Source of the DNA: Candidatus Micrarchaeota archaeon
GTDB taxonomy: Archaea > Micrarchaeota > Micrarchaeia > Micrarchaeales > CABMGC01
Assembly: GCA_021792235.1 (NCBI GenBank)
Contig: JAJYVC010000002.1
Location: 1-62,545, forward strand
Length of the DNA stretch: 62,545 nucleotides
Direction of reading: 5' to 3'
A model generated the notes under the pieces. That model searched no databases and had not been told where the DNA came from. It saw only the letters and a program-made list of their open reading frames with translations. Below are positions 1 to 62,545 of this stretch, in pieces. The position numbers were made by a program, and so were the translations under genes. Each line of letters starts with the position of its first letter. Position 1 is the stretch's first letter.

Positions 1-380
1 GAATATACGGCCACAAGGAGATGCGCGCAGTTGGATATTCAAGCAACTCGGAAAGGCTTGTCCGGGACATACAGCACCTACTGCTGCGCTTCGGGATAGT
101 CTCTAATATCTATAGGATGGGCGCGGGTCACTGGGATCTGATAATACATAGGAACAGGGACATAGACATATTTATAGAAAGGATAGGGATGTTCGGCAGC
201 AAGGCGCAGAAGCTCGTGAAGAGGAAGAACATATTGAGCAAGATAAAGAAGAATGGCAGCAACAGGGTGATCTACGAGGAGATAAGGAAGGTAGAGCACC
301 TGCCTGCACCCGATTTCGTCTACGACCTTACAGTGGATGATACCCACAACTTCGTAGCTAACGAGTTCTTCGTGCACAAC
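1..380 (+). mobile_element. C-terminal part of an intein with a LAGLIDADG-type homing endonuclease domain, inserted in the Walker A loop of the AAA+ ATPase
   Basis: Ends ...THNFVANEFFVHN|T, with the His-Asn splice junction at 375-380 and the Thr +1 nucleophile at 381-383. A LAGLIDADG-like helix is present (ERLVRDIQHLLLRFGI). The extein resumes where GK|T of a P-loop is expected. Confidence 0.75.
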
Positions 381-1214
381 ACGTATCTAGTCAATGCTAT
401 AGGAGGGGAGACCGGCTCGAACGTCATAATCGCGCAGATAAACCAGATAGTAGACATGTATGCAGGAAACACTGAGAAGAACATGCATGCCATATTCGAG
501 CAGGCGAGGAAGGCCACGCCATGTATAATATTCTTCGATGAGCTCGATGCGCTGGGCGTCAAGAGAGGAGGAGACGGGGGCGGCGGAGGCGAAGGGCAGA
601 GCTTCATGCGCATGGCAGTAAACCAGTTCCTGCAGGAGATGGACGGTGTGGAGAAGAATCCTGAAGGCATATTCGTGATAGGTGCGACTAACTCCCCATG
701 GGACATTGATCCTGCGCTCAAGAGGAGTAAGAGATTCGGAGAGACGGTCTACATGCCGCCGCCTGACCTGAAGACGCGGAAGGGCGCATTCAAGTATCAC
801 ACCCGCAACATGCCCCTTGGGAGGATAGGCTACGGCAGGCTGGCGAGGGCGACAATGGGATTCTCATCTGCAGACATAGAGGAGATATGCGACAAGGCGG
901 CGCTGATACCTGCAGTAGAGGAGGATGCTACGGGAAAGAAGAGGAAGGTTCTGATGAAGGACTTCCTCAAGATGATCAAGACGCACGGCAACACTCTTGA
1001 CGAATGGTACGGGATGGTGAAGAAGGACATAATAAGCAAGACGGAGACGCAAATAATCGATGGCAAGAAGCAGGTAACGGTGAAGGAGGGCAAGCTGGGA
1101 CCAGAGGAGAAGAACAAGTACAAGGCATTAATAAAGGACGTGAAGAGGAACTCCAACCCCTTCTTCATTTTCATAAAGAAGTTAGTCAGGGCATTCTCCC
1201 TTTACGTTTTATAG
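1..1214 (+). CDS. AAA+ ATPase (CDC48/VCP-like family), 5'-truncated by the window edge. The frame enters inside an intein.
   Basis: The frame is open from nt 3. After the intein the extein reads TYLVNAIGGETG...PCIIFFDELDALG (Walker B)...IGATNSPWDIDPALKRSKRFGETVYMPPPD (sensor/Arg-finger region), followed by a ~140-aa Lys-rich tail. Confidence 0.8.
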   Translation, partial: IYGHKEMRAVGYSSNSERLVRDIQHLLLRFGIVSNIYRMGAGHWDLIIHRNRDIDIFIERIGMFGSKAQKLVKRKNILSKIKKNGSNRVIYEEIRKVEHLPAPDFVYDLTVDDTHNFVANEFFVHNTYLVNAIGGETGSNVIIAQINQIVDMYAGNTEKNMHAIFEQARKATPCIIFFDELDALGVKRGGDGGGGGEGQSFMRMAVNQFLQEMDGVEKNPEGIFVIGATNSPWDIDPALKRSKRFGETVYMPPPDLKTRKGAFKYHTRNMPLGRIGYGRLARATMGFSSADIEEICDKAALIPAVEEDATGKKRKVLMKDFLKMIKTHGNTLDEWYGMVKKDIISKTETQIIDGKKQVTVKEGKLGPEEKNKYKALIKDVKRNSNPFFIFIKKLVRAFSLYVL

Positions 1215-1222
1215 GTGTCAGC

Positions 1223-1579
1223 ATGTCAGTAAGATACAATGACAACTCCGATCTTGTAATACACCATGCATATGAAGTAGGAATGGATGACCTGGTCAGG
1301 TTGTGCATCTCGAGATCGCATGGTTCCCCGATGCTTTACTGGGCAGATGGAATTGCATTCTTCTATGAGCAGATACCACCTATGATGAACGCGAAAGTGG
1401 AAGAGGACTTCCTCGCAGGGAAGGACCATTGGGCAGAAGTCTACTACTCTAAGGTGAAGGAATACAAGAGCGTAATCGAGCTGGATAACGGGGAATTCCG
1501 TGGCGCGAAGATAGGCGTTGTAGACGCTTCTAAATTTTCTATGCACAAGGACTTTGCGAAATGGGCCGGCAGCAGATAG
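1223..1579 (+). CDS. hypothetical protein (118 aa)
   Basis: ATG at 1223, 9 nt after the AAA+ stop. The longer ORF from 1004 overlaps the AAA+ gene in another frame and is not credible. No recognised motifs. Confidence 0.5.
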   Translation: MSVRYNDNSDLVIHHAYEVGMDDLVRLCISRSHGSPMLYWADGIAFFYEQIPPMMNAKVEEDFLAGKDHWAEVYYSKVKEYKSVIELDNGEFRGAKIGVVDASKFSMHKDFAKWAGSR

Positions 1580-1681
1580 GCATTCGATCCGGGCATTTTG
1601 AAATACGCAAGATTTATTAAATTGGCCATTAAATAGACTTCTTGTTATTCGGGCGACGCAGGATAACCAAGGCATGATGTA

Positions 1682-2341
1682 TTGAGTTCAGTGATGGGTA
1701 GGGACTTTCCTGCCGAATCAAAGGCCAGGGATAGGACCGTATCGGAATCGGAGATTCTCAAGGGAGTTGTCAGGCAGCACTGGCACGACAAGCTTGAGAC
1801 GATGGACAAGACAAGGGCGAAGGCGCTATCAGCAGGCATAGATGCGCACCTTGCGAATGTGGCCAAGTCCGTAAACCAGCTTGATTACGAGGTTTTCTGC
1901 ATCCCGAACATCATATACCATTCTAAGCACATGTCAAAAGAGGAATTTGAAAAATATCTCAGACTCATGGAAGCGATGGCTGTAGGATATTCATCGATGT
2001 TCGGCAATGATGTCGCTGGCCTTGCATTGATAGGGATTTCTTCAAAGGCAAAGAATGCTGGAGGCATAGAGAAATACCACAGGTTGCTTTCATCCCGTAT
2101 TGAGACAAGGATGAAAATATATAGGTCAAGGATGGATGCAAGGAGGAGAAGCATTGATGTGCTCCATTCTAGGCTCAGGATACACAACAGAAGCGTATTC
2201 AGGTTTTTCAGGAAGGGCAGGATATACTCTCTTTCAAGGAGGATAGACAGAAGCGCCAGGGGCGTTGACCTGCTGAGCTGCAGGCTGGACAGGCTCAATG
2301 AGATATACAAGTATACCAGTATGTCGCAAAACAAAGATTAA
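1682..2341 (+). CDS. hypothetical protein with an Arg-rich helical C-terminus
   Basis: 219-aa ORF with a TTG start (ATG alternative at 1694). The C-terminal half is rich in R/S/L heptad-like repeats (RSRMDARRRSIDVLHSRLRIHNRS...). No family recognised. Confidence 0.45.
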   Translation: MSSVMGRDFPAESKARDRTVSESEILKGVVRQHWHDKLETMDKTRAKALSAGIDAHLANVAKSVNQLDYEVFCIPNIIYHSKHMSKEEFEKYLRLMEAMAVGYSSMFGNDVAGLALIGISSKAKNAGGIEKYHRLLSSRIETRMKIYRSRMDARRRSIDVLHSRLRIHNRSVFRFFRKGRIYSLSRRIDRSARGVDLLSCRLDRLNEIYKYTSMSQNKD

Positions 2342-2363
2342 GCCCGCACTTCAATCGCTATTT

Positions 2364-3428
2364 ATGCGACAGCTCACCGAACTGCCCTTGCACACGGGCA
2401 GGGCACCAAGATGGCTCTTCGGACGTATGACAAGGCTTGGCGGAGCGATAGCAAACGTGATAATAGAGGAATATGGCGCTGACGAGCTTCTGCATAGGCT
2501 CTCTGACAGCAACTGGTTCCAGTCGCTGTCATGCGCAATAGGATACGACTGGCACAGCAGCGGAACAACTACTGTGACTATGGGGGCTCTGAAAGAGGCG
2601 CTTAAGGGAGACCCTGACATAGTAATAGCAGGGGGAAAGGGCAAGGCAGGCATAAATACCCCTGGAGACATAGTAGCCGGATCAGATAGGCTTTCAATTC
2701 CCTCAGAGTCAGAGAAATTTGTGGAGCTTAGCAGGCTCTCCGCAAAGGTGGATGCATCTATGGTCTATGACAATATAGGAATATACCACCACTCATTCAT
2801 GTTCACAAAAAGCCGCAAGTGGGGAGTCGTACAGCAAGCGATGAACAACAGTACTGGCATGGCGCTAAGGTTCCAGTGGTTCAGCGAAACCTTAGACCAT
2901 GAGGACATAACCAATGAGCCGCATTCGGGAATTTCCGGGACAGGAGGATTGCAGACAGTTGACCTCACTTATGCTGCTAACAGCTGGGTCAAACCCGCAA
3001 GCATCGAGCTGCTTCCAGATATCGCAGAAGGTAGAATAAAGTATCCGAAGAGGCATGCAATAATGCCCAGGGAGGATCTCACCGAGCATGGAATCAATAT
3101 GCTGAAAGCGGCAAATGAGATGGGCCCAAGAGACTACAGAGAATTCCTGCTGATAAAAGGAGTAGGAAGGGCTACAATAAGATCCCTGGCAATTATATCA
3201 AGCCTGATATACGAGAAGGAGCTTGCCGGCAGAGATCCTGTCGCATATGCATATAATCTTGGGGGAAAGGACAAGATACCATATGAGATAAACCGCAGGA
3301 CCTATGATAGTGTCATAGAGGAGATGGAGCATATGGTTGATATGTCGAACGTGAGCATGGAGGAGAAGTACAGATCGTTAAGATCGCTTGGCCGCTTGAT
3401 GAGCAAGGCGGCGACGAAGCAGGTATAA
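2364..3428 (+). CDS. DUF763 family protein with a C-terminal helix-hairpin-helix-like motif
   Basis: The N-terminus MRQLTELPLHTGRAPRWLFGRM...LSDSNWFQSLSCAIGYDWHSSGTTT matches my recollection of the DUF763 signature. An HhH-like motif, LLIKGVGRATIRSLAII, lies at 3144-3200. The start is taken at the ATG after the upstream gene's stop. Confidence 0.6.
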   Translation: MRQLTELPLHTGRAPRWLFGRMTRLGGAIANVIIEEYGADELLHRLSDSNWFQSLSCAIGYDWHSSGTTTVTMGALKEALKGDPDIVIAGGKGKAGINTPGDIVAGSDRLSIPSESEKFVELSRLSAKVDASMVYDNIGIYHHSFMFTKSRKWGVVQQAMNNSTGMALRFQWFSETLDHEDITNEPHSGISGTGGLQTVDLTYAANSWVKPASIELLPDIAEGRIKYPKRHAIMPREDLTEHGINMLKAANEMGPRDYREFLLIKGVGRATIRSLAIISSLIYEKELAGRDPVAYAYNLGGKDKIPYEINRRTYDSVIEEMEHMVDMSNVSMEEKYRSLRSLGRLMSKAATKQV

Positions 3429-3545
3429 TCAGCATTCCCTTCGCATCATGAATATGTCTATCTTCTCGTCGTTGAATCTTATGCCGCCGCCGAGCACGCC
3501 ATACTGCTTGAAGCCCAGGCTCTCATACAGCTTCTTGGATCTGGG
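3429..3545 (-). pseudogene. C-terminal remnant of a GNAT-family N-acetyltransferase
   Basis: My own reverse translation gives PRSKKLYESLGFKQYGVLGGGIRFNDEKIDIFMMRREC*. It is bounded upstream by an in-frame TAA at 3546-3548. The KLYESLGF...G element is the typical GNAT C-terminal motif. No intact N-terminal half is present. Confidence 0.5.
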
Positions 3546-3793
3546 TTAGAGCTGAATACTTAGAGCACCATAGTGTCAAATGTACCCTTCGATCTTTCGA
3601 ATACATTAGTTATCAGGACCAAGGGACATTATATCTAGGACTGCCAGATGAGCTTCGATAAGGCGGGGATTGACCGGTGATTCCGCCATTAAATCTTGCA
3701 CGGATCACGCCGATCGGCTTATACTGACATTGCTGATCAGATCGGCAATAAACTGAGAATTGCCCTACACAATAACCTAAGGTACTAGATTTC

Positions 3794-5020
3794 TTATTTC
3801 TTCGCGTGCTTTAAGCAGAATGCGTTGACCTTGTTTATTGCATATTCGAGTACATCTTCTGGAGGGAGTGCCGCTATCCTGAAATTACTCGGAGTCCCGA
3901 AGGAATACCCTCCTGTGAGCTGGACACCTGTCTCCATCAGCGCTGAAAGGACGAAATCCCTTGAACTGCGGAAGTTCAGGCTCTTCATGTCAAGCTTGGG
4001 AAGCAGGTAGAACGCACCGCTCGGTCTTGTGACGGTTATGTATGGATTTTCCCTTAGCAGATCTACGGATAGATTCACCCTCTTTGCTATGGCATTTGTC
4101 ATGCTCTTTATGGCCTTTGAGTGCTCCTTAGTGTTGTTGAGCGCCTCTGCCACGGCGTATTCGCTTGGGGTGTTCAGCGATAGCCTTACCAGCGCATACT
4201 GGGAGAACTTCTTCTTCAGACCTTGCGAGATCCTGTCATCTCCAGGTATCACCATGAAGCCTATCCTGAATCCAGTCGAATCAAGGTTCTTAGAACTTCC
4301 GTTCAGTATGATGTGGGGTATGCCCTTAGCCACCTCCCCCATGCTGGTGAACTTGCTGCCATTGTATACTATCTCATCGTATATCTCATCGCTCACAAGG
4401 AGCACGCCATGGTCGTTAGCTATGCCGGCTAGCTCCCGCAGCGACTTCCTATCGAATACCTTGCCGGTCGGATTGTGCGGATTAGTGGTTATGATGTACT
4501 TTACCTTATGGCCGTTCCTCTTGAGCCTTCCGATCTTCCTGGAGAAGCCGTCAAGATCCGGCTCCCAGCCGTTCTCCATGACAAGCTTTCCTGTAAGCGG
4601 CACGCCGCCCTCTATCATGAGACGAGGTATGTACTGGGGGTAATATGGTGCGAACATAGCTGCCCGATCGCCCCTGTTGATCAGTGCGTTATTTATGAAC
4701 AGCAGCGACTCGCTCACGCCGGCAGTTGTTATGACATCCTCTTCGCCGAGCCTTATCCCGTACATGCGCTGGTATCTTCTTTGCACTGCGCGTGTTAGCT
4801 CCGGTATCCCCTGGGCCCTTGAATAGTAGGTAGCACCATTCCTCAGGGCAGCTATGTACGCATCTATTATATATTTTGGCGTAGGGAAGAAGCGGGGAGG
4901 GTCTCCTCTGTTGAGTTTTATTATCTTCTTTCCCCTCCTAGCTAGCTTGTCTGCAATAGGGTCAAGTTCCAGTATAAGATTCTGCGCGTATACGCTCTTC
5001 CTTGAGAAGATGCTGGCCAA
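3794..5020 (-). CDS. PLP-dependent aminotransferase, class I/II (aspartate/alanine aminotransferase-like)
   Basis: 408 aa. Motifs: NRGDPPRFFPTP, TTNPHNPTG, and SKNLDSTGFRIGF (PLP-lysine motif SKxxxxxGxRxG). TTG start. Confidence 0.85.
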   Translation of the reverse strand: MASIFSRKSVYAQNLILELDPIADKLARRGKKIIKLNRGDPPRFFPTPKYIIDAYIAALRNGATYYSRAQGIPELTRAVQRRYQRMYGIRLGEEDVITTAGVSESLLFINNALINRGDRAAMFAPYYPQYIPRLMIEGGVPLTGKLVMENGWEPDLDGFSRKIGRLKRNGHKVKYIITTNPHNPTGKVFDRKSLRELAGIANDHGVLLVSDEIYDEIVYNGSKFTSMGEVAKGIPHIILNGSSKNLDSTGFRIGFMVIPGDDRISQGLKKKFSQYALVRLSLNTPSEYAVAEALNNTKEHSKAIKSMTNAIAKRVNLSVDLLRENPYITVTRPSGAFYLLPKLDMKSLNFRSSRDFVLSALMETGVQLTGGYSFGTPSNFRIAALPPEDVLEYAINKVNAFCLKHAKK

Positions 5021-5142
5021 CAGATCAAATCAGGCTGCACTCTTGCAAGCCTAAAGAAGTAATTCAGTGGGTATTTAAAAATATGGCAAGACAGTACGCT
5101 TCCTGTCTATCGTGACCGTAAAGCAAGAATTTTAAACGTGTT

Positions 5143-5790
5143 TTGCCCTATAGCATCATGGGCTTTCTAGTGTCTAACGTACTCGCGTACCGCCTTGATC
5201 CGAGCTGGTGGAAACTTGGAAAAGAGGAACGCAAAGAGATTCTTGATGTATTAAGGAGGATCATAGATGCGGCACGAGGAGGGCAGACGGGATCAAAGGC
5301 AGCGCTTTACTCATCGTTGAGGTACGACTGCAGCATTATAATCTGGCTCCTGATGGATAACCCGCAGAGGATAGCTGCAACAAGAGCATCAATCGAAAGG
5401 CTCATTTGCGGCTATGCATCTATAAAATACGGGTTCCTTTCGGTATACGAAAACAAGAACAAGGACTCTGGAAACAGGAAGTATTTCGTTGCGTATCCGA
5501 TAAGCAAGGATCCGGAATGGTACCTTCTGGACAGAAGCAAGCGGTCGGATATAATGGCGGAGCACATAAGTATGGCTACAAGCAATAAGAACAACAAGGG
5601 AATAAACTCTTATACGACGCTGTCGTTCGGCATAGACGACAATGAATTTGTTGTGCTTTACGAGCTTGACTCGCTGCACGAATGGGTCAAGGTTACGCAA
5701 GACCTCAGGGAAGCAAGTGCAAGGAAGTGGATAACGAACGAGAGACCCATACTTGTGGGTATAGACGACCTTGGTCCGCTTCTGGCATGA
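5143..5790 (+). CDS. hemQ: chlorite dismutase family protein, HemQ/ChdC-like (putative coproheme decarboxylase)
   Basis: FVAYPISKDPEWYLLDRSKRSDIMAEHI and LSFGIDDNEFVVLYELDSLHEWVKVTQDLREASARKW fit the Cld/HemQ fold signature. It lies in the haem gene cluster. Start is TTG 5143 or ATG 5158. Confidence 0.65.
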   Translation: MPYSIMGFLVSNVLAYRLDPSWWKLGKEERKEILDVLRRIIDAARGGQTGSKAALYSSLRYDCSIIIWLLMDNPQRIAATRASIERLICGYASIKYGFLSVYENKNKDSGNRKYFVAYPISKDPEWYLLDRSKRSDIMAEHISMATSNKNNKGINSYTTLSFGIDDNEFVVLYELDSLHEWVKVTQDLREASARKWITNERPILVGIDDLGPLLA

Positions 5791-5803
5791 TTATGGTGAT
5801 GCA

Positions 5804-6094
5804 ATGATAAATGTTGGAATGTACTATAATGTCAGGCAGGGGCACGAAGCGGAATTCGAGAGCACGTTTTCGCAGGTGGTGGAGCACCTTAAGAGCGCGA
5901 AGGTGGGGATAAGGGACGCCAAGCTTTACAGGGAGGTCGGAAAGAGCGAATACCTCATATACACAGAGTGGGAAAGCCTTGACTCCTTCAAGGGATTCAT
6001 ACAGAGCCGCGCCTTCAATGACACTGTAAGTGGTGGCAGATCCATAATTGAGGGACGGCCAAGGCACAGAGTATTTGCAGACGTCAATGAATAA
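5804..6094 (+). CDS. antibiotic-biosynthesis-monooxygenase (ABM) domain protein
   Basis: ~96 aa, MINVGMYYNVRQGHEAEFESTF...YLIYTEWESLDSFKGFIQSRAF, a typical ABM ferredoxin-like fold pattern. The start is taken at the ATG after the hemQ-like stop. Confidence 0.6.
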   Translation: MINVGMYYNVRQGHEAEFESTFSQVVEHLKSAKVGIRDAKLYREVGKSEYLIYTEWESLDSFKGFIQSRAFNDTVSGGRSIIEGRPRHRVFADVNE

Positions 6095-6113
6095 CTGGTA
6101 AAAGGCTCGTATA

Positions 6114-7820
6114 ATGCAGCGGCATGTCAGGCTTCACAGGAAGGTAGTGATCGGTACTAGGGGAAGCAGGCTTAGCCTTGCCCAGGCAAGAATAGTTGCA
6201 GACAGGATAAAGAAATCGTCTCCGGGCCTTGCTGTTGAAATAGTAGTCATAAAGACATATGGGGACGTGAAGAAGGACATGAAACTGGATAGGCTCGAAC
6301 AGCAGGGGGTCTTCGTAAAGGATATAGACCTGCAGCTTTTGGATGGCACCATAGACATTGCAGTGCACAGCCTTAAGGACATACCGACAAAGCTGCAGGA
6401 TGGAATAAGGATAGGAGCTATAGTCGAGAGGGCAGATCCCAGGGACGTTGTGATATCTAGAGATGGTTGTGGGCTTAGGGACCTTGCTAAGGGCGCAAAG
6501 ATAGGTACAAGCAGCATGCGCAGGAAGGGACAGCTCCTGCATTTCAGGAAGGATCTCAATGTAATGGAGATGCGTGGGAATGTAGATACGCGCATTGCAA
6601 AACTTGATGGAGGAGAATATGACGCCATAGTTCTTGCAGCAGCCGGAGTGGAGAGACTTGGGCTCTCAGACAGGATATCGGAATATCTACCATTTGAAGT
6701 CATGCTTCCGGCACCTGGACAGGGGGCGATAGCGGTGGAGATAAGAGACGGAGACGCTATGATAGAGCCCATAGTGCGAAAGATAGATGATGCGAAGGCA
6801 AGAGCAGAGGTGGAGGCTGAGAGGACGGTGCTTTCGAGGATTGGGGGAGGATGCAATGCGCTGTTAGGGGCGTATGCAAAGACGCATGGGAGCAGGCTCG
6901 AGATATCAGCTGCAATAACCAGCAGCAATGGTGAAATGAAGTACAGCTATTCGCAGGAGGGGTCGGTAAAGTTTCCAGATGAAGTCGGTATCGAGGTTGC
7001 GGAGAAGATACTGATGGGCAATGCTGCAGAAATCTTACCAGATAAAAGCGACAAATCCAGACTTGCCGGAAAGGTAGTGATGGTGACTAAGGATGAGAAG
7101 GAAGGAGAGGGGCTTTGCAAGTCACTGCTGGACAGACGAGCAATTCCGGTTTACTTCCCCACGATAAAACCTGTCAATATCAGTTACAGTATGAAAACCG
7201 CCCACAGAATAAATAAATATGACTTCGTACTGGTTACGAGCAGACGCGGAGCGGATAAATTGCTTGAGATATTGCAAGTGGTGGGACTTGAGAAGGATGC
7301 ATTCGGGCCGGTAGTCATTGCGATTGGGCCAGAGACACGCCAATACCTGTGGGGCAGGGGCATAGCTGCACGCAGCCTGCCTTCGGCCAAATATTCGAAG
7401 GACATTATTGAAGGGTTGGCAGGAGTTAAGGACAGAAGAGTACTCATAATAAATTCGGCGCTGGCAGGCAACGAATTGGCTGCGGGGCTATCTGCAAGAG
7501 GCGCCATTGTTGACAGGATCACACCATATGCGATGTACGTACCAAAAGTAAGCATGCAGAGGAAAAACATGGTGATGGGTTACAAATTGGATTTCATTAC
7601 GTTTGCAAGCCCTTCTGCTGTAACTGGATTTCTGAAAATACTTGGCAGGAAAAACGCGATGAGACTGCTCAGAAGGAGCAAGGTAGTATGCATAGGCGAA
7701 ACGACATCTGGAAAATGCGAGAAAGAGAACATAAAAGTATGCGGAATTGCTGGAGAGCACACTGTAGAAGGCATTGTCAAGTGTATGGAAAGGATTGCAG
7801 GTAGCCCATATGGAAAATGA
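6114..7820 (+). CDS. hemC: bifunctional hydroxymethylbilane synthase / uroporphyrinogen-III synthase (HemC-HemD fusion)
   Basis: Residues 1-~310 are HemC: VVIGTRGSRLSLAQA, SLKDIPT, RGNVDTRI, and the cofactor Cys in GGGCNALLGAYA. Residues ~317-568 are HemD-like: GKVVMVTKDEKEG...FTFASPSAVTGF. It is a single uninterrupted ORF of 568 aa. Confidence 0.85.
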   Translation: MQRHVRLHRKVVIGTRGSRLSLAQARIVADRIKKSSPGLAVEIVVIKTYGDVKKDMKLDRLEQQGVFVKDIDLQLLDGTIDIAVHSLKDIPTKLQDGIRIGAIVERADPRDVVISRDGCGLRDLAKGAKIGTSSMRRKGQLLHFRKDLNVMEMRGNVDTRIAKLDGGEYDAIVLAAAGVERLGLSDRISEYLPFEVMLPAPGQGAIAVEIRDGDAMIEPIVRKIDDAKARAEVEAERTVLSRIGGGCNALLGAYAKTHGSRLEISAAITSSNGEMKYSYSQEGSVKFPDEVGIEVAEKILMGNAAEILPDKSDKSRLAGKVVMVTKDEKEGEGLCKSLLDRRAIPVYFPTIKPVNISYSMKTAHRINKYDFVLVTSRRGADKLLEILQVVGLEKDAFGPVVIAIGPETRQYLWGRGIAARSLPSAKYSKDIIEGLAGVKDRRVLIINSALAGNELAAGLSARGAIVDRITPYAMYVPKVSMQRKNMVMGYKLDFITFASPSAVTGFLKILGRKNAMRLLRRSKVVCIGETTSGKCEKENIKVCGIAGEHTVEGIVKCMERIAGSPYGK

Positions 7821-8841
7821 CCTATTCTTGCGTGCGTGCAGGATGGAAAAGGTTGAACGCACACCGATATGGCTTATGCGGCAGGCGGGAAGGTACATTC
7901 CAAAATACAGGGAGATCAGGAAGACCCGCAGCATGATGGAGATATGCAAGGATCCGGACCTATCAGCAGAGGTATCTTCAATGCCAGTGGACATGTTCGG
8001 AGTAGACGCCGCAATAATATTTGAGGACTTAATGACGCCACTCGTACCATCCGGAATAAGATTTGGCCTAGTTGATAAAATAGGGCCAGTGATAAAAAAT
8101 CCGGTGGCAAACATTAATGATGTTGATAGATTAGGAGACTACGCCATGGATGAGCTGGGATTCGTGGCGGACACAATAAAACTGTTAAAAGGAAGGGTTG
8201 ATGTGCCGGTGATAGGTTTTGCTGGAGGGCCATTCACTATTTCATGCTACCTGATAGACGGCTCCAGAAGCGATGGATTCGCGAAAACCATTTGGATGAT
8301 GAATCATAAACCAGACGTATTCAAAGTCCTCATGGACAAGCTCACTGACATCATAATAAGATACCTTAAGCTGCAGGTGGGGAGTGGTGTCGATGCTGTG
8401 CAGGTCTTTGACACGTGGTGTGGAATGCTTGATGTAGATGCGTATCGGAGCCATGTCGCACAGAATTCCAAAAGGATCTTTGAAGCGCTATCTGCAATGA
8501 AAGCAGATATGCCAAAGGTGCATTTCGCCCTTGATTCTGCACGCATAAACAAACATATAGCATCACTTGGATGTGATGTGATGAGCATAGACTGGAGGAG
8601 CAGTATAGAAAATGTCAGGAAGCAGATAGGCCCATCGATGGGCATCCAGGGCAACCTTGATCCGGCAATACTGGCAGAAGGCGGCAAAAGGATGGTAGAT
8701 TCTGCTACAGAAATACTCAAGTCGGCAGAAGGGAGCAGGGGATACATATTCAATCTTGGACATGGCGTGTGGCCCAATACAGATCCAAGGGACGTAAAGA
8801 GGCTTGTTGAGCTGGTTCATTCATCTGGCAATAAAGGATAG
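7810..8841 (+). CDS. hemE: uroporphyrinogen decarboxylase
   Basis: MENDLFLRACRMEKVERTPIWLMRQAGRYIPKYREIR...DAAIIFEDL is the canonical UROD N-terminus. The ATG at 7810 overlaps the hemCD stop by 11 nt. Confidence 0.9.
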   Translation: MENDLFLRACRMEKVERTPIWLMRQAGRYIPKYREIRKTRSMMEICKDPDLSAEVSSMPVDMFGVDAAIIFEDLMTPLVPSGIRFGLVDKIGPVIKNPVANINDVDRLGDYAMDELGFVADTIKLLKGRVDVPVIGFAGGPFTISCYLIDGSRSDGFAKTIWMMNHKPDVFKVLMDKLTDIIIRYLKLQVGSGVDAVQVFDTWCGMLDVDAYRSHVAQNSKRIFEALSAMKADMPKVHFALDSARINKHIASLGCDVMSIDWRSSIENVRKQIGPSMGIQGNLDPAILAEGGKRMVDSATEILKSAEGSRGYIFNLGHGVWPNTDPRDVKRLVELVHSSGNKG

Positions 8842-8916
8842 TAGTGCTAGGCTTGCCGCTACCGCAACACGTATCAATATTTCTGGGCAAATAATTGCAT
8901 CTTGTTGGTCGGTCAA

Positions 8917-9906
8917 ATGCTGAGCTTGCATGCAACTTACAAGCGCATGGATATGAAGGAGCTTGAGGCGTGGTCTACGCTTGGCCAAGACCCGTTTGAA
9001 AATATGCTGCATTCAGGTCGCATTTGCGGCTACGTTATGCTAAAGACGTGCAATAGGGTAGAGATATACATAAGCAGTAAATCAAATGCAGATACTGCAG
9101 TAGAAATTGCAGCCGTCGCCGATAAGATTGGTTCCAAGAACTACTTTCTTCTGGAGGGCTTGGAATCCGCTAGACACCTAATGGAAGTATCTGCTGGCCT
9201 AGATTCAATGGTGATAGGGGATCAGGAGATACAAAGGCAGGTAAAGGAGGCCTTGATGGCGGCCCAGGTCTCCGGTGATGCTGATAGCATCCTTAATTAT
9301 GTATTCATGAAGGCGCTTAATGCGGGAAAGGAGGTTCGGGAAAAGACGCGAATATCAAGTGGCACTGTGTCAGTATCGCAGGTTGCAGTAAAGCTTCTTG
9401 AAGAAAGGAGCAGGGGCGAAATGTTTGGCAGGATTTGCATTATTGGCACGGGAAGAATGGGCATGTCAATAGCTAAATATCTAAGTAAGTACGGAAGATC
9501 TGTGTATCTGTCTGGCAGGTCACATGACAGACTAAGGAGAATAAGCGCGAAACTAGGCATTAATTATATAGACCTGGGCGATTTCAGCCCGGAGAGATTT
9601 GATTGCATAATTACTGCGACGTCTTCTCAAAGTCCGATAATAAAGATTGGCACGATTGATAAAAGTCCGGAGTTAGTGATTGACCTGGGGAATCCGAGGA
9701 ATGTTGATGCAGCCGGGAACAGAGGATATGTAGATTTGGATTCCTTGAAGGCCTTTGTGAGCAGGAACATAAGAGGCAGGTCAATGGAGATCGAGAAGGC
9801 GAAGGCCATAATAGACAGAAAGATAAGCCGTATGTCCAGGCATCCGTATTTTGAGGGCGGCCATGTGAGTCGCATTGAGCTGCACTCAGAGCTTGCAAAA
9901 CATTAA
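8917..9906 (+). CDS. hemA: glutamyl-tRNA reductase (short form, ~329 aa)
   Basis: Catalytic-Cys motif LKTCNRVEIY, an NAD(P) Rossmann motif ICIIGTGRMG, and GLDSMVIGDQEIQRQVK. It is about 80-90 aa shorter at the C-terminus than typical GluTRs. Confidence 0.85.
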   Translation: MLSLHATYKRMDMKELEAWSTLGQDPFENMLHSGRICGYVMLKTCNRVEIYISSKSNADTAVEIAAVADKIGSKNYFLLEGLESARHLMEVSAGLDSMVIGDQEIQRQVKEALMAAQVSGDADSILNYVFMKALNAGKEVREKTRISSGTVSVSQVAVKLLEERSRGEMFGRICIIGTGRMGMSIAKYLSKYGRSVYLSGRSHDRLRRISAKLGINYIDLGDFSPERFDCIITATSSQSPIIKIGTIDKSPELVIDLGNPRNVDAAGNRGYVDLDSLKAFVSRNIRGRSMEIEKAKAIIDRKISRMSRHPYFEGGHVSRIELHSELAKH

Positions 9907-9970
9907 TACTTTTGCATGCAGTACATGATATACAGACATCTTGTTGGATGCTGTTAAATCGTGATGGGTC

Positions 9971-11071
9971 ATGACATTTGCAAATAAGCCGGTTCTGGTC
10001 TTCTGGGAGATGACCAAGGCCTGCCCGCTAAGCTGTGCGCATTGCAGGGCCGATGCGATACGCAATCCTCTGCCGGGAGAATTGACTACCCAGGAAGGCA
10101 AAAGGCTGATAGATCAGATAACTCTATTCGGCAAGCCATATCCTGTAATGATATTCACGGGCGGGGATCCGCTTGCAAGGAAGGACCTTTATGATCTCCT
10201 GGAATATGCAAGGGACAAAGGCGTAAGTTTCGCTGTTAGCCCTGCTGTATCCGACAGCCTTACTCTTGAAGTGCTTAGAAAGCTCAAGGACATTGGAGTT
10301 TCTTCTATATCGGTCAGCCTAGATGGTTCAACGGGGGACACGCACGACGGCATAAGGCAGGTTGCAGGAACGTATGGCAGGACTATAGACACCATACGAA
10401 AGGCTATAGAAATCGGCCTGCCGATACAGGTGAACACTGCAGTCATGCGCAGAAACATGAGAGAAATGCCTGCCATTTTCAAGCTGATCCGTGGCTTGGG
10501 CGTGAGGACATGGGAGATCTTCTTCCTTGTAAAGACAGGCAGGGGGACTGGACTGGAGGATCTGTCCGCAGAAGAAAGTGAAAGTGTGTGCAATTTCCTA
10601 TACGATGCATCAAGATATGGAATGATTATAAGGACCGTAGAGGCGCCTTTCATACGCAGAGTCGTAAGACAAAGGACGCACAATGATCTCTACTGGAAAG
10701 AAGCAGTATATTATGGGATGAGACTTGAACTTAGGTCTGCCATGGGGGAACCGCATGGCCCTTCGACCATAAGGCCGCTGGGCACTCTAGACGGTGATGG
10801 GATCATATTCGTGTCACATAATGGAACAATATGCCCTGGTGGCTTCCTTCCACTGGAATTGGGCAACATGAAGGCTGACAATATTGTAGACGTTTATGCA
10901 GGGAACGGCATGCTCGTAAAGATAAGGAACAGGGAGTTTGAAGGGCCATGCGGCGAATGCGAATTCAGGAGCGAATGTGGAGGAAGCAGGGCCAGGGCAT
11001 GTGCATACTCTGGGAACCCGCTGGGATCAGATCCGTCGTGTATCCGTTCGGCAAGCGCCATGGGTGATTAG
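9971..11071 (+). CDS. radical SAM/SPASM-domain protein, AhbD/NirJ-like (putative O2-independent coproheme decarboxylase/haem synthase)
   Basis: CX3CX2C cluster motif in TKACPLSCAHCRA. C-terminal Cys-rich SPASM-like region: GTICPGG...GPCGECEFRSECGGSRARAC...DPSC. It sits between hemA and hemB. The functional subtype is inferred from context. Confidence 0.6.
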   Translation: MTFANKPVLVFWEMTKACPLSCAHCRADAIRNPLPGELTTQEGKRLIDQITLFGKPYPVMIFTGGDPLARKDLYDLLEYARDKGVSFAVSPAVSDSLTLEVLRKLKDIGVSSISVSLDGSTGDTHDGIRQVAGTYGRTIDTIRKAIEIGLPIQVNTAVMRRNMREMPAIFKLIRGLGVRTWEIFFLVKTGRGTGLEDLSAEESESVCNFLYDASRYGMIIRTVEAPFIRRVVRQRTHNDLYWKEAVYYGMRLELRSAMGEPHGPSTIRPLGTLDGDGIIFVSHNGTICPGGFLPLELGNMKADNIVDVYAGNGMLVKIRNREFEGPCGECEFRSECGGSRARACAYSGNPLGSDPSCIRSASAMGD

Positions 11072-11089
11072 ACGCCGGGTTTTCCGATA

Positions 11090-12037
11090 ATGAGGATGAG
11101 AAGATTACGGTCAAGCGAGGCCATAAGAAAGCTGTTTTCCGAGAGCAGAGTTGATACTTCAAAGCTCATAATGCCATTGTTCGTGCAGGAAGGCATAAAG
11201 GCGCGATCACCCATACCTTCAATGCCAAGACAATACCGGTATCCGCTTTCAGAGCTTGCAGGCATATCCTCAAAGATAGAGGAAGCTGGAATAGGGGCAG
11301 TGTTGCTTTTTGGAATACCGTCAAGCAAGGATGCGAAAGGCAGCGGAGCGTATGCCAAGAAGGGCATAATACAGAGGGCGGTTGAGGAGATAAAGGATGC
11401 ATCCTCGTTGGCTGTGATCGCAGACCTTTGCATGTGCGAGTACACAACATCTGGCCATTGCGGCGTATTGAAAGGAGGTGACGTGCACAATGATCTCACT
11501 CTCAATGCGTATGGAAAGATAGCTGTGTCGCAGGCTGACGCTGGTGCAGACATAATTGCACCTAGCGGAATGATGGATGGACAGGTTGCCAAGATACGAA
11601 AAGCATTGGATGCCAGCGGCCATGAGAATACACTCATAATGGCATATGCCGCAAAGATGGCCTCATCTTTTTATGGTCCGTTCAGGACTGCTGCGGACAG
11701 TACGCCAAAGAGCGGAGACAGGAAGTCATACCAGATGAGCTATTCGAATGCAAGGGAGGCTATGAGGGAGATTGCAATGGATGTAGAGGAAGGGGCAGAT
11801 GCAGTAATGGTAAAACCAGCGCTCACTAACCTGGATCTTGTAAGCAAGGCAAGGAGATTTGGGATTCCACTGGCTGCATACAACGTAAGTGGAGAGTATT
11901 CTGCAATAAATGCAGCTGCACAGCGTGGCTGGATAGATTACAAAAAGGCGGTGACAGAGGTATTGACATCCATTTCAAGGGCCGGAGCAGACATGATAAT
12001 AACCTATCATGCGCTTGAATTTGCCGGATGGAAATAG
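11090..12037 (+). CDS. hemB: porphobilinogen synthase (delta-aminolevulinate dehydratase), Zn-type
   Basis: MRMRRLRSSEAIRKLFSESRV, Cys-triad metal site DLCMCEYTTSGHCG, and Schiff-base region VMVKPAL. Confidence 0.9.
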   Translation: MRMRRLRSSEAIRKLFSESRVDTSKLIMPLFVQEGIKARSPIPSMPRQYRYPLSELAGISSKIEEAGIGAVLLFGIPSSKDAKGSGAYAKKGIIQRAVEEIKDASSLAVIADLCMCEYTTSGHCGVLKGGDVHNDLTLNAYGKIAVSQADAGADIIAPSGMMDGQVAKIRKALDASGHENTLIMAYAAKMASSFYGPFRTAADSTPKSGDRKSYQMSYSNAREAMREIAMDVEEGADAVMVKPALTNLDLVSKARRFGIPLAAYNVSGEYSAINAAAQRGWIDYKKAVTEVLTSISRAGADMIITYHALEFAGWK

Positions 12038-12043
12038 AGTATA

Positions 12044-12940
12044 TTAGGCAAAGCCGTTCCTTTTTGATATAGAGTACAGGCAACTTATTAGCTCCTTCGA
12101 GTAGTTTGGAGAGGTTGCTATTGCAACCTTACCTCCCGACTTATGTACGATTTCTGAGCATCTGATTCCGTCATCGTAAAGAGTCTCTAGATTATCGCTT
12201 ATGAAGCCTATCGGAGCGACTACGAAGTTTTTGGAGCCTGAAGATATCCTTGACTTTATGTGGTCATATATCACAGGACCAAGCCATGTACCACCAGACA
12301 TGCCGACGCTCTGGAATACCAGGGACCAGTTATCAATACCAAGCTTCCTGGAAACGAGACCTGACGCCTCACTGAGCTGACCTTTGTAGGTTTCAAGGTT
12401 ATCGGCATCGGTTATGGGAAGGCTGTGGGCAGTGAACACAAGTTCGGACTCGACTCCGCAGTCTTTGGCCGCCCTTGAAACGCTGTCGGACCAGTAAGAT
12501 ATCAATTCTGGCTCGTCGTGCCATGACTTGACATACTTCAATTTGACATTTGCGCCAATGTGCGATTCTTCAAGTTGCTTGAAATAACTCTCAGTGCCTA
12601 TCTTTGAGTAGAAAGGCGCCAGGGGCAGGCAGAGAAGTTCTGTTATTCCGTCATTTGCTATCTGCATTGCAGTCTCTTCTATGAACGGGGAGGAATGCTT
12701 CATACCTACATATACTTTGGTATCACTGCCGTGACTTTTTAGTGATTCGCGCAGCATGCTGACCTGCTTGCCGGTTATATCATTCAGGGGGGATATTCCG
12801 CCTATGCTGAGATATCTTCTCTGAAGCTCATCGATTTCCGCATCGCTGGGCCTCTTCCCTCTCCTTATGCTGGTAAAATACTCGCCAACTTGATCTGTGG
12901 ATTTAGGACTGCCGTATGCCATTAGGATTATGCCCTTCAT
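12044..12940 (-). CDS. hemH: ferrochelatase (paralog 1)
   Basis: MKGIILMAYGSPKS...RRYLSIGGISPL, FTAHSLP (catalytic His), FQSVG..GTWLGP, and GFISDNLETLYD (catalytic Glu). Confidence 0.85.
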   Translation of the reverse strand: MKGIILMAYGSPKSTDQVGEYFTSIRRGKRPSDAEIDELQRRYLSIGGISPLNDITGKQVSMLRESLKSHGSDTKVYVGMKHSSPFIEETAMQIANDGITELLCLPLAPFYSKIGTESYFKQLEESHIGANVKLKYVKSWHDEPELISYWSDSVSRAAKDCGVESELVFTAHSLPITDADNLETYKGQLSEASGLVSRKLGIDNWSLVFQSVGMSGGTWLGPVIYDHIKSRISSGSKNFVVAPIGFISDNLETLYDDGIRCSEIVHKSGGKVAIATSPNYSKELISCLYSISKRNGFA

Positions 12941-12961
12941 TTTTGCACCTTAATTCTGTAT

Positions 12962-13005
12962 TTGATATGTTCATTTGATATACCATGTTGATATTTAATT
13001 GATAT
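12962..13005. repeat. four direct copies of TTGATAT at 13/13/11-bp spacing, upstream of hemH paralog 1
   Basis: Copies at 12962, 12975, 12988 and 12999. Copies 1 and 4 extend to TTGATATGTT. They lie in the 104-bp spacer between the hemH start (12940) and the TnpB stop (13045). Confidence 0.6.
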
Positions 13006-13037
13006 GTTATGCATGCTGCTTTATGTTGTGACATCCT

Positions 13038-13058
13038 CTCCTAACTAAAGGTTAGGAG
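13038..13058 (-). repeat. perfect 8-bp stem / 5-nt loop hairpin straddling the TnpB stop codon (candidate IS right-end / omega-RNA structural element)
   Basis: CTCCTAAC (13038-13045), TAAAG loop, GTTAGGAG (13051-13058). Confidence 0.55.
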
Positions 13059-14271
13059 CTTCCCCTGCGTTTGCAGAGTCTGTTCCCAGCTCTTCGAGTC
13101 CGTTTGCATTCCCTGTTGGGATGTATTGACGATTCTCTCCCAGAGCGTGACTTTGGGAGTGTCCCTCCCTAGCTCTCTTGAGTATATTTATGGATGCGTT
13201 CATGTCCCTGTCCAGCTGCAACCTGCATCTATCGCAGTTGAATGCCATTATTTCCAGCGGCATCTCCATGATGTTGCCGCAGTTACTGCATTCCTTTGAA
13301 GTGTTATTGGGATTGACTTTTATTACTGCCTTTCCCCTTTCCTGCGCCTTGTAGGTCAGGAACTGCACAAACCTGCTCCATGAGGCGCTTTGGATTGACT
13401 GCGCAAGACGATGGTTTCTTTCCATGTTCTGGATCCTCAGTGCCTCTACTGCGAATGACGTGAATCCTCCATTTGCTAACTTTTGCGGAAGTTTGTGCAT
13501 GAAGTCGTTTGACTGACTTGTTACTGCGTTCCATTCTTCCTGAAGATGATACTTTGCCTTCTGTCTTCTCTTTTGAGCCCTTCTTGCGCCTGGCGACTAT
13601 TTTCTGCCATCTCGCAATCTTCTTTTCAGCCTTCTTGAAGAACTTTGGCTTCTGGAATGTCTCTCTGTTTGAAAGCGCAATGAAGTTATTGAGTCAGAGG
13701 TCTATGCCGACTGGGTTTGTATCCTTTATCTCTGGGATTTGTTTATGCTGAACTGCGGTAAATATTGCATAGTAATTGTTTTCTTCCTTTGCGATTGTCA
13801 GGGTCTTTATCTTGCCTTCTATATTCCTGTGCATCTCCATCCTTATCGTACCTGATATTTTTGATACCCTGAGCCTGTCTTTCTCTATCCTGAATGAGCC
13901 GTTGTTCTCTATGTGGGTGATGGATTTGTATTTATCCGTTGACTTGAACTTGGGAAATCCCTTTTTCTTTGCGTCTTCATTGCATCTGCCAAAGAAGTTT
14001 TGGTATGCCCTGAGCATCCTGTTCCTTATGTCTACCCTTACGTGGGCATAAAGGCGGTGATATTTTTGTCTTCTTTGAGTATCTCATTCATGTATTGATT
14101 AATGGTTCTCTGTGAAACTTTGCGTGACTGAATTGTCTTTTCCAGCAATTTGTTGTATAGTTCATGTGCAAGGAATATGGATTCGTCTATCTACTTCTGC
14201 CTTTTGAAGTCAGGGTAGAGCCCGAACTTGTAAACATGGACTATTTCCATGTTTCCTGTTTTGTTTTCCAT
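13045..14271 (-). pseudogene. tnpB: IS200/IS605-family TnpB (OrfB) RNA-guided nuclease gene, disrupted by at least 2 in-frame stops and 2 frameshifts
   Basis: Fragments read by hand. MEIVHVYKFGLYPDFKRQK* has its stop at 14191-14193, then a frameshift near 14040-14050. ...NPVGIDL* has TGA at 13694-13696 in place of the Gly codon of the GIDLG RuvC-I motif, then a frameshift near 13565-13580. The last fragment, ...FAVEALRIQNM (RuvC-II Glu)...CSNCGN..FNCDRCRLQLDRDMNASINI, carries the Zn finger and RuvC-III. Confidence 0.85.
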
Positions 14272-14301
14272 TCTTATATACCTTCTTGCACGCCATTACT
14301 C

Positions 14302-15312
14302 CTATCTCAAGGATAGAAGTTTGCGAGCGTGTTGAATTTTATCAACCACGATATCTGATAAGGCCTCGGCAAGCTTTGCAGACCCGTTAAGTGGCTTCAC
14401 CAGTGTTATACCTATTCTTGAAGCGGATGCCGCTTCCTTGCACATCGCAGCCAAGCCGTATAAGGTTTCGAAATTGTCGGCCACATATCCAAGCGGTACT
14501 ATGAGCACGTGATCGTACCCATTCTCCTTGCATTCTCGCACGAATCCAGTTATCTCTCTTACAGGCGCCGGATGTCCGCCAGTATAGTAGGCGCATGACC
14601 AATCTTGCAGGTCTAGGGACTTGGCGATTCTAGCTGCAAATGATTCAAAATTCCTTATATACGGATCACCGCCGTCTATGAACACCTTGGGCAGGCTGTG
14701 CGTAGCGAAGATGACCATCGTCCGGAGTTTCCTAAGCTTTGCGTATGGCTTTGATATTGCACTTTGCCAAGCTTCAGATAATTTCTCATTGTCATCCCAA
14801 GACTTCACTATGACTCCGTTTTTGCCGAACCCGTATTTCTTCAGGCTTGAGACAAACGTTTCTTCGTACTCATCACCGTATACCTTTGAGTATGTAGGGA
14901 ACATCACTATCCCTATTAACAGGGGGTTTGGGGAATTTTTGGCCTTTGCTACTGCTTCGTCTATTGATGGTCGCAGATGCTTCATTCCAACAAGAACCTT
15001 TGCGTCAATACCGATATTTTTCAACCTTGAATGTAGCATATTGGCTTGCTTAAGGGTTATTCTTACCAGGGGAGATCTGCCGCCTATTTTAGTATATTTC
15101 TCCCGAAGGGCTGCGAGCTGGTCTTCAGAAGGCTTCTTTAGGGCGTTGGCTACAGTGGCTGCATTGCGCGGATCTTTTAGAATACCAGCTACTAGCGACC
15201 TTGTTATTTTATGGTTGCGGTGCATGCTGCCCAGATAATCAGCTATCCCTTTCCTTCCATGTGGGCTTCCAACACTCATCAATATTACAAAGGTTTGATG
15301 TTCCGAATACAT
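14302..15312 (-). CDS. ferrochelatase-family protein (divergent paralog 2)
   Basis: FVILMSVGSPHG, KYTKIGGRSPL, FATHSLP, LGYVADNFETLYG. It lacks the FQS...WLGP motif (it has CAYYTGGHPAPVREI instead) and carries a ~30-aa N-terminal insertion relative to paralog 1. Confidence 0.7.
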   Translation of the reverse strand: MYSEHQTFVILMSVGSPHGRKGIADYLGSMHRNHKITRSLVAGILKDPRNAATVANALKKPSEDQLAALREKYTKIGGRSPLVRITLKQANMLHSRLKNIGIDAKVLVGMKHLRPSIDEAVAKAKNSPNPLLIGIVMFPTYSKVYGDEYEETFVSSLKKYGFGKNGVIVKSWDDNEKLSEAWQSAISKPYAKLRKLRTMVIFATHSLPKVFIDGGDPYIRNFESFAARIAKSLDLQDWSCAYYTGGHPAPVREITGFVRECKENGYDHVLIVPLGYVADNFETLYGLAAMCKEAASASRIGITLVKPLNGSAKLAEALSDIVVDKIQHARKLLSLR

Positions 15313-15502
15313 AGACTACAGCCCAAGCAAATTTGCTTCGTACTTAATATTAACACCATAACCCAATATTAATACATATAATGCCCTTTCTGCCGCATTA
15401 CTTGCCAGCACAAGTGTGTGCGTTGATGAGGATCTGGCCAGTTTATAACGTGGTTGTAAAAACAGTAATGTTTTTAGACCTATACAAAATATAATTATTA
15501 GT

Positions 15503-16981
15503 ATGGCCAGTGGTGCAGTACAGTCTGCCAAAAGTAGAGCTACGGGAAGAAAGGAGGACGCGGAAGGAAGCATAATGGGAGATATTAAAGCGGTTGCAGA
15601 AGAATACATGATAGAGAGCGGGCCATCTTATGGCAACAACTTCTTCTTCACTATAGGAGTTTATCTGTTGCTGCTTTTCGGTGTTCTTGTAGTGACAGGG
15701 ATAGTGATGGTGCTGTTCGGACCTTACTGGTGGGATCTTACTTCTATTGGTACGTTTATACGCAGCATACACATGTGGGCTGCAGAAGCGTTTGTCACAC
15801 TTATATTCATACACCTATTTGTCAATTTCAGCACTTCTGCATTCAGGAAAAGGAAGCTGATGTGGATAATAGGATCAGTAATGCTCATGCTAGTGCTTCT
15901 TGAGTTCGCATTTGGTGTAGGTATGGGTGGCAGCTTGCTGGCCCAGGCAAACCAGCAGGCCGGATCTGATCTCTGGAACGGGATGGGCCTAGGTTACTGG
16001 ATAAATCCAATGAATTCAGGCGCGGTTCTAGGCTGGCATATTGCCATCATACCGATAATCCTGATAGCGCTTATGTTCCTGCACTACAGCATTGTGCGCA
16101 AGAGAGGTCTAGTTACGCCATACAGGAAGGACATACCTTACAGTGTGACGCCGATAGACCATAAAATGATGTATAAGCGTATGATCTACCTTCTAATTAT
16201 AGTGCTAGCCTTCGCAGTGCTGTTCAGGGCCCCGTATATGCCGCCACTGACCATAAGCCAGGCAGCCAATCAGAATCCGGACGCTGTTGCAAGCGCATTC
16301 CTAAACGAATCTAACATGACATCCGCTACAGCCACCTACATCGACACGATAGATCCTTTCAGATTCAACACGCGGTACGTGTATGTCACCTATCCATATT
16401 CTGTATACTTGAATCTAACGCACTCGAAAAACCTTGAGGCACAGTTCCTAGCGGAAAGCACATCACAGCAAAACGACACGCTGGCACAGGCATATGCTTA
16501 TTTCGAGGCCAATGGAAGCATCAGGAGCGGGACCAATTCCACCAATCCGATGATAGGGTTAGCTTCAACGCTTACATACATGGCGCAAACTGGAGCATAC
16601 CAGCCAATCCTTCAAAGCGAAGTTGCTGGAGGCATGAACTATACCTATGTTATAAGGTTCCTGTACGACACAGGTGCACTGTGGAATGCCGCAAGCCAGT
16701 ACAACATAAGCGTGCCGCAGTGGGGCATGCTTACAGTAGGCGGCAACCCCCCATTGCGTCTGGAGTACTGGCTTATACCTTATAATTTCATGCAGATAGC
16801 GATGGCTGGAGTGCCTTGGTGGAATGACCTTGAAAACGGCACAGTAGTATTCTTGGCATTCCTGATATTCCTATTCTTGCCATACATACCAGGACTTAGG
16901 GCAATACCTGATAAATTAAAACTTTATAAATTGTTCTGGAACAGGTTTACCGTGCCTGAGATGCGGAAGGAGAAAAAGTAG
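15503..16981 (+). CDS. cytochrome b N-terminal-domain protein fused to a large Asn-glycosylation-rich extracytoplasmic domain
   Basis: Two bis-His helices: IHMWAAEAFVTLIFIH (His-x13-His) and WHIAIIPIILIALMFLH (His-x14-His). About 5 N-terminal TM helices, then ~220 aa with 8 or more NxS/T sequons, then a terminal TM helix. Alternative start at ATG 15575. Confidence 0.7.
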   Translation: MASGAVQSAKSRATGRKEDAEGSIMGDIKAVAEEYMIESGPSYGNNFFFTIGVYLLLLFGVLVVTGIVMVLFGPYWWDLTSIGTFIRSIHMWAAEAFVTLIFIHLFVNFSTSAFRKRKLMWIIGSVMLMLVLLEFAFGVGMGGSLLAQANQQAGSDLWNGMGLGYWINPMNSGAVLGWHIAIIPIILIALMFLHYSIVRKRGLVTPYRKDIPYSVTPIDHKMMYKRMIYLLIIVLAFAVLFRAPYMPPLTISQAANQNPDAVASAFLNESNMTSATATYIDTIDPFRFNTRYVYVTYPYSVYLNLTHSKNLEAQFLAESTSQQNDTLAQAYAYFEANGSIRSGTNSTNPMIGLASTLTYMAQTGAYQPILQSEVAGGMNYTYVIRFLYDTGALWNAASQYNISVPQWGMLTVGGNPPLRLEYWLIPYNFMQIAMAGVPWWNDLENGTVVFLAFLIFLFLPYIPGLRAIPDKLKLYKLFWNRFTVPEMRKEKK

Positions 16982-17051
16982 CCCCAGCCAGATTCGAACT
17001 GGCGTACACGGGTCCAAAGCCCGTGGTCCTTGGCCGCTAGACGATGGGGCT
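16979..17051 (-). tRNA. tRNA-Gln (anticodon UUG)
   Basis: Hand-folded cloverleaf: acceptor AGCCCCA/TGGGGCT, D stem GTCT/GGAC, anticodon stem ACGGG/CCCGT with loop CTTTGGA, T arm GCCAG-TTCGAAT-CTGGC. No encoded CCA and no intron. Confidence 0.9.
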
Positions 17052-17075
17052 ATGATTCTGTTTTGGAGTAATTCC

Positions 17076-17083
17076 TATAAATA
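17076..17083 (-). promoter_or_regulatory. candidate TATA box for tRNA-Gln
   Basis: The minus strand reads TTATTTATAGG, with the TATA element ending about 24 nt upstream of tRNA position 1. Confidence 0.4.
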
Positions 17084-17142
17084 ACGCATCCTAGGGGCTT
17101 ATTGCTTTAGTCTGGCGCTTGCGCACCCTAGCGCGTTTGAGA

Positions 17143-18747
17143 CTATTCCTTGAACTCACTACGCATCTTCATTTGCCTGCGCTTCTTGTTGTATGTTATT
17201 GCAAAGTTGTGTGTTGCATCCCTAATCCGCCTTACCAGAAGCATCGCCCTGCTGTTTATGTCAAATCTCCTTGGAGTTTCTTCATCTGGCAGATATATCT
17301 CTTCGAACTTCTTGGCAAGGCCGATCACTGGAATAGTAAGGCCAAGTGAATCGAGAGAGTCCTTTGCAGATTTAAGCTGCTCGGCGCCACCGTCTATTAG
17401 TATCAGGTCAGGCATTCTGGCCTTCTCCTCAAGCAGCCGCTTGTATCTGCGGTATACGACTTCGCGCATGCTTGCAAAGTCGTTTGCCCTCTTCACTGTT
17501 CTCACCTTAAATTTCCTATAGCCGCTCTTGTCAGGTTTTGCATCGACAAAACGCACCATGCCTGAGACTATGTGCTCGTTTCCTATGTTCGATATATCGA
17601 AAGACTCTATCACAATAGGCAGACTTGGCAGATTAAGGGCTTCCTGAAGGTCCGCAAGGGCGCTGTCGTGTTCCATGTTCACCTCTATGTTCTTGGTTGC
17701 AAGGTCCACAAGCGCACGTTTGTCGCCCTTGATCGGGACGATAAGGCTTACTGGAGCTCCCCTTGACTTTGCAAAGAATTCCTCCAAGGCAATCTTTTCA
17801 GCTTCGTCCACCCAGCATTGCTGGCTGAGTATTATTTCGCGCGGGATGGTATTTGACGAGTAGAATGCCCTTAGAAATTCACTTTCAAAGTTTTCCTGAT
17901 TCTCAATCTCAAAATCCTTCTTGCCGAGAAGAACTCCGCGCCTTACCCCCATCTGCACGACTATTACGCGCTCGCCTATTTTCTTGAATGCAATTATGTC
18001 CTGGTCAAAGTCCCGCTCATGATCGACTATCTGTTTTGTAGCCAGAAGATTTATGCTGCTTAGCTGGTTCCTAAATTCAAGCGCCCTTTCATATCTTCCT
18101 TCCTTTGATGCCTGCTCCATGCGCTCTGTGAGCATCTTTATTGTCTGTTCGACGCCTCCCTTAAGGAAAGTTCTTGCATCATCGACTTGTGCTTTATACT
18201 CCTCTTGCGTAACCTTTCCTATGCACGGTGCCGTGCAGATCCCTATATGGTAATTAAGGCACGCCCTTCTTGGAAGCGTCTTACATGTCCTTATCTTGAA
18301 TATGCTGACTATGAGCCTTTGGAGCTCCCTTCTCTTCATCGCATCTGTGTACGGGCCGAATGACTCGAGGGACGGACCCGTCTTTCTAGATGCAAGAATC
18401 CTTGGGAACTTATCTCTTGTAAAGGCGATGTATGCGAAGGTCTTTGAATCCTTTAGATTGATGTTGTACCTTGGGGAGTGCTGCTTTATCAGCTTATTTT
18501 CAAGAAGGAGGGCCTCGACCTCACTACGCACCACTATCCAGTCTATCCTCCTTATCTTTGATACGAGCATTCTTGTCTTTATCGCGAGCCTGTCCGGACT
18601 TGAGAAATAATTTCCAACCCTATTGCGCAGGTTTTTTGCCTTGCCGCAGTAGATAATCACATCTTTATCGTCCTTGAATAGATAGACTCCGGGATTGGTC
18701 GGCACTTGCTTAGCATTGAAATCCGCGGCTTTTTTTATCTCCATCAT
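17143..18747 (-). CDS. uvrC: excinuclease ABC subunit C (short form, no C-terminal (HhH)2 domain apparent)
   Basis: GIY-YIG N-terminus GVYLFKDDKDVIIYCGKAKNLRNRV, a UVR-like region, and a C-terminal endonuclease domain. 534 aa. Confidence 0.85.
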   Translation of the reverse strand: MMEIKKAADFNAKQVPTNPGVYLFKDDKDVIIYCGKAKNLRNRVGNYFSSPDRLAIKTRMLVSKIRRIDWIVVRSEVEALLLENKLIKQHSPRYNINLKDSKTFAYIAFTRDKFPRILASRKTGPSLESFGPYTDAMKRRELQRLIVSIFKIRTCKTLPRRACLNYHIGICTAPCIGKVTQEEYKAQVDDARTFLKGGVEQTIKMLTERMEQASKEGRYERALEFRNQLSSINLLATKQIVDHERDFDQDIIAFKKIGERVIVVQMGVRRGVLLGKKDFEIENQENFESEFLRAFYSSNTIPREIILSQQCWVDEAEKIALEEFFAKSRGAPVSLIVPIKGDKRALVDLATKNIEVNMEHDSALADLQEALNLPSLPIVIESFDISNIGNEHIVSGMVRFVDAKPDKSGYRKFKVRTVKRANDFASMREVVYRRYKRLLEEKARMPDLILIDGGAEQLKSAKDSLDSLGLTIPVIGLAKKFEEIYLPDEETPRRFDINSRAMLLVRRIRDATHNFAITYNKKRRQMKMRSEFKE

Positions 18748-21605
18748 GCTTTTTGTGCCTCAAGAATTGATTTTAGAAATTGGCCGGTGTACGACCCTTT
18801 TACTTTGGCTATTTCCTCAGGTGCGCCGGTTGCAACTATCCTGCCGCCCTCGGTTCCGCCTTCAGGACCGAGATCTATTATGTAATCGCAGCTTTTTACA
18901 ACGTCAAGGTTATGCTCTATTACAAATACGCTGTTTCCCTTTGCAACCAGTTCGTTGAGAACCCCAATGAGTTTTTTTGTATCCTCAAAATGGAGGCCGG
19001 TGGTGGGCTCGTCGAGCAGGTAAACCACATGACCCTGCTTGTACTTGCTTAGTTCCCTTGAGATCTTGACCCTCTGGCTCTCGCCGCCTGATAGAGTTGT
19101 CGCGCTCTGCCCAAGCTTTACGTATCCGAGCCCCACTTCTACAAGAGTCCTAATCTTCCTTGCGATTGGAGGTATGTTCTGGAAGAATGTGTATGCCTCT
19201 TCAATCTCCATGTTGAGGACTTCTGATATGTTTTTGCCTTTGTAGAGTATTCTGAGGGTTTCCTTGTTGTACCTCTTGCCGTGGCATTCGCTGCACTCGA
19301 CATATACATCGGGCAAAAAGTTCATCTCTATCTTTAAGACCCCGTCCCCCTCGCAGGTCTCGCACCTGCCCCCTTTCACATTGAATGAGAACCTTCCCTC
19401 CTTGAATCCCTTAATCTGAGCATCCCTTGTCGATGCAAAGAGCTTTCTTATCTCATCGAATACTTTCGTATATGTGGCGGGATTGCTCCTTGGGGTCTTG
19501 CCTATTGGGTCCTGGCCTATGACTATCACATTTTCTACCATTTTTGGTACGGAGAAGTAGAAATGCTCCCCTATGTGGTCTACCTGCTCGCCGAACTTCC
19601 TTTTGAGAAGCGGCATTATCGTCTGGTTCATCAGAGTGCTTTTGCCAGAGCCTGACACCCCAGTTATGCCGCATAAGACCCCAAGTGGCAGCCTGGCATT
19701 TATCTCCTTGAGGTTGTTCTCCCTTGCACCCTTTATCTCCATGTACTCTACTGGCGTCCTTCTGCTTTTTGGGATTTCTATTTTTAGGTCGCCACATAGG
19801 TACCGGCCAGTGAGGCTATTTTTGTTTAACATTATCTCTTTTGGTGTTCCTTGCGCTGTTATGTGACCCCCGTGAACTCCTGCTCCTGGACCCATGTCGA
19901 GGATATAATCTGCGGCAAGTATGGTATCCAGATCGTGCTCGACAACCACCAGAGTATTTCCTATGTCCCGCAGTCCCTTCAATGTGCGTATGAGTTTTTC
20001 ATTGTCCCTTTGGTGGAGGCCAATGCTTGGTTCGTCAAGGATGTAAAGCACCCCCATTAGGTTACTTCCTATCTGTGTTGCGAGCCTGATCCTCTGCGCT
20101 TCGCCTCCGGATATAGTCTTTGCGCTCCTTGACAGGGAAAGATATCCGAGCCCGACATTCTTGAGGAAGCCCAGCCTCTCGTTTATCTCCTTGAGTACCT
20201 GCTTTGCGATGGCTAGCTCCTTTTCTGGCAGTTTTGATGATAGGCTGCCAAAGAATTCTACGGATTGATCTACGCTAAGATCCGTGGCGTCTATTATGCT
20301 CTTTCCCTCTATCTTGACTGCAAGCACGACCGGCTGGAGCTTCTTGCCCATGCACGTCTTGCATGGCTCCCCTTTCATGAACTTTTCTATCTCCTCCTTT
20401 CTCCATTCGCTCTTCGTCTCCCTATAAAGCCGCATTGTCTGTGGTATCACTCCCTCAAAACCGCTTCCGCTGTGGTTATGCCATCTGCCCTTGGGTTCCT
20501 GGGGCTCTCTATCGCCGTAAAGCAGTACGTCGAGCTGCTTCTTTGTAAACTTTTCTATTGGCATCCAGACGTCAAATCCATGCCTCTTTCCTGCTTCGGC
20601 TATCTGCTGCGCCCTCCATGCAAGGTCCATCTTTCCGTATATCTCAATTGCGCCCTCCATCACGTTCTTGGATCTGTCAGGTATCAGAAGGTCGGTTGAG
20701 ATCTCTGTTATTTCTCCAAGACCATGGCACGCCGGGCACGCTCCGAACGGGCTGTTGAAAGAGAACATCCTTGGCTCAAGGCTCTCGAATACTATCTCGG
20801 GATGGTTTGGGCATGCACCAAAGGTGCTGTATGAGGTCTCGTCAGTGAATCTGTCAAGCTCCTTCTTCTTATCATTTGGACGCCTGTTGCTTATCACTAT
20901 CATCTTTCCTTTTCCCACAAGCAGTGCCTGCTCTACGGCTTCTGAGATCCTCGACCTTTCCTCGTCGTCTATCTTTATCGTGTCTATTACCGCCTCTATC
21001 CAATGCTTTTCATACCTTGCAAGCTTCACCTCCTGCTTGACGGTGTCAGAAGAATAGATATTCTGGTCGATCCTTATCTTTGAGAAGCCCTGTTTTTTTA
21101 GGTCGTCTATTACTTGGTCGTGGGTCCCTTTCTGGCCCCTAAGTATCGGAGCAAGAAAGACCAGGGTCTGGCCCTTTGACGCGAGGATGAGGCTTGTGAT
21201 GTTCTCTGCGCTTTGAGGCCTTATGGAGCTGTTGCATTTTGGGCAATGGTGAGTGCCGATTCTTGCATAGAGAAGCCTCAGGTAATCGTAGATTTCGGTG
21301 ACCGTCCCAACAGTGGATCTGGGATTCTTGTTGGTTGTCTTCTGCTCTATGCTTATTGCAGGGGAAAGCCCGTCTATGCTGTCCACATCGGGCTTGCTCA
21401 TGAGCCCTATGAACTGCCTGGCGTATGCTGATAGGCTCTCCACATACCTTCTCTGTCCCTCAGCATATATTGTATCGAAAGCAAGAGTCGACTTACCCGA
21501 CCCCGAAAGGCCGGTTATTACTATGAGCTTGTTCCTTGGGAGCTCAACATCTATGTTTTTCAGGTTGTGCTCCCGGGCCCCCTTTACAAGGATATTTTCC
21601 CTCAT
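18744..21605 (-). CDS. uvrA: excinuclease ABC subunit A
   Basis: 953 aa. [34 protein letters not shown], a second Walker [16 protein letters not shown] signatures, and Zn modules CPKC...CPAC and CETCEGDG...CSECHG. Confidence 0.95.
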
Positions 21606-23536
21606 TTTACCTGCCTCGACACCTGCCTTTTCATATCCTCTATTCTATCGCGCATCTCTATGGCTTTTTCAAACTCCAGGTTTTCCGCAAAGCTCTTCAT
21701 CTGCGCATCCATCTTTGCCAGTTCTTTTTGTATGTCTGATTTTCCAAGGTGCTTGATTCCTTTCATATTGCTCTTCTTCTCATCTATCTTCTTGACTATG
21801 GTCTTCGGAGTTATGTTGTACTTCTTGTTGTACTTGATCTGCTCAAGCCTTCTTTGCTGCGTTACGTGGATTGCCTCTTTCATCGAATCTGTCATCATGT
21901 CGGCAAAAAGCACCACCCTTCCATTGGCATTCCTTGCGGCCCTGCCTATGGTCTGTATCAGGCTCCTTGCATCACGCAGAAACCCTTCCTTGTCTGCATC
22001 GAGTATGAATATGGTACCTACCTCAGGTATGTCGAGCCCTTCCCGCAGGAGATTTATTCCGACGAGTATGTCGAACTCCTTCGCGCGCAACTGGCGTATT
22101 AATTCTATCCTCTCAAGGCTCTCTATTTCACTGTGAAGGTACCTGACCTTGAAGCCTTCCTTTGCAAGGTAATCTGTAAGGTCTTCGGCGGATCTTTTTG
22201 TGAGCGTTGTTATCAGCACCCTGTTGTTCATGGCTATTGTAGCTTTGGACTGCTCCATTAGATATTTCATCTGACCCTCCATCTTCCTCACCTCTACAAT
22301 GGGGTCGAGTAGGCCGGTCGGCCTGGTTATCAGGTCCACCTTCCTGCCGCTTTTGCCAAGCTCGTACTGCGCAGGAGTTGCGGATACGAAAAGGGTCATG
22401 CCCATCTTTGCCTCAAACTCCTCGAACTTTAACGGCCTGTTGTCAAAGGCACTTGGAAGCCTGAATCCGAAATCGACCAGATTCTTCTTGCGCATGAAAT
22501 CCCCGTTGTACATGGCTCTTGACTGCGGTATTGTCTGGTGGCTTTCATCGATTATCATAAGGAAATCCTTTGGGAAATAATCTATGAGCACATGAGGCGG
22601 CTGGCCTGGTGCCCTTCCGTCAAAATGCCTGCTGTAGTTCTCTATGCCGCTAGTGTATCCCATCTCTCTTATCATCTCCAGATCGTATTTTACCCTTTTC
22701 TCGAGCCTTTGCGCCTCAAGCGGATTTAGTTTTAGCAGCTGCTGAGCGAGCTCTTCCTTTATGGACTCGATTGCTGCCTGCTGCTTCTCTGGCGGAATTA
22801 CGAACTGCCTTGCAGGATAGATGACTATGTCGTCTATCTTCACCACCATGTCCCCTGTGACAGAGTCAATTTCCTTTATGCTTCCTATCCTGTCACCATC
22901 CAGCTCTATTCTGATTATGTTGTTTTCGTATGCAGGGATGACATCTATCGTATCGCCGCGCACCCTGAATCTGCCTGGTTCAAGATTCTGGTCGTTGCGC
23001 AGGTACTGTATTTCAACAAGTGAGCCAAGCAAACCCTTCCTTGAGATGTTCGCGTTCTTGCTAAGATGCACAGACATCTTCAGGAAGTCGTCAGGATTCC
23101 CAATGCCATATATGCAGCTGATGCTTGCAACGACTATTGTGTCTTTCCTGCTTACAAGACTTGATACCGCATGAAGCCTCATCTTCTCTATCTGCTCATT
23201 GACTGAAGAGTCCTTCTCTATGTACGTATCCGTGGTTGGAATATAGGATTCCGGCTGGTAGTAATCGTAGTAGGAGACAAAGTACTCTACGCGGTTGTCA
23301 GGGAAGAGCTCGCTCAGTTCAGTGTAGAGCTGGGCCGCAAGGGTCTTGTTGTGGGCTATTATCAGGGTAGGTTTTTGGAGCCGCTCTATAACGTTTGCCA
23401 TTACGAAGGTCTTGCCGCTTCCGGTTATGCCCAGAAGCGTCTCTTTTTGGAACTGTGAAAAACCAGATACAATCTCGTCTATGGATTGCTTCTGCCCCGG
23501 CGAGGTCTTGTAAGAGGATTTAAGGATGAATTTCAT
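21602..23536 (-). CDS. uvrB: excinuclease ABC subunit B
   Basis: [20 protein letters not shown] box (IIDESHQT), helicase motif [11 protein letters not shown], and a C-terminal UVR domain ([12 protein letters not shown]). There are 4-nt start/stop overlaps with uvrA, and between uvrA and uvrC. Confidence 0.95.
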
Positions 23537-23711
23537 TGGCTATCATCGGTTTTTCTCTATCTGGCTTTTGAGGTTTTATAACACAATACCATGTTCCCAT
23601 GGGCCCGACACTATCGATTGGGAGATATGTGGCTTGGATATTGAATGGGCTTATCACTACAAAAACAATATATAAATATTTATGCACTGTTAAGTCATAA
23701 AACTGGTCTGC

Positions 23712-23978
23712 ATGGCGAGCAAAAAATCTTCTAAGACTAAATCATCTAAGAAACTGGACATGTTCAATAGGACACAGGAAATATATAAGCTTTTAGAGAA
23801 GGGGATCATAGAGAGCGAGGCACTCATGGGCACGGCGGCGGATAGGCCTGAAGATGATGCTCATGTTCTTGATCTTCTTGAAAGCACAGGCGCCCAGGTT
23901 CCTAATGCCGCACGCGTAGCGAAGAAGGCTTCAGGCAAAAATGACAAGCCATCTGCAAAGAGAGCAAGGAAGAGTTAA
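23712..23978 (+). CDS. hypothetical small protein with Lys/Ser-rich termini
   Basis: 88-aa ORF preceded by an AT-rich TATA-like sequence (AATATATAAATATTT). No family recognised. Confidence 0.4.
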   Translation: MASKKSSKTKSSKKLDMFNRTQEIYKLLEKGIIESEALMGTAADRPEDDAHVLDLLESTGAQVPNAARVAKKASGKNDKPSAKRARKS

Positions 23979-25196
23979 TCACTCCCCCTTTGCTTTTCCT
24001 ATGGAGAGCCTTACGCCACCTTGTCCCCTTGTAATTGTTATGTCAAGGTTCTCGCTGCCGAACATGCGCCTGAGCTCGTCATACGTGTATGAACCTATAG
24101 AGGTCTTGTCCCTTCCCTTCAGAATCTCGCTTCTCTTCTCCCTAAGGTAGTCCTTCTCTATCGGTATGTATGAGAGGTCGAGCTTTGGTGCTTCTGCACC
24201 GTACAGGTCATCTATACCAAGCTCTATGGGCTTGTAGCCCTCGCTCTGGTAGATGAACTGCAGCACTGCGGCAAGCTCGGACTTCGTCTCTGGGATTATA
24301 TTCTCCAGCTTTTTCTGACTGCCTCCGATGACGAAATCATCACCGTCAAGGAATCCGACGAACACGTCAGAACCTTTCTCCTTGACCTTGTCCTGCAACA
24401 GCTGGGATACTAACCTGAGTATGGTTATCGCTGATTCTGTACCGAACCTCTGCGCGAATTCCGCAAGACCTTCCACGCGCATCCTGCCCAGCTCGTAATT
24501 ACTGTCGGTGCTCTTCACCGCCTTCTCCACGGCATCAGATATCTTAGCTTCATTAGGTAGATCCACAAGCGGGTCGAACTTCTTCCCCTTCTTCTTCAAG
24601 AATATTGTAACAAGGCTCCTGAGCTCTACTGGATCGAATGGCTTCTTTATGTAATAATCGGCGCCGTACTTTATGCCCTTGAACCTGTTTGAAGTTGCGT
24701 CCATCGCACTTACTATTATTACTATCGTATCGCTCAGGCTAGGGGTCTTCTTTATCGTCTGGCATATGTCAAGGCCATCCATGCCAGGAAGCATGAGGTC
24801 GAGTATGACGAGGTCGGGCTTCTCGTACTTTATCTTGTCGAGGGCCTCCTTGCCGTCGTATATCTGCGTTATGTCGAAACCCTTGCCTACACTCAATGAC
24901 ATGAGCTTGCTTATGTTCTTGTCATCCTCCACTATCACTATCCTTCTCAGAACAGGCTCACTCTGGAGCACATAGTATGTGAGTATGCCTCCGCTGCTTC
25001 TCGAAGCTATAGTGTTGGCATCCTCCAGTTCCTTGAGGCTCTTCTTGAGCACATCCTCCCCCACATTGAGCGAGGACGCGAAGCTCTTCAGCTCGCTGTA
25101 GGTGACCTCCTGCCTGTCATTTATCATTGAAACTATGTCCGGCTTTATGTCAGTGCTAAGGGAGTCCATGTGATCGCCAATATTAATGGCCAACAA
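23979..25196 (-). CDS. response-regulator protein: N-terminal winged-helix-like region + CheY-like receiver + degenerate GGDEF-like domain
   Basis: REC motifs: RRIVIVEDD...PDLVILDLMLPGMDG...IIVSA...KKPF. GGDEF-like motifs: DPLVDLPNE (compare DxLTxLPNR), LGRMRVEGLAEFAQRFG (compare DiDhFKxiNDxxG), and GFLDGDDFVI with the DGDDF motif at 24333-24347 (compare GGDEF). Confidence 0.7.
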   Translation of the reverse strand: MLAINIGDHMDSLSTDIKPDIVSMINDRQEVTYSELKSFASSLNVGEDVLKKSLKELEDANTIASRSSGGILTYYVLQSEPVLRRIVIVEDDKNISKLMSLSVGKGFDITQIYDGKEALDKIKYEKPDLVILDLMLPGMDGLDICQTIKKTPSLSDTIVIIVSAMDATSNRFKGIKYGADYYIKKPFDPVELRSLVTIFLKKKGKKFDPLVDLPNEAKISDAVEKAVKSTDSNYELGRMRVEGLAEFAQRFGTESAITILRLVSQLLQDKVKEKGSDVFVGFLDGDDFVIGGSQKKLENIIPETKSELAAVLQFIYQSEGYKPIELGIDDLYGAEAPKLDLSYIPIEKDYLREKRSEILKGRDKTSIGSYTYDELRRMFGSENLDITITRGQGGVRLSIGKAKGE

Positions 25197-25257
25197 AGAA
25201 ATAAATAAGTTCTTTCAGTAGCGTGGAGATGCGCACTTGGGGGTTTGCAGATGCTGC

Positions 25258-25563
25258 CTAGGCGACATCTATGCTGTCATCCGGATATCCAAGGCCCAGA
25301 AGCGCCTTCTTCACCGCGTCCTTGTGCTCTCCTTGAAGCTCTATCGTACCATTCTTGTACGTGCCGCCACACGCAAGCTGCCGCTTGAGCTCCTTTGCGG
25401 TCTTCTCTAGCTCCTCACCAGAGAGCCCTGAAACTACGGTCATGTACTTCCTGAACTTCTTCTTCTCAAGATACACCTTTATCTTTCTGTTGGTCTCCCT
25501 GTCAAGTATATCGCATACGCATATCTCTTTGGGCAGACCGCACTTTGGGCATATCTCAGGCAT
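25258..25563 (-). CDS. translation initiation factor aIF1/SUI1
   Basis: MPEICPKCGLPKEICVC zinc knuckle, followed by a SUI1 fold (KIKVYLEKKKFRKYMTVVSGL...LACGGT). Confidence 0.9.
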   Translation of the reverse strand: MPEICPKCGLPKEICVCDILDRETNRKIKVYLEKKKFRKYMTVVSGLSGEELEKTAKELKRQLACGGTYKNGTIELQGEHKDAVKKALLGLGYPDDSIDVA

Positions 25564-25769
25564 TAGCTCTTTGCACCCCTCTCTTTAAGCAGCGTAAGAA
25601 TCCTTGCAGCAGTCCTCCTCATCTCCCTTATCTTTATCTTCTTGCTTGCGACTCCTGTAGAGGCTATGTTCCTCTTCTCTATCCCCATCTCAAGCCTGAG
25701 GTCCTTTAGTCTTCCATTGAGGGCATCTGTTGACAGCGCCCTGAGGTCGTTTATCTTCATCTTGATCAA
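25563..25769 (-). CDS. rpl29: 50S ribosomal protein uL29
   Basis: 68 aa, INDLRALSTDALNGRLKDLRLEM. Its position after uS3 is as expected. Confidence 0.85.
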   Translation of the reverse strand: MIKMKINDLRALSTDALNGRLKDLRLEMGIEKRNIASTGVASKKIKIREMRRTAARILTLLKERGAKS

Positions 25770-25828
25770 TGATTTGGTTTAATTCACAATCATATAAATT
25801 GCTTTCTGAGGCCTTCGTTTTCCAGCGC

Positions 25829-26461
25829 TCATTTCTGGTCTGTCGCAAAGCTCTTTGGTAGCTCAACCTTTGAAACGGCCTTGGTAGATGGGAATTTGGT
25901 TCCTGGTTGTGCTATCCTCACCTTTATGCCTATCGCGCCGTACTTCGGATATGATGCGACGTTTGCAGCGTCTATGAGAGTAGTTACATGCCCTGCCTTT
26001 GGCAGGTATCCTAGCCTGATCTTTATCTGCTTGGCCTTGGCTCCTTTGGCTGCCAGCTTTCCGGTTGCTATTATCTCTGCGCCAAGGGCACCGTTGCTCA
26101 TTATCTCCCTTATCGTGGAATGCAGGAGCCTCCTGGCATTTACCCCACGCTCCAGTGAGTTGGCAATATACTTTGCCACGAGTCTTGGCTCAAGCTTCTC
26201 GTTTTGGACTTCGGCTACACTTATCTGCGGATTGTCTATGTTGAACTTCTTTTTTATTCCCTCGGTAAGGCTGTTTATCGTCTCTCCCCCTCTCCCTATA
26301 ACCTTGCCAGGATTGGTCACATAGACGGTTATCCTGGTTATCACAGGGGTCTTCTGTATGTCCACCCTTGAGAACCCCGCCCTTGACAGTTTCTTCTGCA
26401 GGAACTTGGTTATGTTATTCTTTATCATCAAGTCGTCTATGAATTTTCTCTCTATTACCAT
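25829..26461 (-). CDS. rps3: 30S ribosomal protein uS3
   Basis: KH domain GKVIGRGGETINSL. Operon position between uL22 and uL29. Confidence 0.9.
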   Translation of the reverse strand: MVIERKFIDDLMIKNNITKFLQKKLSRAGFSRVDIQKTPVITRITVYVTNPGKVIGRGGETINSLTEGIKKKFNIDNPQISVAEVQNEKLEPRLVAKYIANSLERGVNARRLLHSTIREIMSNGALGAEIIATGKLAAKGAKAKQIKIRLGYLPKAGHVTTLIDAANVASYPKYGAIGIKVRIAQPGTKFPSTKAVSKVELPKSFATDQK

Positions 26462-26465
26462 GATA

Positions 26466-27146
26466 TCACGATTTCTTGGCTACCTCCACTTCCTCCTTTT
26501 TGGCTGGTTCTGGCTCTGGTTGTTTTGGCTTTTGCTTCTCTGCCTGAGCGGCCTGCTTTGGCTGCTGCTTCGCAGGTGCCTTCTTCTGAGCCGTTTTCTG
26601 CGCGAGCTTCTGCACCGGCTTGTTCTTCCTCTTTATGAAATATTTCATGTTCTTTGTAAGCTTGCCTGATCCTTCCTCTGCAAGAACTATCTCTATCTTG
26701 GCATACTCTATGTCGCTGTGGTTTGTTGCTGACATGCCGTACATCCCCCTGCCCCACGCTATGCTTCCTTTGGAAGGATATCTCCTCTCTATCCTTGTCT
26801 TGTTAGCCGATGCGCTGACTACGAACATCGAGTCCGCATCCTTGCCCTTGTTGCCTGCATTAGCAATAGCATTCACAAGCGTCTTGAGAACTTCGCTTGC
26901 AGCCTTCTCAGGATAGCCGCCCTTCCTTCCTCCCAGCTCGTGCCTCGAACCCATGTGCCTGTTATGCCTCCGATAATGCACTGGGCTCTCCTTCTCTGCA
27001 AACTGCTCAAGGGCTGCAACAGCGTCTGATGCGCGCAAGTGCCTTATGGCGTCGCATACAGCACCAAGGTCCTTGTAGCTTGCATTGACGTCGTAGCTCT
27101 GCGCCTTCACGAATTCGTCTCCCTTTATGTTGAATGAGTAATTCAT
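26466..27146 (-). CDS. rpl22: 50S ribosomal protein uL22 with a ~70-aa Lys/Gln/Pro/Ala-rich C-terminal extension
   Basis: Start taken at MNYSFNIKGDEFVKAQSYDV, with the ATG overlapping the uS19 stop (TGATG). The core is HRRHNRHMGSR...; the tail is KNKPVQKLAQKTAQKKAPAKQQPKQAAQAEKQKPKQPEPEPAKKEEVEVAKKS. Confidence 0.85.
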   Translation of the reverse strand: MNYSFNIKGDEFVKAQSYDVNASYKDLGAVCDAIRHLRASDAVAALEQFAEKESPVHYRRHNRHMGSRHELGGRKGGYPEKAASEVLKTLVNAIANAGNKGKDADSMFVVSASANKTRIERRYPSKGSIAWGRGMYGMSATNHSDIEYAKIEIVLAEEGSGKLTKNMKYFIKRKNKPVQKLAQKTAQKKAPAKQQPKQAAQAEKQKPKQPEPEPAKKEEVEVAKKS

Positions 27147-27538
27147 CACTTCACCGCCAAGAACTTGCTTCCCCTCGTTGCCCTTATTCCAGGAGCAGAG
27201 TGCACCACGTGCTTTATCGGATATGCGAACTCGCCCAGTCTGTGCCCTATCATCTCCGGGCCTATGTTGAGCTCCTGGAATGACTTGCCATCGTAAACCG
27301 CGAACTTGAGCCCGACCCATGATGGCAGTATGACTGCCTCGCGAGTATGCGTCCTTACAGTCTTGCCTGTCTTCTTCGCGGCCTCTGCCTTCTTGAGTAT
27401 GTCTTTGTAGCTTGCGCTCGACCTGAGAACAGAGCGCCTCGACCTTGACTTGAGCAGCTTTACGACCTCCTCAAGCTTCATTGCCTGAAGCTCCTCGATA
27501 GTCTTACCTTTGTAAGTGAATATTCTTGCCATGATCAA
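27146..27538 (-). CDS. rps19: 30S ribosomal protein uS19
   Basis: HTREAVILPSWVGLKFAVYDGKSF...GHRLGEF. Confidence 0.9.
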   Translation of the reverse strand: MIMARIFTYKGKTIEELQAMKLEEVVKLLKSRSRRSVLRSSASYKDILKKAEAAKKTGKTVRTHTREAVILPSWVGLKFAVYDGKSFQELNIGPEMIGHRLGEFAYPIKHVVHSAPGIRATRGSKFLAVK

Positions 27539-28254
27539 CCACTCTTCTTCCTTCCTACCCTTCTGGCAGCTATGTGTCCGACCTTTGCACCTGGAGGTGC
27601 GTGCCTTGACGTCATGCTTGAAGATCCCTTGTGGTGCTGCTTACCACCGAATGGATGGTCTACAGGGTTGGACTTGACTCCTCTATTGACAGGCCACTTC
27701 TGGTTCGTGGCATGATACATGTAATGGGCCTTGCCCGCCTTCAGTATAGGCTGCGAGGTCAGCCCTCCTCCTGCAACTGCGCCTATCTGCGCCCTGCATG
27801 ACGGATCGAGATCTACTGACTGTTTTGATGGAAGCAGTACGCTCACCTTGTCGGCGATATGTGACTTTATCGTGGCGTAGCCTCCGGCGACCCTAGCGAT
27901 CTTGCCGCCATCGCCTGGCCTTGCCTCGATATTGTATATGAGCATTCCATCTGGTATCGCATTGAGGGGCAGTATGCTGCCCAGAGAGACCTCTGCATTG
28001 TTTCCTTCGTATATCCTATCCCCTATCCTTATGCCTTCTGCTGCGAGAAGCGTGTTCTCTGAAAAATCTTCGTACTTTACGCGCATGAGCGGTGCGCTGT
28101 GGCCCGGGTCATCTATGAAGTCTATTACCTCGCCTATGGCGCGGCCGTCCACGGGCCTGCTCCTGAAATTGACGTCTGCCTTGAACGTGTTTGGCGGCTT
28201 CCTGTATGCATTGCTGCCCTTTCCACGCCTCTGCATCTTCAAACGCTTTCCCAT
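27535..28254 (-). CDS. rpl2: 50S ribosomal protein uL2
   Basis: MGKRLKMQRRGKGS..., GGLTSQPILKAGKAH, NPVDHPFGG. Confidence 0.95.
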   Translation of the reverse strand: MGKRLKMQRRGKGSNAYRKPPNTFKADVNFRSRPVDGRAIGEVIDFIDDPGHSAPLMRVKYEDFSENTLLAAEGIRIGDRIYEGNNAEVSLGSILPLNAIPDGMLIYNIEARPGDGGKIARVAGGYATIKSHIADKVSVLLPSKQSVDLDPSCRAQIGAVAGGGLTSQPILKAGKAHYMYHATNQKWPVNRGVKSNPVDHPFGGKQHHKGSSSMTSRHAPPGAKVGHIAARRVGRKKSG

Positions 28255-28271
28255 CGATAATACACCGTTAC

Positions 28272-28529
28272 TTATACCAATTTAAGTTTCCTTGCAACAT
28301 CTGATGCCTTGAATTCAGGCTTCAGCTTTATGTAAGCGCGCTTGGTGTTCTTCATTGTGGTTTCCGTATTTATGCTCTGCGTCTTGACTCCGAACGTCTC
28401 CTCGAATTCCTTCTTTATGCTTGCCTTGCTGGACCTGAAATCCACGACGTAGCAGATAGTATTGTTCTTGTCTATCATATTTAAGGCTTTTTCCGTTGAG
28501 AGCGGATACACGAGCGAATTCATATTCAT
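28272..28529 (-). CDS. rpl23: 50S ribosomal protein uL23
   Basis: Start at MNMNSLVYPLSTEKA, with an ATGA overlap with the uL4 stop. ...KKEFEETFGVKTQSINT. Confidence 0.85.
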   Translation of the reverse strand: MNMNSLVYPLSTEKALNMIDKNNTICYVVDFRSSKASIKKEFEETFGVKTQSINTETTMKNTKRAYIKLKPEFKASDVARKLKLV

Positions 28530-29329
28530 CTGACCTTTATTGCACCGCTTGTTATTGCGGACTCTATGCTTGATACTGCGCCTTCCGTCCATATTGCCAG
28601 CCTTGGCCTGGCTCCAGGCGCCAGCCTCCCTATGGAAAGATCATTAACTGCGCAAACATCTACGCCAGGTATGTTCCTTCCGGCCTTCTCTAGCTTTTCT
28701 GGAGACTTTGACACTATGAGCACGCTATTCCTGAAGTGCCTTACGCTTGACTGCCTCTTGAGCCCCCTCCTGACCTTGGGGTCGTGGGACTTCTCGAGGT
28801 CGGCTGATACGCCTATCGTCTTGAGCACCTTTACCAGCTCCTTTGTCTTCGCCACGGCATCGATGTTGTCGGCTACAACTATTGGAAGCTCCTTTGCCTC
28901 GGTAAAGTGTTTTGACTTGACAAGCGATACGTTTGATGATCCTGCTATCGCAGCCTTTATTGCTGCAATGTACTCCTTACTGTTTATCTGTTCCTCCGTC
29001 CGCTTCTCTATCTTGTGCGGATGGGCCCTGTGACCCTTGACTGCAGAAGGTATCCTCCTGACGTCGCCCTGTGCGCCGCCACCGAGTTTCTGTCTTGGCC
29101 TTATTGCAATTCCCATGTGCCTTCCGCGCCTGTATGCTGCGCTGTATTTACCTACGTAGACTGCGGTTGTCTGGAATCCCGCCCTGAGGAAGTGGCCCTG
29201 TGGTTGGTACTTCCTGCTCTGCTCGGCGAGCAGAGCCCTCCTCACTATATCTTCCCTGAACTCGCCTGAGAAGATGCTTGGAAGCGTTATGCTCTTAGAT
29301 ACTTTTCCATCAAGTCCAAAAACGTTCAT
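28526..29329 (-). CDS. rpl4: 50S ribosomal protein uL4
   Basis: 267 aa. RRALLAEQSRKYQPQG, and operon position. Confidence 0.9.
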   Translation of the reverse strand: MNVFGLDGKVSKSITLPSIFSGEFREDIVRRALLAEQSRKYQPQGHFLRAGFQTTAVYVGKYSAAYRRGRHMGIAIRPRQKLGGGAQGDVRRIPSAVKGHRAHPHKIEKRTEEQINSKEYIAAIKAAIAGSSNVSLVKSKHFTEAKELPIVVADNIDAVAKTKELVKVLKTIGVSADLEKSHDPKVRRGLKRQSSVRHFRNSVLIVSKSPEKLEKAGRNIPGVDVCAVNDLSIGRLAPGARPRLAIWTEGAVSSIESAITSGAIKVR

Positions 29330-29330
29330 T

Positions 29331-30302
29331 TCATGCTCCCTGCTTTGATGCTATTGATATGTAATTTATCTGCGGCTCCTTCTTAGGGGCTGCATTCCTT
29401 ATGGCCTTTCTGATCCTGACAAGCCTCTTGGCTGGACCTGGAATCGAGCCGTCGAGAAGTATGAAGTCGTTCTTCAATACGCCGTAGTTTATCAGGCCGC
29501 CTTTTGCATTTACTATAGAAGTGTCCTTGTCGGTACCTACTCTTAGTACCCTCTTGTTCAGCTCTGTCCTGTAGTTATAACCCATGTGCCCTGAATGAGG
29601 CACTGTGAACATGACCTTCGCTGGATGCCACGGTCCAAGCACCCCCAAGTGCCTTATCTTGCCCGTTGCCTTCCTGGTATTCCTTGCTACACCGAATCTC
29701 TTTATCACCCCGGCCCATCCCTTGCCTTTAGATATGCTCGTGACGTCGACGTAGTCACCTACGCCTAGCACATCTGCTATCTTAAGCTCCCTGCCTATCC
29801 ACTTCTCTATGAACGCTGCCTTTTCGTTTACATCCTTGCCCCCCACGCCAAGCTCGAAGCGCATGACACGCTTGTTGCCGAATCCCAGATTGCTTGCATC
29901 CATGAAGGCAAGCGCAGATGCATCAGTGAATGAGGCCGTCTTTGCCTTCAGCTCGCCCAAGTTCTGCTTTGATTCCTTTATGCCTATGCTCTTTGCAAGT
30001 GCCAGGTCGTAGGCCTCTGCGGCGGGTTGCGTATAGAGGTATTTTGTGCCGTAGAACCTTATTCCGTATATGTGCACTCTGGGCATCTCAAGTATCGTAG
30101 CGGCCCTAGCGACCTCTGTGCCCTTGGCAGGAGATTCGCTGTCATCAATCATCATTACGTGAGTCATGCCTGCCTTGAATGCAACAGACCCAAGGAACCC
30201 GGGCTCAGCTGATTCGGGCCACGTCCTTACGCGCGGCAGCTGCTTCTTGGCCCTTCTATGGGGCCAGAATTCCATGGAACCTTTTCGCATTCTCTGGGGC
30301 AT
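29331..30302 (-). CDS. rpl3: 50S ribosomal protein uL3
   Basis: MPQRMRKGSMEFWPHRRAK..., FKAGMTHV, KGKGWAGVIKRFG. It is the first gene of the operon. A TATA-like TATTTAAATATA lies upstream. Confidence 0.95.
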   Translation of the reverse strand: MPQRMRKGSMEFWPHRRAKKQLPRVRTWPESAEPGFLGSVAFKAGMTHVMMIDDSESPAKGTEVARAATILEMPRVHIYGIRFYGTKYLYTQPAAEAYDLALAKSIGIKESKQNLGELKAKTASFTDASALAFMDASNLGFGNKRVMRFELGVGGKDVNEKAAFIEKWIGRELKIADVLGVGDYVDVTSISKGKGWAGVIKRFGVARNTRKATGKIRHLGVLGPWHPAKVMFTVPHSGHMGYNYRTELNKRVLRVGTDKDTSIVNAKGGLINYGVLKNDFILLDGSIPGPAKRLVRIRKAIRNAAPKKEPQINYISIASKQGA

Positions 30303-30418
30303 GATAACTCCTAAGGAATTAGCAATCCTGTTATATTTCTGAATATATTTAAATACCTATCATTGCTGCGCTGACGCGCGCGGTTTGCTGCTGAATGCTC
30401 TGGTTTGGCTGCTGCCGA

Positions 30419-31243
30419 TTATCCCAGATGCGAAGCTGCAAGCGTTGCGAGCTTCGTGGCATTATACATAACGGTGGTATTTGTGCTGAATGCTGTAAGG
30501 AACACGAACGTGTCGTTCCTGAAGCCTATAACACTTGTCTGCGTGGCGAGGCTGTTTGATGGCGGAAGCGGAGCTATGAAGCTGTAGAATGAATAGGTCA
30601 TTCCATCAACGGTCTGGTTCAGGGCGTTTGTTGAATTGACTGCGTGGTATATTGAATCAACGAACGTGGAGTTGAAATTGAACTTGGACGTATTCAGCGC
30701 CAATTTATAGACCTGCTGCGACTTTGGAGATAGATATATACTCTCTGCAAGATAAGACTTTGAAGGAGTGTTTGTTGCGCTGTTGTTGTAGTTTACCTGA
30801 TATATCGCAGATATGTTATATTCGCGCAGGGTGGTTGAATTGAGCTGCGCAGGAGTGGTGGACTCATATGCACTGCCACTGCCCTTTCCTATGACTTCTT
30901 CGGCCTCAGACGGAGTTATGAAGTACTTTACTGAACTGACATTGACTGGAAAGGGAGGCACAGCTATGGTTGTTACAGGCGCTGTAGTTGTGTACTGTGA
31001 AGCGTTGTTTGAACTGAGAACGCCTGGAGATGTCTGCACTGTTGAGCTTGAGGCATTACCTTGGGAGGCATGAGTGCCAAGCGTGTAAGATACAAGTGCC
31101 ACAACGATAAGTATTACAAGGAATGATACCCACATCACTGCAGAACTGCGTACAGGACCTGATGAACCATGCGTATGCTCATGATGCTCATGCGACTGGT
31201 GATGCTCGTGCGTTTCGTGCCCGTGGCTCTCTTGATCTGCCAT
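30419..31243 (-). CDS. single-pass membrane protein with a His-rich cytoplasmic N-terminus and a Ser/Thr/Asn-rich exodomain
   Basis: MADQESHGHETHEHHQSHEHHEHTHGSSG has 12 His in the first 26 aa. One TM helix (VMWVSFLVILIVVALVSY), then ~200 aa with 10 or more NxS/T sequons. Confidence 0.6.
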   Translation of the reverse strand: MADQESHGHETHEHHQSHEHHEHTHGSSGPVRSSAVMWVSFLVILIVVALVSYTLGTHASQGNASSSTVQTSPGVLSSNNASQYTTTAPVTTIAVPPFPVNVSSVKYFITPSEAEEVIGKGSGSAYESTTPAQLNSTTLREYNISAIYQVNYNNSATNTPSKSYLAESIYLSPKSQQVYKLALNTSKFNFNSTFVDSIYHAVNSTNALNQTVDGMTYSFYSFIAPLPPSNSLATQTSVIGFRNDTFVFLTAFSTNTTVMYNATKLATLAASHLG

Positions 31244-31307
31244 AAAAACTCCACATAAACAGTAATGATTAATCTTTATAATGATATGTGGTTAATTCGG
31301 CTGCTGC

Positions 31308-32546
31308 TTATACCTTGCTTCTCCCGAGCTTCTGGTGCGCCTTGCCGAGTTCCCTTGTTGCAAGCGCTGCCAGTAGATTCAGTTCCCCAGACATCACAGC
31401 TGAAGCAGCTATCTCAGCAAACTTCAACGCGTTTGAACCCACAGGGTCGCCGGATCCGCTGACCTTCATCAGGGAAAGGGCTTCACTCTGCGTTGGCAGC
31501 CCAGTACCACCGCCCTTTGTTCCCACTTCAAGCGACGTCAGGGTTACGGATATGTAAAGGTCATTTCCGCGTACCTCTGTCCAGGTGTATCCGCTGCTGC
31601 TCTCAACTACCTGTGCAGCATCCTGGCCTGTTGCCAGGAAAAGCGCCGCGATGGTGTTAGCGAAATGTGCATTGAACTGCGTAGTGCTGCCTGCCCTTGC
31701 GCTTCCAACCCAGTTCTTCCTGAAATTCACGTCATTGACAGCATAAGCCGTAGTTCCGAACACATCCTTGAGCACTTTCTTTGTTATGAGCGCTTCTGCA
31801 ACGACGGTTTTGCCCCTTCCGTCTATCGAATTTACCAGTGACTGCTTCTTGTCAGAGCACATGTTTCCGCTGACTGCGACAAGTGTAGCTCCCTTGAAGT
31901 TATCCTCTATATGCTTACATGCAGCCTCGGTTGCTACAGTAGCCATGTTCATCCCCATGGCGTCTCCTGTGCTGTATCTGAACCTCAAAAAGACATTGTT
32001 GCCGGTGACATATGGAGCTATGCCCTGCAATTCCCCATGCTGTGTCGTAGCCTCTGCGACCTTCCTGATGTTTTCATAGTTCTGCGGTAGCCACGCCAGG
32101 AATCTCTCAACATCGACTATTGAATCGAACTTGAATACAGGGCCGCGCGTCATGCCGTCCTTGACGACTCTTGCAGTTGCCCCGCCACTCATGTTGAGAG
32201 CTTTCACGCCGCGGCTCAGGCTGGCTATGAGAGCACCTTCTGTAGTTGCAAGAGGCACATAAGTCTCCCCTCTGAAATGGCCGCCATTGACCTTGAGCGG
32301 CCCTATGACGCCAAGAGGCACGGTAGCCACGCCGACAACGTTCTCTGCGTTCCTTCCTCTAACCATCGAGTAATCCATGCCTGCCGATCCTATGCTATGC
32401 AGCTTCGATCCCGTAAGCCTTTCGATGGCCTTGCGTCTTATCTCCACCGCATCGTTTGCATCAGCGACTTCCTTGTCTATCTGGTGCAATGCGAGCTCTC
32501 CGCGGGCGGCACGCTTTATCAGCTCCTCTTTTTCATCATCATTCAC
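31308..32546 (-). CDS. hmgA: hydroxymethylglutaryl-CoA reductase (NADPH), class I
   Basis: [38 protein letters not shown], and the C-terminal LGKAHQKL region. Confidence 0.9.
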
Positions 32547-32701
32547 AATTATCCCTACAGATTCACTATCTTCGAAATCAATGCTATAAAAACGCCAGAT
32601 GAGGGTTTGGGAATTGTCTAACTTGCAAGATGGGCTTTAAATAACCAATGTGATTCAAACAATACGGACAGTCAGGTGCTCTTAAACCAGACAGGCTGTT
32701 A

Positions 32702-34438
32702 TTGATGACTAGCGTTGCACTGAGGATTGCGGGCGCACATGGAGATGGTGTCGAGTCCAGCGGAGCCCTTGTCATAAAAGTCGCTGCGAGGAACGGGCTT
32801 CATGTAGTTGCGTACAGGGGCTACGGATCGATAATAAGGGGAGGACACTGCTGGTATCAGGTCAGGATGGGCGACTCTGAGATGAACAGCTATGGAGACG
32901 GAATAGACATACTCATAGCGCTGAACCAGGAATCAATAGAGAACCAGAAGAGCCACCTCAACGACAAGGCAGTGGTAATCTATGATCCATCTAAGATAAA
33001 GGTAGATACGCTTGATGCAAGCAAGTACAGGCTCACGCCGATACCGCTTCTTGACATAGCAATAACTGCAAGCGGCGACCCTATAATGAGGAACACTGTT
33101 GCGCTTGGGGCCGCCATCAGGTTCCTGGGAATAGACATCTCTGCATTTGCAGAAGTGCTGAAAGGTCAATTCGGAAGAAAGGGAGAGAGCGTGGTTAACC
33201 AGAACGTCAAGGCGGCCACGGAAGGATACAACTACCAGGGAGTTCAGACAATATATTCACTCAGGGGAGACGGCAAGCACAGATACTCGCTTGACGGAAA
33301 TACTGCGCTTTCAATAGGCGCATACGCTGCGGGATGCAAGTTCTATTCCGCATATCCGATGACACCTGCAAGCAGCATACTTCACTGGTTTGCCGCGCAT
33401 GAGGACAAGGGGGTGATGCCCAAGCAGGTGGAAGATGAACTGGCTGCGATAAACATGGCGATAGGTGCGTCGGTTGCAGGTGTGCGCTCGATGTGCGGCA
33501 CGAGCGGCGGAGGATTCTCGCTGATGGTCGAAGGCTTAGGACTTGCGGGGATGATTGAGACGCCTCTGGTTGTCGTTGAATCGCAGAGGTCAGGGCCAAG
33601 CACTGGAGTTCCTACAAAGACTGAGCAGGGTGACATACTTTTCGTGATGCACGCATCGCAGGGAGAGTTTCCAAGGATAGTCGTGGCGCCTAGGAGCATC
33701 AAGGAATCATTCAAGGTAGCTGCAGATGCATTCAACCTGGCAGACAGGTATCAGGTGCCTGTCATAATAATGATGGACCTTTACCTCTCCGAGCATGTGG
33801 AGACATTGGATAGCTTAGATACTGAGAGCGTGCACATAGACAGAGGCAAGGTGGTGACGGAGAATACAGATGGAGGGAGATTCAAGAGGTATCTTATAAC
33901 TGATGACGGCGTGTCTCCAAGATCAATTCCTGGATCGAAAGGGCTCGAGTTCGTTGCAGGAAGCGACGAGCATACTGAATTCGGCGACCTTGTGACAGAC
34001 GCTCATGCAGGACTTGACTGGGCCATAGAAGTAAGGAAGAACATGCACTCGAAGAGGATGAGGAAAATAGAGACAATGCTAAAGAATGAGAGCGTATTCG
34101 TGCCAGAAGTGCTTAATGACGGCGCGGATTATTTCCTTGTGACGTTTGGCTCTACAACAGGGCCTGCACTTGACGCTATAAACTTGCTTAAGGCCGGGGG
34201 AAAGAACTTCGGACTCATCTCATTCAGCTACCTTATGCCTCTTGACAAGGAGAAGACGAAGAAGCTGCTTGAAGGCAGGAAGTTGATAAACGTTGAAGTA
34301 AATTACACAGGACAGCTTGCACAGGTGATAAGGATGAATACTGGAATCGAGATAACGCAGAGCATACTTAAATATGACGGAGAAGCGTTCACCGCCGAAG
34401 AAATCGCAAGGCAGGCGCTTGCGCTGGTAAGCAAGTGA
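32702..34438 (+). CDS. 2-oxoacid:ferredoxin oxidoreductase, alpha (gamma-alpha fused) subunit
   Basis: 578 aa. The N-terminal gamma-like region (GAHGDGVESSG) is followed by AYPMTPAS and the QSQRSGPSTGVPTKTEQGD-type motif (ESQRSGPSTGVPTKTEQGD). Confidence 0.85.
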   Translation: MMTSVALRIAGAHGDGVESSGALVIKVAARNGLHVVAYRGYGSIIRGGHCWYQVRMGDSEMNSYGDGIDILIALNQESIENQKSHLNDKAVVIYDPSKIKVDTLDASKYRLTPIPLLDIAITASGDPIMRNTVALGAAIRFLGIDISAFAEVLKGQFGRKGESVVNQNVKAATEGYNYQGVQTIYSLRGDGKHRYSLDGNTALSIGAYAAGCKFYSAYPMTPASSILHWFAAHEDKGVMPKQVEDELAAINMAIGASVAGVRSMCGTSGGGFSLMVEGLGLAGMIETPLVVVESQRSGPSTGVPTKTEQGDILFVMHASQGEFPRIVVAPRSIKESFKVAADAFNLADRYQVPVIIMMDLYLSEHVETLDSLDTESVHIDRGKVVTENTDGGRFKRYLITDDGVSPRSIPGSKGLEFVAGSDEHTEFGDLVTDAHAGLDWAIEVRKNMHSKRMRKIETMLKNESVFVPEVLNDGADYFLVTFGSTTGPALDAINLLKAGGKNFGLISFSYLMPLDKEKTKKLLEGRKLINVEVNYTGQLAQVIRMNTGIEITQSILKYDGEAFTAEEIARQALALVSK

Positions 34439-34445
34439 TGATGTT

Positions 34446-35339
34446 ATGGTAGACACAAACGCTGCGGTAAAGCCAAAGCAGATCCTTACGTCGGGTGTGA
34501 AGCCCATATGGTGCCCAGGCTGTGGTGACTTCGGAGTACAGGCAGGCATAAACAAAGCACTAAGCGACCTTGGCATACCTAAGGAGAATGCCGTGATAGT
34601 ATCGGGCATTGGGTGCAGCTCATCGATGCCACACCCATTTGCCACATATGGCGTGCACAGCCTTCATGGAAGGCTGCTTCCGGTTGCAGCTGGAGTGAAG
34701 CTTGCTAATGATGATCTGACAGTTATAGGCGCCGGGGGTGACGGTGACGGGTACGGGATAGGAGTCGGACACCTGGTGCACAACGCAAGGAGAAACGTTG
34801 ACCTTACGTATATAGTCATGAACAATGAGATTTACGGCCTTACCACAGGACAGGCCTCTCCCACAAGCCTCTTTGGAATGAAGACAAAATCAACTCCTTT
34901 TGGATCCATAGAGAATCCAGAAAATCCGGTAGGACTGGCACTTGCCTCTGGAGCTACGTACGTTGCACGTGCATTCTCAGGAGACCCGATGCACATGGCG
35001 GAGATGATAAAGGGAGCCATACTGCACAAGGGCTTCTCACTAATAGATGTATTCAGCCCATGCGTTACATTCAACAATCTTAATACGTTCGACTGGTTCA
35101 GGAAGAGGGTGTACAAGCTTGATTCCGTCGGGCACGATGCAACAAGCATAAGCGCAGCGCTTGAGAGGTCGCTCGAGGCTGAAAAGACAAACTGGGAAAA
35201 GGTGCCCATAGGACTCTTCTACAAGGTTGAGAAGCCGCATTACGCGCAGCTCGACATGACGCTGAAGAAGGGATCGCTGCTTAAGCAGCCGATGCCGACA
35301 AAAGACCAGGTCGGCGAGATACTTGAGGAGTACAAATAA
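34446..35339 (+). CDS. 2-oxoacid:ferredoxin oxidoreductase, beta (TPP-binding) subunit
   Basis: WCPGCGDFG, GIGCSS, and TPP motif GGDGDGYGIG...NNEIYGLTTGQ. Confidence 0.9.
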   Translation: MVDTNAAVKPKQILTSGVKPIWCPGCGDFGVQAGINKALSDLGIPKENAVIVSGIGCSSSMPHPFATYGVHSLHGRLLPVAAGVKLANDDLTVIGAGGDGDGYGIGVGHLVHNARRNVDLTYIVMNNEIYGLTTGQASPTSLFGMKTKSTPFGSIENPENPVGLALASGATYVARAFSGDPMHMAEMIKGAILHKGFSLIDVFSPCVTFNNLNTFDWFRKRVYKLDSVGHDATSISAALERSLEAEKTNWEKVPIGLFYKVEKPHYAQLDMTLKKGSLLKQPMPTKDQVGEILEEYK

Positions 35340-36398
35340 GTGGAAACGATGGCGGGAATAGTAGGCTACGGGGTTCATATTCCAATATACAGGATAAAGG
35401 TAGAGGACATCGCAAAGGTCTGGAGCGAGGATGCGGAGAGCATAAAGAAAGGGCTTAACATAAGGGAGAAGAGCGTTCCGGGAAAGGATGAGGATGCCGC
35501 AACAATAGCGGTAGAGGCTGCAAGGCGCGCAATAAGGCACGCAGGCATAGATGCTACTGAGCTTGGAGCACTCTACGCCGGATCAGAATCGCACCCTTAT
35601 GCTGTGAAGCCCACTGCTACAGTCGTATCTGCTGGGATAGAGGCCGGGAACAAGCTCATGGTTGCTGATCTTGAATTCGCGTGCAAGGCAGGCACTGCCG
35701 GAATGCAGATGATTATGGGCCTTATAGACAGCGGCATGATAAGGTATGGCATGGCGATAGGCACAGATACTTCGCAGGGAAGACCTGGAGATGCGCTTGA
35801 ATACACTGCCAGTGCAGGAGGCGCGGCGTTCATTCTTGGGAAGGACAAGAATGGGATCATAGCTAATGTAGTCAAGACTGTGAGCTTCACATCTGATACC
35901 CCTGACTTCTGGAGGAGGGAGGGCGCAAGCTTCCCTTCGCATGGTGGAAGGTTCACAGGCGAACCGGGATATTTCAGGCACATAACCGGCGCGACAAAGC
36001 TGCTCTTTGAGGAAACTGGGATGAAGCCCTCTGATTTCGACTATGCTGTGTTCCACCAGCCCAACGGCAAGTTCCCGAAGATGGTGGCCGCGCAACTTGG
36101 ATTTACCGAGAAGCAGATAGAGAGGGGGCTGATGACGCCGATAATAGGAAATACATACTCAGGTTCGTCATTGATAGGCCTGGCGGCAACCCTTGACGTG
36201 GCCAAGCCAGGTCAGAAAATACTTGTAACGAGCTTTGGATCAGGGGCTGGAAGCGACTCGTTCGCGATAGAGGTAACGGACAATATTGATTCTAAGAGGA
36301 AGAACCTGGAAAAGGTCATGGACATAGTGGAAAGGCACAAGACATACATAGATTATTCAGCATACCTCAAGAACAGGGGGTCTATAAGGAAAACCTAG
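35340..36398 (+). CDS. hydroxymethylglutaryl-CoA synthase (archaeal type)
   Basis: [22 protein letters not shown], active-site region [12 protein letters not shown], and FHQPNGKFP. Start is GTG 35340 or ATG 35349. Confidence 0.85.
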
Positions 36399-36405
36399 TG
36401 TTTGC

Positions 36406-37569
36406 ATGAGAGATGTAGCAATAGTTGGAGTGGGGCTGACAAGATTCGGAGAGAGATGGAACTCCGGGCTTAAGGAGCTCATGGCCGAGGCAGGCCTAGC
36501 TGCGCTAGAGGATGCAAGCGTGTCTAGCCGCGACGTGGAGATGCTTTACGGAGGCACGATGGCCTCTGGAAAATTCGTAGGACAGGAGCATACAGCAGCG
36601 CTTATGGCAGATCAGCTAGGATTCAGCAACATACCTGCGGTAAGAATAGAGAATGCATGCGCAAGCGGCGGCAGCGCGCTTAGGCAAGGATACATAGCGG
36701 TGGCAAGCGGAATACACGATGTTGTGGTTGTAGGTGGAGTGGAGAAGATGACTGACGTGACTGCATCTGAGGCGACCACTGCGCTGGGAGGTGCAGGAGA
36801 TCAGGAATGGGAGCTTTTCCAGGGCATAACGTTCCCCGGACTTTATGCGCTCATAGCCAAGAGACATATGTTCGAATACGGGACAACTGAGGAGCAGATG
36901 GCAAGCGTCGCTGTCAAGAACCATGAGAACGCTTGCAAGAACCAGTTTGCACAGTTCAGGAAGTCGCTCACAGTAGATGAGGTCATGAGATCAAAGGTAG
37001 TATCTGACCCGCTCAAGCTGCTTGATTGCTCACCCATATCTGACGGTGCAGCAGCGGTCGTTCTGGCGCCTCTTGAGACTGCCAAGAAGTACAACGACAC
37101 GCCTATAAAGATTATGGCAAGCGCACAGGCAAGCGACACGCTCAGGCTCGCGGATAGGGAGAAGCTTACCGAGCTCAAGGCCACGAAGCTGGCTGCTCAG
37201 AATGCGTACAAGCAGGCAAAGGTGACTGCAAAGGATATTGATGTTGTTGAGGTGCACGACTGCTTCACCATAGCAGAGATTCTTGCGATGGAGGACCTTG
37301 GAATATACCAAAAAGGCAAGGCAGCAAAGGCGATAGCGGATGGAGAGACCGCGCTGAACGGTAAGGTGTCAGTAAATACCAGCGGCGGACTGAAGGGATG
37401 CGGGCATCCTGTCGGTGCGACTGGAGTCAAGCAGGCTGCTGAGATAGTATGGCAGCTCAGGGGAGAGGCAAAGGACAGGCAGGTAAAAGACGCGGAGATT
37501 GGAATGACCCACAATGTGGGAGGAAGCGGAGCCACTGCTGTGGTGCACATATACAAAAGGGCCGATTAA
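36406..37569 (+). CDS. acetyl-CoA C-acetyltransferase (thiolase)
   Basis: VAIVGVGLTRFGE, nucleophile region ENACASGGSA, and GHPVGATG near the C-terminus. Confidence 0.9.
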   Translation: MRDVAIVGVGLTRFGERWNSGLKELMAEAGLAALEDASVSSRDVEMLYGGTMASGKFVGQEHTAALMADQLGFSNIPAVRIENACASGGSALRQGYIAVASGIHDVVVVGGVEKMTDVTASEATTALGGAGDQEWELFQGITFPGLYALIAKRHMFEYGTTEEQMASVAVKNHENACKNQFAQFRKSLTVDEVMRSKVVSDPLKLLDCSPISDGAAAVVLAPLETAKKYNDTPIKIMASAQASDTLRLADREKLTELKATKLAAQNAYKQAKVTAKDIDVVEVHDCFTIAEILAMEDLGIYQKGKAAKAIADGETALNGKVSVNTSGGLKGCGHPVGATGVKQAAEIVWQLRGEAKDRQVKDAEIGMTHNVGGSGATAVVHIYKRAD

Positions 37570-37571
37570 TC

Positions 37572-37967
37572 ATGGAGAGATCATCATCCAGCCTCTGGAG
37601 AAAGATAAGGGCAAGGTACAACCTTGTAGGAAACGTATGCGAAAACTGCAGCACTGCATACTTCCCTCCAAGGATAGTGTGCAGGAAGTGCGGGAGGAAG
37701 TCCAAGATGGAGGAGAAGAGGTTCAACGGTGACGGGGAGATATTTTCATTTACAAAGATAAGGGTACCACCGGACACCTTCAAGGATGAGGCGCCTTATT
37801 TCATAGGGATAATAAAGCTCAAGGAAGGACCCATGGTCGAAGGCCACATAATAGACAATGGCGTCGAACCTGAGATAGGGGGAAAGGTAAGGGCGCAGTT
37901 CAGGAAGATGTACGTGGAAGGAGATGAAGGACTGATATACTACCACTACAAGTTCGAGCCCCTCTGA
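37572..37967 (+). CDS. DUF35 Zn-ribbon/OB-fold protein (scaffold subunit of the thiolase/HMG-CoA synthase complex)
   Basis: Start at MERSS, 3 nt after the thiolase stop. Zn ribbon: CENCSTAYFPPRIVCRKCG. An OB-fold-like C-terminal half follows. Confidence 0.8.
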   Translation: MERSSSSLWRKIRARYNLVGNVCENCSTAYFPPRIVCRKCGRKSKMEEKRFNGDGEIFSFTKIRVPPDTFKDEAPYFIGIIKLKEGPMVEGHIIDNGVEPEIGGKVRAQFRKMYVEGDEGLIYYHYKFEPL

Positions 37968-38173
37968 GAGTTCTTGCTCACTGATTTTGCAAGCATTTTA
38001 TCCACAATCTTGGTCCTGTTAGTTATATAGTAGGTAAGGGCAGATATGATCACAGCAATTATACCGAGGTAAAGGAACCGGTATCCCAGCCCTTGCGCGC
38101 CTTCTAGATATCCAGTGTATATTGATAAGATACCTGTGACCAACCAGCCGGCTATCTGCAGCTTGTATCTCAT
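37946..38173 (-). CDS. small membrane protein (2 predicted TM helices)
   Basis: 75 aa: IAGWLVTGILSIYTGY and FLYLGIIAVIISALTYYI. The start abuts the Nudix stop. The 3' end overlaps the convergent DUF35 gene by 22 nt. Confidence 0.45.
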   Translation of the reverse strand: MRYKLQIAGWLVTGILSIYTGYLEGAQGLGYRFLYLGIIAVIISALTYYITNRTKIVDKMLAKSVSKNSQRGSNL

Positions 38174-38662
38174 CTACACAACTTTATCCTTGAATTTTAC
38201 AGTGTATTCTACGACCCTTTTATTGCGCTTGTCGTAATACATGTATATGTCGAATCGTCTTGCTTGAAGCATCAGGTCAATCCAATACTTGTCATCGTCC
38301 CACATGCGGTCGAATGGCAGATCCTTTATCCTGAACCATCTCACTGGACCTTCCTCAGTCGACTTTATCCTTCCCGAGAATTTCCTTGCAGAGAACAGGA
38401 AGCCTTCTATGGACAGCTCCTTCCTTCCGTTCATGAAGAAGTAGAGTTTGCCGTGGAAGAACGGGTTGAGCATTCTTATCCCCGTTTCCTCCAGTGTCTC
38501 CCTTATGGCGCACTGTTCTGGAGTCTCCCCCTTTTCGAACTTGCCGCCAGGCCCGTTCCACTTTCCCTTGCTTACGCCACGTGTAGCCTCCTTGAGCAGC
38601 AGCTTGTTTCCGTTTATTATGTGGCATAGAGTAGCGCGCAGTACCAAGACATCATCCTTCAA
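38174..38662 (-). CDS. NUDIX hydrolase
   Basis: Nudix box GPGGKFEKGETPEQCAIRETLEETGI. Confidence 0.85.
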   Translation of the reverse strand: MKDDVLVLRATLCHIINGNKLLLKEATRGVSKGKWNGPGGKFEKGETPEQCAIRETLEETGIRMLNPFFHGKLYFFMNGRKELSIEGFLFSARKFSGRIKSTEEGPVRWFRIKDLPFDRMWDDDKYWIDLMLQARRFDIYMYYDKRNKRVVEYTVKFKDKVV

Positions 38663-39707
38663 TTAGATTGCAAAAGCCTTTTTCATCTGAAAAGTATTTA
38701 TTTGAGCATGCTTTCCTTATCCTGTTCATTATGGCGATGCCTATCCCTGATTCGTCGAAGCTCTCTATTATCCCGAACTTTGACTTCTTGCTGTCCAGAG
38801 CTATCAGGGCACTGAATAGGTTATGCGCAATCTCGTGGGGCCTTGACCTGTTGCCCAGATCCAGCACCCCTGCAGAGCAGCTTTTCATCGCAGCGCATGA
38901 TTCTTTCGAGCCTATGAACGTGAACTTCCCGCTGCTTCCCGATCTTTTTATTATAGATGGAAGCCTGCCGATATCTCCTATAAACAAGTATATCGGCTTT
39001 TCCGGTGAATAGTGCCGGTATTTCATGCCTGGACTCGGTGGTCTTGATACGCCTTTTGATGCGAAGGCCATTTTTGGCCACCTGCCGAATGCCTCCCTCA
39101 CGTGCTCCGGAGTGTATGATCCGGGGCGAAGAATTGAAAGGTCGGAAAGCCTTAGTACTGTTGACTCTATGCCTATTTCTGTGCTGCCGGAATCTATTAT
39201 TGCATCCACCTTTCCCATGAAATACCTCTTCGCATTTGTAGCGTCTGTTGATGATGGCCTTTTGGAGATGTTGGCACTTGGAGCGGCTATCGGAACACCG
39301 CTGCGTTTTATGAGCTCAAGGGCTATACTGTTGTCAGGCATCCTCATTGCAACGGTCCTTAAACCACCCGTAACCGTCTTAGGCACAGATTCCTTGGCCT
39401 TTACCACTACTGTGAGAGGTCCGGGCCATTCGTGCGATAGTATGCGCGAATATCTTGCAGGTATGTCACCTACTGATTTTGCCATCTTCATGCTTGACAC
39501 ATGGACTATGAGCGGATTGTCTGGTGCCCTTCCTTTTATCCTGTATATCTTCCTGCATGCATCTTCATTGAATGCGCTTGCGCCTATTCCGTAGACCGTC
39601 TCGGTGGGAAAGACAACGATGCCGCCACTGCGTATGATGTCTGCAGCGGATCTTATACTCCTTGTCTTTGTGCGGCTAGCGGACCTTAGATTAAGTACCA
39701 TGGTCAT
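38652..39707 (-). CDS. sua5: L-threonylcarbamoyladenylate synthase, Sua5 type (YrdC + Sua5 domains)
   Basis: GGIVVFPTETVYGIGA, IKGRAPDNPLIVHV, SANISKRPS. 351 aa, including the C-terminal Sua5 domain. Confidence 0.9.
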   Translation of the reverse strand: MTMVLNLRSASRTKTRSIRSAADIIRSGGIVVFPTETVYGIGASAFNEDACRKIYRIKGRAPDNPLIVHVSSMKMAKSVGDIPARYSRILSHEWPGPLTVVVKAKESVPKTVTGGLRTVAMRMPDNSIALELIKRSGVPIAAPSANISKRPSSTDATNAKRYFMGKVDAIIDSGSTEIGIESTVLRLSDLSILRPGSYTPEHVREAFGRWPKMAFASKGVSRPPSPGMKYRHYSPEKPIYLFIGDIGRLPSIIKRSGSSGKFTFIGSKESCAAMKSCSAGVLDLGNRSRPHEIAHNLFSALIALDSKKSKFGIIESFDESGIGIAIMNRIRKACSNKYFSDEKGFCNLIEG

Positions 39708-39727
39708 TGTTACATCTTCTGGGATTT

Positions 39728-40468
39728 TTACTTGAATATAGAGTCGCTTATGCTGCTAGCGGCTATATCGGCAGGGTTGATTATCGTTGCCTTGCCTGAT
39801 GCGATGTTCCTGAGGTGGTGCTCGGCATCCTTGCTTGGCGCAACTACTACTATCTTTGCAGATCCTGCGAGCTCCTTTGCCACAAGGAGGGAGTATATTG
39901 CCCTTGAGCTGTCCTTGACATCTATAATTATGGCTTTGGCTTTGTTAGGAGCGAATTCAGCCAGTTCGATATCAGAAGTTGCATCGGCAATGTATGCTTT
40001 GTACCCAAGCTTCTTCATGTGCTCCGCCGTTTCCTGCTCTGAAGTTATGATTATGAACCTTTCCTTCCTTTCGTAGAGCTTCTCGGCAAGATACGTGTTT
40101 GTAGCGCCTGAGCCTATCAGGATTACGTGCTTGCTTAGGCCCCTCTTCTCGAAACTGCTGACTCTCCCTGTAAATATTTGTATTCTATCGTTCATAAACT
40201 CACTAGATATGGCAACTATTATGCTGAAGAATATTCCTATTCCTATTATTATAAGGGTCATTGTGAAGATCTTTGCTGAATCTGACACAGGATATATGTT
40301 CCCATAGCCTACGGTGGATATAGTAACTATGGTAAAGAACGCAGCATCTAGGAGGGATATGCTTGTATTAAAGCCTCCCCTCTGGCCAAGTGTGTACGTG
40401 CCTGCCACACCGAAAGCCAGCAGTAGTATTATTACAAATATGTAGATGATTATTTCAGTGCGTTTCAT
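39728..40468 (-). CDS. potassium channel (2-TM pore) with a cytoplasmic RCK/TrkA-N domain
   Basis: Selectivity filter TISTVGYGNIYP. Rossmann-type motif HVILIGSGATN. Confidence 0.85.
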   Translation of the reverse strand: MKRTEIIIYIFVIILLLAFGVAGTYTLGQRGGFNTSISLLDAAFFTIVTISTVGYGNIYPVSDSAKIFTMTLIIIGIGIFFSIIVAISSEFMNDRIQIFTGRVSSFEKRGLSKHVILIGSGATNTYLAEKLYERKERFIIITSEQETAEHMKKLGYKAYIADATSDIELAEFAPNKAKAIIIDVKDSSRAIYSLLVAKELAGSAKIVVVAPSKDAEHHLRNIASGKATIINPADIAASSISDSIFK

Positions 40469-40524
40469 TTTCCAGACCTATAATCTATGCAACGTTCATG
40501 AATTTATATTTGCGTATATGTGGC

Positions 40525-41433
40525 TCATACGCCATGTTTTCTGAGGCGCTCGCGCTTTTCCATGATGCTGGACCAGAAGCTTGTTGTGCGCCTTGTAAAC
40601 CCAGTTAGCCTTGACGCGATAGGCCTTATGCTCCTGTCTTCAGCTTCATCTATCTCTTCTATCTCGGTCTTGCTGAGCTTGAGTTCAACCGCCTGGACAT
40701 TCTCGCGTACGTGCGCTATGCTGGCGGCCTTGGGTATGGGCACCACGTCTTCCTTAGATATCAGCCAGCTTATTGCCACCTGGAATGGGCTCTTCCCATG
40801 ATGCACACCTATCCTGTAAAGCACAGGAAATGTGCGGGTCTGCTTTAGCTTGCTAAGCTCGCCCTTTCCTAGAGGGCTGTATGCTATCATTGTGATTTTC
40901 TCTTCCCTGCAGAAATCGCCCAGATGATCCACTATCTCCCTCACAAAAGGGCTGTACTCTACCTGATTGGAGACTATCTCCTCGGATTTCAAGGCGTCCT
41001 GCGCCTCGATCATTTCCTCTACTGAGAAGTTGCTCACGCCTATGTGCCTTATCTTGCCCAGCTTGGCAAGGTGCTCCATCGCCCTCATAGTCTCCTTTAT
41101 GGGTATGTTGGGATTGGGCCAGTGGAGCTGGTAGAGGTCGATTGCCTTTATGCCGAGCTCCTTGAGGCTTCTGTTGCACGCCTTTATAACGTCATCGTAC
41201 GCGAAATGATCAGGAGAGACTTTCGTCGCTATGAACACGTCCTCTCCCTTTATCGCCATGCCAACGGCGCCTTCGCTGTGGTACATCTTCGCAGTGTCTA
41301 TGAAGTTAATGCCTAGGCTAATGCCCTCCCTAAGCGCAGCGATCTCGGCATCGGGATTGTAGCCAAGCTTCCAAGTGCCCATGCCTACGCAGGATATCCT
41401 CTCCCCGGTCTTTCCCAATTCTCTGTATTCCAT
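40525..41433 (-). CDS. aldo/keto reductase
   Basis: MEYRELGKTGERISCVGMGTWKLG, IDTAKMYH, YQLHWP, IGVSNFS. Confidence 0.9.
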   Translation of the reverse strand: MEYRELGKTGERISCVGMGTWKLGYNPDAEIAALREGISLGINFIDTAKMYHSEGAVGMAIKGEDVFIATKVSPDHFAYDDVIKACNRSLKELGIKAIDLYQLHWPNPNIPIKETMRAMEHLAKLGKIRHIGVSNFSVEEMIEAQDALKSEEIVSNQVEYSPFVREIVDHLGDFCREEKITMIAYSPLGKGELSKLKQTRTFPVLYRIGVHHGKSPFQVAISWLISKEDVVPIPKAASIAHVRENVQAVELKLSKTEIEEIDEAEDRSIRPIASRLTGFTRRTTSFWSSIMEKRERLRKHGV

Positions 41434-41474
41434 GCTCCATTTTATGCTTTCAATATTTTATATGTTGCTGCGCA

Positions 41475-42209
41475 TTGAATAGTGTGGATCTGGTAAACGA
41501 TTTTGAGACTGAATACTTTGATTCCAAGTACGGCAGATTGCATTATGTGCACCATAAAGGCAATGGACCTACTATAATTTTCGTGCATGGTTTTGCAGGC
41601 AGCATAAGGAGCTGGACAAGGCTCATGAAGTGCGTTCCTGAAAACCTTGACATTTACCTTTTAGACCTGCTAGGGCATGGAGAATCTGAGGCGCCTGACG
41701 CGGAGTATTCATTTGGCATGCATTACGAGACAGTGGTCGGATTTGTGGCAGGGCTTGGGCTTAAGGATTATTACATGTTCGGCCATTCGTATGGCGGTTG
41801 GATTGCAGCGAGATACGCGATGGAAGAGACGCTTGCCGGGATAATACTTGAGGATGCTGCAGGACTGAAGGAATTTGCAGAAGAAAGATACGCCAGAAAT
41901 CCCGATTACAGAGAGGATATGATTAGGAAGGCCGCGCAGATAAATCCGCATGAGACCGTGCTGAGGAGGATGCTTGAAGCCGACAACGAGGATTTTTATC
42001 TCACGCCTAGCGGACTTGCCAGGATAGATTCTAGAACACTGATAATATGGGGCGGCAACGACACTACAGTTGATATAAAATATTCAAGGATATTCAGGAA
42101 GGCCATACCTAATAGCAGACTAGTTGTACTGGAGCCTGAGAGGCATACGCCGCATTACAGCAATCCGGAAGCGGTCTCGAAGCTACTGATGGACTTTGTA
42201 ATGGGTTGA
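41475..42209 (+). CDS. alpha/beta-fold hydrolase
   Basis: HG oxyanion motif (IIFVHGFAGS), nucleophile elbow GHSYGG, C-terminal His (ERHTPH). TTG start. Confidence 0.8.
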   Translation: MNSVDLVNDFETEYFDSKYGRLHYVHHKGNGPTIIFVHGFAGSIRSWTRLMKCVPENLDIYLLDLLGHGESEAPDAEYSFGMHYETVVGFVAGLGLKDYYMFGHSYGGWIAARYAMEETLAGIILEDAAGLKEFAEERYARNPDYREDMIRKAAQINPHETVLRRMLEADNEDFYLTPSGLARIDSRTLIIWGGNDTTVDIKYSRIFRKAIPNSRLVVLEPERHTPHYSNPEAVSKLLMDFVMG

Positions 42210-42866
42210 TCACTGCTTTATGGCGCTTATGCAGGCGAACGCATAGGTACCGCTGGTATGGTAGTATCTGCTTGCTGCTGCCTCCTCCCTCTCAACCTGC
42301 CGTATGTTCTTTGAATCAGACACCATATAGTATTCTGTCTTCTTCACATCAAAGGTGCTCATGAGGACATCGAGAGCCTTGTCATCATAGACCTTCACAA
42401 ACGGCTTGCCAGAGACCGTTATGAGGTCGGATATGCCATACTTGCACGTGAATATCAGCTGCCCCCCCTTGTTGATAAGCTCCTTTATCTTGGTCATCGC
42501 CTTGACGTCGCTATGCTTGTCCAGATACTCTGAGCGGTTGTAGTGCCTTAATCCGAAATGTCCCAGAGAATCCATTGCGATTATTATGTCGAATTTCTCC
42601 TTGCCGAAATCATGCGAATTGAAGTCGCCCTTTATGAACTTCATGTTTGCATGCTGCATGCCGTAGTCATTATAATCTATGCCGGTAACGTTGTAGCGCA
42701 TCATTGCTAGCTGCAGTGAAACAGGACTACCAGTGCAGCCAACATCGAGAACCTTCGCAGGATCCCTGATGTTCCTGAACAGGAAGGGTATTTCGACGAT
42801 GTGCTCGTCTACCTTTCCACCCCTTATCCCGAAATTCAGCACTTCGTTGTTTTTTCCGAATAGCAT
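42210..42866 (-). CDS. class I SAM-dependent methyltransferase
   Basis: Motif I: VLDVGCTGSPVS. An acidic residue follows beta-2 (GIDYN). 218 aa. Confidence 0.65.
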   Translation of the reverse strand: MLFGKNNEVLNFGIRGGKVDEHIVEIPFLFRNIRDPAKVLDVGCTGSPVSLQLAMMRYNVTGIDYNDYGMQHANMKFIKGDFNSHDFGKEKFDIIIAMDSLGHFGLRHYNRSEYLDKHSDVKAMTKIKELINKGGQLIFTCKYGISDLITVSGKPFVKVYDDKALDVLMSTFDVKKTEYYMVSDSKNIRQVEREEAAASRYYHTSGTYAFACISAIKQ

Positions 42867-43122
42867 TGCCGTACCCTGATCGAGTTCGTGTTTTCCAGGA
42901 ACTTGCTTAGCAAGGAGACTTTTGGAACTACTGATTTATTAGCTTTTTTATAACTGGGTTATATCAAAGTCTATATCCGCGCCATCTGGCCAGATATTGC
43001 CCTGATCACTTGATAGTACGCGGTGTTTACCAAGCTCGCGTCGTGAGCTCCGGAAACAACAAAGGTTATCTGGAGCATGCAAAATAAGATCGTGATTGCA
43101 ATCATCAAACCATAAAATGACA

Positions 43123-43431
43123 TCAGGACACACCTACACAGATAATGCTGTTTACAGCATTTTCGCAGTGCACGTACGAGAAATTGGATTCTTCCGAACT
43201 ACGGACAATGCTCAGTCTGCTAATTCCATACACCTTCCTATAGTAAAGGGAATAATTGTCAATGCATTGGACATTATTGCTCAATGCGCATTCCTGCGTT
43301 GACTTGTTGTAGAGTATCTGCATCAGGAAATCATATGCGGCTGCCTTTGATGCGAGAGCTGACCTTTCTGTAAGCAGTGACTGTTGGGACGTATTCATTA
43401 TGCTGCCGCTTAGTGAGACTGCGGATAGCAC
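43123..43431 (-). CDS. pilin-like protein, last gene of the pilus operon (start uncertain)
   Basis: The ORF from GTG 43431 starts inside a hydrophobic helix. In-frame codons up to 43479 encode LKVQFATIEAIASLLIV, which resembles the Q-x(3-4)-E pilin N-termini of the upstream genes, but they contain no ATG/GTG/TTG. Confidence 0.45.
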   Translation of the reverse strand: MLSAVSLSGSIMNTSQQSLLTERSALASKAAAYDFLMQILYNKSTQECALSNNVQCIDNYSLYYRKVYGISRLSIVRSSEESNFSYVHCENAVNSIICVGVS

Positions 43432-43475
43432 TATAAGCAGCGATGCAATCGCCTCTATGGTTGCGAATTGAACTT

Positions 43476-44729
43476 TCAGCTAAACACCCTTATGACAGAA
43501 CCAGCATATGAAAGCGTTTGGTTGCCATAGGAATATTGCTGGATCAATGTGGCATTTATTAGGTAATAGAAAGGATATTCTGCTGGGCACGATATTGAAC
43601 TGCCTTCCTTTTTGCATACAGATAAAGTGTTGTTATCTGTGGCCGAAACAAGCTGGCCTTCGTAATAATTGTATTCTGATACGTCTTGCTGGATCTCTGA
43701 AGAGATGCCAGGAGACACCCAGCTCGAATTGTACTGTTCGAGCAGCCGGAAAAGATTGCTCCTGGCTTGCTCGTATTCGCTTGCATAAGTGTAGTTTATC
43801 AAGTACATGTTTTCTCCATGTATTAGCAGGGCCGCAGGGCTTGTCTGAGACGAGGTTACATTTTCTACAGAAGTGTTGCCAACTAAGATGCCCGAGTAAT
43901 ACATAGGGCTGCTTTTATTTGCGCTTGAAATTCTTGAATTGAATGCGTGCGCGCCGACTATGGTTATATTTGCGGAGTATTCATAGCTGCTCTGATACGG
44001 ATTGAGGATACTTGCATTATATCCTGTGCCCTGCGGATTTACACATATGGTCTCTGTCTGCACCCCGCCATATGAGCAATATGTCAATGACACGCGATAT
44101 TGCCATGCGTCATATGACCCGCATTGCGCGTTTATTGGATAGGGATTGTAAAAGAAGTCTTCAAATGTGCAGTGGCTAGAAACATACAGATAGGGAACTT
44201 CCTGTTCCTGTGAATTATATATTGTGCTTTCATTCCTTTTTGTTATATACGCCGCATAAGAACCCGTGCCCGGATATTTTGGCGCCTCTGTACTTAGATA
44301 CTCTGATCCGTTGTATATAGATCCATTGCATGCTATGCTGTATTTCAAGCGGGCCTTGTTAAGCCCACCAGATGTTGTGAAATTGTCCAGATATGTCCAC
44401 ACATTGTAGAAATTTTCAGTTATATTATATGTGGAGAAGGTGATGCTTGATGAATTCAAGGATATAGATATTGTGCCATTGCTACACCCGTATGCTGCAA
44501 CGTATAGGGTATTCTGATAGTCTTGCGTTGAAACGGGCGGCATCGATGCTTCCAGATAAGGCTTTTGGTGATAGGTGGGGTTTGGACCCGTAGTATAATT
44601 AGCAAAATAGCTTTCTGGAAGGGTACTATAATGCTTTATCTCGGTGCCGTACTGTGTTATTGAAAATAGCACTAATAAGCTTATTGCTCCGGCTATTATA
44701 AGGAATTCCAGACTAGTTTGTTGTCTCAT
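43476..44729 (-). CDS. large pilin-like protein (class III signal peptide), Asn/Cys/Tyr-rich; candidate tip/adhesin subunit
   Basis: MRQQTSLEFLIIAGAISLLVLF N-terminus. 417 aa with many NxS/T sequons and about 10 Cys. 4-nt overlap with the upstream gene. Confidence 0.65.
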   Translation of the reverse strand: MRQQTSLEFLIIAGAISLLVLFSITQYGTEIKHYSTLPESYFANYTTGPNPTYHQKPYLEASMPPVSTQDYQNTLYVAAYGCSNGTISISLNSSSITFSTYNITENFYNVWTYLDNFTTSGGLNKARLKYSIACNGSIYNGSEYLSTEAPKYPGTGSYAAYITKRNESTIYNSQEQEVPYLYVSSHCTFEDFFYNPYPINAQCGSYDAWQYRVSLTYCSYGGVQTETICVNPQGTGYNASILNPYQSSYEYSANITIVGAHAFNSRISSANKSSPMYYSGILVGNTSVENVTSSQTSPAALLIHGENMYLINYTYASEYEQARSNLFRLLEQYNSSWVSPGISSEIQQDVSEYNYYEGQLVSATDNNTLSVCKKEGSSISCPAEYPFYYLINATLIQQYSYGNQTLSYAGSVIRVFS

Positions 44730-45064
44730 TTTATCACCAATATTCTTGTGGCGCCCCCTATCTGGACTACCCTGCAGAAAAATTTGCTGCAGTATGAATA
44801 GTTTGATGGATAGAGTATACTTGCAGATATGTTGTAGTATCTGCTTAGCCCGTATACCGTGCCTTCATCTGCACTGTAGTTTGCAGTGCCGCCATTAATG
44901 ACTGCTAACATCTGCTGCGATATGCTGTAATACTTTAACTGATTGTATGTTGAGTTTGCATAGGAATAGTAGTAACTCTGGGAGATTGCCAGGCTGTGCG
45001 AAATCAGGGCTATTGACAGTATTGCTATTGGTATGGCCGCTGCCATGTCTGCAGATATTATCAT
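44726..45064 (-). CDS. membrane-anchored protein of the pilus operon (possible minor pilin)
   Basis: The N-terminal hydrophobic segment AAAIPIAILSIALI lacks the Q...E motif. Tyr/Ser/Asn-rich. Tightly packed in the operon. Confidence 0.45.
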   Translation of the reverse strand: MIISADMAAAIPIAILSIALISHSLAISQSYYYSYANSTYNQLKYYSISQQMLAVINGGTANYSADEGTVYGLSRYYNISASILYPSNYSYCSKFFCRVVQIGGATRILVIK

Positions 45065-45068
45065 TTGA

Positions 45069-45260
45069 TCAGCCTGCGCATCTGCATGAATTTAATAGAG
45101 ATTCTGAGTAGTGTATCGATAGGTTTGCAAGACCATCAATTGACGCAGAGGTATGGAGCGATTCGGCATATGTGTGGGTATAGAGAGAATAGAACATTGC
45201 GGCGATTAGCAGCGCGATCGACATGCTTAGCAGTATCTCCAAGCTTAATTGTAGTATCAT
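45069..45260 (-). CDS. small pilin-like protein
   Basis: MILQLSLEILLSMSIALLIAAMF (Q-x3-E plus a hydrophobic helix). 63 aa. Confidence 0.5.
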   Translation of the reverse strand: MILQLSLEILLSMSIALLIAAMFYSLYTHTYAESLHTSASIDGLANLSIHYSESLLNSCRCAG

Positions 45261-45264
45261 CTTG

Positions 45265-45624
45265 TCACACTATGCTTACGTTTCCTGTTCCGTAGTATAT
45301 GCTGGCTCCGACCATTCCTGCTGAGCACAGGAGGCTGCCGTTTATCCTTACTGTTTCAGCAAGATAGAACGTCCAGTAGCCGATACTGAACGAACTTCCA
45401 TTTACTTTTATGCCACATATGCCGTGAGGCACCTGCAGATAGACATAATCATATCTGCCCAATACCGCAGTATTTATTGCGCTGGCGAAACTCGAGTAAC
45501 TATAGTAGTTTAGCGACTGGTTTACGCTGGCCCTGTACGATGATATCGCTGAAACAGAATAAATAAGGGAGATGCCTGCCACCGCTATGTAGGCGAGCAC
45601 CTCCAAAGACATCTGCGCCTTCAT
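45265..45624 (-). CDS. pilin-like protein (class III signal peptide)
   Basis: MKA|QMSLEVLAYIAVAGISLIY: a [KR]-A cleavage context with Glu at +5. Confidence 0.6.
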   Translation of the reverse strand: MKAQMSLEVLAYIAVAGISLIYSVSAISSYRASVNQSLNYYSYSSFASAINTAVLGRYDYVYLQVPHGICGIKVNGSSFSIGYWTFYLAETVRINGSLLCSAGMVGASIYYGTGNVSIV

Positions 45625-45627
45625 CGC

Positions 45628-45873
45628 TTATGCCCCTTTTGATAGGTTGGACAGCTGGCTGGATATGGCTTGGCTTATGCTGGAATTTGATCCGCCCGAG
45701 CTAACGCCGGTTACTACTGATCCTTTCAGCTTCACTATCATGGCCAAGGCTATAAGTATCACTATGCTGGCTGCCGAGAGCATCATTATGTACTCCAAGG
45801 AGCCTTGCGCCCTCCTCTTCCTTGCAAGCAATACAAATGCCTGCGCCTCTACTGGAACAATTGCTTCTATCAT
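45628..45873 (-). CDS. short Flp-like pilin (class III signal peptide)
   Basis: ...RKRRA|QGSLEYIMMLSAASIVILIALAMIV, then a ~30-aa Ser/Gly-rich tail. Alternative TTG start at 45831 would give MLARKRRAQ.... Confidence 0.6.
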   Translation of the reverse strand: MIEAIVPVEAQAFVLLARKRRAQGSLEYIMMLSAASIVILIALAMIVKLKGSVVTGVSSGGSNSSISQAISSQLSNLSKGA

Positions 45874-45882
45874 TTTTGCACC

Positions 45883-46626
45883 TCATATAGCATAGGATAT
45901 GAAAGACGATGATGCCTTGATTATTCCGGCGCCTATCACAGCTGCCTGAAAAGACATGAACAACGGATCCTTGTTTGCAGAGTTCTTGAAAGCATCCATT
46001 AGGTAGCTCATCACAGCCACATAAATTATGATAACTGCCTGGAATCCAATGACGACATTCTGGGCCTGCATTCCGTTTATCGAGGCTGAGCCACTTATTA
46101 TGCTAGAGGCTATGCCGCCGAACATTGGCACGAAAAAGGAGACGCCTACGCTGGAAAGGCCATCCATGTTAAGTGAATTAAGATCCGCTCTGTTTCCATT
46201 CTCTATGTCCGATTCCAGCCGGGATATGAACTGGTCAAGGTTATTGCGTATGTCTGCGCCGCCCTGAATGCCTGCCACTATTATCGCAGCAAGCTCAGAG
46301 ATATTGCTGTCGGCACAGTGCGTGTAGCTTCCCTGGGATAGTTCGCCAAGGGCAGACCTCTTGGCAAGTTCTTTGATATCTGTTGGTGCATTAGAATCAT
46401 TTATAGATCTGCAAAGCGCAGAATTCAGGTCTGATCTTTGTACATCGTATCTGAAGCTCCTTGCAAAGGCCAGAAGTTCATGCTTGCCTGCTTTTGCACT
46501 GGGCCTGCTGGAAAGGTTGTATGCAAGAGCCAGCAGCGCCGATGCTATGAGCATCCACCACCAGATGGATGATGCTGCGAGCATTGCAAGCATAAGCATA
46601 ACGTATGCAATTTTTGGTCTGTTCAA
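45883..46626 (-). CDS. type II secretion system F-domain membrane protein (TadC/FlaJ-half-like platform subunit)
   Basis: 247 aa. An N-terminal TM helix, a cytoplasmic helical domain and 2-3 C-terminal TM helices. 4-nt overlap with the upstream paralogous gene. Immediately downstream of the ATPase. Confidence 0.6.
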   Translation of the reverse strand: MNRPKIAYVMLMLAMLAASSIWWWMLIASALLALAYNLSSRPSAKAGKHELLAFARSFRYDVQRSDLNSALCRSINDSNAPTDIKELAKRSALGELSQGSYTHCADSNISELAAIIVAGIQGGADIRNNLDQFISRLESDIENGNRADLNSLNMDGLSSVGVSFFVPMFGGIASSIISGSASINGMQAQNVVIGFQAVIIIYVAVMSYLMDAFKNSANKDPLFMSFQAAVIGAGIIKASSSFISYAI

Positions 46627-47321
46627 TAAATCGGCCTTTTTGCTATGGATTTTATTATCGAATATGTTACCGGAACGGCTGATACAAGCAATATGGACAT
46701 GAATTCAGTGCTTGAATAGCTCTGCGATATGAGCATCCCACCAACGAAGGAGAATATCACAAATGAAGGAGCTAAGGTCGATACGAACATGCTTAATGTG
46801 GCGTACCTAGATGCAAGTGCATTGGACCTGTACGCTTCCGATCTTCTGTGCGACTGGTAGAGCCGTGGAGCCTCCCCTATACCGGATTCCGGATTCTTTA
46901 TGTATCTTCTCAATTTCTCCTGCAGTCCGCTGGATCCAGACGACGCATTGTACATCGCATCGTAAAAGCTCTCCCCGAGCTCTATCCGCATTGATGCAAG
47001 GCGGAGCATCTTGGACGTATACGGGTTTTTATCAGATTCTGATGCTTTTCTCAATGATCTTGAAAGGGAGATATTGGAAGACTCATAGTATAGAGCTTTC
47101 CCTAGGCCAGACATGACATCAGATATGTCACCATCTAGCTTCGACTTCTGCATATGCCTGGAATGTATTATTGCAATAACAGAGAAGGATGACGCAAAAA
47201 CAAGTGAATTTGCCAAAATAAGAGTAAAGTCGATAGTACCCTGGGCATATGATATGAGCACAGCTAGCGATATTGCACATGGCACAGCAAGGATTATTTT
47301 CATGCGTGTTTTACCATCCAT
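46623..47321 (-). CDS. type II secretion system F-domain membrane protein (TadB/FlaJ-half-like platform subunit)
   Basis: 232 aa with the same TM/cytoplasmic/TM layout as 45883-46626. Overlaps the ATPase stop by 11 nt. Confidence 0.6.
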   Translation of the reverse strand: MDGKTRMKIILAVPCAISLAVLISYAQGTIDFTLILANSLVFASSFSVIAIIHSRHMQKSKLDGDISDVMSGLGKALYYESSNISLSRSLRKASESDKNPYTSKMLRLASMRIELGESFYDAMYNASSGSSGLQEKLRRYIKNPESGIGEAPRLYQSHRRSEAYRSNALASRYATLSMFVSTLAPSFVIFSFVGGMLISQSYSSTEFMSILLVSAVPVTYSIIKSIAKRPIY

Positions 47322-48810
47322 AGTATTTCCTCACGGCTTCTTCGACATAGCCAGACTTGCCAGCAGGCGCATTTGATATCACCTTGGAACGTCTTTCAAG
47401 CTCCTTAATAGCATCCTTTGCGGTGATCCCGTTTATGCGTGAATAACACAGTACCACCTTGGAGTCCTTCAACTCGGGCTTGCACAGCTTGCCGTCTTTC
47501 ATCAGTTCTGATACCTGCACCATCTCCTCTTCGCCGATGCCTATCCCCTCCTCTATCTCTGCTCGGCTGAGCCATTTGTATTCTGATATTCCAGATACAG
47601 CTCTTCTGCTGATATCAGTCTGCTTCATGTACATGGCAAGGTCTAGGGCACCTATCCCTTTCGGATCTACATTCATGGGCTTGACCATAAGCTTCTTCAG
47701 TATCTGTATGCCGCCTTCATTGCTATGCATGGTTGCTGCGAAAGATATGCCCATGTTAGCGCCCATGAAAAGGTCCCGAGTCTCTTCTGCGCGCATCTCG
47801 CCTATTATTATTCGGCTAGGTCTCATCCTCAGGGAATTGACCACCTGCTCTTTTGGCGTTATGGAATTGTATCGTGACCCATACAGTGCGACCAGATTGG
47901 ATATCCCAGAAGAATTGAGCTCGTTGACGTCCTCTTCTATTGTTATCACTTTGTCATTTGAAGGCACAAATGCATTGAGGCAGCTCAGGAACGTAGTTTT
48001 GCCGCTTGCCGGGGCTCCGGAGATTATCATATTGCACTTGCACTCTATGGCAAGCCACAGATATGCCAATATCAATGGATCAGCAGTGTTATTTGAGAGC
48101 AGATATCCAAGATCTATGTTCTTCTTTCCTCCGATTCTGATTGATGCGGCTGCGCCGCTTACTGCGTATGGCCTTATCTGCGCATGCACCCTGACGTCGG
48201 ATACCTGTGCGTCTATTATCGGCGTCCTCTCACTGAGCTCCTTTTCTGTATCCACAATGAGGCGGTTTATTGCGCTTCTGAAAGCGAATTCGCTTGAAAA
48301 ACAGATATTGGTCATGCATCTCCCGTATTTAGCTGAATACACTATGAGAGGGGATTGCGGCGAGTTTATCTCTATCTCCTCTATATTCTGCTTGTCATCC
48401 AGCATGATGCTTATTGGTCCATAGCCTGCAGTATCGTGTGCAATGATGTATGACAGAACCTCTGCCTTGTCCTGAGGCACATTCTGTAAGAGCCTTTGCC
48501 TTGCGAGCATGGCGGCGTCTGCTATGCTGGGCTTGCTTGACTGATACGACTCTGAAAGAGAAGATATGACTGATTCCTTTGCCATCTCCATGGGCCGGAT
48601 CTCATTGGGGGACATGTTTGCGAGCAGGGAATAAAAGTATCCGTTAGACGCCTTTGTAATCGCACGCTTAGGGAAGGCACTGAATTCTTCGATAATGTTT
48701 GAGGTTTCGGGCTCTGATACGTGTGTGCCTAGCTTTGACCTCTTTGGCTCTGGCACAGCTTTCTTGCTGAAAATCAGGCTTTTTATGGAGCTTATACCTA
48801 TTGGCTGCAT
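47311..48810 (-). CDS. type II/IV secretion-system ATPase (FlaI/TadA/PilB family)
   Basis: Walker A in ISGAPASGKTTFL, Asp box VITIEEDVNEL, Walker B SRIIIGEMR, His box AATMHSN. Confidence 0.9.
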   Translation of the reverse strand: MQPIGISSIKSLIFSKKAVPEPKRSKLGTHVSEPETSNIIEEFSAFPKRAITKASNGYFYSLLANMSPNEIRPMEMAKESVISSLSESYQSSKPSIADAAMLARQRLLQNVPQDKAEVLSYIIAHDTAGYGPISIMLDDKQNIEEIEINSPQSPLIVYSAKYGRCMTNICFSSEFAFRSAINRLIVDTEKELSERTPIIDAQVSDVRVHAQIRPYAVSGAAASIRIGGKKNIDLGYLLSNNTADPLILAYLWLAIECKCNMIISGAPASGKTTFLSCLNAFVPSNDKVITIEEDVNELNSSGISNLVALYGSRYNSITPKEQVVNSLRMRPSRIIIGEMRAEETRDLFMGANMGISFAATMHSNEGGIQILKKLMVKPMNVDPKGIGALDLAMYMKQTDISRRAVSGISEYKWLSRAEIEEGIGIGEEEMVQVSELMKDGKLCKPELKDSKVVLCYSRINGITAKDAIKELERRSKVISNAPAGKSGYVEEAVRKYYGW

Positions 48811-48825
48811 ATAATCTTTTACTCT

Positions 48826-48843
48826 AGTATATAATTATATACT
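48826..48843. promoter_or_regulatory. 18-bp perfect palindrome AGTATATAATTATATACT in the divergent promoter region (TATA box and/or operator)
   Basis: Verified base by base. It lies 16-33 nt upstream of the ATPase ATG (48810). TAGTATA recurs at 48845. (T/A)ATATACTTT occurs at 48835 and 48859, and TATATAC occurs again near 48950. Confidence 0.6.
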
Positions 48844-48979
48844 TTAGTATAAATAGGTTAATATACTTTGTGGTACTGGGTGGCTTTGAAGTTTGCAAAG
48901 GTATACAAGATTGTAGCGGGCTAAAACTTGGTATATATTTATATACGTTTAGGATTGATTCATAATGTGGTAAAGTTCT

Positions 48980-49309
48980 ATGCCTAAGACGGAAAGAGAC
49001 AACGATGAGATATGGCTTATCAGGAAGATACTGAGCAAGCCCAACTATGCAGTATTGAAGCTGCTTATGGTCAAATCGCCAAGGACCACCAGAGAACTAT
49101 ACACAGTGCTTGGCAAGAAATTTACCAGGAAGACGCTGATAATAACCCTAAGGAACCTATCGATGAGCATGAGCGTACTCCAGCCAACGCACATAAGGAC
49201 GGAAAGGGGCTACGACCTTGGTTACAACATAAATCCTAGGCTCAAGGAGGTTGTCAAGTCAGTCGAGAAGTTCGAGAAGGTAGTAGAGAGCATAACTTCT
49301 TCTAAATAA
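48980..49309 (+). CDS. small winged-helix DNA-binding protein (putative transcriptional regulator)
   Basis: 109 aa. NYAVLKLLMVKSPRTTRELYTVLGKKFTRKTLIITLRNL resembles an ArsR/MarR-like wHTH. It is divergent from the pilus operon. Confidence 0.45.
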   Translation: MPKTERDNDEIWLIRKILSKPNYAVLKLLMVKSPRTTRELYTVLGKKFTRKTLIITLRNLSMSMSVLQPTHIRTERGYDLGYNINPRLKEVVKSVEKFEKVVESITSSK

Positions 49310-49388
49310 TGTACAGTCATATCTGAGTTTTCAGAAAAGAAGCCAACATATTTATTTTTAACATACTAATTAGTCTGCAGTTGATTCT

Positions 49389-50099
49389 ATGATTCTGAAC
49401 AAGCCGTACGTACTAACCGACATAAAGAAGACAACCAAGGATGTCACCACATTCACGTTCAAGGCGCAGGACGGCACCAGCATAGACTTCTCTCCAGGCA
49501 TGTTTGCAATGCTCACTTGGATGGGCCCGGATGGGCAGAAGATAAGCAGGGCGTTCTCAATAGCCAACTGCCCTCCATCAGGAGAGCTGCAGTTTTTCAT
49601 ATCCATGATAAAGGGCCAGTTCACTTCGAAACTGGAGAATGCGAAGGTGGGCGATGTTTACCAGGTGTCTGCGCCTTACGGGCAGTTCAAGCTTGAGAGC
49701 AACTTCGGCAACAAGCTGCTCTTCCTTGCCGGAGGCACTGGCCTTGCGCCTTTCTTCTCAATGCTTAAGTACATAATAGGCAAGAATTCTAAACCCGACA
49801 TAGTGTTGATATACAGCGTAAAGTATCCATACGACATAATAGAGAAGGAAGAGCTTGAGAAGATGATCGCAGCCTTAGGCGGAAAGCTTACCGTAACGGT
49901 GACTAGGCCTGCGGACGGCGATGGCTGGACCGGAGAGAGGGGGCACGCGAATGCAGATATGATCAAGAAGTATGCACCTGATTCCAAGGATAGAGTAAGC
50001 TACATCTGCGGACCGCCAGAATTCGTGAAGGCGCTAAAGGCTGCGCTTGTGTCTTTGGGCACTAATGAAAAAGAGATAAAGGCAGAGATGTGGGGCTAG
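49389..50099 (+). CDS. ferredoxin-NADP reductase-like FAD/NAD(P)-binding oxidoreductase
   Basis: FAD motif RAFSIAN (RxYS type). NAD(P) motif LLFLAGGTGLAPFFSM. C-terminal YICGPPEF. Confidence 0.7.
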   Translation: MILNKPYVLTDIKKTTKDVTTFTFKAQDGTSIDFSPGMFAMLTWMGPDGQKISRAFSIANCPPSGELQFFISMIKGQFTSKLENAKVGDVYQVSAPYGQFKLESNFGNKLLFLAGGTGLAPFFSMLKYIIGKNSKPDIVLIYSVKYPYDIIEKEELEKMIAALGGKLTVTVTRPADGDGWTGERGHANADMIKKYAPDSKDRVSYICGPPEFVKALKAALVSLGTNEKEIKAEMWG

Positions 50100-50101
50100 G
50101 A

Positions 50102-50671
50102 TCAGGGCGCTATGAAGTGCATGCCGCACCTTGGCTCGTAGAGCCCTGCGGCACCTACCATGAATCCGTTGCTGAAGTCCTCCGTGCCATTAACCAGCCT
50201 TTGGCTGAATGCAGCATCCTTGCCGCATTTTGCACATTTTGACTTGAGGAGTATAATGCTGTCGGCTCTTGGAAGCAACTCTGAGAAGACCCTAAATGGC
50301 TTTCCTATGGAGTCTATGTCAAGCGTCGCTACATACACTCTAGCCCTGGCCGATATCCCGATTACCGCCTCTGAAAAGCCATCTGTTGATTCCCAGAACT
50401 GACCTTCGTCTATGCCTATCATATTATAATTCTTGGCTGCGAAGGCAAGCGCACGCAGACCATCCGGGCCTTCTGGGAGCGTGGCCGCCCGCATTCTAAG
50501 GCCGTCATGCGATACGACATCGGTCGTGCTGTATCTTGAGTCTATGGATGACCTGAACAGTATCTGCGATGCACCGCGGGCCGCGACCATCTGCATCTCG
50601 CTTATAAGCCGCGTGGTCTTGCCAGCGAACATCGGCCCTGCTATTACGGTCAGCCCTGTCCTTCTTCTCAT
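50102..50671 (-). CDS. tdk: thymidine kinase
   Basis: MRRRTGLTVIAGPMFAGKTT (P-loop), IGIDEGQFW, and Zn ribbon CAKCG...CGMHF. The GTG at 50701 is an alternative start. Confidence 0.85.
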   Translation of the reverse strand: MRRRTGLTVIAGPMFAGKTTRLISEMQMVAARGASQILFRSSIDSRYSTTDVVSHDGLRMRAATLPEGPDGLRALAFAAKNYNMIGIDEGQFWESTDGFSEAVIGISARARVYVATLDIDSIGKPFRVFSELLPRADSIILLKSKCAKCGKDAAFSQRLVNGTEDFSNGFMVGAAGLYEPRCGMHFIAP

Positions 50672-50743
50672 TGAAACATGCTCATAAAAGATATCTAACA
50701 CAATTTATATAAATTTTTTATAACCAGGTAATATCGTGATTGG

Positions 50744-51247
50744 ATGAGCACAATAAGAAAACTGATTGAAAGAGCGGACAAGGTATTAAGATTCCCAACT
50801 GCTTACGCGCACTGCGACATACCATGCGGCATATACGATCCTCATGCGGCGCAGGTTGCAGCACACACAGTAGTAAGGATGGACATGCTCATTGCAGATG
50901 CAATGAAGTCTGGAGCTGCAAGCGCAGAAGATAGAAACAAAATTATCAGGTACGTTGGCGTGAAGGAGCAACACGCGGAGATAGTGAAGCATGAAGTTGC
51001 AGTCATATGGGGAGACTACATGAAGCCTGAGCACGCAAAGGCGCATCCTGAGCTTCATGAGCTCGTATGGAACACGCTAAAGCTTGCGGGCAAGGCAAAG
51101 CAGAGCACCAACATACAGGATGCAGAGGCCCTGCTTGAGAGCGTGCAGAAGTTCGCAGAGGCGTTCTGGGCCACGAAGAACGTACAGACGACAAGAGCGA
51201 AATCCTTTTACCCTACAGAGAGGACCTTCGTATACCCTAAAGTATAA
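50744..51247 (+). CDS. sodN: nickel-containing superoxide dismutase precursor
   Basis: Ni-hook motif HCDIPCGIYDP at 50810-50842, preceded by a 22-aa leader MSTIRKLIERADKVLRFPTAYA. A four-helix-bundle-like remainder follows. Confidence 0.85.
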   Translation: MSTIRKLIERADKVLRFPTAYAHCDIPCGIYDPHAAQVAAHTVVRMDMLIADAMKSGAASAEDRNKIIRYVGVKEQHAEIVKHEVAVIWGDYMKPEHAKAHPELHELVWNTLKLAGKAKQSTNIQDAEALLESVQKFAEAFWATKNVQTTRAKSFYPTERTFVYPKV

Positions 51248-51249
51248 GC

Positions 51250-51534
51250 ATGAGGCTTCCTCTGATGATATACAGGGTTGCTGAGCGCAGCATGGAGCCA
51301 TCCATAATGGAAGGCTCATATGTCATAGTAAACTGCTGGCCGCTCAGAATGCGCAGAGATGACGTGGTCGTTGCAAAGGATCCTTACGGAAGAATCATAG
51401 TCAAGAGAGTGAAGAGGGTGAAGGACGGAAAGCTCTTCCTTGTTGGAGACAACGCACGCAGGAGCATTGACAGCAGGAGGTTCGGATGGGTGGATATGGA
51501 AAGGGCATTTGGCAAGGTCATCGCCGTTGTCTAA
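51250..51534 (+). CDS. sodX: NiSOD maturation protease (S26 signal-peptidase-I family)
   Basis: 94 aa. Ser nucleophile motif ERSMEPS, Lys in IVKRV, and GDNARRSIDSRRFGWV. It starts 3 nt after the sodN stop. Confidence 0.8.
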   Translation: MRLPLMIYRVAERSMEPSIMEGSYVIVNCWPLRMRRDDVVVAKDPYGRIIVKRVKRVKDGKLFLVGDNARRSIDSRRFGWVDMERAFGKVIAVV

Positions 51535-51673
51535 AGAGCGTGGGCTTCCTTGTTGAGAATAAAGTGAGCTATCATGAAAAAGCGGTTTTGCCCGTTTTAC
51601 GCCGTAAACCTTATATAGAATAGATGGCATAGCATCATGGAGTTAATCCTTATCTGAAAGAGGTGTCTGCAAG

Positions 51674-52906
51674 ATGAAGATAGGAGTTGTTGGACTTGGC
51701 TATGTAGGCATAGTGACTGCAGCGGTGCTAGCTGACAAAGGCAACGATGTGATAGGCGTAGACATTAGCGCCGAGCGTGTCGAGGCGCTGAGAAAAGGCC
51801 CTACGCCGATCTACGAACCAGGACTTAAGGAGATGCTTAAGAGGAATAGCAACAGACTTGAGTTCTCATCCGACTACGCACGGCTCAGAGGCGCAGCTGC
51901 GGTCTTCATAGTCGTGCCTACCCCTACATTGAATGGGAAGATCAATCTGAGCTACGTCAAAGACGCTGCAGGCAGAGTTGCGGCAGTGGAAAAGAGCGCG
52001 GTGCTCGTAATAAAAAGCACAGTGGTCCCCGGCACTGCCAGAGAGCTACGTGCAAGGACTGGGCTCAAGGTAGTCTCCAATCCTGAATTCACAAGCGAAG
52101 GCAACGGAGTACGAGATACCCTCGAACCAAGCAGAGTAATAATAGGCTCGGCCGAAAAGAAGCCTGGAGACTTGGTTGAAGAGATATGGTCTTTCGCAAA
52201 ATCACCGGTGATAAGGACCAACAACGAAAACGCAGAGCTCATCAAGTACGCCAGCAATGCATTCCTTGCAACGAAGATATCGTTCATAAACGAGATAGCA
52301 AACCTATGCGAACGGATACCTGGATGCGACGTTGATGTTATTGCAAAAGGAATGGGTCTTGACAGGAGAATCGCGCCGTACTTCCTCAAGGCAGGCATAG
52401 GGTACGGGGGCTCATGCTTTCCCAAGGATACCAATGCCCTGGCCTCTTTCGCCAGGGAAAAGGGTGAGAGGATGAGCGTTATCGAGGCGGCGATAAAGGT
52501 AAATGAGGAGAGGATAGACAGAGTAATTGAGCATATAAGGTCATCAGTCAAAGATATCCATGGAAAGCGCATCGGAGTGCTTGGCGCAGCATTCAAGGAA
52601 GATACCGATGACGTAAGGGAATCTCAGGCAGTCAGGCTGATGGAGAGGCTCGGAAAGGAGAAGGCAATTGTAGTGGCATACGATCCGATGGCCAAGTCAA
52701 TACCTGTGCCTGGAGTGATGAGAGTGGGAAGCGTGAAGGAATGCGTTGAGGGCTCAGATGTGGTAGTGGTCGCAACCGAGTGGCCGCAGTTCAGGAAGAT
52801 AGGGCAGATGGCAGGCAGAAAACCAGTCATAGACGCAAGGAGGGTGCTTGACAGAAACGATTTTAAGAACTTCAGGGCAATAGGGCTTGGTAATGATGAG
52901 GATTAG
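51674..52906 (+). CDS. ugd: UDP-glucose/GDP-mannose 6-dehydrogenase family protein
   Basis: MKIGVVGLGYVGIVTA, NPEFTSEG, and catalytic Cys in GYGGSCFPKD. Confidence 0.9.
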   Translation: MKIGVVGLGYVGIVTAAVLADKGNDVIGVDISAERVEALRKGPTPIYEPGLKEMLKRNSNRLEFSSDYARLRGAAAVFIVVPTPTLNGKINLSYVKDAAGRVAAVEKSAVLVIKSTVVPGTARELRARTGLKVVSNPEFTSEGNGVRDTLEPSRVIIGSAEKKPGDLVEEIWSFAKSPVIRTNNENAELIKYASNAFLATKISFINEIANLCERIPGCDVDVIAKGMGLDRRIAPYFLKAGIGYGGSCFPKDTNALASFAREKGERMSVIEAAIKVNEERIDRVIEHIRSSVKDIHGKRIGVLGAAFKEDTDDVRESQAVRLMERLGKEKAIVVAYDPMAKSIPVPGVMRVGSVKECVEGSDVVVVATEWPQFRKIGQMAGRKPVIDARRVLDRNDFKNFRAIGLGNDED

Positions 52907-53705
52907 AAAGGCAGTCATACCTGCCGCAGGGCTGGGCACAAGGCTTTACCCTATGACAAGGGCGCAGCCAAAGGAGATGCTGCCTGTACTAGACAAGCCA
53001 GTCATACATTATGTAGTCGAAGAGGCAGTGAATTCGGGCCTTGACGAGATACTCGTCATTGTAGGCAGGGGAAAGGAGGCCATAATAAATTATTTCGACA
53101 AGAGCAGCATGGACGACAAGGTGAAGGACGATTACGGCCTGTCTAGCTTCCCGAACATACTCTTCGTGAGGCAGAAGGAGCAGTTGGGATTCGCTGATGC
53201 CGTAAGATGCGCCAGATCATTTGTCGGAGATGATCCGTTTGTGGTACTTGCTGGAGACACGATATACAGATCCGGCAGGAAGGAGACTGTGACTTCGCAG
53301 CTCACCAGCGTTCTCGTGAAAAGGCACGAGCCAGTGATAGGACTTGAGAAGGTGCCCAAAGAACTGATAAGGAACTATGGAATCATAGATGGCAGCAAGG
53401 AAGATGGAAGGATATGGAAGATAAGAGATATGGTGGAGAAGCCTGATCCGGGCGACGCACCAAGCAATATGGGTGCAATAGGCCTGTATGCGCTTACTCC
53501 AGATATATTCGATTTCATAGACAGGATAAAGCCAGGAAAGAATTGCGAATACCAGCTTACCGACGCGCTCAGGCTCCTTGCAAAGGAGAAGACCCTTCTG
53601 GGCTATGAGATAGAAGGGAAGAGATACGACATCGGCACCAAGGAGCTGTGGGTCAGCACGTTCATGGAGTTTGCAAGAAGCGATCCTAGGTTCGGGAGGA
53701 GGTAG
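52887..53705 (+). CDS. galU: UTP--glucose-1-phosphate uridylyltransferase
   Basis: KAVIPAAGLGTRLYPMTRAQPKEMLPVLDKPVIHYVVEEA. The start overlaps the ugd end; ATGs at 52893/52896 are alternatives. Confidence 0.85.
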   Translation: MVMMRIRKAVIPAAGLGTRLYPMTRAQPKEMLPVLDKPVIHYVVEEAVNSGLDEILVIVGRGKEAIINYFDKSSMDDKVKDDYGLSSFPNILFVRQKEQLGFADAVRCARSFVGDDPFVVLAGDTIYRSGRKETVTSQLTSVLVKRHEPVIGLEKVPKELIRNYGIIDGSKEDGRIWKIRDMVEKPDPGDAPSNMGAIGLYALTPDIFDFIDRIKPGKNCEYQLTDALRLLAKEKTLLGYEIEGKRYDIGTKELWVSTFMEFARSDPRFGRR

Positions 53706-53706
53706 G

Positions 53707-54102
53707 GTGGCGCGGAAGACGATTCTCAGGCTTTCAAGGCTACCCAAGACATGGATAATAGACATAGACGGCGTTATATTCCCCCATAATCATTACCTTG
53801 ACCCAGCCAAGGCAGGCACTGAGAAACCCCTGCCTGGGATAAAGCAGCTGCTTGACAAGGTAGGGGAGGAGGACAGAGTCGTAATAATGACTGCAAGAAA
53901 GAAGAGATATGCTAGCTATACCAAGAGGATGCTTAAGAAGTTCGGGATAAGATATGACGTGCTGCTTACAGGGATGCCGCACGGGGAGAGGATCCTTATA
54001 AACGACATAAAGACAGACGGCCTTAGGACCGCGTATGGAATAAATGTCAAGAGAGATGACGGAGTGAAGGGAGTGAAGGTCTACATAGGCAGCCGGAAGT
54101 AG
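53707..54102 (+). CDS. HAD-superfamily phosphatase-like protein
   Basis: GTG start just after the galU stop. DxD motif in WIIDIDGVIF; VIMTARKK. 131 aa. Confidence 0.45.
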   Translation: MARKTILRLSRLPKTWIIDIDGVIFPHNHYLDPAKAGTEKPLPGIKQLLDKVGEEDRVVIMTARKKRYASYTKRMLKKFGIRYDVLLTGMPHGERILINDIKTDGLRTAYGINVKRDDGVKGVKVYIGSRK

Positions 54103-54114
54103 ATGCTGCAGGAT

Positions 54115-54843
54115 TCATCTGCCATGCTTCCTGACAAAGGCCTCGACATCATAGAAATCCTTGAGGTTACTTAGTATCTTATCTTCCCTCCAATCCCACC
54201 ACTTTATCCTAAGAAGCGCATCAATTACCTGCTTGCTGAACCTAAATCTTACCTTCCTTGCCGGAGCGCCGACGACAACCGAGTATGGCTCAACATCCTT
54301 TGTAACAACAGCCCTTGCGCCTATGACTGCTCCGTCACCTATCTTCACGTTGCCTATTATAACCACGTCAGAGCCGAACCACACATCGTTGCCTATCACC
54401 ACCTCCCCATAGCTGTCCTTGTGATATCTTTCGTAATGATCCCTGCCACGCCTGTCGAGGAAGAGGTTGTTCATGCTGTTGGACACGAATTCTGGGGTGT
54501 GCGCCTTTGAGAGTATTATTGTAAGGTTGCCGCTTGCCTGTGTGAAGCTTCCTATGCTTATCTCATACCTCTTTCCCCTTGCTGGAACATAGCCTACATT
54601 GATCTGGTCCGGGCAGTACGAATACCTGCCTATGGAAACCCTGCACTGGGAATCATCAAGAGGTATTGAAGTATACATCCACGAGTGCCTGAACCTCTTT
54701 AGGTAGCTGCGCTTAAGGAGATATTTATGGAATCCGCCACCGCCGAAGATTATCCTGAGACTGTCTCTTGCCTGGTAAAGCGCCTTGTACGCGCCCGGGC
54801 TCCTGTTCAGCAGGCCATCTATAGCTCCGTCGGACATACACAT
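54115..54843 (-). CDS. hexapeptide-repeat acetyltransferase (CatB/Vat xenobiotic acetyltransferase-like)
   Basis: Left-handed beta-helix repeats IGNDVWFGSDVVIIGNVKIGDGAVIGARAVV, and a C-terminal KWWDW motif. Confidence 0.8.
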   Translation of the reverse strand: MCMSDGAIDGLLNRSPGAYKALYQARDSLRIIFGGGGFHKYLLKRSYLKRFRHSWMYTSIPLDDSQCRVSIGRYSYCPDQINVGYVPARGKRYEISIGSFTQASGNLTIILSKAHTPEFVSNSMNNLFLDRRGRDHYERYHKDSYGEVVIGNDVWFGSDVVIIGNVKIGDGAVIGARAVVTKDVEPYSVVVGAPARKVRFRFSKQVIDALLRIKWWDWREDKILSNLKDFYDVEAFVRKHGR

Positions 54844-54917
54844 AAAGACTGCATAAAAAAGCTTTTATAACTAATAGGGGATATTATTCCTGCAATTAGA
54901 CAACGTTGAGTGATACT

Positions 54918-55451
54918 ATGGGAAAGCTAAGGCCTGCAAGGTCGGTAAGGGGCATACACAGCCAGGCATGGGCGAGATATTCGGTCAAGAAGCCTAAGAA
55001 GAACTATGTCAAGTCTCTTCCCCACACCAGCCTGATGATATTCAACATGGGCATGAACAGGCCCACGTACGACACAGTATATACGCTCAGCTCAGACCAG
55101 GACGTGCAGCTCCGGTCAAATGCGCTAGAGGCTGCAAGACAGGTGGCAAACAAGCACCTTGAGAGGGAGCTAATAAACAACTATCACTTCACACTGCTTA
55201 CTTATCCTCACAATGTGATCAGGGAGAAGAAGAGGGCCACTGGTGCAGGAGCAGACCGTCTATCGCAGGGAATGTCGCTGTCTTTCGGAAGCCCGTCGTC
55301 TGTCTGCGCGCGAGTAAAGAAAGGGCAGGTAGTGTTCAGGCTCAGGACCTTTGCAAGCTCAAAGAACGTGGCAAGGGAGGCGCTCAAGAGGGCTTCCTCG
55401 AAGCTATCAGGCACATACACCATAACTGCCACCCAAGCCGCAGCTGCCTGA
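54918..55451 (+). CDS. rpl10e: 50S ribosomal protein uL16 (L10e)
   Basis: MGKLRPARSVRG...YVKSLPH...GAGADRLSQGM. The TTG at 54906 is an alternative start. Confidence 0.85.
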   Translation: MGKLRPARSVRGIHSQAWARYSVKKPKKNYVKSLPHTSLMIFNMGMNRPTYDTVYTLSSDQDVQLRSNALEAARQVANKHLERELINNYHFTLLTYPHNVIREKKRATGAGADRLSQGMSLSFGSPSSVCARVKKGQVVFRLRTFASSKNVAREALKRASSKLSGTYTITATQAAAA

Positions 55452-55462
55452 TTGGCGGTGGA

Positions 55463-55750
55463 TTGATGGAAGGCCCTCAAGCCCAGAGAAAGCAGATCTT
55501 GTTGGATGAACTAATCTGGATAAGGTCTAGGATTGGAGCAGATATAGAATCGCTGCCTGGCGTAAGCAATATCGGATTTGGGGTAGGCGATGGAAGCTTC
55601 TTCATTAGGGTGGGAATGCGTGAGAGGAATATGGCTACTGAAGGAAGGATACATGAGCTACTTGAAGGAGTCCCCCACAGGATAATGGGGCAGAACCAGA
55701 CGGGATGGGGGCAGGAGGCATCAGTAGACCTGAAGAGGTCAAGAAGGTGA
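55463..55750 (+). CDS. hypothetical protein
   Basis: 95-aa ORF directly after rpl10e. No recognised motif. Confidence 0.35.
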   Translation: MMEGPQAQRKQILLDELIWIRSRIGADIESLPGVSNIGFGVGDGSFFIRVGMRERNMATEGRIHELLEGVPHRIMGQNQTGWGQEASVDLKRSRR

Positions 55751-56275
55751 CTGTTTCTTAGCGTTGTAGTGCTTTATCACATCGTTTATGGCTATACGCA
55801 GCCAGGGCGTATATGATTTCTGGTTGTTCTCCAGCTCCTCCTTTAGCGCGCCCAGGCTTATCCATCTCCAAGCCTGCACCTCGTCCGGATTTGGCTTTGG
55901 ATCTGATTCATAAGTGCCAAAGATGACATGGTCGAATTCATGCTCTGTTAGCTCCTTGTCCATCTTTGCCTCGTACTCGAAGGCAAACACCTCATTTAGT
56001 TCGGTATCGAAGCCCATCTCCTCCTTGAGCCTCCTGTGCGCTGCTTGCACTGGAGTCTCGCCGATCCTGGGATGGCTGCAGACAGTATTGGACCACAGGC
56101 CGCCGCCATGGTACTTTGATAACGCCCTCTGCTGCAGCATAGTCTCTCCCCTGTCATTGAATATGAATATGGAGAACGCCCTGTGCAGCTTGCCTCCGTT
56201 CTGATGCGCCTTAAGCTTCTCCTCCAGACCTATCTGGTTATCATTATGGTCTACGAGTATTACCTGCTCTGGCAT
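55739..56275 (-). CDS. idi: isopentenyl-diphosphate delta-isomerase, type 1 (Nudix superfamily)
   Basis: Start at MPEQVILVDHNDNQIG. HRAFSIFIFN, WSNTVCSHP (catalytic Cys), EHEFDHV, and the catalytic Glu region. Confidence 0.85.
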   Translation of the reverse strand: MPEQVILVDHNDNQIGLEEKLKAHQNGGKLHRAFSIFIFNDRGETMLQQRALSKYHGGGLWSNTVCSHPRIGETPVQAAHRRLKEEMGFDTELNEVFAFEYEAKMDKELTEHEFDHVIFGTYESDPKPNPDEVQAWRWISLGALKEELENNQKSYTPWLRIAINDVIKHYNAKKQSPS

Positions 56276-56356
56276 GCAATCAGTATGGTATTGCACAGAA
56301 AGCAATATATATGTGGCAATGCAATGGTTTTCCTGACGGTATAATCTGTTTTTGCA

Positions 56357-57292
56357 ATGATGAATATGCGCATATTGCTGCAGTTTCCCGAGGGCTTGAA
56401 GCAGGAGGCTCTTAGGCATGCCAAGGAGCTTGAGGGACAGGGGAACGAGGTGGTAGTATCCGCCACCCCCACATTTGGTGCGTGCGACCTGGCAATTGAC
56501 GAGGCGAAGAACATCGGCGCTGAGAAGATAGTCCATTTCGGCCATGCGGAATTCCACAGAGTAGATTTCAACGTCGAATACGTGCCTTATCAGATCAATG
56601 CTGATTTCAGCATACTAGACAGGGCCGTTGAGCCGCTCAGGCAGTTCAAGACAGTAGGAATAGTCACCACGATACAGCACATACACCAGCTCGACAAGGT
56701 TGCTGACTTCTTTAGGCAGCATGGCAAAGAGGTGGTGATAGGCAAGCCTTACGGCTTCGCGAAGAAGCCTGGCCAGATACTCGGGTGCGATGCTGGCAGT
56801 GCGGCAAGCGTAAATGGCAGGGTTGATGCGTTGGTATACTTCGGCGGGGGTATGTTTCACCCTCTTGGTGCGCTTCTGGTGACTACTAAGCCGTTCCTTC
56901 TGATAGAGCCGTTCCAGGGCACAGTGGAGTTCATAGACAAGTACAGGGAAATATATTCCAAGAGGAGCAGGGGCAAGATCCTTGCATCTGTTGATGCAAA
57001 GAACATCGGCATACTTGTGACAACTAAGAACGGTCAGAACAACATGCCAATGGCCAGGATACTTAAGGCAAAGGCAGAGTCCGCAGGGCTGAGCGCTGCA
57101 ATACTCGTATCGAATACCTTCGACTTCGGATCGATAAACAACATGCTTGAGTTCGATGCATTCGTGAACACCGCATGCCCCAGGATATCGATAGATGATA
57201 CAGACAGGCTCAGGAAGCCCCTGCTAAGCGCTAACGAGTTCAATGAAGTCCTCAGAATAAAGGACGAACTAAAAGGAGGGCGCAAACGCTAA
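56357..57292 (+). CDS. dph2: 2-(3-amino-3-carboxypropyl)histidine synthase (diphthamide synthesis, Dph2)
   Basis: ILLQFPEGLKQEAL..., GACDL, TTIQHIHQL, and the NTACPRISIDD pattern of archaeal Dph2. Confidence 0.85.
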   Translation: MMNMRILLQFPEGLKQEALRHAKELEGQGNEVVVSATPTFGACDLAIDEAKNIGAEKIVHFGHAEFHRVDFNVEYVPYQINADFSILDRAVEPLRQFKTVGIVTTIQHIHQLDKVADFFRQHGKEVVIGKPYGFAKKPGQILGCDAGSAASVNGRVDALVYFGGGMFHPLGALLVTTKPFLLIEPFQGTVEFIDKYREIYSKRSRGKILASVDAKNIGILVTTKNGQNNMPMARILKAKAESAGLSAAILVSNTFDFGSINNMLEFDAFVNTACPRISIDDTDRLRKPLLSANEFNEVLRIKDELKGGRKR

Positions 57293-57816
57293 GCGGCCTT
57301 GGCAATTATCCTTGCCATCTCAACGTAATAAGTGGTTGACGGATTTGTTGAGGTGGTGTATTCTGCCCATATTGTACCAGTGAGTACGGTGCCTACGCCC
57401 CAAGTTATTCCTGGGGGGGAGTAGATTGACACCTGCGCTGTCTGGCCAGATTGCAATCCGCCAGGTATCACGGCATCTACTTCATTAGGCTTGTTGTATA
57501 TCTGGGACGGTATGCCGCTTGCTGTAAAAGATGAGGAGTTGGCTTCTGTTATGTAGTAGATGGTGACTGTTGGCCAGTTTACGCCGGTATTCTGGCCTAC
57601 GATAAATGTTGCCTGCGCAGGGCTAGCACCACGGTTTGCAAGGAAGGTCACTGAATTGCATGCGAATCCTGGCAGCGGAGTGCAAGCGGTCTGCAGTGGA
57701 TTTCCGCTGTTCTGCGAGAAGGTGAATGCGATTACTATTACTATTGCGATTATGAGGATCGCCCAGCCATACGTGATCAAGTACTCCATTGCACTCTGAA
57801 GCTTTAGGTTTTTCAT
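57289..57816 (-). CDS. type IV pilin-like protein (class III signal peptide), paralog A
   Basis: MKNLKL|QSAMEYLITYGWAILIIAIVIVIAF, then a Thr/Gly/Ser/Ala-rich globular part. GTG 57825 is an alternative start. Confidence 0.75.
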   Translation of the reverse strand: MKNLKLQSAMEYLITYGWAILIIAIVIVIAFTFSQNSGNPLQTACTPLPGFACNSVTFLANRGASPAQATFIVGQNTGVNWPTVTIYYITEANSSSFTASGIPSQIYNKPNEVDAVIPGGLQSGQTAQVSIYSPPGITWGVGTVLTGTIWAEYTTSTNPSTTYYVEMARIIAKAA

Positions 57817-57867
57817 ATATTTCACTTGATCGTGCTCAGTTTCGACCTTCCTCAGTGTAATGATACA

Positions 57868-57900
57868 GAAATAAAAATAAAAAGAAAGGAAAAGAAAAAG
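57868..57900 (-). terminator. oligo-T tract terminator candidate between the tandem pilin genes
   Basis: The minus strand reads CTTTTTCTTTTCCTTTCTTTTTATTTTTATTTC, starting about 10 nt after the paralog B stop (57910). Archaeal termination commonly occurs at T-runs. Confidence 0.5.
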
Positions 57901-57909
57901 CAGGCTGAA

Positions 57910-58470
57910 TTATACCTGCTTTAGGTTTACTCCTGTTGTCAGCTGTTGTGCGTATACTACACTACTTGATGACGTTGTGTAAACCGCCCAAATCTGGCCG
58001 GATGCCGAGGCTCCATTTGACCCTGAATTGCTGTTAGGGAAGTATACCGAAACGGCCTGTCCGCTGGCAATGGTGGTTGATCCTCCATTCAAAATTGTTC
58101 CGCATATTGGACCAATTGTTCCTCCGGTTCCTAAAGTTATAGAATTGGTTTGCATTACACCAGGAAGGCAGTTAAGTGCAGGCGAGCTGCCTGTTACCCA
58201 AGCCAAGGTGTATCCATTTGGTATCCATACGATATTGGCGCTTGCCCAAGTTGTACCTGTTGCCTGACCGACGATTGCATTAAATGCGCCGCTTGTTAGT
58301 ACTGGACTCTGGCACGTGATTCCTGACTGAGCAAGACATGTAGTGCCCAGTGGACTTCCTCCCAGTATTCCTAGGGAGAACAATGCTACCATGACAACAG
58401 CTATGATGAGTATTGCCCACCCGTAGGTCATCAGGTATTCCATAGCGCTTTGTAGCTTTATATTTGCCAT
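57910..58470 (-). CDS. type IV pilin-like protein (class III signal peptide), paralog B
   Basis: MANIKL|QSAMEYLMTYGWAILIIAVVMVALF, then a Gly/Thr/Ser-rich mature domain. A TATA-like CATATTTAAATAC lies upstream. Confidence 0.75.
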   Translation of the reverse strand: MANIKLQSAMEYLMTYGWAILIIAVVMVALFSLGILGGSPLGTTCLAQSGITCQSPVLTSGAFNAIVGQATGTTWASANIVWIPNGYTLAWVTGSSPALNCLPGVMQTNSITLGTGGTIGPICGTILNGGSTTIASGQAVSVYFPNSNSGSNGASASGQIWAVYTTSSSSVVYAQQLTTGVNLKQV

Positions 58471-58550
58471 AAAAGACCCTTTTTCTTAATTTTTAAGCAA
58501 CTGAAAAGTATTTAAATATGCTTCTTGCCGTTCCAATATTATGGTTGAAG

Positions 58551-59108
58551 CTATCGGCCTATCCTGAGCATCTCATTCATTACGCTCTCGAGCTGTATTC
58601 TTGCCGAATCCTGCTTCCTCCTGAAATCAGGGAGTATCGAATTTGCAAATCGCATGTGCAGCGTCGAATCGTATATGTCTGACATTATTTCATAATAGGA
58701 TCTTGCCTTCGCATACTCCTTCCTTCTTATCGATTCTATGGACTCCCTCTTCAGCTCCCCTATCACATCCATAAGACCTAGTAAGTATGGCACCTCGCCT
58801 TCGCCAACTTCCTTCATGTCTGGAAGCTTGCCTCTCGTCAATATATTATGCAATATCAATGCTTCGGAATATTCCTGGTGGGCCTGAAGCGAGTAGTATT
58901 CGAATCCACTGTCAACTGCAGATAAGGCCGATTTGAGCTTTTTCAGCCTGCGTATGTGTCCTGCTGCCTTTGTTGCCCCGTAGGCATGCATGAATGCTAT
59001 TGCCTTGCCTGCCTCCCTTATTAGCTCCCTTGACTGCTGCATGACCAGGTCCCGCCCATGTTCAAGTTTCAAGACCTTCTCCTCTATCTTTTTAAGGTCA
59101 GGTATCAT
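58551..59108 (-). CDS. translin-family protein
   Basis: All-helical, 185 aa, with PYLLGLMDVIGELKRE, the translin signature Y.xG.xDxxGEL.R as I recall it. Confidence 0.55.
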   Translation of the reverse strand: MIPDLKKIEEKVLKLEHGRDLVMQQSRELIREAGKAIAFMHAYGATKAAGHIRRLKKLKSALSAVDSGFEYYSLQAHQEYSEALILHNILTRGKLPDMKEVGEGEVPYLLGLMDVIGELKRESIESIRRKEYAKARSYYEIMSDIYDSTLHMRFANSILPDFRRKQDSARIQLESVMNEMLRIGR

Positions 59109-59966
59109 TCAAATCATCCTCTTTTCCCTTCCATACCAGAATATGTATTGCTGCGCATAACCCCTATATTTACCCCATCGTTCAGCTGAGAAGTCGTGTA
59201 TCTGGCGCATGCTAGTTTTTCTCCCGTTGAAATACGCTTTCTCCATGACCCTCTTGACCCATACGTCTATTGGAAAGGCCTCTAGTTTGTTGTATCCGAA
59301 GAGCAGTATGCAGTCTGCCACTTTATCTCCTATGCCGTCAAGCGCCATGAGCTTTGCCTTTGCATCATCATACTTCATCCTGTAAAGCCGCTTGGCATCA
59401 AATCCTGACGAGAACTCCTCTGCCAGGCGCTTTATGTACCTGTCCCTGAATCCTGTGCCGCATGCTCTTATCCGAGCGGTGCTGGAATCTGCAATCTGCT
59501 CTGGTCCAGGAAACAGGTGGATTCCATCATATACTGGCCCGAATTCGTTTATCAGGTTTCGCATTATGCCCCTTATCCTCTTGATGTTGTTGAACTGGGA
59601 CACTACAAAGCATAGTGCAGTCTCCCAAGGGTCGTTGCACGTTATCCTAAGTCCGTGGAACTCTTTTATGGCCTTTGCCATGAATTCGTCAGTGGATATG
59701 CTTTTGTAAATGTGCATTATATCTTCGTCTATAGAGAACCTTCTGCGTATCTCCTCCCCAGCTGAAGATTTCGTGTATTCTCCCTCGAAGGTATAGTCTG
59801 CCCTTTCCCCGGATAACCTGAACCAAATAATCCCTTTCTGGGTAACGTAGCGCAGCTCCTCTTTGCCATGCTGCCTTGTATAGTCTGAATAGAAGGCGAG
59901 AGGCTGGCCGCTTTCTATTGTGTGCCTGAGGCTGAAGTCCTTGATTATTAGCATAGAATCAGTCAA
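59109..59966 (-). CDS. ogg: 8-oxoguanine DNA glycosylase/AP lyase (OGG1-type HhH-GPD)
   Basis: HhH-GPD motif LMALDGIGDKVADCILLFG (catalytic Lys), followed by FPIDVWVKR (catalytic Asp). Confidence 0.8.
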   Translation of the reverse strand: MTDSMLIIKDFSLRHTIESGQPLAFYSDYTRQHGKEELRYVTQKGIIWFRLSGERADYTFEGEYTKSSAGEEIRRRFSIDEDIMHIYKSISTDEFMAKAIKEFHGLRITCNDPWETALCFVVSQFNNIKRIRGIMRNLINEFGPVYDGIHLFPGPEQIADSSTARIRACGTGFRDRYIKRLAEEFSSGFDAKRLYRMKYDDAKAKLMALDGIGDKVADCILLFGYNKLEAFPIDVWVKRVMEKAYFNGRKTSMRQIHDFSAERWGKYRGYAQQYIFWYGREKRMI

Positions 59967-59992
59967 TTCAGTTTCACTCGCTCATATTTTAT

Positions 59993-61084
59993 ATGTTATA
60001 TTTGATATCATATCAGGTAATATTCTTGACTGGTAAACTGTCCGCGCTCATATTCACAAGGAACGCGTTTCAGAAGTCGATTTCACTTGTTGATGATCTT
60101 TACGGATACGTTGATGAGATAGTAATTATTGACAGCAGTGATGCGAAGACCTATTCGGAGCTGCTGAAAGAGAAAGCAAAGAGGAGGCTTGAGAAGCTCA
60201 GGACATTCCATGCAGTAGCGCTAGGGTACCCTGACCCGCTTAGGATGTATGCGCTTGGAAAATGCCGCAATAGGTGGGTGCTGCTTGTAGATACTGATGA
60301 GCGCATAAGCGCCTCGCTGAAGAAGGATCTGCACAAGCTTATAGAAGAGAGCGACGTGGCCGCATTCTCGATAAGAAGATATGAAAACGTATGGAAGGGC
60401 GGGAAGGGAGCGTACACGAACTGGCAGACAAGGCTGTTTAGGAAAGATAAGATAAGCTTCAGGGGCATAATACATGAGGAACCAATAGTTAGAGGCGCGA
60501 CAAGTAAGCTGGACAACTCGGATTATTTCATAGACCACGTCAACAGCCTGCGCAGCGGCACTTCTCGGGAGTACGGAGTCATGGAGAGGTTCCTGCGCAT
60601 GTCCTACAGATCCTTCAACGACAGGCTGATAGACCACTTCTACAAGGTTACTGTACCATCAAGGCAGAATAGGGCTGGCTCGTTTGGTGGCAGCCTCAGG
60701 GCGCTGCTTCTACTTTACGAGAAGCTGGGCAACAAGAAGCCTGACCAGGAGATAAGCGACTTCGACTACTTCGCGTTCTATTACCTTTATGCATTGGCAA
60801 CGAACCTGAAGGAACACAGGCCAAGCGGGATCATCACAAGCTTTGGCGACGGGAAGACAAGGCTTGGCATGATAAAGAAATGGCAGAATGCGCCTGGCGG
60901 TGACACTGATTTCGGCATATCGAAGGAGATTTACAGGAAAGGGATCATAGGGTTTCTGGGATTGGATAGCCAGAGAACGGTGCAGAGAATAAACGAGAGA
61001 TTCGGCAGGGAAAGGGGAGGAGTAGAGCTGCTCATAAAGCTGCTCAAGCTCAGATATGAAAAGGGAGAGAGATGGCTGGACTGA
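59993..61084 (+). CDS. glycosyltransferase family 2-like protein
   Basis: LSALIFTRNAF...VDEIVIIDSSD...LLVDTDERIS (DxD). The start is uncertain; TTG at 60026 is an alternative. Confidence 0.65.
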   Translation: MLYLISYQVIFLTGKLSALIFTRNAFQKSISLVDDLYGYVDEIVIIDSSDAKTYSELLKEKAKRRLEKLRTFHAVALGYPDPLRMYALGKCRNRWVLLVDTDERISASLKKDLHKLIEESDVAAFSIRRYENVWKGGKGAYTNWQTRLFRKDKISFRGIIHEEPIVRGATSKLDNSDYFIDHVNSLRSGTSREYGVMERFLRMSYRSFNDRLIDHFYKVTVPSRQNRAGSFGGSLRALLLLYEKLGNKKPDQEISDFDYFAFYYLYALATNLKEHRPSGIITSFGDGKTRLGMIKKWQNAPGGDTDFGISKEIYRKGIIGFLGLDSQRTVQRINERFGRERGGVELLIKLLKLRYEKGERWLD

Positions 61085-62142
61085 AGATAGCGATGATCAA
61101 CGGTATAATGCCGATGGCCGGGAGCGGGGACGGCATAACAGAATACGCGTACAGCATGTACCTGCAGCTCAAGCGGAGGAACAGGGTTGGCCTGGTATAT
61201 GCCATAGAGAGGGCAAGAAAGAACGACGTGGGCGGACTGATAAGGATAAATTCCATGCTCAGCACCCAGGTCAAACGGGCCGCAAGGGAGGAATATGACA
61301 TATACCACATAATGAACCAGGAAGTAGGATTCGCGGCTGCGGATCTGAAGTCAACAAGCCGCAGCGGCAAGGTTGTTACCACAATCCACGACATATCAAG
61401 GTTTGAGAATGGGCTGCATAGGGGAGCGCTGCAAAGAGCATACAACGCAATGATAAAGAGGAGCGTCAGCAAGGCCATCAAGAATTCAGATTTCCTCATC
61501 TTTGACTCGAAGCAGACCATGCGCGAGGTCGGCAAAAGATTCGGTACAGTGAATGGGGCTGTTGTAAACATAGGCATAGACAAGCGCTTCTCTGGCAAAA
61601 TGACAAGAAAGAGGAATGAAGCATTTACTGTAGGCTACATCGGCTCGTTCGCACACCATAAAAACGTGGCGATGGTGCTTGCTGCCGCTTCGATCATGAA
61701 AAATGCTGACGTGGATTTTCGCATCTACGGCGCAGGAACAGAGGAGGGCAGCCTAGCGGCATTTGCAGAAAGGAATGGATTGCAGAGGCTAACAATGGCA
61801 GGATTTGCGCCAGAATCCAGGAAGGTGCAGATATACGACAGCTTCGATGCTTTCGTCTTCCCTAGCCTCTATGAGGGATTCGGGCTTCCCATACTTGAGG
61901 CACAGGCCAGGGGCCTACCCGTCATAATATACAGGCGCGGGAAAATACCCGATGAGGTAAGGAAGTACTGCTTCGAGGCGGAGGATGAGGCGCACATGGC
62001 GCAGATCATAGAGGGGCTCAGGGAGAACGGCTACAACGAAAAAAGGAGGAAAACCGCTATGGCGTATGCGAGGAGCTTCACTTGGGATAAGTGTGCAAAG
62101 GAGACGCTGAAAGTGTACGCGCAGGTGCTGGGAAATCAATAA
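61072..62142 (+). CDS. glycosyltransferase, GT-B fold (group 1 / GT4-like)
   Basis: FVFPSLYEGFGLPILEAQARGLPVI (the E-x7-E region). Overlaps the upstream GT2 gene by 13 nt. Confidence 0.85.
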   Translation: MAGLKIAMINGIMPMAGSGDGITEYAYSMYLQLKRRNRVGLVYAIERARKNDVGGLIRINSMLSTQVKRAAREEYDIYHIMNQEVGFAAADLKSTSRSGKVVTTIHDISRFENGLHRGALQRAYNAMIKRSVSKAIKNSDFLIFDSKQTMREVGKRFGTVNGAVVNIGIDKRFSGKMTRKRNEAFTVGYIGSFAHHKNVAMVLAAASIMKNADVDFRIYGAGTEEGSLAAFAERNGLQRLTMAGFAPESRKVQIYDSFDAFVFPSLYEGFGLPILEAQARGLPVIIYRRGKIPDEVRKYCFEAEDEAHMAQIIEGLRENGYNEKRRKTAMAYARSFTWDKCAKETLKVYAQVLGNQ

Positions 62143-62221
62143 TATGATTGTGTTTTCCGTCATAAAATGCGGGTTTCACAAAAGGATATAAATACGCAGG
62201 TGGAGATAAAATCGTGATATT

Positions 62222-62545
62222 ATGGCCGAGATTAGGGGCAAGAAGATAATAGTAACCGGAGGCGCAGGCTTCATAGGAAGCAATCTTGTTGAGAGGCTTT
62301 CGAACAACAACAAGGTGCTTGTGATAGACAATCTGCATACCGGGTCAGCATTGAACCTCAAAGGAGCTATGAAAACGGGCAATGTCAAATTCAAGAGGAT
62401 GGACTCAGGAGCAATAAGCGACGCTGGATTCGACGCTGATGTAGTATTCCACCTTGGCATGTACTCCTCATCTCCGATGTACAGGAAGGACCCGCAGCTG
62501 CTGGGCAAGGTGACTTCAGGCATGGTGAACATTCTAGAGTACATA
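62222..62545 (+). CDS. NAD-dependent epimerase/dehydratase (extended SDR), 3'-truncated by the window edge
   Basis: My own translation: [26 protein letters not shown]...VIDNLHTGS.... The frame is open to the last base. It is absent from the ORF track because no stop lies in the window. Confidence 0.8.

Follow-up and report, generated by a model that had tools for sequence, protein, structure and literature searches.

A probable haem-b biosynthesis locus with coproporphyrin-dependent logic and two candidate terminal enzymes in a Candidatus Micrarchaeota archaeon

The region 5143-16981 of a Candidatus Micrarchaeota (DPANN) contig is probably (we would estimate about 70%) a haem-b biosynthesis locus that follows the coproporphyrin-dependent (CPD) logic and offers two alternative enzymes for the terminal step. 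The window, i.e., the whole stretch of DNA analysed, comprises 62.5 kb, and within it a seven-gene haem operon is accompanied by two ferrochelatase-family genes (FC1 and FC2) and a cytochrome b gene. All of these genes, as listed in an earlier sequence-only reading, have been found as intact ORFs (ORF list, Pfam, NCBIfam). The plus-strand genes encode, in this order, a ChdC/HemQ-like protein, an ABM protein, a HemC-HemD fusion, HemE, HemA, a radical SAM enzyme and HemB, and they are regarded as one operon because their intergenic spacing ranges from -11 to 75 nt. A TATA-like box read from the sequence (ATTTTAAA, 5129..5136, plus strand) lies ~26 nt upstream of the ATG at 5158 and may serve as promoter of a leaderless operon transcript. 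Nine intact tetrapyrrole ORFs are thereby clustered within 10 kb, and with the arrangement recurring in related genomes the pattern is not due to chance. The contig is archaeal; genes for HMG-CoA reductase, thiolase/HMGCS and diphthamide synthase, all archaeal markers, have been annotated (Pfam) in the rest of the 62.5 kb, and the records of its closest relatives carry the name Candidatus Micrarchaeota, the complete genome of Ca. Micrarchaeum sp. A_DKE being one of them. The source organism is a tiny acid-loving archaeon. The end of the cluster is marked by a tRNA-Gln(TTG) (16978..17051, minus strand; ARAGORN; Rfam RF00005, 55.7 bits), which is followed by uvrC-uvrA-uvrB.

The first gene of the operon encodes a ChdC/HemQ-like protein of 210 aa (5158..5790, plus strand; longest ORF from 5143; PF06778, E 2e-36), for which we propose, judging from its conserved residues, the function of an O2/H2O2-dependent coproheme decarboxylase. 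Its best match in sequence and structure is TA0507 of T. acidophilum (structure 3DTZ, E 7e-39), and an AF2 model (pLDDT 88.6) has given Foldseek TM values of 0.77-0.83 against TA0507 and the ChdC of S. coelicolor, C. diphtheriae and L. monocytogenes. Tyr113, Pro114, Lys117 and His136 are invariant across 20 homologues, and, when aligned with coproheme decarboxylases, the protein retains their catalytic Tyr, their proximal His and one Lys, so that the loss of coproheme residues, which had been named as possible counter-evidence, is not observed. The position of Nitrospira Cld Arg173, where chlorite dismutases require an Arg, is occupied by Ser, and a Tyr stands where Cld has Ile. Directly 3' follows the gene of the 96-aa ABM protein (5804..6094, plus strand; ORF from 5771; PF03992), as it does in nine other Micrarchaeota contigs with 62-80% identity. 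This conserved partner matches the C-terminal ABM part (541-635 of 637) of NF007124 'heme-binding protein' (E 1e-11) and is a putative haem/coproheme-binding acceptor. In the proposed scheme, the ChdC-like protein would convert coproheme to haem b through O2/H2O2 chemistry at its catalytic Tyr and probably pass the haem on to its ABM neighbour. We consider it unlikely that the radical SAM enzyme is instead the sole coproheme decarboxylase, with the Cld-like and ABM proteins engaged in another haem-related task such as storing, chaperoning or degrading haem, or detoxifying peroxide. Such roles would be compatible with scores far below the NCBIfam HemQ equivalog cut-offs (71 vs 235 and 35 vs 253), with the presence of the TA0507 clade in Thermoplasmata and Sulfolobales without hemE or ferrochelatase within 10 kb, with a weak match of the ABM protein to the haem-degrading HmuQ (NCBIfam), and with the haloarchaeal Cld-ABM fusion PitA, in which haem is held by the ABM part. 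However, the invariance of Tyr, Lys and proximal His together with the absence of the Cld-specific Arg, and the first position of the gene in the haem operon of all Micrarchaeota relatives, even those without a nearby radical SAM gene, argue for a decarboxylase, as does Haloferax PitA, which supports aerobic haem synthesis and whose deletion impairs aerobic growth until haem is supplied.

Regarding the earlier part of the pathway, the products of four operon genes would lead up to coproporphyrinogen III. Glutamate-1-semialdehyde would be delivered by HemA (8917..9906, plus strand; ORF from 8902; PF05201 + PF01488), a short-form glutamyl-tRNA reductase of 329 aa that lacks the C-terminal dimerisation domain and whose TIGR01035 score of 179 bits lies under the cut-off of 209.55 and covers model positions 4-329 of 416; HemL, which is missing from the window, would convert it to ALA. 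HemB (porphobilinogen synthase, 11090..12037, plus strand; PF00490, E 2e-133; NF006762 442 bits, cut-off 297) would then form porphobilinogen, and the HemC-HemD fusion of hydroxymethylbilane synthase and uroporphyrinogen-III synthase (6114..7820, plus strand; PF01379 + PF03900 + PF02602 (HEM4); hemC TIGR00212 337 bits, cut-off 164) would yield uroporphyrinogen III, the predicted substrate of HemE. This uroporphyrinogen decarboxylase of 343 aa (7810..8841, plus strand; TIGR01464 366 bits, cut-off 303) would produce coproporphyrinogen III; its gene overlaps hemCD by 11 nt, and the start at 7810 within the longest ORF from 7774 is supported by the gene call in identical contigs. Beyond a small Micrarchaeota clade, the nearest HemE relatives show ~45% identity, the named ones belonging to Actinobacteria, Gaiellaceae and Scopulibacillus. 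Oxidation to coproporphyrin III would require a HemY/CgoX-type enzyme, and neither CgoX nor HemL has been detected within the 62.5 kb (Pfam annotation; tblastn with a relative's CgoX), as the sequence-only reading had stated; the alternative coproporphyrinogen oxidase CgoN is absent from it as well. The Cld-ABM-FC-HemCD-HemE order is shared by the related Micrarchaeota loci L013-L023, and in L022 the whole set forms a single operon, ChdC-ABM-CpfC-CgoX-rSAM-HemCD-HemE, with a clearly recognised CgoX (TIGR00562 266 bits, cut-off 98). The claim of a coproporphyrin-dependent pathway has held, the missing oxidase being located inside the same operon in a related contig.

It appears quite improbable that the pathway is incomplete and that a symbiont without HemL and/or CgoX takes up ALA, a porphyrin intermediate or haem from a Thermoplasmatales host. 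The absence of both genes from the 62.5 kb, the finding of CgoX in 1 of 99 loci examined, the reduced genomes of DPANN archaea, and the case of Mia14, which has been reported to lack haem synthesis and proposed to scavenge haem from Cuniculiplasma, would fit such a salvage. Yet all nine tetrapyrrole ORFs are undamaged and arranged in operon form, the cell would have no use for HemA and HemB if it made no ALA, and the absence of HemL and CgoX refers to 62.5 kb of the genome only. Coproporphyrinogen, moreover, autoxidises readily in air, which would provide an alternative to the oxidase.

For the CPD route favoured here, iron insertion into coproporphyrin III would be carried out by FC1, a Firmicutes-like coproporphyrin ferrochelatase (CpfC-type) of 298 aa (12044..12940, minus strand; TIGR00109 182 bits, cut-off 125), to give coproheme. 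Bacillus ferrochelatases/CpfC are its best PDB matches (E 4e-55), and the residues Tyr13, Arg30, Arg31, Arg46, Tyr47, Ser54, Lys87, His88, His183, Trp230 and Glu264 of B. subtilis are all kept. Of the proposed signature of HemE, HemH and HemQ, the first is thus present as such, the second as a ferrochelatase of the CpfC type and the third as the ChdC/HemQ-like protein, with intact diagnostic residues. FC1 is separated from FC2 by a decayed IS200/IS605-type TnpB remnant (13045..14017, minus strand), which consists of two ORF fragments (13045-13500 and 13694-14017), one of 151 aa with a Cas12f1-like TNB domain (PF07282, E 4e-24) and a second one without Pfam match; neither this remnant nor the tRNA-Gln had been listed before. 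The relative L011 has FC2 immediately next to FC1, with a 4-nt overlap between the two genes. FC2 (336 aa, 14302..15312, minus strand; TIGR00109 147 bits, cut-off 125) is a divergent paralogue that keeps Lys87, His183 and Glu264, and has undergone the changes Tyr13 to Val, Gln221 to Tyr and Asp268 to Gly, a deletion of the Trp230 region and an N-terminal insertion of ~25 aa. Tyr13 is the proximal residue of CpfC. With one close relative (59% identity) among 1.84 billion representatives and the next at 36%, FC2 is a near-orphan and an unexplained extra without a place in the proposed scheme. Divergently oriented from it lies the gene of a cytochrome b family membrane protein of 492 aa (15503..16981, plus strand; PF13631, E 2e-15), a pair found likewise in L007/L008; this neighbour is a likely haem-b client.

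The second candidate for the last step is the radical SAM enzyme (9971..11071, plus strand), a member of TIGR04053 (459 bits, cut-off 395), the sister family of AhbD, which we propose to be an O2-independent coproheme decarboxylase (haem synthase). Its previous description as AhbD-like stands insofar as AhbD is the closest characterised family (273 bits, compared with 200 for NirJ2 and 167 for AhbC), the alignment spanning the full length of the protein; a bona fide AhbD has been rejected, since the TIGR04545 cut-off is 500. A peptide maturase, the non-haem SPASM option considered beforehand, has been rejected. The invariant cysteines form C18-x3-C22-x2-C25, the CX3CX2C motif also of AhbD from M. 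barkeri and Desulfovibrio, and C327-x2-C330-x5-C336-x20-C357, a CX2CX5CX20C motif of the NirJ/AhbC/AhbD auxiliary-cluster type that is one Cys short of the corresponding AhbD motif, CX2CX5CX2CX17C; of the SPASM cysteines, the first two are missing. In addition, AhbA/B/C genes are absent from the 62.5 kb. Members of the same equivalog family from Thermus, Deinococcus, the Bacillus cereus group and haloarchaea share 37-43% identity, and those of their hosts that were checked produce coproheme and have enzymes of the ChdC type. Elsewhere, the family is located in denitrification islands (Thermus, haloarchaea) or adjoins nrdDG, the anaerobic ribonucleotide reductase genes (Bacillus), and in Nitrososphaerota it has no adjacent haem genes, which speaks against the proposed role. 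Among the present locus and its relatives, the gene lies inside haem clusters in four different arrangements. For Haloferax volcanii, the 'ahbD' gene HVO_2144 has been reported to be needed only for anaerobic growth, its loss being rescued by haem; its nirK/halocyanin/norB neighbourhood is that of haloarchaeal TIGR04053 members, which by synteny would place HVO_2144 in this family. These anaerobic contexts strengthen the earlier suggestion of two alternative terminal enzymes, and reviews have expected or found an AhbD-like enzyme in CPD organisms. Where oxygen is scarce, the radical SAM enzyme would thus convert coproheme to haem b by an AhbD-type SAM-dependent reaction. Another O2-independent porphyrin reaction, i.e., coproporphyrinogen oxidation replacing CgoX or a CgdH-like decarboxylation of coproporphyrinogen III to protoporphyrinogen IX that feeds FC2 as protoporphyrin-type chelatase, would suit the lack of CgoX in the 62.5 kb, the linkage of the gene to FC2 in L007 and L011, the loss of Tyr13 in FC2 and the score under the AhbD cut-off, but is very doubtful, as AhbD is by far the best characterised match and acts on coproheme, the exact CPD intermediate, CgdH/HemN have been reported without substantial similarity to AhbD beyond general radical SAM features, CgoX and the radical SAM gene occur together in the L022 operon, and the gene found at the syntenic position in Haloferax, where coproheme is made through AhbC, behaves like a haem synthase when oxygen is absent.

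Compared with the CPD pathway of Firmicutes and Actinobacteria (HemE/UroD, CgoX, CpfC, ChdC), the locus shares HemE, a Bacillus-like CpfC with Tyr13, His183 and Glu264, a ChdC-like protein in which the catalytic Tyr and the proximal His are kept, and, in L022, HemY/CgoX. It differs in its DPANN host, the archaeal clade of its ChdC, the ABM gene that always follows, the HemC-HemD fusion, the radical SAM gene within the operon, the second ferrochelatase paralogue and the CgoX missing from the window. Among archaea, hemE and hemH without ahb-nir genes were reported in 2010 for T. acidophilum, T. volcanium and P. torridus (Thermoplasma, Picrophilus), and the haem route of Thermoplasmatales was then called 'unclear'; these archaea likewise possess a TA0507-type protein, a type also seen in Marsarchaeota, but the Thermoplasmata gene is not within 10 kb of hemE or ferrochelatase, whereas here all are united with the radical SAM gene. 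Haloarchaea also couple a Cld-like protein to ABM and use an AhbD-type enzyme as O2-independent alternative, yet they fuse the former two by a His-rich linker and derive coproheme from sirohaem through AhbA-C, without HemE or CpfC, while coproporphyrin is the predicted precursor here. The statement that archaea generally lack HemE, HemH and HemQ was accordingly too strong, with exceptions in Thermoplasmatales, Sulfolobales and haloarchaea (PitA). Profile searches have confirmed UROD and ferrochelatase above their cut-offs, with the Cld-like protein below those of HemQ and the radical SAM protein below that of AhbD, and the label 'bacterial-style' is apt for HemE and FC1 only, as the closest clade members of the Cld-like and radical SAM proteins are archaeal.

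The gene set is therefore a mosaic and not simply "bacterial". Its gene content, family memberships, catalytic residues and operon conservation, and the genomic settings of the radical SAM family, have been observed directly; all enzymatic activities, the split between aerobic and anaerobic enzymes and the role of the ABM protein are predictions. The set extends the known CPD pathway to a lineage for which scavenging of cofactors is the usual assumption, and the Micrarchaeota copies of TIGR04053 supply a direct operon link between this family and haem synthesis. A nearly complete CPD haem operon is present in a DPANN archaeon, apparently with both an O2-dependent and an O2-independent enzyme for the last step.

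All genes that the sequence-only reading had listed for positions 5143-16981 of the Micrarchaeota contig have been recovered by ORF scan and by Pfam and NCBIfam searches. A plus-strand operon extends from 5158 to 12037 with intergenic gaps of -11 to 75 nt, and carries in this order the genes for a chlorite-dismutase-like (Cld-like) protein, an ABM protein, a HemC-HemD fusion, HemE, a short HemA, a radical SAM enzyme and HemB. A TATA-like ATTTTAAA can be read from the sequence ∼26 nt upstream of the ATG at 5158. The operon is followed on the minus strand by a ferrochelatase gene (FC1, 12044-12940), by the two fragments of a decayed IS200/IS605 TnpB remnant (13045-14017), and by a second ferrochelatase-family gene (FC2, 14302-15312). 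FC2 and a cytochrome b gene (15503-16981) are divergently oriented; the cluster ends with a tRNA-Gln, after which uvrCAB come. The site of the TnpB remnant fits a rearranged ferrochelatase position, the ferrochelatase gene of relatives coming after the ABM gene. As identical copies of the cluster have been found in several public assemblies, it is not an assembly accident.

Elsewhere in the window there are genes for HMG-CoA reductase, thiolase/HMG-CoA synthase and diphthamide synthase, for an AAA ATPase that contains an intein, and for a block of ribosomal proteins, and these marker genes identify the contig as archaeal. The AAA ATPase gene (21-1214) is cut by the window start, and its intein contains a LAGLIDADG homing-endonuclease domain. 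When species-representative genomes were scanned with an alignment of the Cld-like protein, the closest loci (45-65% identity) came from Candidatus Micrarchaeota MAGs of acid mine drainage and included the closed genome of Ca. Micrarchaeum sp. A_DKE, followed by Marsarchaeota, Thermoplasmata and Sulfolobales with ∼40-45% identity; a genome-contig scan with the single HemE protein as query gave no match. Accordingly, the window derives from a DPANN archaeon of the Micrarchaeota. Bacterial contamination or mis-binning has been rejected based on the archaeal markers of the contig and on the preservation of the cluster in the closed Micrarchaeum genome. TA0507-type Cld-like genes also occur in oddly labelled MAGs, namely of a Methanothrix sp., in which a Micrarchaeota-like Cld-FC pair is found, of a bacterium and of a Thermoprotei member (L030, L076 and L039), and these contigs are probably mis-binned. 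At 50744-51534, a gene for a nickel superoxide dismutase (Sod_Ni) precedes that for a small S24/S26-type peptidase, which suggests a life with exposure to oxygen.

Taking the observed gene content, residues and genomic contexts together, we assign a probability of about 70% to a coproporphyrin-dependent (CPD) type of haem-b synthesis with ChdC-like and TIGR04053-type terminal enzymes, for which the activities and the split between oxic and anoxic conditions are predictions. HemA, HemL, HemB and HemCD would successively give uroporphyrinogen III, which HemE would convert to coproporphyrinogen III, CgoX to coproporphyrin III, and FC1 to coproheme. The last step to haem b would be carried out by the ChdC-like protein with ABM in an oxidant-dependent reaction or, alternatively, by the TIGR04053 enzyme in a SAM-dependent and oxygen-independent one.

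The Cld-like protein (5158-5790) matches PF06778 (E = 2e-36), corresponding to the Cld-like alpha+beta barrel fold, and among solved structures is closest to Thermoplasma TA0507 (E = 7e-39; profile 220 bits), which has been placed in the HemQ family by the literature. Its AF2 model (pLDDT 88.6) has shown TM values of 0.77-0.83 to TA0507 and to the ChdC structures of Streptomyces, Corynebacterium and Listeria. All of 20 homologues share Tyr113, Pro114, Lys117 and His136, and profile alignments equate His136 with the proximal His and Tyr113 with the YPF-motif Tyr of S. coelicolor ChdC, a residue with a documented catalytic role in ChdC (Y135 in C. diphtheriae), the position of which is taken by Ile in Nitrospira Cld. 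A true chlorite dismutase has been rejected, as a Ser aligns with the catalytic Arg173 of Nitrospira Cld (the chain used in the alignment, 4m09, carries R173Q), the essential residue that defines functional chlorite dismutases. The product of the HemQ-like gene noticed in the sequence fits ChdC in its residues and fold, but its NCBIfam equivalog scores are too low (NF042928, 71 bits vs 235; NF008913, 35 bits vs 253), and the protein is therefore named ChdC-like rather than proven ChdC. ABM is encoded by a separate gene (5804-6094) at a distance of 13 nt, whereas Haloferax PitA unites Cld-like and ABM parts in one polypeptide. In 9 other contigs the ABM gene likewise comes after the Cld-like gene, with ABM identities of 62-80%. 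ABM weakly matches positions 541-635 of NF007124 (E = 1e-11, far below the family cut-off), which we take to be the PitA family, and Trp67 and His77 of IsdG are presumably not conserved in ABM, which would argue against an IsdG-type haem oxygenase. Another haem-related role of the Cld-like/ABM pair, for which the low equivalog scores leave room and to which the invariant Tyr, Lys and His are opposed, is regarded as unlikely.

The preferred CPD reading further draws on HemE, which passes the UroD cut-off of TIGR01464 (366 bits, cut-off 303), and on FC1, which lies above the hemH cut-off and is closest to Bacillus CpfC (E = 4e-55). FC1 keeps Tyr13, Arg30/31, Arg46, Tyr47, Ser54, Lys87, His88, His183, Trp230 and Glu264, and its proximal Tyr and distal His/Glu, the roles of which in CpfC have been described in the literature, qualify it at the sequence level as a putative CpfC-type enzyme. 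HemE and CpfC of the CPD pathway are thus found in the window, whereas the coproporphyrinogen III oxidase is not: neither CgoX, the lack of which had been noticed before, nor CgoN is encoded within the 62.5 kb (Pfam; tblastn with the CgoX of a relative), and HemL, likewise noted as lacking, is not encoded there either (Pfam annotation). An adjacent aminotransferase has been rejected as a HemL substitute, being of the class I/II alanine/aspartate aminotransferase type. HemA comprises 314-329 aa (8917-9906 in the window; 11046-11990 in the Micrarchaeota locus L013), is devoid of the C-terminal dimerisation domain and stays below the TIGR01035 cut-off. Genes for SUMT, AhbA/B and AhbC have not been found in the window, in contrast to the situation of AhbD, the partners of which are AhbA/B/C of the sirohaem route.

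The nearest Micrarchaeota relatives have the operon Cld-ABM-FC-HemCD-HemE(-HemA) in common, and a second group, to which A_DKE belongs, shows Cld-FC facing HemE-HemD-HemC. In the relative L022, the order is Cld-ABM-FC, a 491-aa protein, radical SAM enzyme, HemCD and HemE; the 491-aa product belongs to the HemY/CgoX oxidase family (TIGR00562, 266 bits, cut-off 98), so that a single operon of L022 holds a complete post-uroporphyrinogen CPD set together with the radical SAM enzyme. A search of metagenomes for proteins related to this CgoX has returned only one match of 23% identity. A partial and host-dependent pathway, which would accommodate the lack of CgoX and HemL in the window and against which the intact tetrapyrrole ORFs of the operon speak, appears quite unlikely. 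In the favoured CPD route, autoxidation would be the fallback for the CgoX step.

The radical SAM enzyme (9971-11071) had been labelled AhbD-like, which holds insofar as its AhbD score (TIGR04545, 273 bits) exceeds those for NirJ2 (200 bits) and AhbC (167 bits), but the AhbD cut-off of 500 bits is missed, and the enzyme belongs to TIGR04053 instead (459 bits, cut-off 395). A RiPP/peptide-maturase radical SAM enzyme has been rejected, with ∼104 bits for the best peptide-maturase model vs 273 for AhbD. Throughout 121 family members, C18/C22/C25 of the CX3CX2C radical SAM motif and C327-x2-C330-x5-C336-x20-C357 are invariant and the first two SPASM cysteines are absent. The C-terminal motif CX2CX5CX20C has NirJ-type spacing, with a Ser at the fourth-Cys position of the AhbD motif CX2CX5CX2CX17C; a motif of this type has been described as the auxiliary-cluster motif of NirJ, AhbC and AhbD. 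The gene lies next to haem genes in the window (HemA-rSAM-HemB), in the fetched locus L007 (rSAM-HemB adjoining FC2 and cytochrome b) and in locus L011, where it adjoins FC1 and FC2. Another porphyrin reaction of the enzyme, in which FC2 might also take part, would be compatible with its missed AhbD cut-off and its neighbourhoods, yet is very unlikely in view of the phenotype at the syntenic Haloferax locus.

The Haloferax volcanii 'ahbD' HVO_2144 sits between nirK (HVO_2141), a blue copper protein (HVO_2145) and norB (HVO_2147), and its deletion stops anaerobic growth only and is rescued by haem (Kosugi et al.); deletion of the Cld-ABM fusion PitA impairs aerobic growth. As TIGR04053 genes in Halogeometricum and Haloferax larsenii are likewise neighboured by nirK, a norB-like gene and halocyanin, we infer from this synteny in other haloarchaea that HVO_2144 is a TIGR04053 member. 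The deletion phenotype at the syntenic locus may hence be taken as indirect support for SAM-dependent coproheme decarboxylation by the CPD-associated radical SAM enzyme. Directly after the TIGR04053 gene in the denitrification island of Halogeometricum pHBOR02, a 104-aa ORF (L102, 8070-8384) is annotated as 'glutamyl-tRNAGlu reductase', which is a further small tie of the family to tetrapyrrole genes.

TIGR04053 members have been found by tblastn against plasmids with 37-43% identity in Thermus thermophilus megaplasmids, the Bacillus cereus group, Deinococcus and many haloarchaea, and all five that were checked score higher with TIGR04053 (483-522 bits) than with AhbD (343-372 bits). Their neighbours are nitrite reductase, a NOR-like oxidase subunit and cytochromes c in Thermus, and adhE and the anaerobic ribonucleotide reductase nrdDG in Bacillus thuringiensis. 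In the denitrification island on Thermus thermophilus pAA3-7b (L100, 6294-9553), a TIGR04053 member (483 bits), not NirJ, is located directly 3' of the nitrite reductase gene, and this enzyme may supply haem b anaerobically rather than haem d1. The family is also abundant in Nitrososphaerota and Marsarchaeota MAGs (57-62% identity; P0015-P0105, L097/L098); the neighbourhood of one Nitrososphaerota gene has offered only a faint AsnC-type gene 5 kb away. Nitrosopumilus has ahbA/B and no ahb-nirJ1/J2 (Storbeck et al.), and TIGR04053 may be the missing haem radical SAM enzyme of such archaea. Reviews describe an AhbD-like enzyme as present or expected in CPD organisms, and a 2024 Bacillaceae paper calls the oxygen-independent ChdC counterpart 'yet unknown'; plasmids of the Bacillus cereus group carry TIGR04053.

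FC2 is a loose end, a near-orphan branch of the ferrochelatase family without a place in the proposed pathway. It scores above the hemH cut-off (TIGR00109, 147 bits, cut-off 125), keeps Lys87 and the catalytic His183 and Glu264, and has an N-terminal insertion. The CpfC-type pocket is lost in 3/3 FC2 sequences (14302-15312 in the window, 4022-5020 in L007, 11988-13142 in L011), all of which show Tyr13->Val, Gln221->Tyr, deletion of the Trp230 region and Asp268->Gly. Among 1.84 billion representative proteins, FC2 has one close relative only (59% identity; next match 36%), and a ferrochelatase survey left out archaeal genomes entirely. The 4-nt overlap of FC2 with FC1 in L011 contrasts with the window, where the TnpB remnant separates them; cytochrome b is encoded next to FC2 both here and in L007/L008. 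FC2 may be a second chelatase subunit, a chelatase with specificity for another metal or porphyrin, or a factor that hands haem over to the neighbouring cytochrome b.

FC1 is 63% identical to its counterpart in L011 and ∼42% to the in-operon ferrochelatase of the nearest relatives. Between the two operon types (L026-L040 vs L013-L023), HemE and HemC are 33-41% identical, and each Micrarchaeota HemE lineage is 41-47% identical to bacterial-like matches, no less than to the other lineage. The FC1 pattern and the two distant HemE lineages point to gene replacement or repeated, separate acquisition of these haem genes, as read from pairwise identities. A Candidatus Mancarchaeum sp. MAG (L028, DAHXOG010000045.1, 797-4972) has Cld-FC facing HemE and HemC, and the paper on the cultured Mancarchaeum Mia14 reports haem synthesis genes to be absent; this contrast is either a strain difference or due to genes missed in annotation.

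The CPD pathway, AhbD-type enzymes in CPD organisms, the TA0507 structure and the Haloferax PitA/AhbD pair are already known, as are hemE and hemH in Thermoplasmatales, and the haem route of acidophilic archaea was called 'unclear' in 2010. A comparative paper lists HemC/HemE/HemH in some Micrarchaeota annotations without analysis. In the literature we have found no earlier account of the full operon in DPANN archaea, of a separate Cld-ABM gene pair, or of TIGR04053 and haem genes being directly linked in an operon. It is possible, albeit doubtful, that the Micrarchaeota possess a distinct archaeal CPD version with three parts that have no characterised counterpart: an obligatory ChdC-ABM terminal module, TIGR04053 as the enzyme by which organisms with ChdC decarboxylate coproheme independently of oxygen, and the lineage-restricted FC2, which has no proximal Tyr and in a relative is co-transcribed with CpfC. 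In that case, the DPANN cells in question would be haem prototrophs and not scavengers.

DPANN archaea are commonly regarded as cofactor auxotrophs, and Cuniculiplasma, the host of Mia14, has been described as having no complete known haem pathway. Across Micrarchaeota, and also in the complete A_DKE genome, a CPD-type operon is intact, which suggests haem self-sufficiency for many of these archaea, and the operon provides a concrete candidate haem route for acidophilic archaea. We have found no genomic evidence that ties TIGR04053 to haem synthesis more directly than the operon of the window, which makes the oxygen-independent counterpart of ChdC testable.

Follow-up and report, generated by a model that had tools for sequence, protein, structure and literature searches.

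A ten-gene operon on the minus strand of a Candidatus Micrarchaeota (DPANN) genome, running from position 48810 down to 42971 of the 62.5-kb stretch of DNA that was analysed (the window), very probably encodes an Epd/Tad-like type IV pilus, as judged from its gene content and sequence motifs. This affinity is indicated by Gln at position +1 with Glu at position +5 of the predicted mature pilins, by two platform paralogues of one domain each and by a Flp-like pilin of ∼59 residues. The predicted product is a thin surface pilus. Rather than a novel machine, the locus represents a Micrarchaeota-specific form of a pilus type that was already known. The organism, a member of the Micrarchaeota, is a tiny, symbiotic archaeon.

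All open reading frames listed in a first-pass annotation of this DNA were found on the minus strand. The nine genes counted there become ten, since gene 10 lies outside the interval then delimited, and a conserved regulator-like gene diverges from them. Neighbouring genes overlap or lie no more than 9 nt apart, with junctions from gene 1 to gene 10 of −11, −4, +9, +3, +4, +4, −4, −4 and −1 nt; the packing is therefore as tight as described except for one gap of 9 nt, which exceeds the 4 nt or less that had been claimed. The products of the seven genes downstream of the platform pair all start with a hydrophobic helix, and a class III-type signal, [KR]-x-Gln-x-Ser/Ala-x-Glu, is conserved in five of the seven. 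The relatives used for comparison were 80 related loci, all from Micrarchaeota-type MAGs, and an HMM census covered the 61 scorable relatives at species level. Genes 1–5 are present in 61/61 of these, genes 7–9 in 49, gene 10 in 48 and the gene 6 family in 45, and a short operon variant retaining genes 1–5 alone exists among the scored loci. The arrangement is not due to chance, since its gene order is shared by dozens of species with ATPases 38–68% identical to that of the window; the same ten-gene operon is found in a Mancarchaeum sp. MAG. The whole 62.5-kb window contains no Peptidase_A24 and no fla accessory genes, in agreement with the first-pass annotation, and the locus contains no second ATPase of the TadZ/FlaH/MinD type.

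Gene 1 (47311–48810, minus strand) encodes a 499-residue secretion/assembly ATPase of the PilB/FlaI/TadA superfamily, with a Pfam T2SSE match (E = 4.2e-19) and with Walker A, Walker B and His-box motifs all found (GAPASGKT at residue 265, IIIGE at residue 334 and TMHS at residue 360). Its best sequence matches in the PDB are afGspE (1.5e-30), CpaF (3.9e-28) and FlaI (2.8e-20). Identity is 33% to afGspE and 27% to FlaI, the lowest of the three references, while afGspE and FlaI are 47% identical to each other. In a crude quartet test by distance methods, limited to these three reference sequences and open to long-branch attraction, gene 1 grouped with CpaF and apart from afGspE and FlaI in 300/300 bootstraps. 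A total of 1187 homologues were found, and all of the named ones among the best 120 are from Micrarchaeota or are labelled Marsarchaeota. Some homologues carry the JGI name 'flagellar protein FlaI'.

The platform is encoded by two half-size genes that share a 4-nt overlap. Gene 2 (46623–47321, minus strand; 232 residues) has a single T2SSF domain between two pairs of transmembrane segments, and its Pfam T2SSF score of 27.9 bits exceeds the cutoff of 25.2. Neither gene 3 (45883–46626, minus strand; 247 residues) nor eight of its orthologues match Pfam. Profile–profile alignment by HHalign nevertheless matched the gene 2 family with gene 3 over 137 columns spanning the T2SSF region (probability 96.7%, E = 4.5e-10), which bears out the split platform proposed earlier: by this alignment gene 3 is a diverged paralogue of gene 2, and the platform is predicted to consist of two homologous halves.

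Gene 4 (45628–45873, minus strand) encodes the Flp-like prepilin, RRA↓QGSLEYIMML (the arrow marks the predicted cleavage site). A Flp-like pilin had been recognized in the first-pass annotation with a length of 55 residues; the precursor has 81, of which 22 form the leader and 59 the mature part, with cleavage predicted before Gln. The motif [KR][GA]Q[GS]S[LIM]EY(I/M/L)MM is present in 31/31 orthologues, whose leaders have a median of 24 residues; the motif counts here and below were taken over 31 species. The Pfam family Class_IIIsignal matches all 22 orthologues tested (best E = 1.3e-5), with the copy in the window scoring 19 bits, under the cutoff of 23.7. Gene 4 is the best-conserved pilin, its N-x-S/T sequons are also conserved, and its product is a candidate for the major subunit.

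The remaining pilin-like genes are more varied. Gene 5 (45265–45624, minus strand; 119 residues, MKA↓QMSLE) has its signal motif in 30/31 orthologues, and gene 6 (45069–45260, minus strand; 63 residues, MIL↓QLSLE) in 26/31 positional orthologues. Gene 6 was missed by public gene calls. The first 38 residues of gene 5 are homologous to the N-termini of genes 6 and 8 (HHalign 95–97%), and by the same method homology over the N-terminal 35–40 residues links genes 4, 5, 6 and 8 to one another. Gene 7 (44726–45064, minus strand; 112 residues) begins with a hydrophobic helix. Its signal is degenerate (consensus ..lislD.l.alp, with no Gln), and it aligns with genes 6 and 9 at 83–85% (HHalign). Gene 9 (43123–43479, minus strand; 118 residues) is read from a CTG start at 43479 that overlaps the TGA stop of gene 8 (agCTGAaa). 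Its N-terminus then reads LKVQFATIEAIASLL and includes a KVQFATIE signal of its own, (M/L)KV↓QFATIEA; from a GTG start it would span 43123–43431 and only 102 residues. The corresponding motif MKAQFAxxE is found in 28/31 orthologues. The four motifs reported earlier (RRA↓QGSLE, KA↓QMSLE, L↓QLSLE and Q↓QTSLE) were all confirmed, and with gene 9 read from CTG the number of signal-bearing genes among the six small ones then listed rises from four to five; as had been proposed, these class III-type signals are conserved across relatives. Gene 10 (42971–43123, minus strand) encodes a protein of 50 residues with a hydrophobic N-terminus, MSFYGLMIAITILF…, and its start overlaps the gene 9 stop by 1 nt (TGATG). 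Its family (consensus ms.yGl) has an HMM that detects the window's open reading frame with E = 1.5e-11, and gene 10 keeps its place in the operon across relatives. The Gln motif is missing from genes 7 and 10. In the minor pilins, Leu, Ile or Met often occupies position −1, where Gly or Ala is usual, which leaves it uncertain whether the products of genes 6, 8 and 9 are cleaved.

Gene 8 (43476–44729, minus strand) encodes the large pilin-like protein of 417 residues, MRQ↓QTSLEFL, and the motif M[KR]xQ[TAS]S(L/I/V/T)EF is present in 31/31 orthologues. The earlier description of its composition as rich in Asn, Cys and Tyr holds for Tyr and Asn; the protein is rich in Ser (13.9%), Tyr (11.3%), Thr (8.2%) and Asn (7.9%), with 8 Cys and 18 N-x-S/T (N-glycosylation) sequons. 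The AlphaFold2 model (pLDDT 79.9) has a helix at residues 3–35 followed by beta-rich domains and two long helices, a predicted fold of a pilin helix and then beta-sandwich domains. A fold search with this model returned generic Ig-like matches only (TM ≤0.26), and just 18 sequence homologues were found among 5.8 billion proteins. The suggestion that gene 8 may be a tip adhesin is unsupported by these matches and remains speculative.

Two tandem stand-alone pilins with the same type of signal (K-L-Q↓SAMEYL) lie 8.5 kb from the operon, one of 186 residues (57910–58470, minus strand; MANIKL↓QSAMEYLMTYGWAILIIA), for which no Pfam family was matched, and a paralogue of 175 residues (57289–57816, minus strand; MKNLKL↓QSAMEYLITYGWAILIIA). 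The 186-residue protein could be a trans-encoded subunit of the operon's machine or of another machine. The major subunit might thus be supplied by these stand-alone pilins (57289–58470) or by similar genes elsewhere, with the operon pilins all being minor or priming subunits, an arrangement that we consider rather unlikely here. It has precedents, as the major pilins of PilA-based euryarchaeal pili are encoded in trans and stand-alone, multi-copy major pilin genes are frequent in archaeal type IV pili (PMC4858521); moreover, relatives of the stand-alone pilins directly follow gene 10 in two related loci (L025 and L081). However, conservation of these pilins is poor and their linkage to the operon is loose, whereas gene 4 is retained in 61/61 loci, even in the short variant, and its size and E5-Y6 motif fit major pilins of the Flp/EpdE type (PMC6668835). 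Since Mia14 ('Candidatus Mancarchaeum acidiphilum') reportedly has two pilus systems (PMC5498576), the stand-alone pilins may serve the other one.

A gene for a winged-helix protein of 109 residues (48980–49309, plus strand) is transcribed divergently from the operon; 73 of about 80 related loci have it directly upstream of the ATPase gene and in opposite orientation. Fourteen orthologues are 73–88% identical to the window's copy. The protein has no Pfam match at the curated cutoff; its AlphaFold2 model (pLDDT 89.3) has its best PDB fold matches to HxlR (TM 0.73) and to regulators of the PadR/MarR type, and it is a candidate for a dedicated transcription regulator. The divergent intergenic region of 169 nt (48811–48979) contains two perfect 16-nt TATA-like palindromes, GTATATAATTATATAC at 48827–48842 and GTATATATTTATATAC at 48931–48946, and the palindrome is not conserved in relatives. 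The first is centred ∼25 nt upstream of the ATPase ATG, a spacing that would fit a leaderless transcript.

In the Epd/Tad-like pilus that we propose, prepilins would be inserted into the membrane, and the leader would be cut immediately before Gln by an A24 prepilin peptidase whose gene would lie elsewhere in the genome. A hexamer of the ATPase would bind the platform built from genes 2 and 3 and use ATP to extract the 59-residue gene 4 subunit from the membrane and add it to a helical filament, in which the N-terminal helices and Glu5 would hold the subunits together. The products of genes 5–10 would be minor pilins of low abundance, priming assembly and capping the filament, with the heavily glycosylatable, beta-sandwich gene 8 protein as the most likely distal or adhesive component, which is speculative; the divergent winged-helix protein probably controls the common promoter region. 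Thin filaments that 'could represent archaeal pili' have been seen by cryo-ET on the micrarchaeon ARM-1 (PMC11329633).

The likeliest role suggested by homology is attachment to surfaces, biofilm or host cells, with DNA uptake as a possible second role by analogy with Methanococcus Epd pili. That DNA uptake is instead the main job, with the same machine acting as a competence pilus that would capture extracellular DNA, or DNA of the host, and draw it to the cell surface, is quite improbable in our estimation. Epd-type pili are essential for natural transformation of Methanococcus maripaludis, with transposon hits in epdJ, epdK, epdL, eppA and pilin genes (PMC10133366), and the operon's split platform and signal type match Epd; gene exchange between Micrarchaeota and their hosts is extensive, and type IV pili have been suggested as a route (PMC5498576). 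This reading is pure analogy, however. Neither the window nor the relatives show a gene for a DNA-binding protein, nuclease or transporter in linkage with the operon, and no retraction ATPase is evident. A short pseudopilus for protein secretion or surface-protein assembly, similar to a type II secretion system or bindosome, would use the same core parts (ATPase, platform and several pilin-like proteins), and gene 1 has a weak match to the NCBIfam BasE model. Its score of 63.8 bits is far below the cutoff of 1000, no class III-signal substrate-binding proteins or secreted enzymes are linked to the operon, and true filaments typically have a small Flp-like subunit that is highly conserved, all of which makes a pseudopilus highly improbable. 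An archaellum locus for motility, with its accessory genes outside the window, has in its favour the JGI label and the FlaI model as nominal top NCBIfam match of gene 1, but is rejected as almost certainly wrong, in line with the first-pass annotation of a type IV filament, given that this match reaches only 127 bits (cutoff 550) and is nearly equalled by the TadA model TIGR03819 (124 bits), that FlaI is the least identical of the references, that the platform is split while FlaJ is not, that no archaellins or FlaC–H occur in the 62.5 kb or within ±9–10 kb of the ATPase in two distant relatives checked, and that Mia14 has no archaellum genes (PMC5498576).

Among the nearest known systems are the Epd pili of Methanococcus maripaludis (Makarova clade 1, or 'Epd-like' of Denise et al.). 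The first-pass annotation saw no obvious match to Epd; three published Epd-like/Tad hallmarks do match (PMC4371748, PMC6668835). EpdL acts with two PilC paralogues, EpdJ and EpdK, and the processing sites of Epd pilins (RAQI, KGQV, KGQL and KGQI) place Gln at +1, with Glu at +5 (PMC4371748); the clade that unites Epd-like and Tad systems is defined by a pair of platform genes of one domain each together with short major pilins (PMC6668835). The present locus likewise combines a single assembly ATPase and two adjacent PilC/TadC paralogues of one T2SSF domain each with +1 Gln, +5 Glu pilins (K-G/A-Q…E), a small candidate major pilin, at least five minor pilins and N-glycosylation sequons. Unlike Epd, the ATPase gene precedes the two platform genes (epdJ-epdK-epdL in Methanococcus), the locus has no EppA peptidase, FleN/MinD or FlaH-type ATPase or large DUF2341 PilY-like proteins, the pilin families are detectably similar in the N-terminal segment only, and the −1 residue of the minor pilins is often bulky and hydrophobic. 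Resemblance to Tad/Flp (type IVc) systems lies in the tadA-tadB-tadC order of the ATPase and half-size platform genes, the ∼59-residue mature pilin with a long leader and Glu5-Tyr6 (Flp motif G↓xxxxEY), several pseudopilin-like genes of which one is large (compare TadE, TadF and TadG) and an ATPase on the CpaF side of the crude three-reference quartet. Unlike Tad, the locus has no TadZ or TadV-type peptidase, its +1 Gln is unusual for Flp, the TadA score is well under its cutoff of 373 bits, and secretin (RcpA), TadD and RcpC are absent since the archaeal host has no outer membrane. Among euryarchaeal clade 2 systems (Haloferax PilB3/PilB4 and Archaeoglobus afGspE), afGspE is the best-scoring solved ATPase relative, and many loci also have two tadC-like genes as well as an all-beta, FlaFind-positive minor pilin of 250–550 residues (arCOG02911) that is comparable to gene 8 in size and fold class (PMC4858521). 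In contrast, Haloferax PilA processing sites are D/R-A↓V-S with no +1 Gln (PMC4371748), and the window ATPase falls outside the afGspE and FlaI group in the quartet. Within the same phylum, type IV pilus loci of Mia14 were annotated in 2017 (MIA14_0170–0177 and MIA14_0252–0260), an annotation of which the first-pass reading was unaware; they contain an ATPase, TadC genes and class III-signal proteins, the key components are common to many Micrarchaea, and one FlaK-like peptidase is encoded elsewhere in the genome (PMC5498576). That work is an annotation in which signals, split platform and regulator were not analysed (PMC5498576). The 'clade 1' locus MIA14_0170–0177 is favoured as possible counterpart by the CpaF-side ATPase, two TadC genes and +1 Gln found here, and the gene list of MIA14_0252–0260 (ATPase, TadC, a 'component' and seven class III proteins) equals the present operon in count.

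The pilus locus is a run of ten head-to-tail genes on the minus strand, descending from position 48810 to position 42971. Gene 1 (47311–48810, 499 aa) encodes the ATPase, genes 2 (46623–47321, 232 aa) and 3 (45883–46626, 247 aa) encode the two halves of the platform, and genes 4–10 encode a pilin-like set: gene 4 (45628–45873, 81 aa), gene 5 (45265–45624, 119 aa), gene 6 (45069–45260, 63 aa), gene 7 (44726–45064, 112 aa), the large gene 8 (43476–44729, 417 aa), gene 9 (43123–43479, 118 aa) and gene 10 (42971–43123, 50 aa). The coordinates of genes 1–8 are those of the ORF list. From gene 1 to gene 10 the junctions measure −11, −4, +9, +3, +4, +4, −4, −4 and −1 nt, a spacing typical of operons whose genes are coupled in translation. 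The first-pass annotation had described a nine-gene type IV pilus locus at 43123–48810, with gaps of 4 nt or less or overlaps throughout. Its nine ORFs were recovered from the ORF list as head-to-tail minus-strand genes, as were the ATPase motifs GAPASGKT (at residue 265) and IIIGE (at residue 334) and the four N-termini RRA/QGSLE, KA/QMSLE, L/QLSLE and Q/QTSLE (the slash marks the putative cleavage point). The gene count has to be raised to ten and gene 9 lengthened to a CTG start; the tight spacing holds at eight of the nine junctions, the exception being the gap of 9 nt.

Gene 9 is listed from a GTG codon with 102 aa, and its frame is open upstream to a CTG at 43477–43479 that overlaps the TGA stop codon of gene 8 (agCTGAaa). 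The additional residues obtained from this start, LKVQFATIEAIASLL, equal the conserved N-terminus of the orthologues (MKAQFATIEA), and gene 9 was therefore assigned to 43123–43479 by comparison with relatives. The relatives have an ATGA overlap at the gene 8/9 junction, where the window has CTG, and gene 9 appears to start at this CTG. A canonical start for gene 9 is also missing in the closest relative, L010, and in L048 and L055 (L-numbers denote related Micrarchaeota loci). Gene 10 (MSFYGLMIAITILF...) starts inside the stop codon of gene 9 (TGATG) and corresponds, by position and sequence, to a gene that most relatives possess. Public annotation skips or mis-calls the small genes 6 and 9; their conservation among relatives shows that they are real. 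A methyltransferase gene downstream of the operon (42210–42866) was considered as a pilin N-methylase and rejected, since it is linked to the operon only in the three closest relatives.

The ATPase carries Walker A, Walker B and His-box motifs (GAPASGKT, IIIGE and TMHS) and matches the Pfam family T2SSE with 68.9 bits (E = 4.2e-19; cutoff 24.9 bits). The best NCBIfam model is FlaI (NF058587), with 127 bits against a cutoff of 550, and the TadA model (TIGR03819) follows with 124 bits (cutoff 373); the protein is an orthologue of neither. The best relatives in the PDB are Archaeoglobus afGspE (E = 1.5e-30, 109.7 bits), which we assume to be a clade 2 ATPase, Caulobacter CpaF (E = 3.9e-28) and Sulfolobus FlaI (E = 2.8e-20), which are 33, 32 and 27% identical to the window ATPase, respectively; afGspE and FlaI are 47% identical to each other. 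To these three references, as aligned regions, we added 12 Micrarchaeota sequences (240 columns) and evaluated the four-point condition on BLOSUM distances. Clustering of the ATPase within the FlaI clade, with fla accessory genes just outside the window, was the outcome that the first-pass annotation had set against its own reading. The quartet, a crude distance method with long branches, in which long-branch attraction could mislead and whose references do not include EpdL, instead paired the Micrarchaeota with CpaF and afGspE with FlaI in 300 of 300 bootstraps. Read in this way, the quartet would rule out nesting inside FlaI and would be compatible with a position on the Epd/Tad side.

Of the two platform proteins, gene 2 matches Pfam T2SSF with 27.9 bits (cutoff 25.2), and gene 3 and eight of its orthologues, scanned singly against Pfam, gave no match, T2SSF never being reached. 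The gene 2 and gene 3 families align in HHalign with a probability of 96.7% (E = 4.5e-10) over 137 columns, which cover T2SSF and the membrane helix after it; this relationship is seen by profile–profile comparison only. In both proteins, membrane segments flank a single cytoplasmic domain. The two genes are thus adjacent paralogues overlapping by 4 nt, and the HHalign homology together with the layout of the membrane segments indicates a platform split into two paralogous one-domain halves. The split platform of the first-pass annotation is borne out in this form, with gene 2 above the T2SSF cutoff and gene 3 homologous across the same domain.

The products of genes 4, 5, 6, 8 and 9 each have one transmembrane-like N-terminal segment, and motif statistics were collected from 31 species. 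Gene 4 carries the motif [KR][GA]-Q-[GS]-S-[LIM]-E-Y-(I/M/L)-M-M, in which Q, S, E, Y and M-M are invariant (Gln+1, Ser+3, Glu+5 and Tyr+6 in 31/31 orthologues, with [GA]/QGSLEY likewise in 31/31), preceded by a leader of 12–63 residues (median 24). Gene 5 has M-[KR]-A-Q-x-S-[LF]-E in 30/31 species, with Gln+1 and Glu+5 kept in the same number; gene 6 has a motif of the gene 5 type in 26/31, with Gln+1 and Glu+5 kept in 25–26 of 31. Gene 8 has M-[KR]-[LMI]-Q-[TAS]-S-L-E-F in all 31 and gene 9 has M-K-A-Q-F-A-x-x-E in 28. The hydrophobic N-terminus of gene 7 shows a degenerate ..(I/L)SLD.L.. motif that lacks the Gln, and gene 10 begins MSFYGL and continues directly into a hydrophobic helix. Over their first 35–40 residues, genes 4, 5, 6 and 8 are homologous to one another (HHalign 81–97%), and genes 7 and 9 are linked to this group more weakly, via gene 6. 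All 22 gene 4 orthologues scanned match the Pfam family Class_IIIsignal (PF04021; best E = 1.3e-5), the window copy scoring 19 bits, under the cutoff of 23.7; Flp_Fap matched one of the 22 (E = 0.019) and left the window copy unmatched. Searches of Pfam and NCBIfam with genes 5–10 and with 40-residue N-terminal pieces returned nothing except a weak Flp_Fap match of gene 8, and searches of PDB sequences with genes 4 and 8 gave no match even at E = 10. Gene 4 is the best-conserved pilin; its mature form of ∼59 residues is made up of a hydrophobic helix of 30 residues and a short tail in which N-x-S/T sequons are conserved, and we infer that it is a candidate for the major subunit.

Gene 8 contains 18 sequons and eight cysteines and has 18 sequence homologues among 5.8 billion proteins. 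Its AlphaFold2 model (pLDDT 79.9, pTM 0.58) consists of an N-terminal helix (residues 3–35), a low-confidence linker, β-rich domains and two long helices. A Foldseek search of the PDB with this model returned only generic, unspecific Ig-like and β-sandwich matches (TM ≤0.26) to proteins such as viral glycoproteins, complement MG domains and CFA/I pilins, and the label of tip adhesin suggested earlier for gene 8 is therefore a guess. A motif scan of the window also located two stand-alone pilin genes on the minus strand, paralogous and in tandem, 8.5 kb from the operon (57910–58470, 186 aa, and 57289–57816, 175 aa), both with the N-terminus K-L-Q/SAMEYL(M/I)TYGWAILIIA; no Pfam family was found for either. 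Genes similar to them directly follow gene 10 in L025 and L081. This pilus system or another one may use the stand-alone pilins as additional substrates, or even as its major subunits.

A total of 1187 homologues of the ATPase were found, the nearest non-identical relative being 68% identical; an identical copy is present in the MAG GCA_027363135.1, which matches window positions 1–14000 and 17000–62545 on two contigs (DAHXRV010000026.1 and DAHXRV010000008.1), so that the window represents a less fragmented assembly of this organism or of a nearly identical one. Those named among the best 120 of the 1187 matches are all from Candidatus Micrarchaeota, Micrarchaeia or Micrarchaeaceae, with one labelled Marsarchaeota. 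A scan of one genome per species gave 80 loci whose ATPases are 38–68% identical to that of the window; the titles of almost all of them read Micrarchaeota, 'Marsarchaeota' or uncultured archaeon. An ORF-chaining script revealed a recurring series of gene lengths in these loci (∼500, 230, 250, 85, 123, 67, 120, 425, 127 and 90 aa). Gene-family HMMs were built on 31 clean loci and searched against the six-frame ORFs of all loci, and a locus was scored when 6.8 kb or more lay between the start of its ATPase gene and its end, which gave 61 loci. In this census, genes 1–5 are present in 61/61 loci, gene 6 in 45, genes 7–9 in 49 and gene 10 in 48, and the gene order is unchanged in nearly all of them. 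In twelve loci the operon takes a short form, in which genes 1–5 are kept and other genes stand in place of genes 6–10 (L017, L022, L026, L030, L038, L043, L047, L049, L051, L063, L087 and L088). The replacement genes in L088 include proteins of 355 and 384 aa, and a LemA–Peptidase_M48 pair follows the short variant in both L087 and L088. Micrarchaeota live as obligate symbionts with reduced genomes, whose contact with their hosts is poorly understood, and the phylum readily loses genes. The presence of genes 1–5 in all 61 scored species-level genomes of a gene-shedding phylum argues that the filament matters for this lifestyle.

Divergent from the ATPase gene and 169 nt upstream of it lies a gene of 109 aa (48980–49309, plus strand), found at the same position in 73 of ∼80 related loci. 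Its product is conserved far better than the pilus genes, with 14 orthologues 73–88% identical to the window copy, compared with 38–68% for the ATPases. No Pfam family matched it at the cutoff, and 17 clusters matched it in a representative library of 1.84 billion proteins. The AlphaFold2 model, with the library hits as alignment input (pLDDT 89.3), is a winged helix–turn–helix with a long C-terminal helix, and its best structural matches are HxlR (TM 0.73), PadR and MarR regulators. Position and predicted fold together suggest a candidate regulator of the operon. The intergenic region (48811–48979) contains two perfect 16-nt TATA-like palindromes, GTATATA(AT/TT)TATATAC, at 48827–48842 and 48931–48946, one of them ∼25 nt upstream of the ATPase ATG. 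They are not put forward as operators, because conservation among relatives at this place does not go beyond an AT-rich, TATA-like character. The winged-helix gene is followed by a ferredoxin-reductase-like gene (FAD_binding_6 and NAD_binding_1; 49389–50099, plus strand), which is syntenic in 51 related loci in varying orientation.

In the 62.5 kb window, neither the precomputed Pfam assignments nor a Pfam scan of all other ORFs revealed a Peptidase_A24, archaellin or FlaC–H gene, in accord with the first-pass statement that prepilin peptidase and archaellum genes are lacking; the same families were not found within 9 kb on either side of the ATPase in two distant relatives, L087 and L088. A second ATPase of the TadZ/FlaH/FleN/MinD/KaiC type was found neither in the window nor in the neighbourhoods of L087 and L088, and no secretin, TadZ or peptidase families occur among the operon neighbours in these three loci. 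Elsewhere, the window holds a heme-related cluster (∼3800–17000) that is noted here for a genome-reduced DPANN archaeon and includes GlutR, ALAD, a porphobilinogen deaminase–HEM4 fusion, URO-D, a chlorite-dismutase-like protein, a radical SAM protein, two ferrochelatase genes (12044–12940 and 14302–15312) and cytochrome b (15503–16981). Between the ferrochelatase genes, an ORF of 151 aa (13045–13500, minus strand) contains a Cas12f1-like TNB domain (Pfam E = 4.1e-24) and probably represents a fragment of the TnpB/Cas12f type. A nickel superoxide dismutase gene (Pfam Sod_Ni) directly followed by a small S24/S26-type peptidase gene (50744–51534, plus strand) resembles a pair of NiSOD and its maturation protease.

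Pili of this type have already been flagged at the annotation level in Micrarchaeota. Golyshina et al. described two type IV pilus systems in 'Candidatus Mancarchaeum acidiphilum' Mia14, placing MIA14_0170–0177 in the 'Methanococci/Methanothermobacteria/Thermococci group' and MIA14_0252–0260 in the 'euryarchaeal group', together with a single FlaK-like peptidase elsewhere in the genome and no archaellum, and noted that many Micrarchaea share the key pilus components (PMC5498576). The ten-gene operon is present in a Mancarchaeum sp. MAG (L077). A CpaF-side ATPase, two TadC genes and the +1 Gln would favour MIA14_0170–0177 as its orthologue; the number of published rows (ATPase, TadC, 'component' and seven class III proteins) points to MIA14_0252–0260. 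Cryo-ET of the micrarchaeon ARM-1 revealed thin filaments that 'could represent archaeal pili' and a cytoplasmic bridge to the host in the form of a nanotube that sits within the envelope of the host cell (PMC11329633). Since that bridge is a nanotube, the pilus encoded here is less likely to be a conduit itself.

The sequences establish the composition, order, coupling and conservation of the genes, the homology of the ATPase and of both platform halves, and the conserved N-termini of class III type. The original reading as a type IV pilus locus was right. In the assembly that we propose, the prepilins would be cut before Gln by a peptidase encoded elsewhere, and the ATPase, working on the platform of genes 2 and 3, would polymerize gene 4 into a thin, Flp-like filament. 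Genes 5–10 would supply subunits with a minor or priming role, gene 8 taking a distal position, and the winged-helix protein would control the operon. The filament may serve in adhesion or possibly, as for Epd pili, in DNA uptake (PMC10133366). The work provides a corrected parts list of ten genes and a regulator-like gene, with a CTG start and with small genes that are overlooked by public gene callers, offers gene 4 as a candidate major subunit for cryo-EM and proteomics, and yields a signal-peptide motif that can be used to find further substrates.

With an assembly ATPase, a T2SSF platform and predicted class III-signal subunits, the operon has the hallmarks of the type IV filament superfamily. 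It differs from the archaellum in lacking archaellins and FlaC–H within the window and in an ATPase that is below the FlaI cutoff and 27% identical to FlaI. Among clade 2 pili, many loci also have two tadC genes and an all-β minor pilin of 250–550 aa (Makarova et al., PMC4858521); afGspE is the best PDB match of the ATPase, yet it is 33% identical, and the crude quartet splits it off. Bacterial Tad systems share with gene 4 the Flp motif (Gly/Ala cleavage, Glu5-Tyr6) and a mature length of 50–60 aa, but the operon has no TadA equivalog, secretin RcpA, TadZ or TadV. On a further reading, the operon would be a sister of the Epd and Tad machines that branched off deeply and is specific to DPANN archaea, with the ancestral split platform and Flp-like subunit kept, its own seven-member pilin set and winged-helix regulator, and a filament with which these ultra-small symbionts find or hold their hosts. 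We consider this unlikely; were it true, it would widen the known range of the archaeal lineage that gave rise to bacterial Tad pili and open host attachment of DPANN archaea to genetic study.

The closest resemblance is to the Epd-like/Tad branch, where the first-pass annotation had seen no obvious match to Epd loci. Epd pilins of Methanococcus are cut at RAQI, KGQV, KGQL and KGQI, with +1 Gln and +5 Glu conserved; they require the EppA peptidase and are assembled by EpdL and two PilC paralogues, EpdJ and EpdK (PMC4371748). Clade 1 (Epd) loci have two TadC genes and at least five minor pilins (PMC4858521), and the Epd-like + Tad clade, from which bacterial Tad is derived, is characterized by two one-T2SSF platform genes and short major pilins (Denise et al., PMC6668835). 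The operon differs from this branch in having no second ATPase and no peptidase in cis. It agrees with it in platform and signal, with two adjacent one-T2SSF genes and pilins with +1 Gln and +5 Glu of the EppA type; its small pilin of ∼59 aa when mature is a candidate for the short major pilin, beside the stand-alone pilins of 175–186 aa. The occurrence of this split platform, +1 Gln/+5 Glu signal and Flp-like pilin in DPANN archaea bears on the proposed archaeal origin of Tad. The locus belongs to the known Epd/Tad-like pilus type, as a version specific to its lineage, and is not a new kind of machine.

Follow-up and report, generated by a model that had tools for sequence, protein, structure and literature searches.

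Positions 50744..51534 of the window, by which we mean the whole 62.5-kb stretch of DNA that was analysed, are a genuine two-gene sodN-sodX unit on the chromosome of a member of the Micrarchaeota (DPANN) from acid mine drainage. The first gene codes for the precursor of a nickel superoxide dismutase (NiSOD) and the second for its putative maturation protease. The features of the unit and of its upstream region are the following:

50704..50723, + strand: TATA-box-like AT-rich stretch TTTATATAAATTTTTTATAA, 21-40 nt upstream of the sodN ATG, putative archaeal promoter
50736..50740, + strand: GTGAT, Shine-Dalgarno-like motif, 3 nt upstream of the sodN start
50744..51247, + strand: sodN, NiSOD precursor of 167 aa (ATG at 50744, TAA at 51245-51247)
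50744..50809, + strand: leader (pro-peptide) of 22 aa, MSTIRKLIERADKVLRFPTAYA, ending in TAYA, whose predicted removal exposes His1
50810..50842, + strand: Ni-hook HCDIPCGIYDP, directly after the leader (His23 codon at 50810-50812)
51182..51244, + strand: C-terminal tail of 21 aa, VQTTRAKSFYPTERTFVYPKV, beyond the Pfam and TIGR models
51250..51534, + strand: sodX, putative SodN maturation protease of 94 aa, a small soluble S26/S24 Ser-Lys peptidase
51289..51291, + strand: Ser14 codon, predicted nucleophile in SMEPS (Ser in 72/72 sodN-linked homologues)
51403..51405, + strand: Lys52 codon, predicted general base in VKRV (Lys in 72/72, the next Arg in 70/72)

A preliminary description of this DNA had given coordinates and sequence features for both genes, and all of them were found where it had placed them. 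The sodX ATG at 51250 lies two nucleotides past the sodN stop codon, and an alternative start at 51265 would yield a protein of 89 aa. The window's own gene calls start further downstream in both genes, with SodN beginning at Met48 (120 aa, P0045), so that the Ni-hook is lost, and SodX at Met6 (89 aa, P0121). The evidence supports the longer open reading frames (167 aa for sodN and 94 aa for sodX) as the probable genes. As relatives conserve the GTGAT motif 4-5 nt ahead of the ATG at 50744, this ATG and not Met48 would be the true start of sodN, and the longer sodX frame is favoured because the SodX relatives P0123 and P0124 lack the internal Met, yet keep Leu3 and Pro4. The practical lesson is that automatic gene calling at an internal Met can delete the Ni-hook of sodN, as in the 120-aa call.

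SodN matched the Pfam model Sod_Ni (PF09055) with 146 bits (cut-off 25, E 1e-42, positions 2-127 of 127) and the TIGR02753 sodN model with 160.2 bits (cut-off 90, positions 3-144 of 145). The preliminary description had proposed a search with Sod_Ni as a check, and the match is well above the cut-off and covers the full domain, beyond the short hook. When SodN was aligned with the NiSODs of S. coelicolor/seoulensis in the PDB (E 1.5e-23), the alignment started exactly at His23, corresponding to His1 of the mature enzyme. The AF2 model of SodN had a pLDDT of 88, and Foldseek matched it to 1t6u, 1q0d and 3g50 with TM values of 0.86-0.93 and a probability of 1.00; the top 16 matches were all NiSOD crystal structures, and the next fold followed with an E of 0.26. 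On this model, SodN is predicted to adopt the right-handed four-helix bundle of NiSOD, and we count this predicted fold among the results of the analysis.

Exactly one Ni-hook was detected in a six-frame scan of the 62.5-kb window, namely the HCDIPCGIYDP already noted right after a 22-aa leader ending in TAYA. Residues H1, C2, D3, P5, C6, Y9, D10 and P11 of the hook were invariant in 81/81 clade sequences and are identical in the S. coelicolor NiSOD. By homology, His1 is predicted to bind nickel through its amine and imidazole, Cys2 through its amide and thiolate, and Cys6 through its thiolate. Tyr9 is also present in the SodN hook. In the leader, position -1 was Ala in 80/80 loci, while position -3 was Ala in 72 and Val in 8; Asp12 and Ala22 were conserved in at least 90%, and a helix is predicted at residues 2-15 in the AF2 model. 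The occurrence of A/V-x-A before His1 in all 80 loci agrees with the specificity of S26 peptidases, and by homology the leader would be cleaved before His23.

The downstream gene codes, as previously described, for a 94-aa S26-family peptidase with SMEPS, KR and GDN...DSR boxes. SodX matched Pfam Peptidase_S26 with 57 bits (cut-off 22.9) and S24 with 33.6 bits, and contains the motifs ERSMEPS (Ser14), VKRVKRV (Lys52) and GDNARRSIDSRRFG. In an alignment with signal peptidase I (PDB 4nv4), the Ser14 box falls on the SMxP box of that enzyme. Among the 72 sodN-linked homologues, Met15 and Pro17 were each kept in 71, and in the GDN...S.DSR box G66 was conserved in 71, D67 in 69, D74 in 70 and S75 in 71. 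Every metal-ligand and catalytic-dyad residue is intact, and the module is complete, as the preliminary description had proposed. The word-indexed protein search returned only four SodX relatives; the AF2 model of SodX, obtained from a four-sequence alignment, had a pLDDT of 49 and was left out of the fold search.

The best NCBIfam model for SodX was TIGR02754 (NiSOD maturation protease), although its score of 55.6 bits is 7.6 below the cut-off of 63.25. This shortfall could be taken to mean that sodN adjoins only by chance the gene of a signal or housekeeping peptidase of general function, or of a LexA-like autoprotease fragment, and that SodN is processed otherwise or not at all. The same reading would be favoured by the score with TIGR02227 (bacterial signal peptidase I), which reached 52.4 bits (cut-off 47) via two partial stretches. 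However, the TIGR02754 alignment runs end to end (positions 2-89 of 90), whereas the archaeal signal peptidase model TIGR02228 gave only a partial alignment with 22.1 bits (cut-off 51.85) and LexA 15.7 bits (cut-off 110.95). Moreover, in a protein of 94 aa whose nucleophile is residue 14, the N-terminal membrane anchor that signal peptidases have would not fit. The linkage to sodN in 71/80 loci from two domains and the conservation of the cleavage site in 80/80 likewise speak against a fortuitous neighbour, and we regard this explanation as very unlikely.

In most of the 71 loci in which sodX adjoins sodN, it lies at most about 60 nt downstream. AT-rich boxes occur at a similar distance upstream of sodN in Micrarchaeota relatives, and the stretch at 50704..50723 may be an archaeal promoter, judging by its sequence. 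Most close relatives carry the motif (G)GTGAT 3-6 nt ahead of the sodN ATG, and this motif presumably pairs with the 3' end of 16S rRNA. Coverage of sodN-sodX was zero in three small metatranscriptomes of the same mine-drainage study, which were kept as contigs; since these runs are small and contig-only, this says little about expression.

The preliminary description took the module to be horizontally acquired, and the published NiSOD phylogeny, which places archaeal clades within one of Chloroflexota/Patescibacteria (bioRxiv 10.1101/2021.01.12.426412), is consistent with that. Any such transfer is old, given the synteny of the module in many Micrarchaeota species and its base composition. 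The GC content was 0.496 for sodN (GC3 0.554) and 0.505 for sodX (GC3 0.621), both within one standard deviation of the means of the window genes (GC 0.492 +/- 0.026, GC3 0.569 +/- 0.054). In a neighbour-joining tree with 200 bootstraps, SodN grouped solely with Micrarchaeota sequences (bootstrap 0.85 and 0.94). Only shallow Micrarchaeota clades were resolved, the deep branches having bootstraps of at most 0.25, and the phylogeny which had been proposed to name the donor lineage therefore does not identify it. For the direction and date of any inter-domain transfer we rely on the literature.

That this particular genome recently acquired the module from a bacterial donor is very improbable. 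Repeated inter-domain transfers do appear in published trees (bioRxiv 10.1101/2021.01.12.426412; PMC10783094), and the neighbourhood varies, some relatives having TK between FNR and sodN and others not. Against a recent event, the nearest SodN relatives come from Micrarchaeota MAGs with 70-99% identity, while no bacterial sequence exceeds about 62%; the relatives share the archaeal-type SD/TATA layout upstream, and the composition of both genes matches that of the window genes, so that any inter-domain transfer would be ancient and not specific to this genome. No bacterial sodN-sodX exceeding 85% DNA identity was seen, nor was the module absent from all sister Micrarchaeota genomes. Recent transfer was rejected for want of a compositional signal. 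We conclude that sodN-sodX belongs to the Chloroflexota-type NiSOD branch and has long been inherited within the Micrarchaeota, its crossing between domains, if any, being ancient.

The enzymes of the Streptomyces type have a His1-Glu17-Arg47 hydrogen-bond triad (PMC5722923), which is absent from SodN. The position aligned to Glu17 is Ala in 76/81 clade sequences, that aligned to Arg47 is His in 81/81 (His55 here), and His54 of S. coelicolor is replaced by Glu in 81/81 (Glu62 here). The triad is a feature of the subgroup of crystallised Streptomyces-type enzymes and does not define the family; its replacement by Ala17/His55 places SodN in the other, Chloroflexota-type branch. As the Glu17 and Arg47 partners of His1 are not conserved, details of the tuning may differ. 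A second trait is the C-terminal tail, which is retained in 73-75 of the 80 loci, from archaea and CPR bacteria to Chloroflexota and Gammaproteobacteria, and is absent from every solved NiSOD. The AF2 model predicts it to form a beta-hairpin (E149-153 and E161-165, pLDDT 87-90). Our literature search on a NiSOD C-terminal extension yielded nothing relevant, and the papers found contain no characterised member of the Chloroflexota-type branch.

These three substitutions, the additional tail and the lack of characterised members in those papers could be read as signs that the sodN product of the clade is a protein of NiSOD fold with a changed function, and not a SOD. Such a change is hardly credible in view of the invariance of all first-sphere ligands together with Tyr9, Asp3 and Pro5, the TIGR02753 equivalog score 70 bits over the cut-off and the retention of the maturation protease; in other archaea, moreover, sodN is found among genes for the repair of oxidative damage, such as OGG and Nth.

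A further proposal is that the Micrarchaeota/DPANN/Thermoplasmata/Chloroflexota-type enzyme is a distinct structural variant and the main SOD of many non-marine archaea, which we consider possible but rather doubtful. Its second sphere around the axial His1 may be rewired (Ala17, His55, Glu62), and the conserved C-terminal hairpin may alter hexamer contacts or redox tuning. The changed hydrogen-bond network of His1 and the hairpin extend over the whole branch and are without structure or enzymology. The papers on archaeal NiSOD name Nanoarchaeota/Woesearchaeota, Thermoplasmatota and a few others, but not Micrarchaeota, and state that NiSOD is seldom found outside MGII (Sutherland et al. 2021, bioRxiv 10.1101/2021.01.12.426412; PMC10783094), while the literature on Micrarchaeota reports an Fe-SOD (PMC5864196; PMC8773360). 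If true, the proposal would contradict both the published Fe-SOD for Micrarchaeota and the rarity of NiSOD outside MGII.

The surroundings of the unit are archaeal. The same contig carries aIF1/SUI1, the L3-L4-L23-L2-L22-S3 operon, L10e and Dph2, as well as mevalonate genes, namely an HMG-CoA reductase with the HMGS/thiolase/DUF35 trio. Micrarchaeota relatives share FNR-(TK)-sodN-sodX...L10e synteny, and an independent NCBI MAG contig, 99% identical, has TK-sodN-sodX-UGDH...L10e-Dph2 in the same order. In mine-drainage and sediment metagenomes (eight runs from two studies), 96-99% of the words of the region were present. The unit is not contamination, because its closest relatives are all Micrarchaeota MAGs with shared synteny, and the earlier statement that it is embedded between archaeal-type genes on one contig holds. 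The notion of bacterial contamination or of an assembly chimera in an archaeal bin, to which the classically bacterial nature of NiSOD, a close relative (L016, 66% identity) labelled with the Acidobacteriota name 'Candidatus Acidoferrum' and a break at 50810-50847 in the Logan contigs of run X1 might lend some colour, is negligible, as archaea-specific genes stand on both flanks within one contig, the module recurs in over 30 species genomes of Micrarchaeota, in several of them beside the same genes, the break falls within the ultra-conserved hook and is bridged by the overlap of the two Logan contigs, the 'Acidoferrum' contig encodes a diphthamide synthase and a Cdc48-like ATPase and is therefore archaeal and mislabelled, and the short-read evidence already refutes it in practice.

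Pfam and NCBIfam searches on about 70 ORFs together with six-frame signature scans revealed no nickel transporter, importer or chaperone, no NiCoT signature and no other SOD or SOR in the 62.5-kb window. A haem pathway, cytochrome b, OGG, NUDIX and UvrABC are present in it and form an aerobic setting for SodN. The FNR-like flavoprotein encoded at 49389..50099 was considered as a functional partner of sodN and rejected. In 9 close loci its gene immediately precedes sodN, and weak FNR-family matches are found near sodN in Thermoplasmata and Chloroflexia too; these distant proteins are 22-30% identical and of different architectures (510 and 767 aa). Of the 15 loci that a reverse search with the FNR query retrieved (14 of them in Micrarchaeota), 10 (9 in Micrarchaeota) had no sodN within 3.5 kb, and the constant neighbour of the FNR-like gene was the small protein hyp109.

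Overall, we are highly confident that the locus is a sodN-sodX operon for a SodX-matured NiSOD, long inherited within the Micrarchaeota. In this scheme, sodN would give rise to an inactive NiSOD precursor and sodX would be co-transcribed and probably translationally coupled. SodX would act as a cytoplasmic Ser14/Lys52 peptidase which cuts after the Ala-Tyr-Ala ending the 22-aa leader, making His23 the new N-terminus of a mature SodN that starts with HCDIPCGIYDPHAAQVAAHTVVR. Nickel would then be bound through His1 (its freed amine and its imidazole), Cys2 (amide and thiolate) and Cys6 (thiolate). The mature four-helix-bundle enzyme, presumably a hexamer, would cycle between Ni(II) and Ni(III) and convert superoxide to O2 and H2O2, thereby protecting an aerobic, haem- and cytochrome-containing cell. 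The need of NiSOD for SodX has been established in Prochlorococcus and Streptomyces (Eitinger 2004, as cited in PMC3919588 and PMC8346466).

The NiSOD in an archaeon, which had seemed a surprise in the preliminary description, is not new: archaeal NiSOD by inter-domain transfer was published in 2021 (bioRxiv 10.1101/2021.01.12.426412) and again in 2023 (PMC10783094), and NCBI already names proteins of Micrarchaeota and Marsarchaeota 'superoxide dismutase, Ni'. Among the best 80 species-representative genomes, no fewer than 31 belong to Micrarchaeota. Since related archaea often have this unit and NiSODs of archaea have been in print since 2021, the find is an ordinary one, and it opens no long-standing question. 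Its value is that of a sound annotation, which shows a reduced-genome, host-associated archaeon of metal-rich mine drainage equipped for oxygen exposure, part of whose oxidative defence would depend on nickel. It is also one more indication that terrestrial archaea (Micrarchaeota, other DPANN and Thermoplasmata) commonly carry NiSOD, which is not a marine or actinobacterial speciality.

Among known systems, the NiSOD of Streptomyces coelicolor/S. seoulensis (PDB 1T6U, 1Q0D) has the same hook, HCDxPCGxYDP, after a cleavable leader. It shares with the model of SodN the same four-helix bundle (TM 0.86-0.93) at 35-38% identity. The leader of the Streptomyces enzyme has 14 aa, whereas that of the Micrarchaeota SodN has 22, and the latter further differs by an insertion of 8 aa after helix 1, by the 21-aa C-terminal beta-hairpin tail and by Ala17, His55 and Glu62 in place of the His1-Glu17-Arg47 arrangement and His54. 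The host also differs in its putative archaeal promoter and SD signals, and Nur/sodF-type regulation is not evident at the locus. As here, the gene of a small Ser/Lys S26-type peptidase adjoins sodN in Streptomyces (SCO5254/SCO5255; PMC3919588). Prochlorococcus marinus MIT9313 SodN/SodX follow the same logic of an inactive precursor with a dedicated peptidase alongside (Eitinger 2004, as cited in PMC3919588 and PMC8346466), although this marine SodN belongs to the cyanobacterial/Actinobacteriota-type branch and is likened here by description, not by sequence. Type I signal peptidases (LepB/SipS, PDB 4NV4, 1B12) have the same SMxP, KR and GDN...S.DSR boxes and the preference for Ala-x-Ala at -3/-1, but SodX, with 94 aa and no membrane anchor, is presumably cytoplasmic and, by analogy, is predicted to have a single, dedicated, non-secreted substrate. 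The published archaeal NiSODs (Poseidoniales/MGII, Woesearchaeales and others) likewise have archaeal hosts, and their sequences are nested among bacterial ones; those of Woesearchaeota, Parvarchaeota and Aenigmarchaeota are 56-58% identical to the SodN of the window and have the same tail.

The reading frames of both genes, the Ni-hook, the leader and the SMEPS, KR and GDN boxes named in the preliminary description were confirmed from the sequence and lie as follows:

50744..51247, forward strand: sodN, an ORF of 167 aa whose TAA stop ends at 51247; its N-terminus is MSTIRKLIERADKVLRFPTAYA, followed by HCDIPCGIYDP
50810-50842, forward strand: the Ni-hook HCDIPCGIYDP, as read from the sequence
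51250..51534, forward strand: sodX, with its ATG at 51250, 94 aa, containing ERSMEPS, VKRVKRV and GDNARRSIDSRRFG

The profile search proposed as a check gave a clear answer for SodN, with 146 bits against Pfam Sod_Ni (cut-off 25) and 160 bits against the NCBIfam equivalog TIGR02753 (cut-off 90). Only one Ni-hook was found in a six-frame scan of the whole window. In a PDB sequence search, SodN residues 23-146 aligned to residues 1-116 of mature Streptomyces nickel superoxide dismutase (NiSOD; E 1.5e-23) and, because this alignment begins at residue 23 and mature residue 1, His23 is the equivalent of the mature N-terminus. The AlphaFold2 model of SodN, built from 59 homologues (pLDDT 88), predicts a helix for the leader and a four-helix bundle, with low confidence in the hook, and its only significant Foldseek matches were NiSOD crystal structures (target-normalised TM 0.86-0.93). 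When the protein was aligned with those of 80 related loci and S. coelicolor, H1, C2, D3, P5, C6, Y9, D10 and P11 were invariant.

The window's database gene calls differ from these frames: sodN is called as P0045, 120 aa from Met48, which loses the leader and the Ni-hook, and sodX as P0121, 89 aa from Met6. Since the Met48 start deletes the Ni-hook, it must be wrong, and the 120-aa call is an annotation artefact. Upstream of the ATG of the long sodN ORF, relatives have in common an AT-rich box (about 40 nt) and a (G)GTGAT Shine-Dalgarno-like motif (3-6 nt); this conserved GTGAT, like the homologues of full length, speaks for the ORF of 167 aa. For sodX, the predicted start at 51250 is favoured because the relatives P0123 and P0124 have Arg at the position of Met6 and conserve Leu3 and Pro4, with some doubt from a GAGG motif 9 nt before the alternative start at 51265.

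For SodX, the Pfam models Peptidase_S26 and Peptidase_S24 gave 57 and 33.6 bits. Among NCBIfam models, TIGR02754 ('nickel-type superoxide dismutase maturation protease') was the best and aligned end to end, but its 55.6 bits fall below the cut-off of 63.25. The archaeal signal-peptidase and LexA models gave 22 bits (cut-off 51.85) and 15.7 bits (cut-off 110.95), respectively. By tblastn, a SodX homologue was present in 71 of the 80 related loci, in most of them on the sodN strand and 0-60 nt downstream of that gene. Among 72 aligned homologues, Ser14 and Lys52 were invariant and the SMxP, KR and GDN...S.DSR boxes near-invariant; the nucleophile comes as early as residue 14 in the 94-aa SodX, too close to the N-terminus to leave space for a membrane anchor. 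In SodN, the residue before His1 (-1) was Ala and position -3 was Ala or Val in 80/80 loci, and Ala at -1 with Ala or Val at -3 is the classic S26 rule. Structure prediction of SodX from four sequences only failed (pLDDT 49). The requirement of NiSOD for a cognate peptidase has been established for Prochlorococcus and Streptomyces, according to Eitinger (2004) as cited in PMC3919588 and PMC8346466.

The same contig encodes aIF1/SUI1, L10e, Dph2 and an archaeal pilus-type ATPase, a ribosomal-protein operon (L3-L4-L23-L2-L22-S3), and HMG-CoA reductase together with an HMGS/thiolase/DUF35 trio. The best protein matches of SodN were from Micrarchaeota MAGs (70-99% identity), several already called 'superoxide dismutase, Ni' by NCBI, and the gene order hyp109-FNR-(TK)-sodN-sodX...L10e is common to close relatives. 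The window's gene order recurs, at 99% identity, on an independent NCBI contig, and 96-99% of the region's words occur in eight DNA runs that come from studies of mine drainage and sediment. Bacterial contamination, already considered unlikely, is excluded. That the two genes form a complete sodN-sodX module, carried on the chromosome of an archaeon, is supported. One 'bacterial' label fell within the Micrarchaeota clade, locus L016 (DATJLP010000007.1, labelled Candidatus Acidoferrum sp.), whose sodN-sodX is 66% identical to the window's; its contig, which has genes for diphthamide synthase, a Cdc48-like double-AAA ATPase and Ham1 as well, is archaeal (Micrarchaeota-like) and was wrongly labelled or binned as Acidobacteriota. 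In mine-drainage run X1, Logan contigs break exactly at the Ni-hook coding sequence (50810..50847), with short variant contigs there, which suggests several co-occurring Micrarchaeota strains with a common ultra-conserved stretch.

The claim of horizontal acquisition holds only as an ancient, clade-level event. GC and GC3 of sodN and sodX differed by no more than one standard deviation from those of 52 window genes, and a neighbour-joining tree placed the window's SodN in Micrarchaeota-only clades (bootstrap 0.85 and 0.94). Micrarchaeota with other DPANN were joined first by Thermoplasmata, next by CPR with Gammaproteobacteria and last by Chloroflexota, but all deeper nodes had bootstraps of 0.25 or less. 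This group order agrees with the published tree, in which archaeal sequences nest in Patescibacteria within a Chloroflexota-type clade (bioRxiv 10.1101/2021.01.12.426412). Given the composition, the clades and this agreement, an inter-domain origin would be plausible but old.

About 70 window ORFs were compared with Pfam or NCBIfam, and six-frame scans were run for Fe/Mn-SOD, SOR and NiCoT signatures; no second SOD, SOR or nickel transporter was found within the window. Mine drainage, the source setting, is metal-rich, and it is therefore plausible that nickel is available to the source archaeon. Two genes precede sodN:

48980..49309: hyp109, 109 aa, without family matches, with 79-96% identity within Micrarchaeota, a stronger conservation than that of SodN
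49389..50099: FNR-like FAD/NAD(P)H oxidoreductase, with hyp109 as its constant upstream neighbour (loci L082-L096, found with the FNR query)

Hyp109 is possibly a winged-helix regulator. As the pair adjoins sodN-sodX in a subset of genomes only, the data do not support a functional link between it and NiSOD.

In several Thermoplasmata/Methanomassiliicoccales and DPANN loci, sodN adjoins Ogg-HhH and Nth/MutY-type oxidative-DNA-damage glycosylases (L033, L035, L039, L040, L042 and L048, about 1-3 kb upstream of sodN; L016, L017, L019, L028 and others). The window has an OGG gene, two NUDIX genes and uvrABC within 35 kb (59109..59966, 55739..56557 and 17143..23536). A near-complete haem biosynthesis cluster at 5143..16981 (HemQ/chlorite-dismutase-like, HemC-HemD fusion, UROD, HemA, radical-SAM enzyme, HemB, two ferrochelatase paralogues), with a cytochrome b gene after it, is notable for a DPANN archaeon of reduced genome and is consistent with aerobic life. 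A 151-aa ORF (13045..13500), located between the ferrochelatase paralogues and having a Cas12f1-like/TnpB TNB domain only, is probably the remnant of a TnpB/IS200-605-type element. At 21..1214, an ORF with LAGLIDADG, intein-splicing and AAA ATPase domains represents the C-terminal portion of an AAA gene (Cdc48 or proteasome-activating type) that contains an intein and is truncated by the window start.

The idea that NiSOD is rare in archaea is out of date. Sutherland et al. (2021) found it in 26 genera of archaea and argued that it had passed from bacteria to archaea multiple times (bioRxiv 10.1101/2021.01.12.426412), and a 2023 study reported it across MGII as a whole, as well as in a few lineages of DPANN, TACK, Asgard and other groups, and described it as rare elsewhere (PMC10783094). 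The best 80 species-representative genomes included at least 31 Micrarchaeota, followed by Marsarchaeota, Parvarchaeota, Woesearchaeota, Aenigmarchaeota and many Thermoplasmata and Methanomassiliicoccales, and next by Levybacteria and other CPR bacteria, Gammaproteobacteria and Chloroflexota. In the Micrarchaeota literature, Fe-SOD has been reported (PMC5864196) and sodA alone analysed (PMC8773360); our literature search found no paper naming NiSOD in Micrarchaeota, although database annotation does name it. NiSOD is thus common but little discussed in this lineage and, given the published archaeal NiSODs and database names, the module is a further member of a known system. Only its unexpectedly wide presence in Micrarchaeota and uncharacterised, branch-specific enzyme features are less ordinary.

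Compared with the crystallised Streptomyces NiSOD, the window's clade carries 8 inserted residues behind helix 1 and an extra 21-residue C-terminal tail, VQTTRAKSFYPTERTFVYPKV. The features concerned are:

51182..51244, forward strand: C-terminal tail of SodN, 21 aa, consensus V.T.R.KS.YPTER..VYPKV
50858-50860, forward strand: mature Ala17, from the alignment (Ala 76/81)
50972-50974, forward strand: mature His55, from the alignment (His 81/81)
50993-50995, forward strand: mature Glu62, from the alignment (Glu 81/81)

The tail, predicted with good confidence as a beta-hairpin in the AlphaFold2 model, is kept in 73-75 of the 80 loci; a literature search found nothing on such a tail in NiSOD. It occurs in the NiSODs of archaea, CPR and Gammaproteobacteria and in most of those from Chloroflexota (loci L001-L066), and is missing from the Streptomyces structures and five Chloroflexia/Limnocylindrales sequences. 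In the Streptomyces enzyme, Glu17 and Arg47 hydrogen-bond His1 (PMC5722923). This triad is not conserved in the window's branch, which has Ala17 and His55 instead, and His54 of S. coelicolor is replaced by the invariant Glu62. The insertion, the tail and the changed His1 partners are traits of the whole branch, not peculiar to the window's genome.
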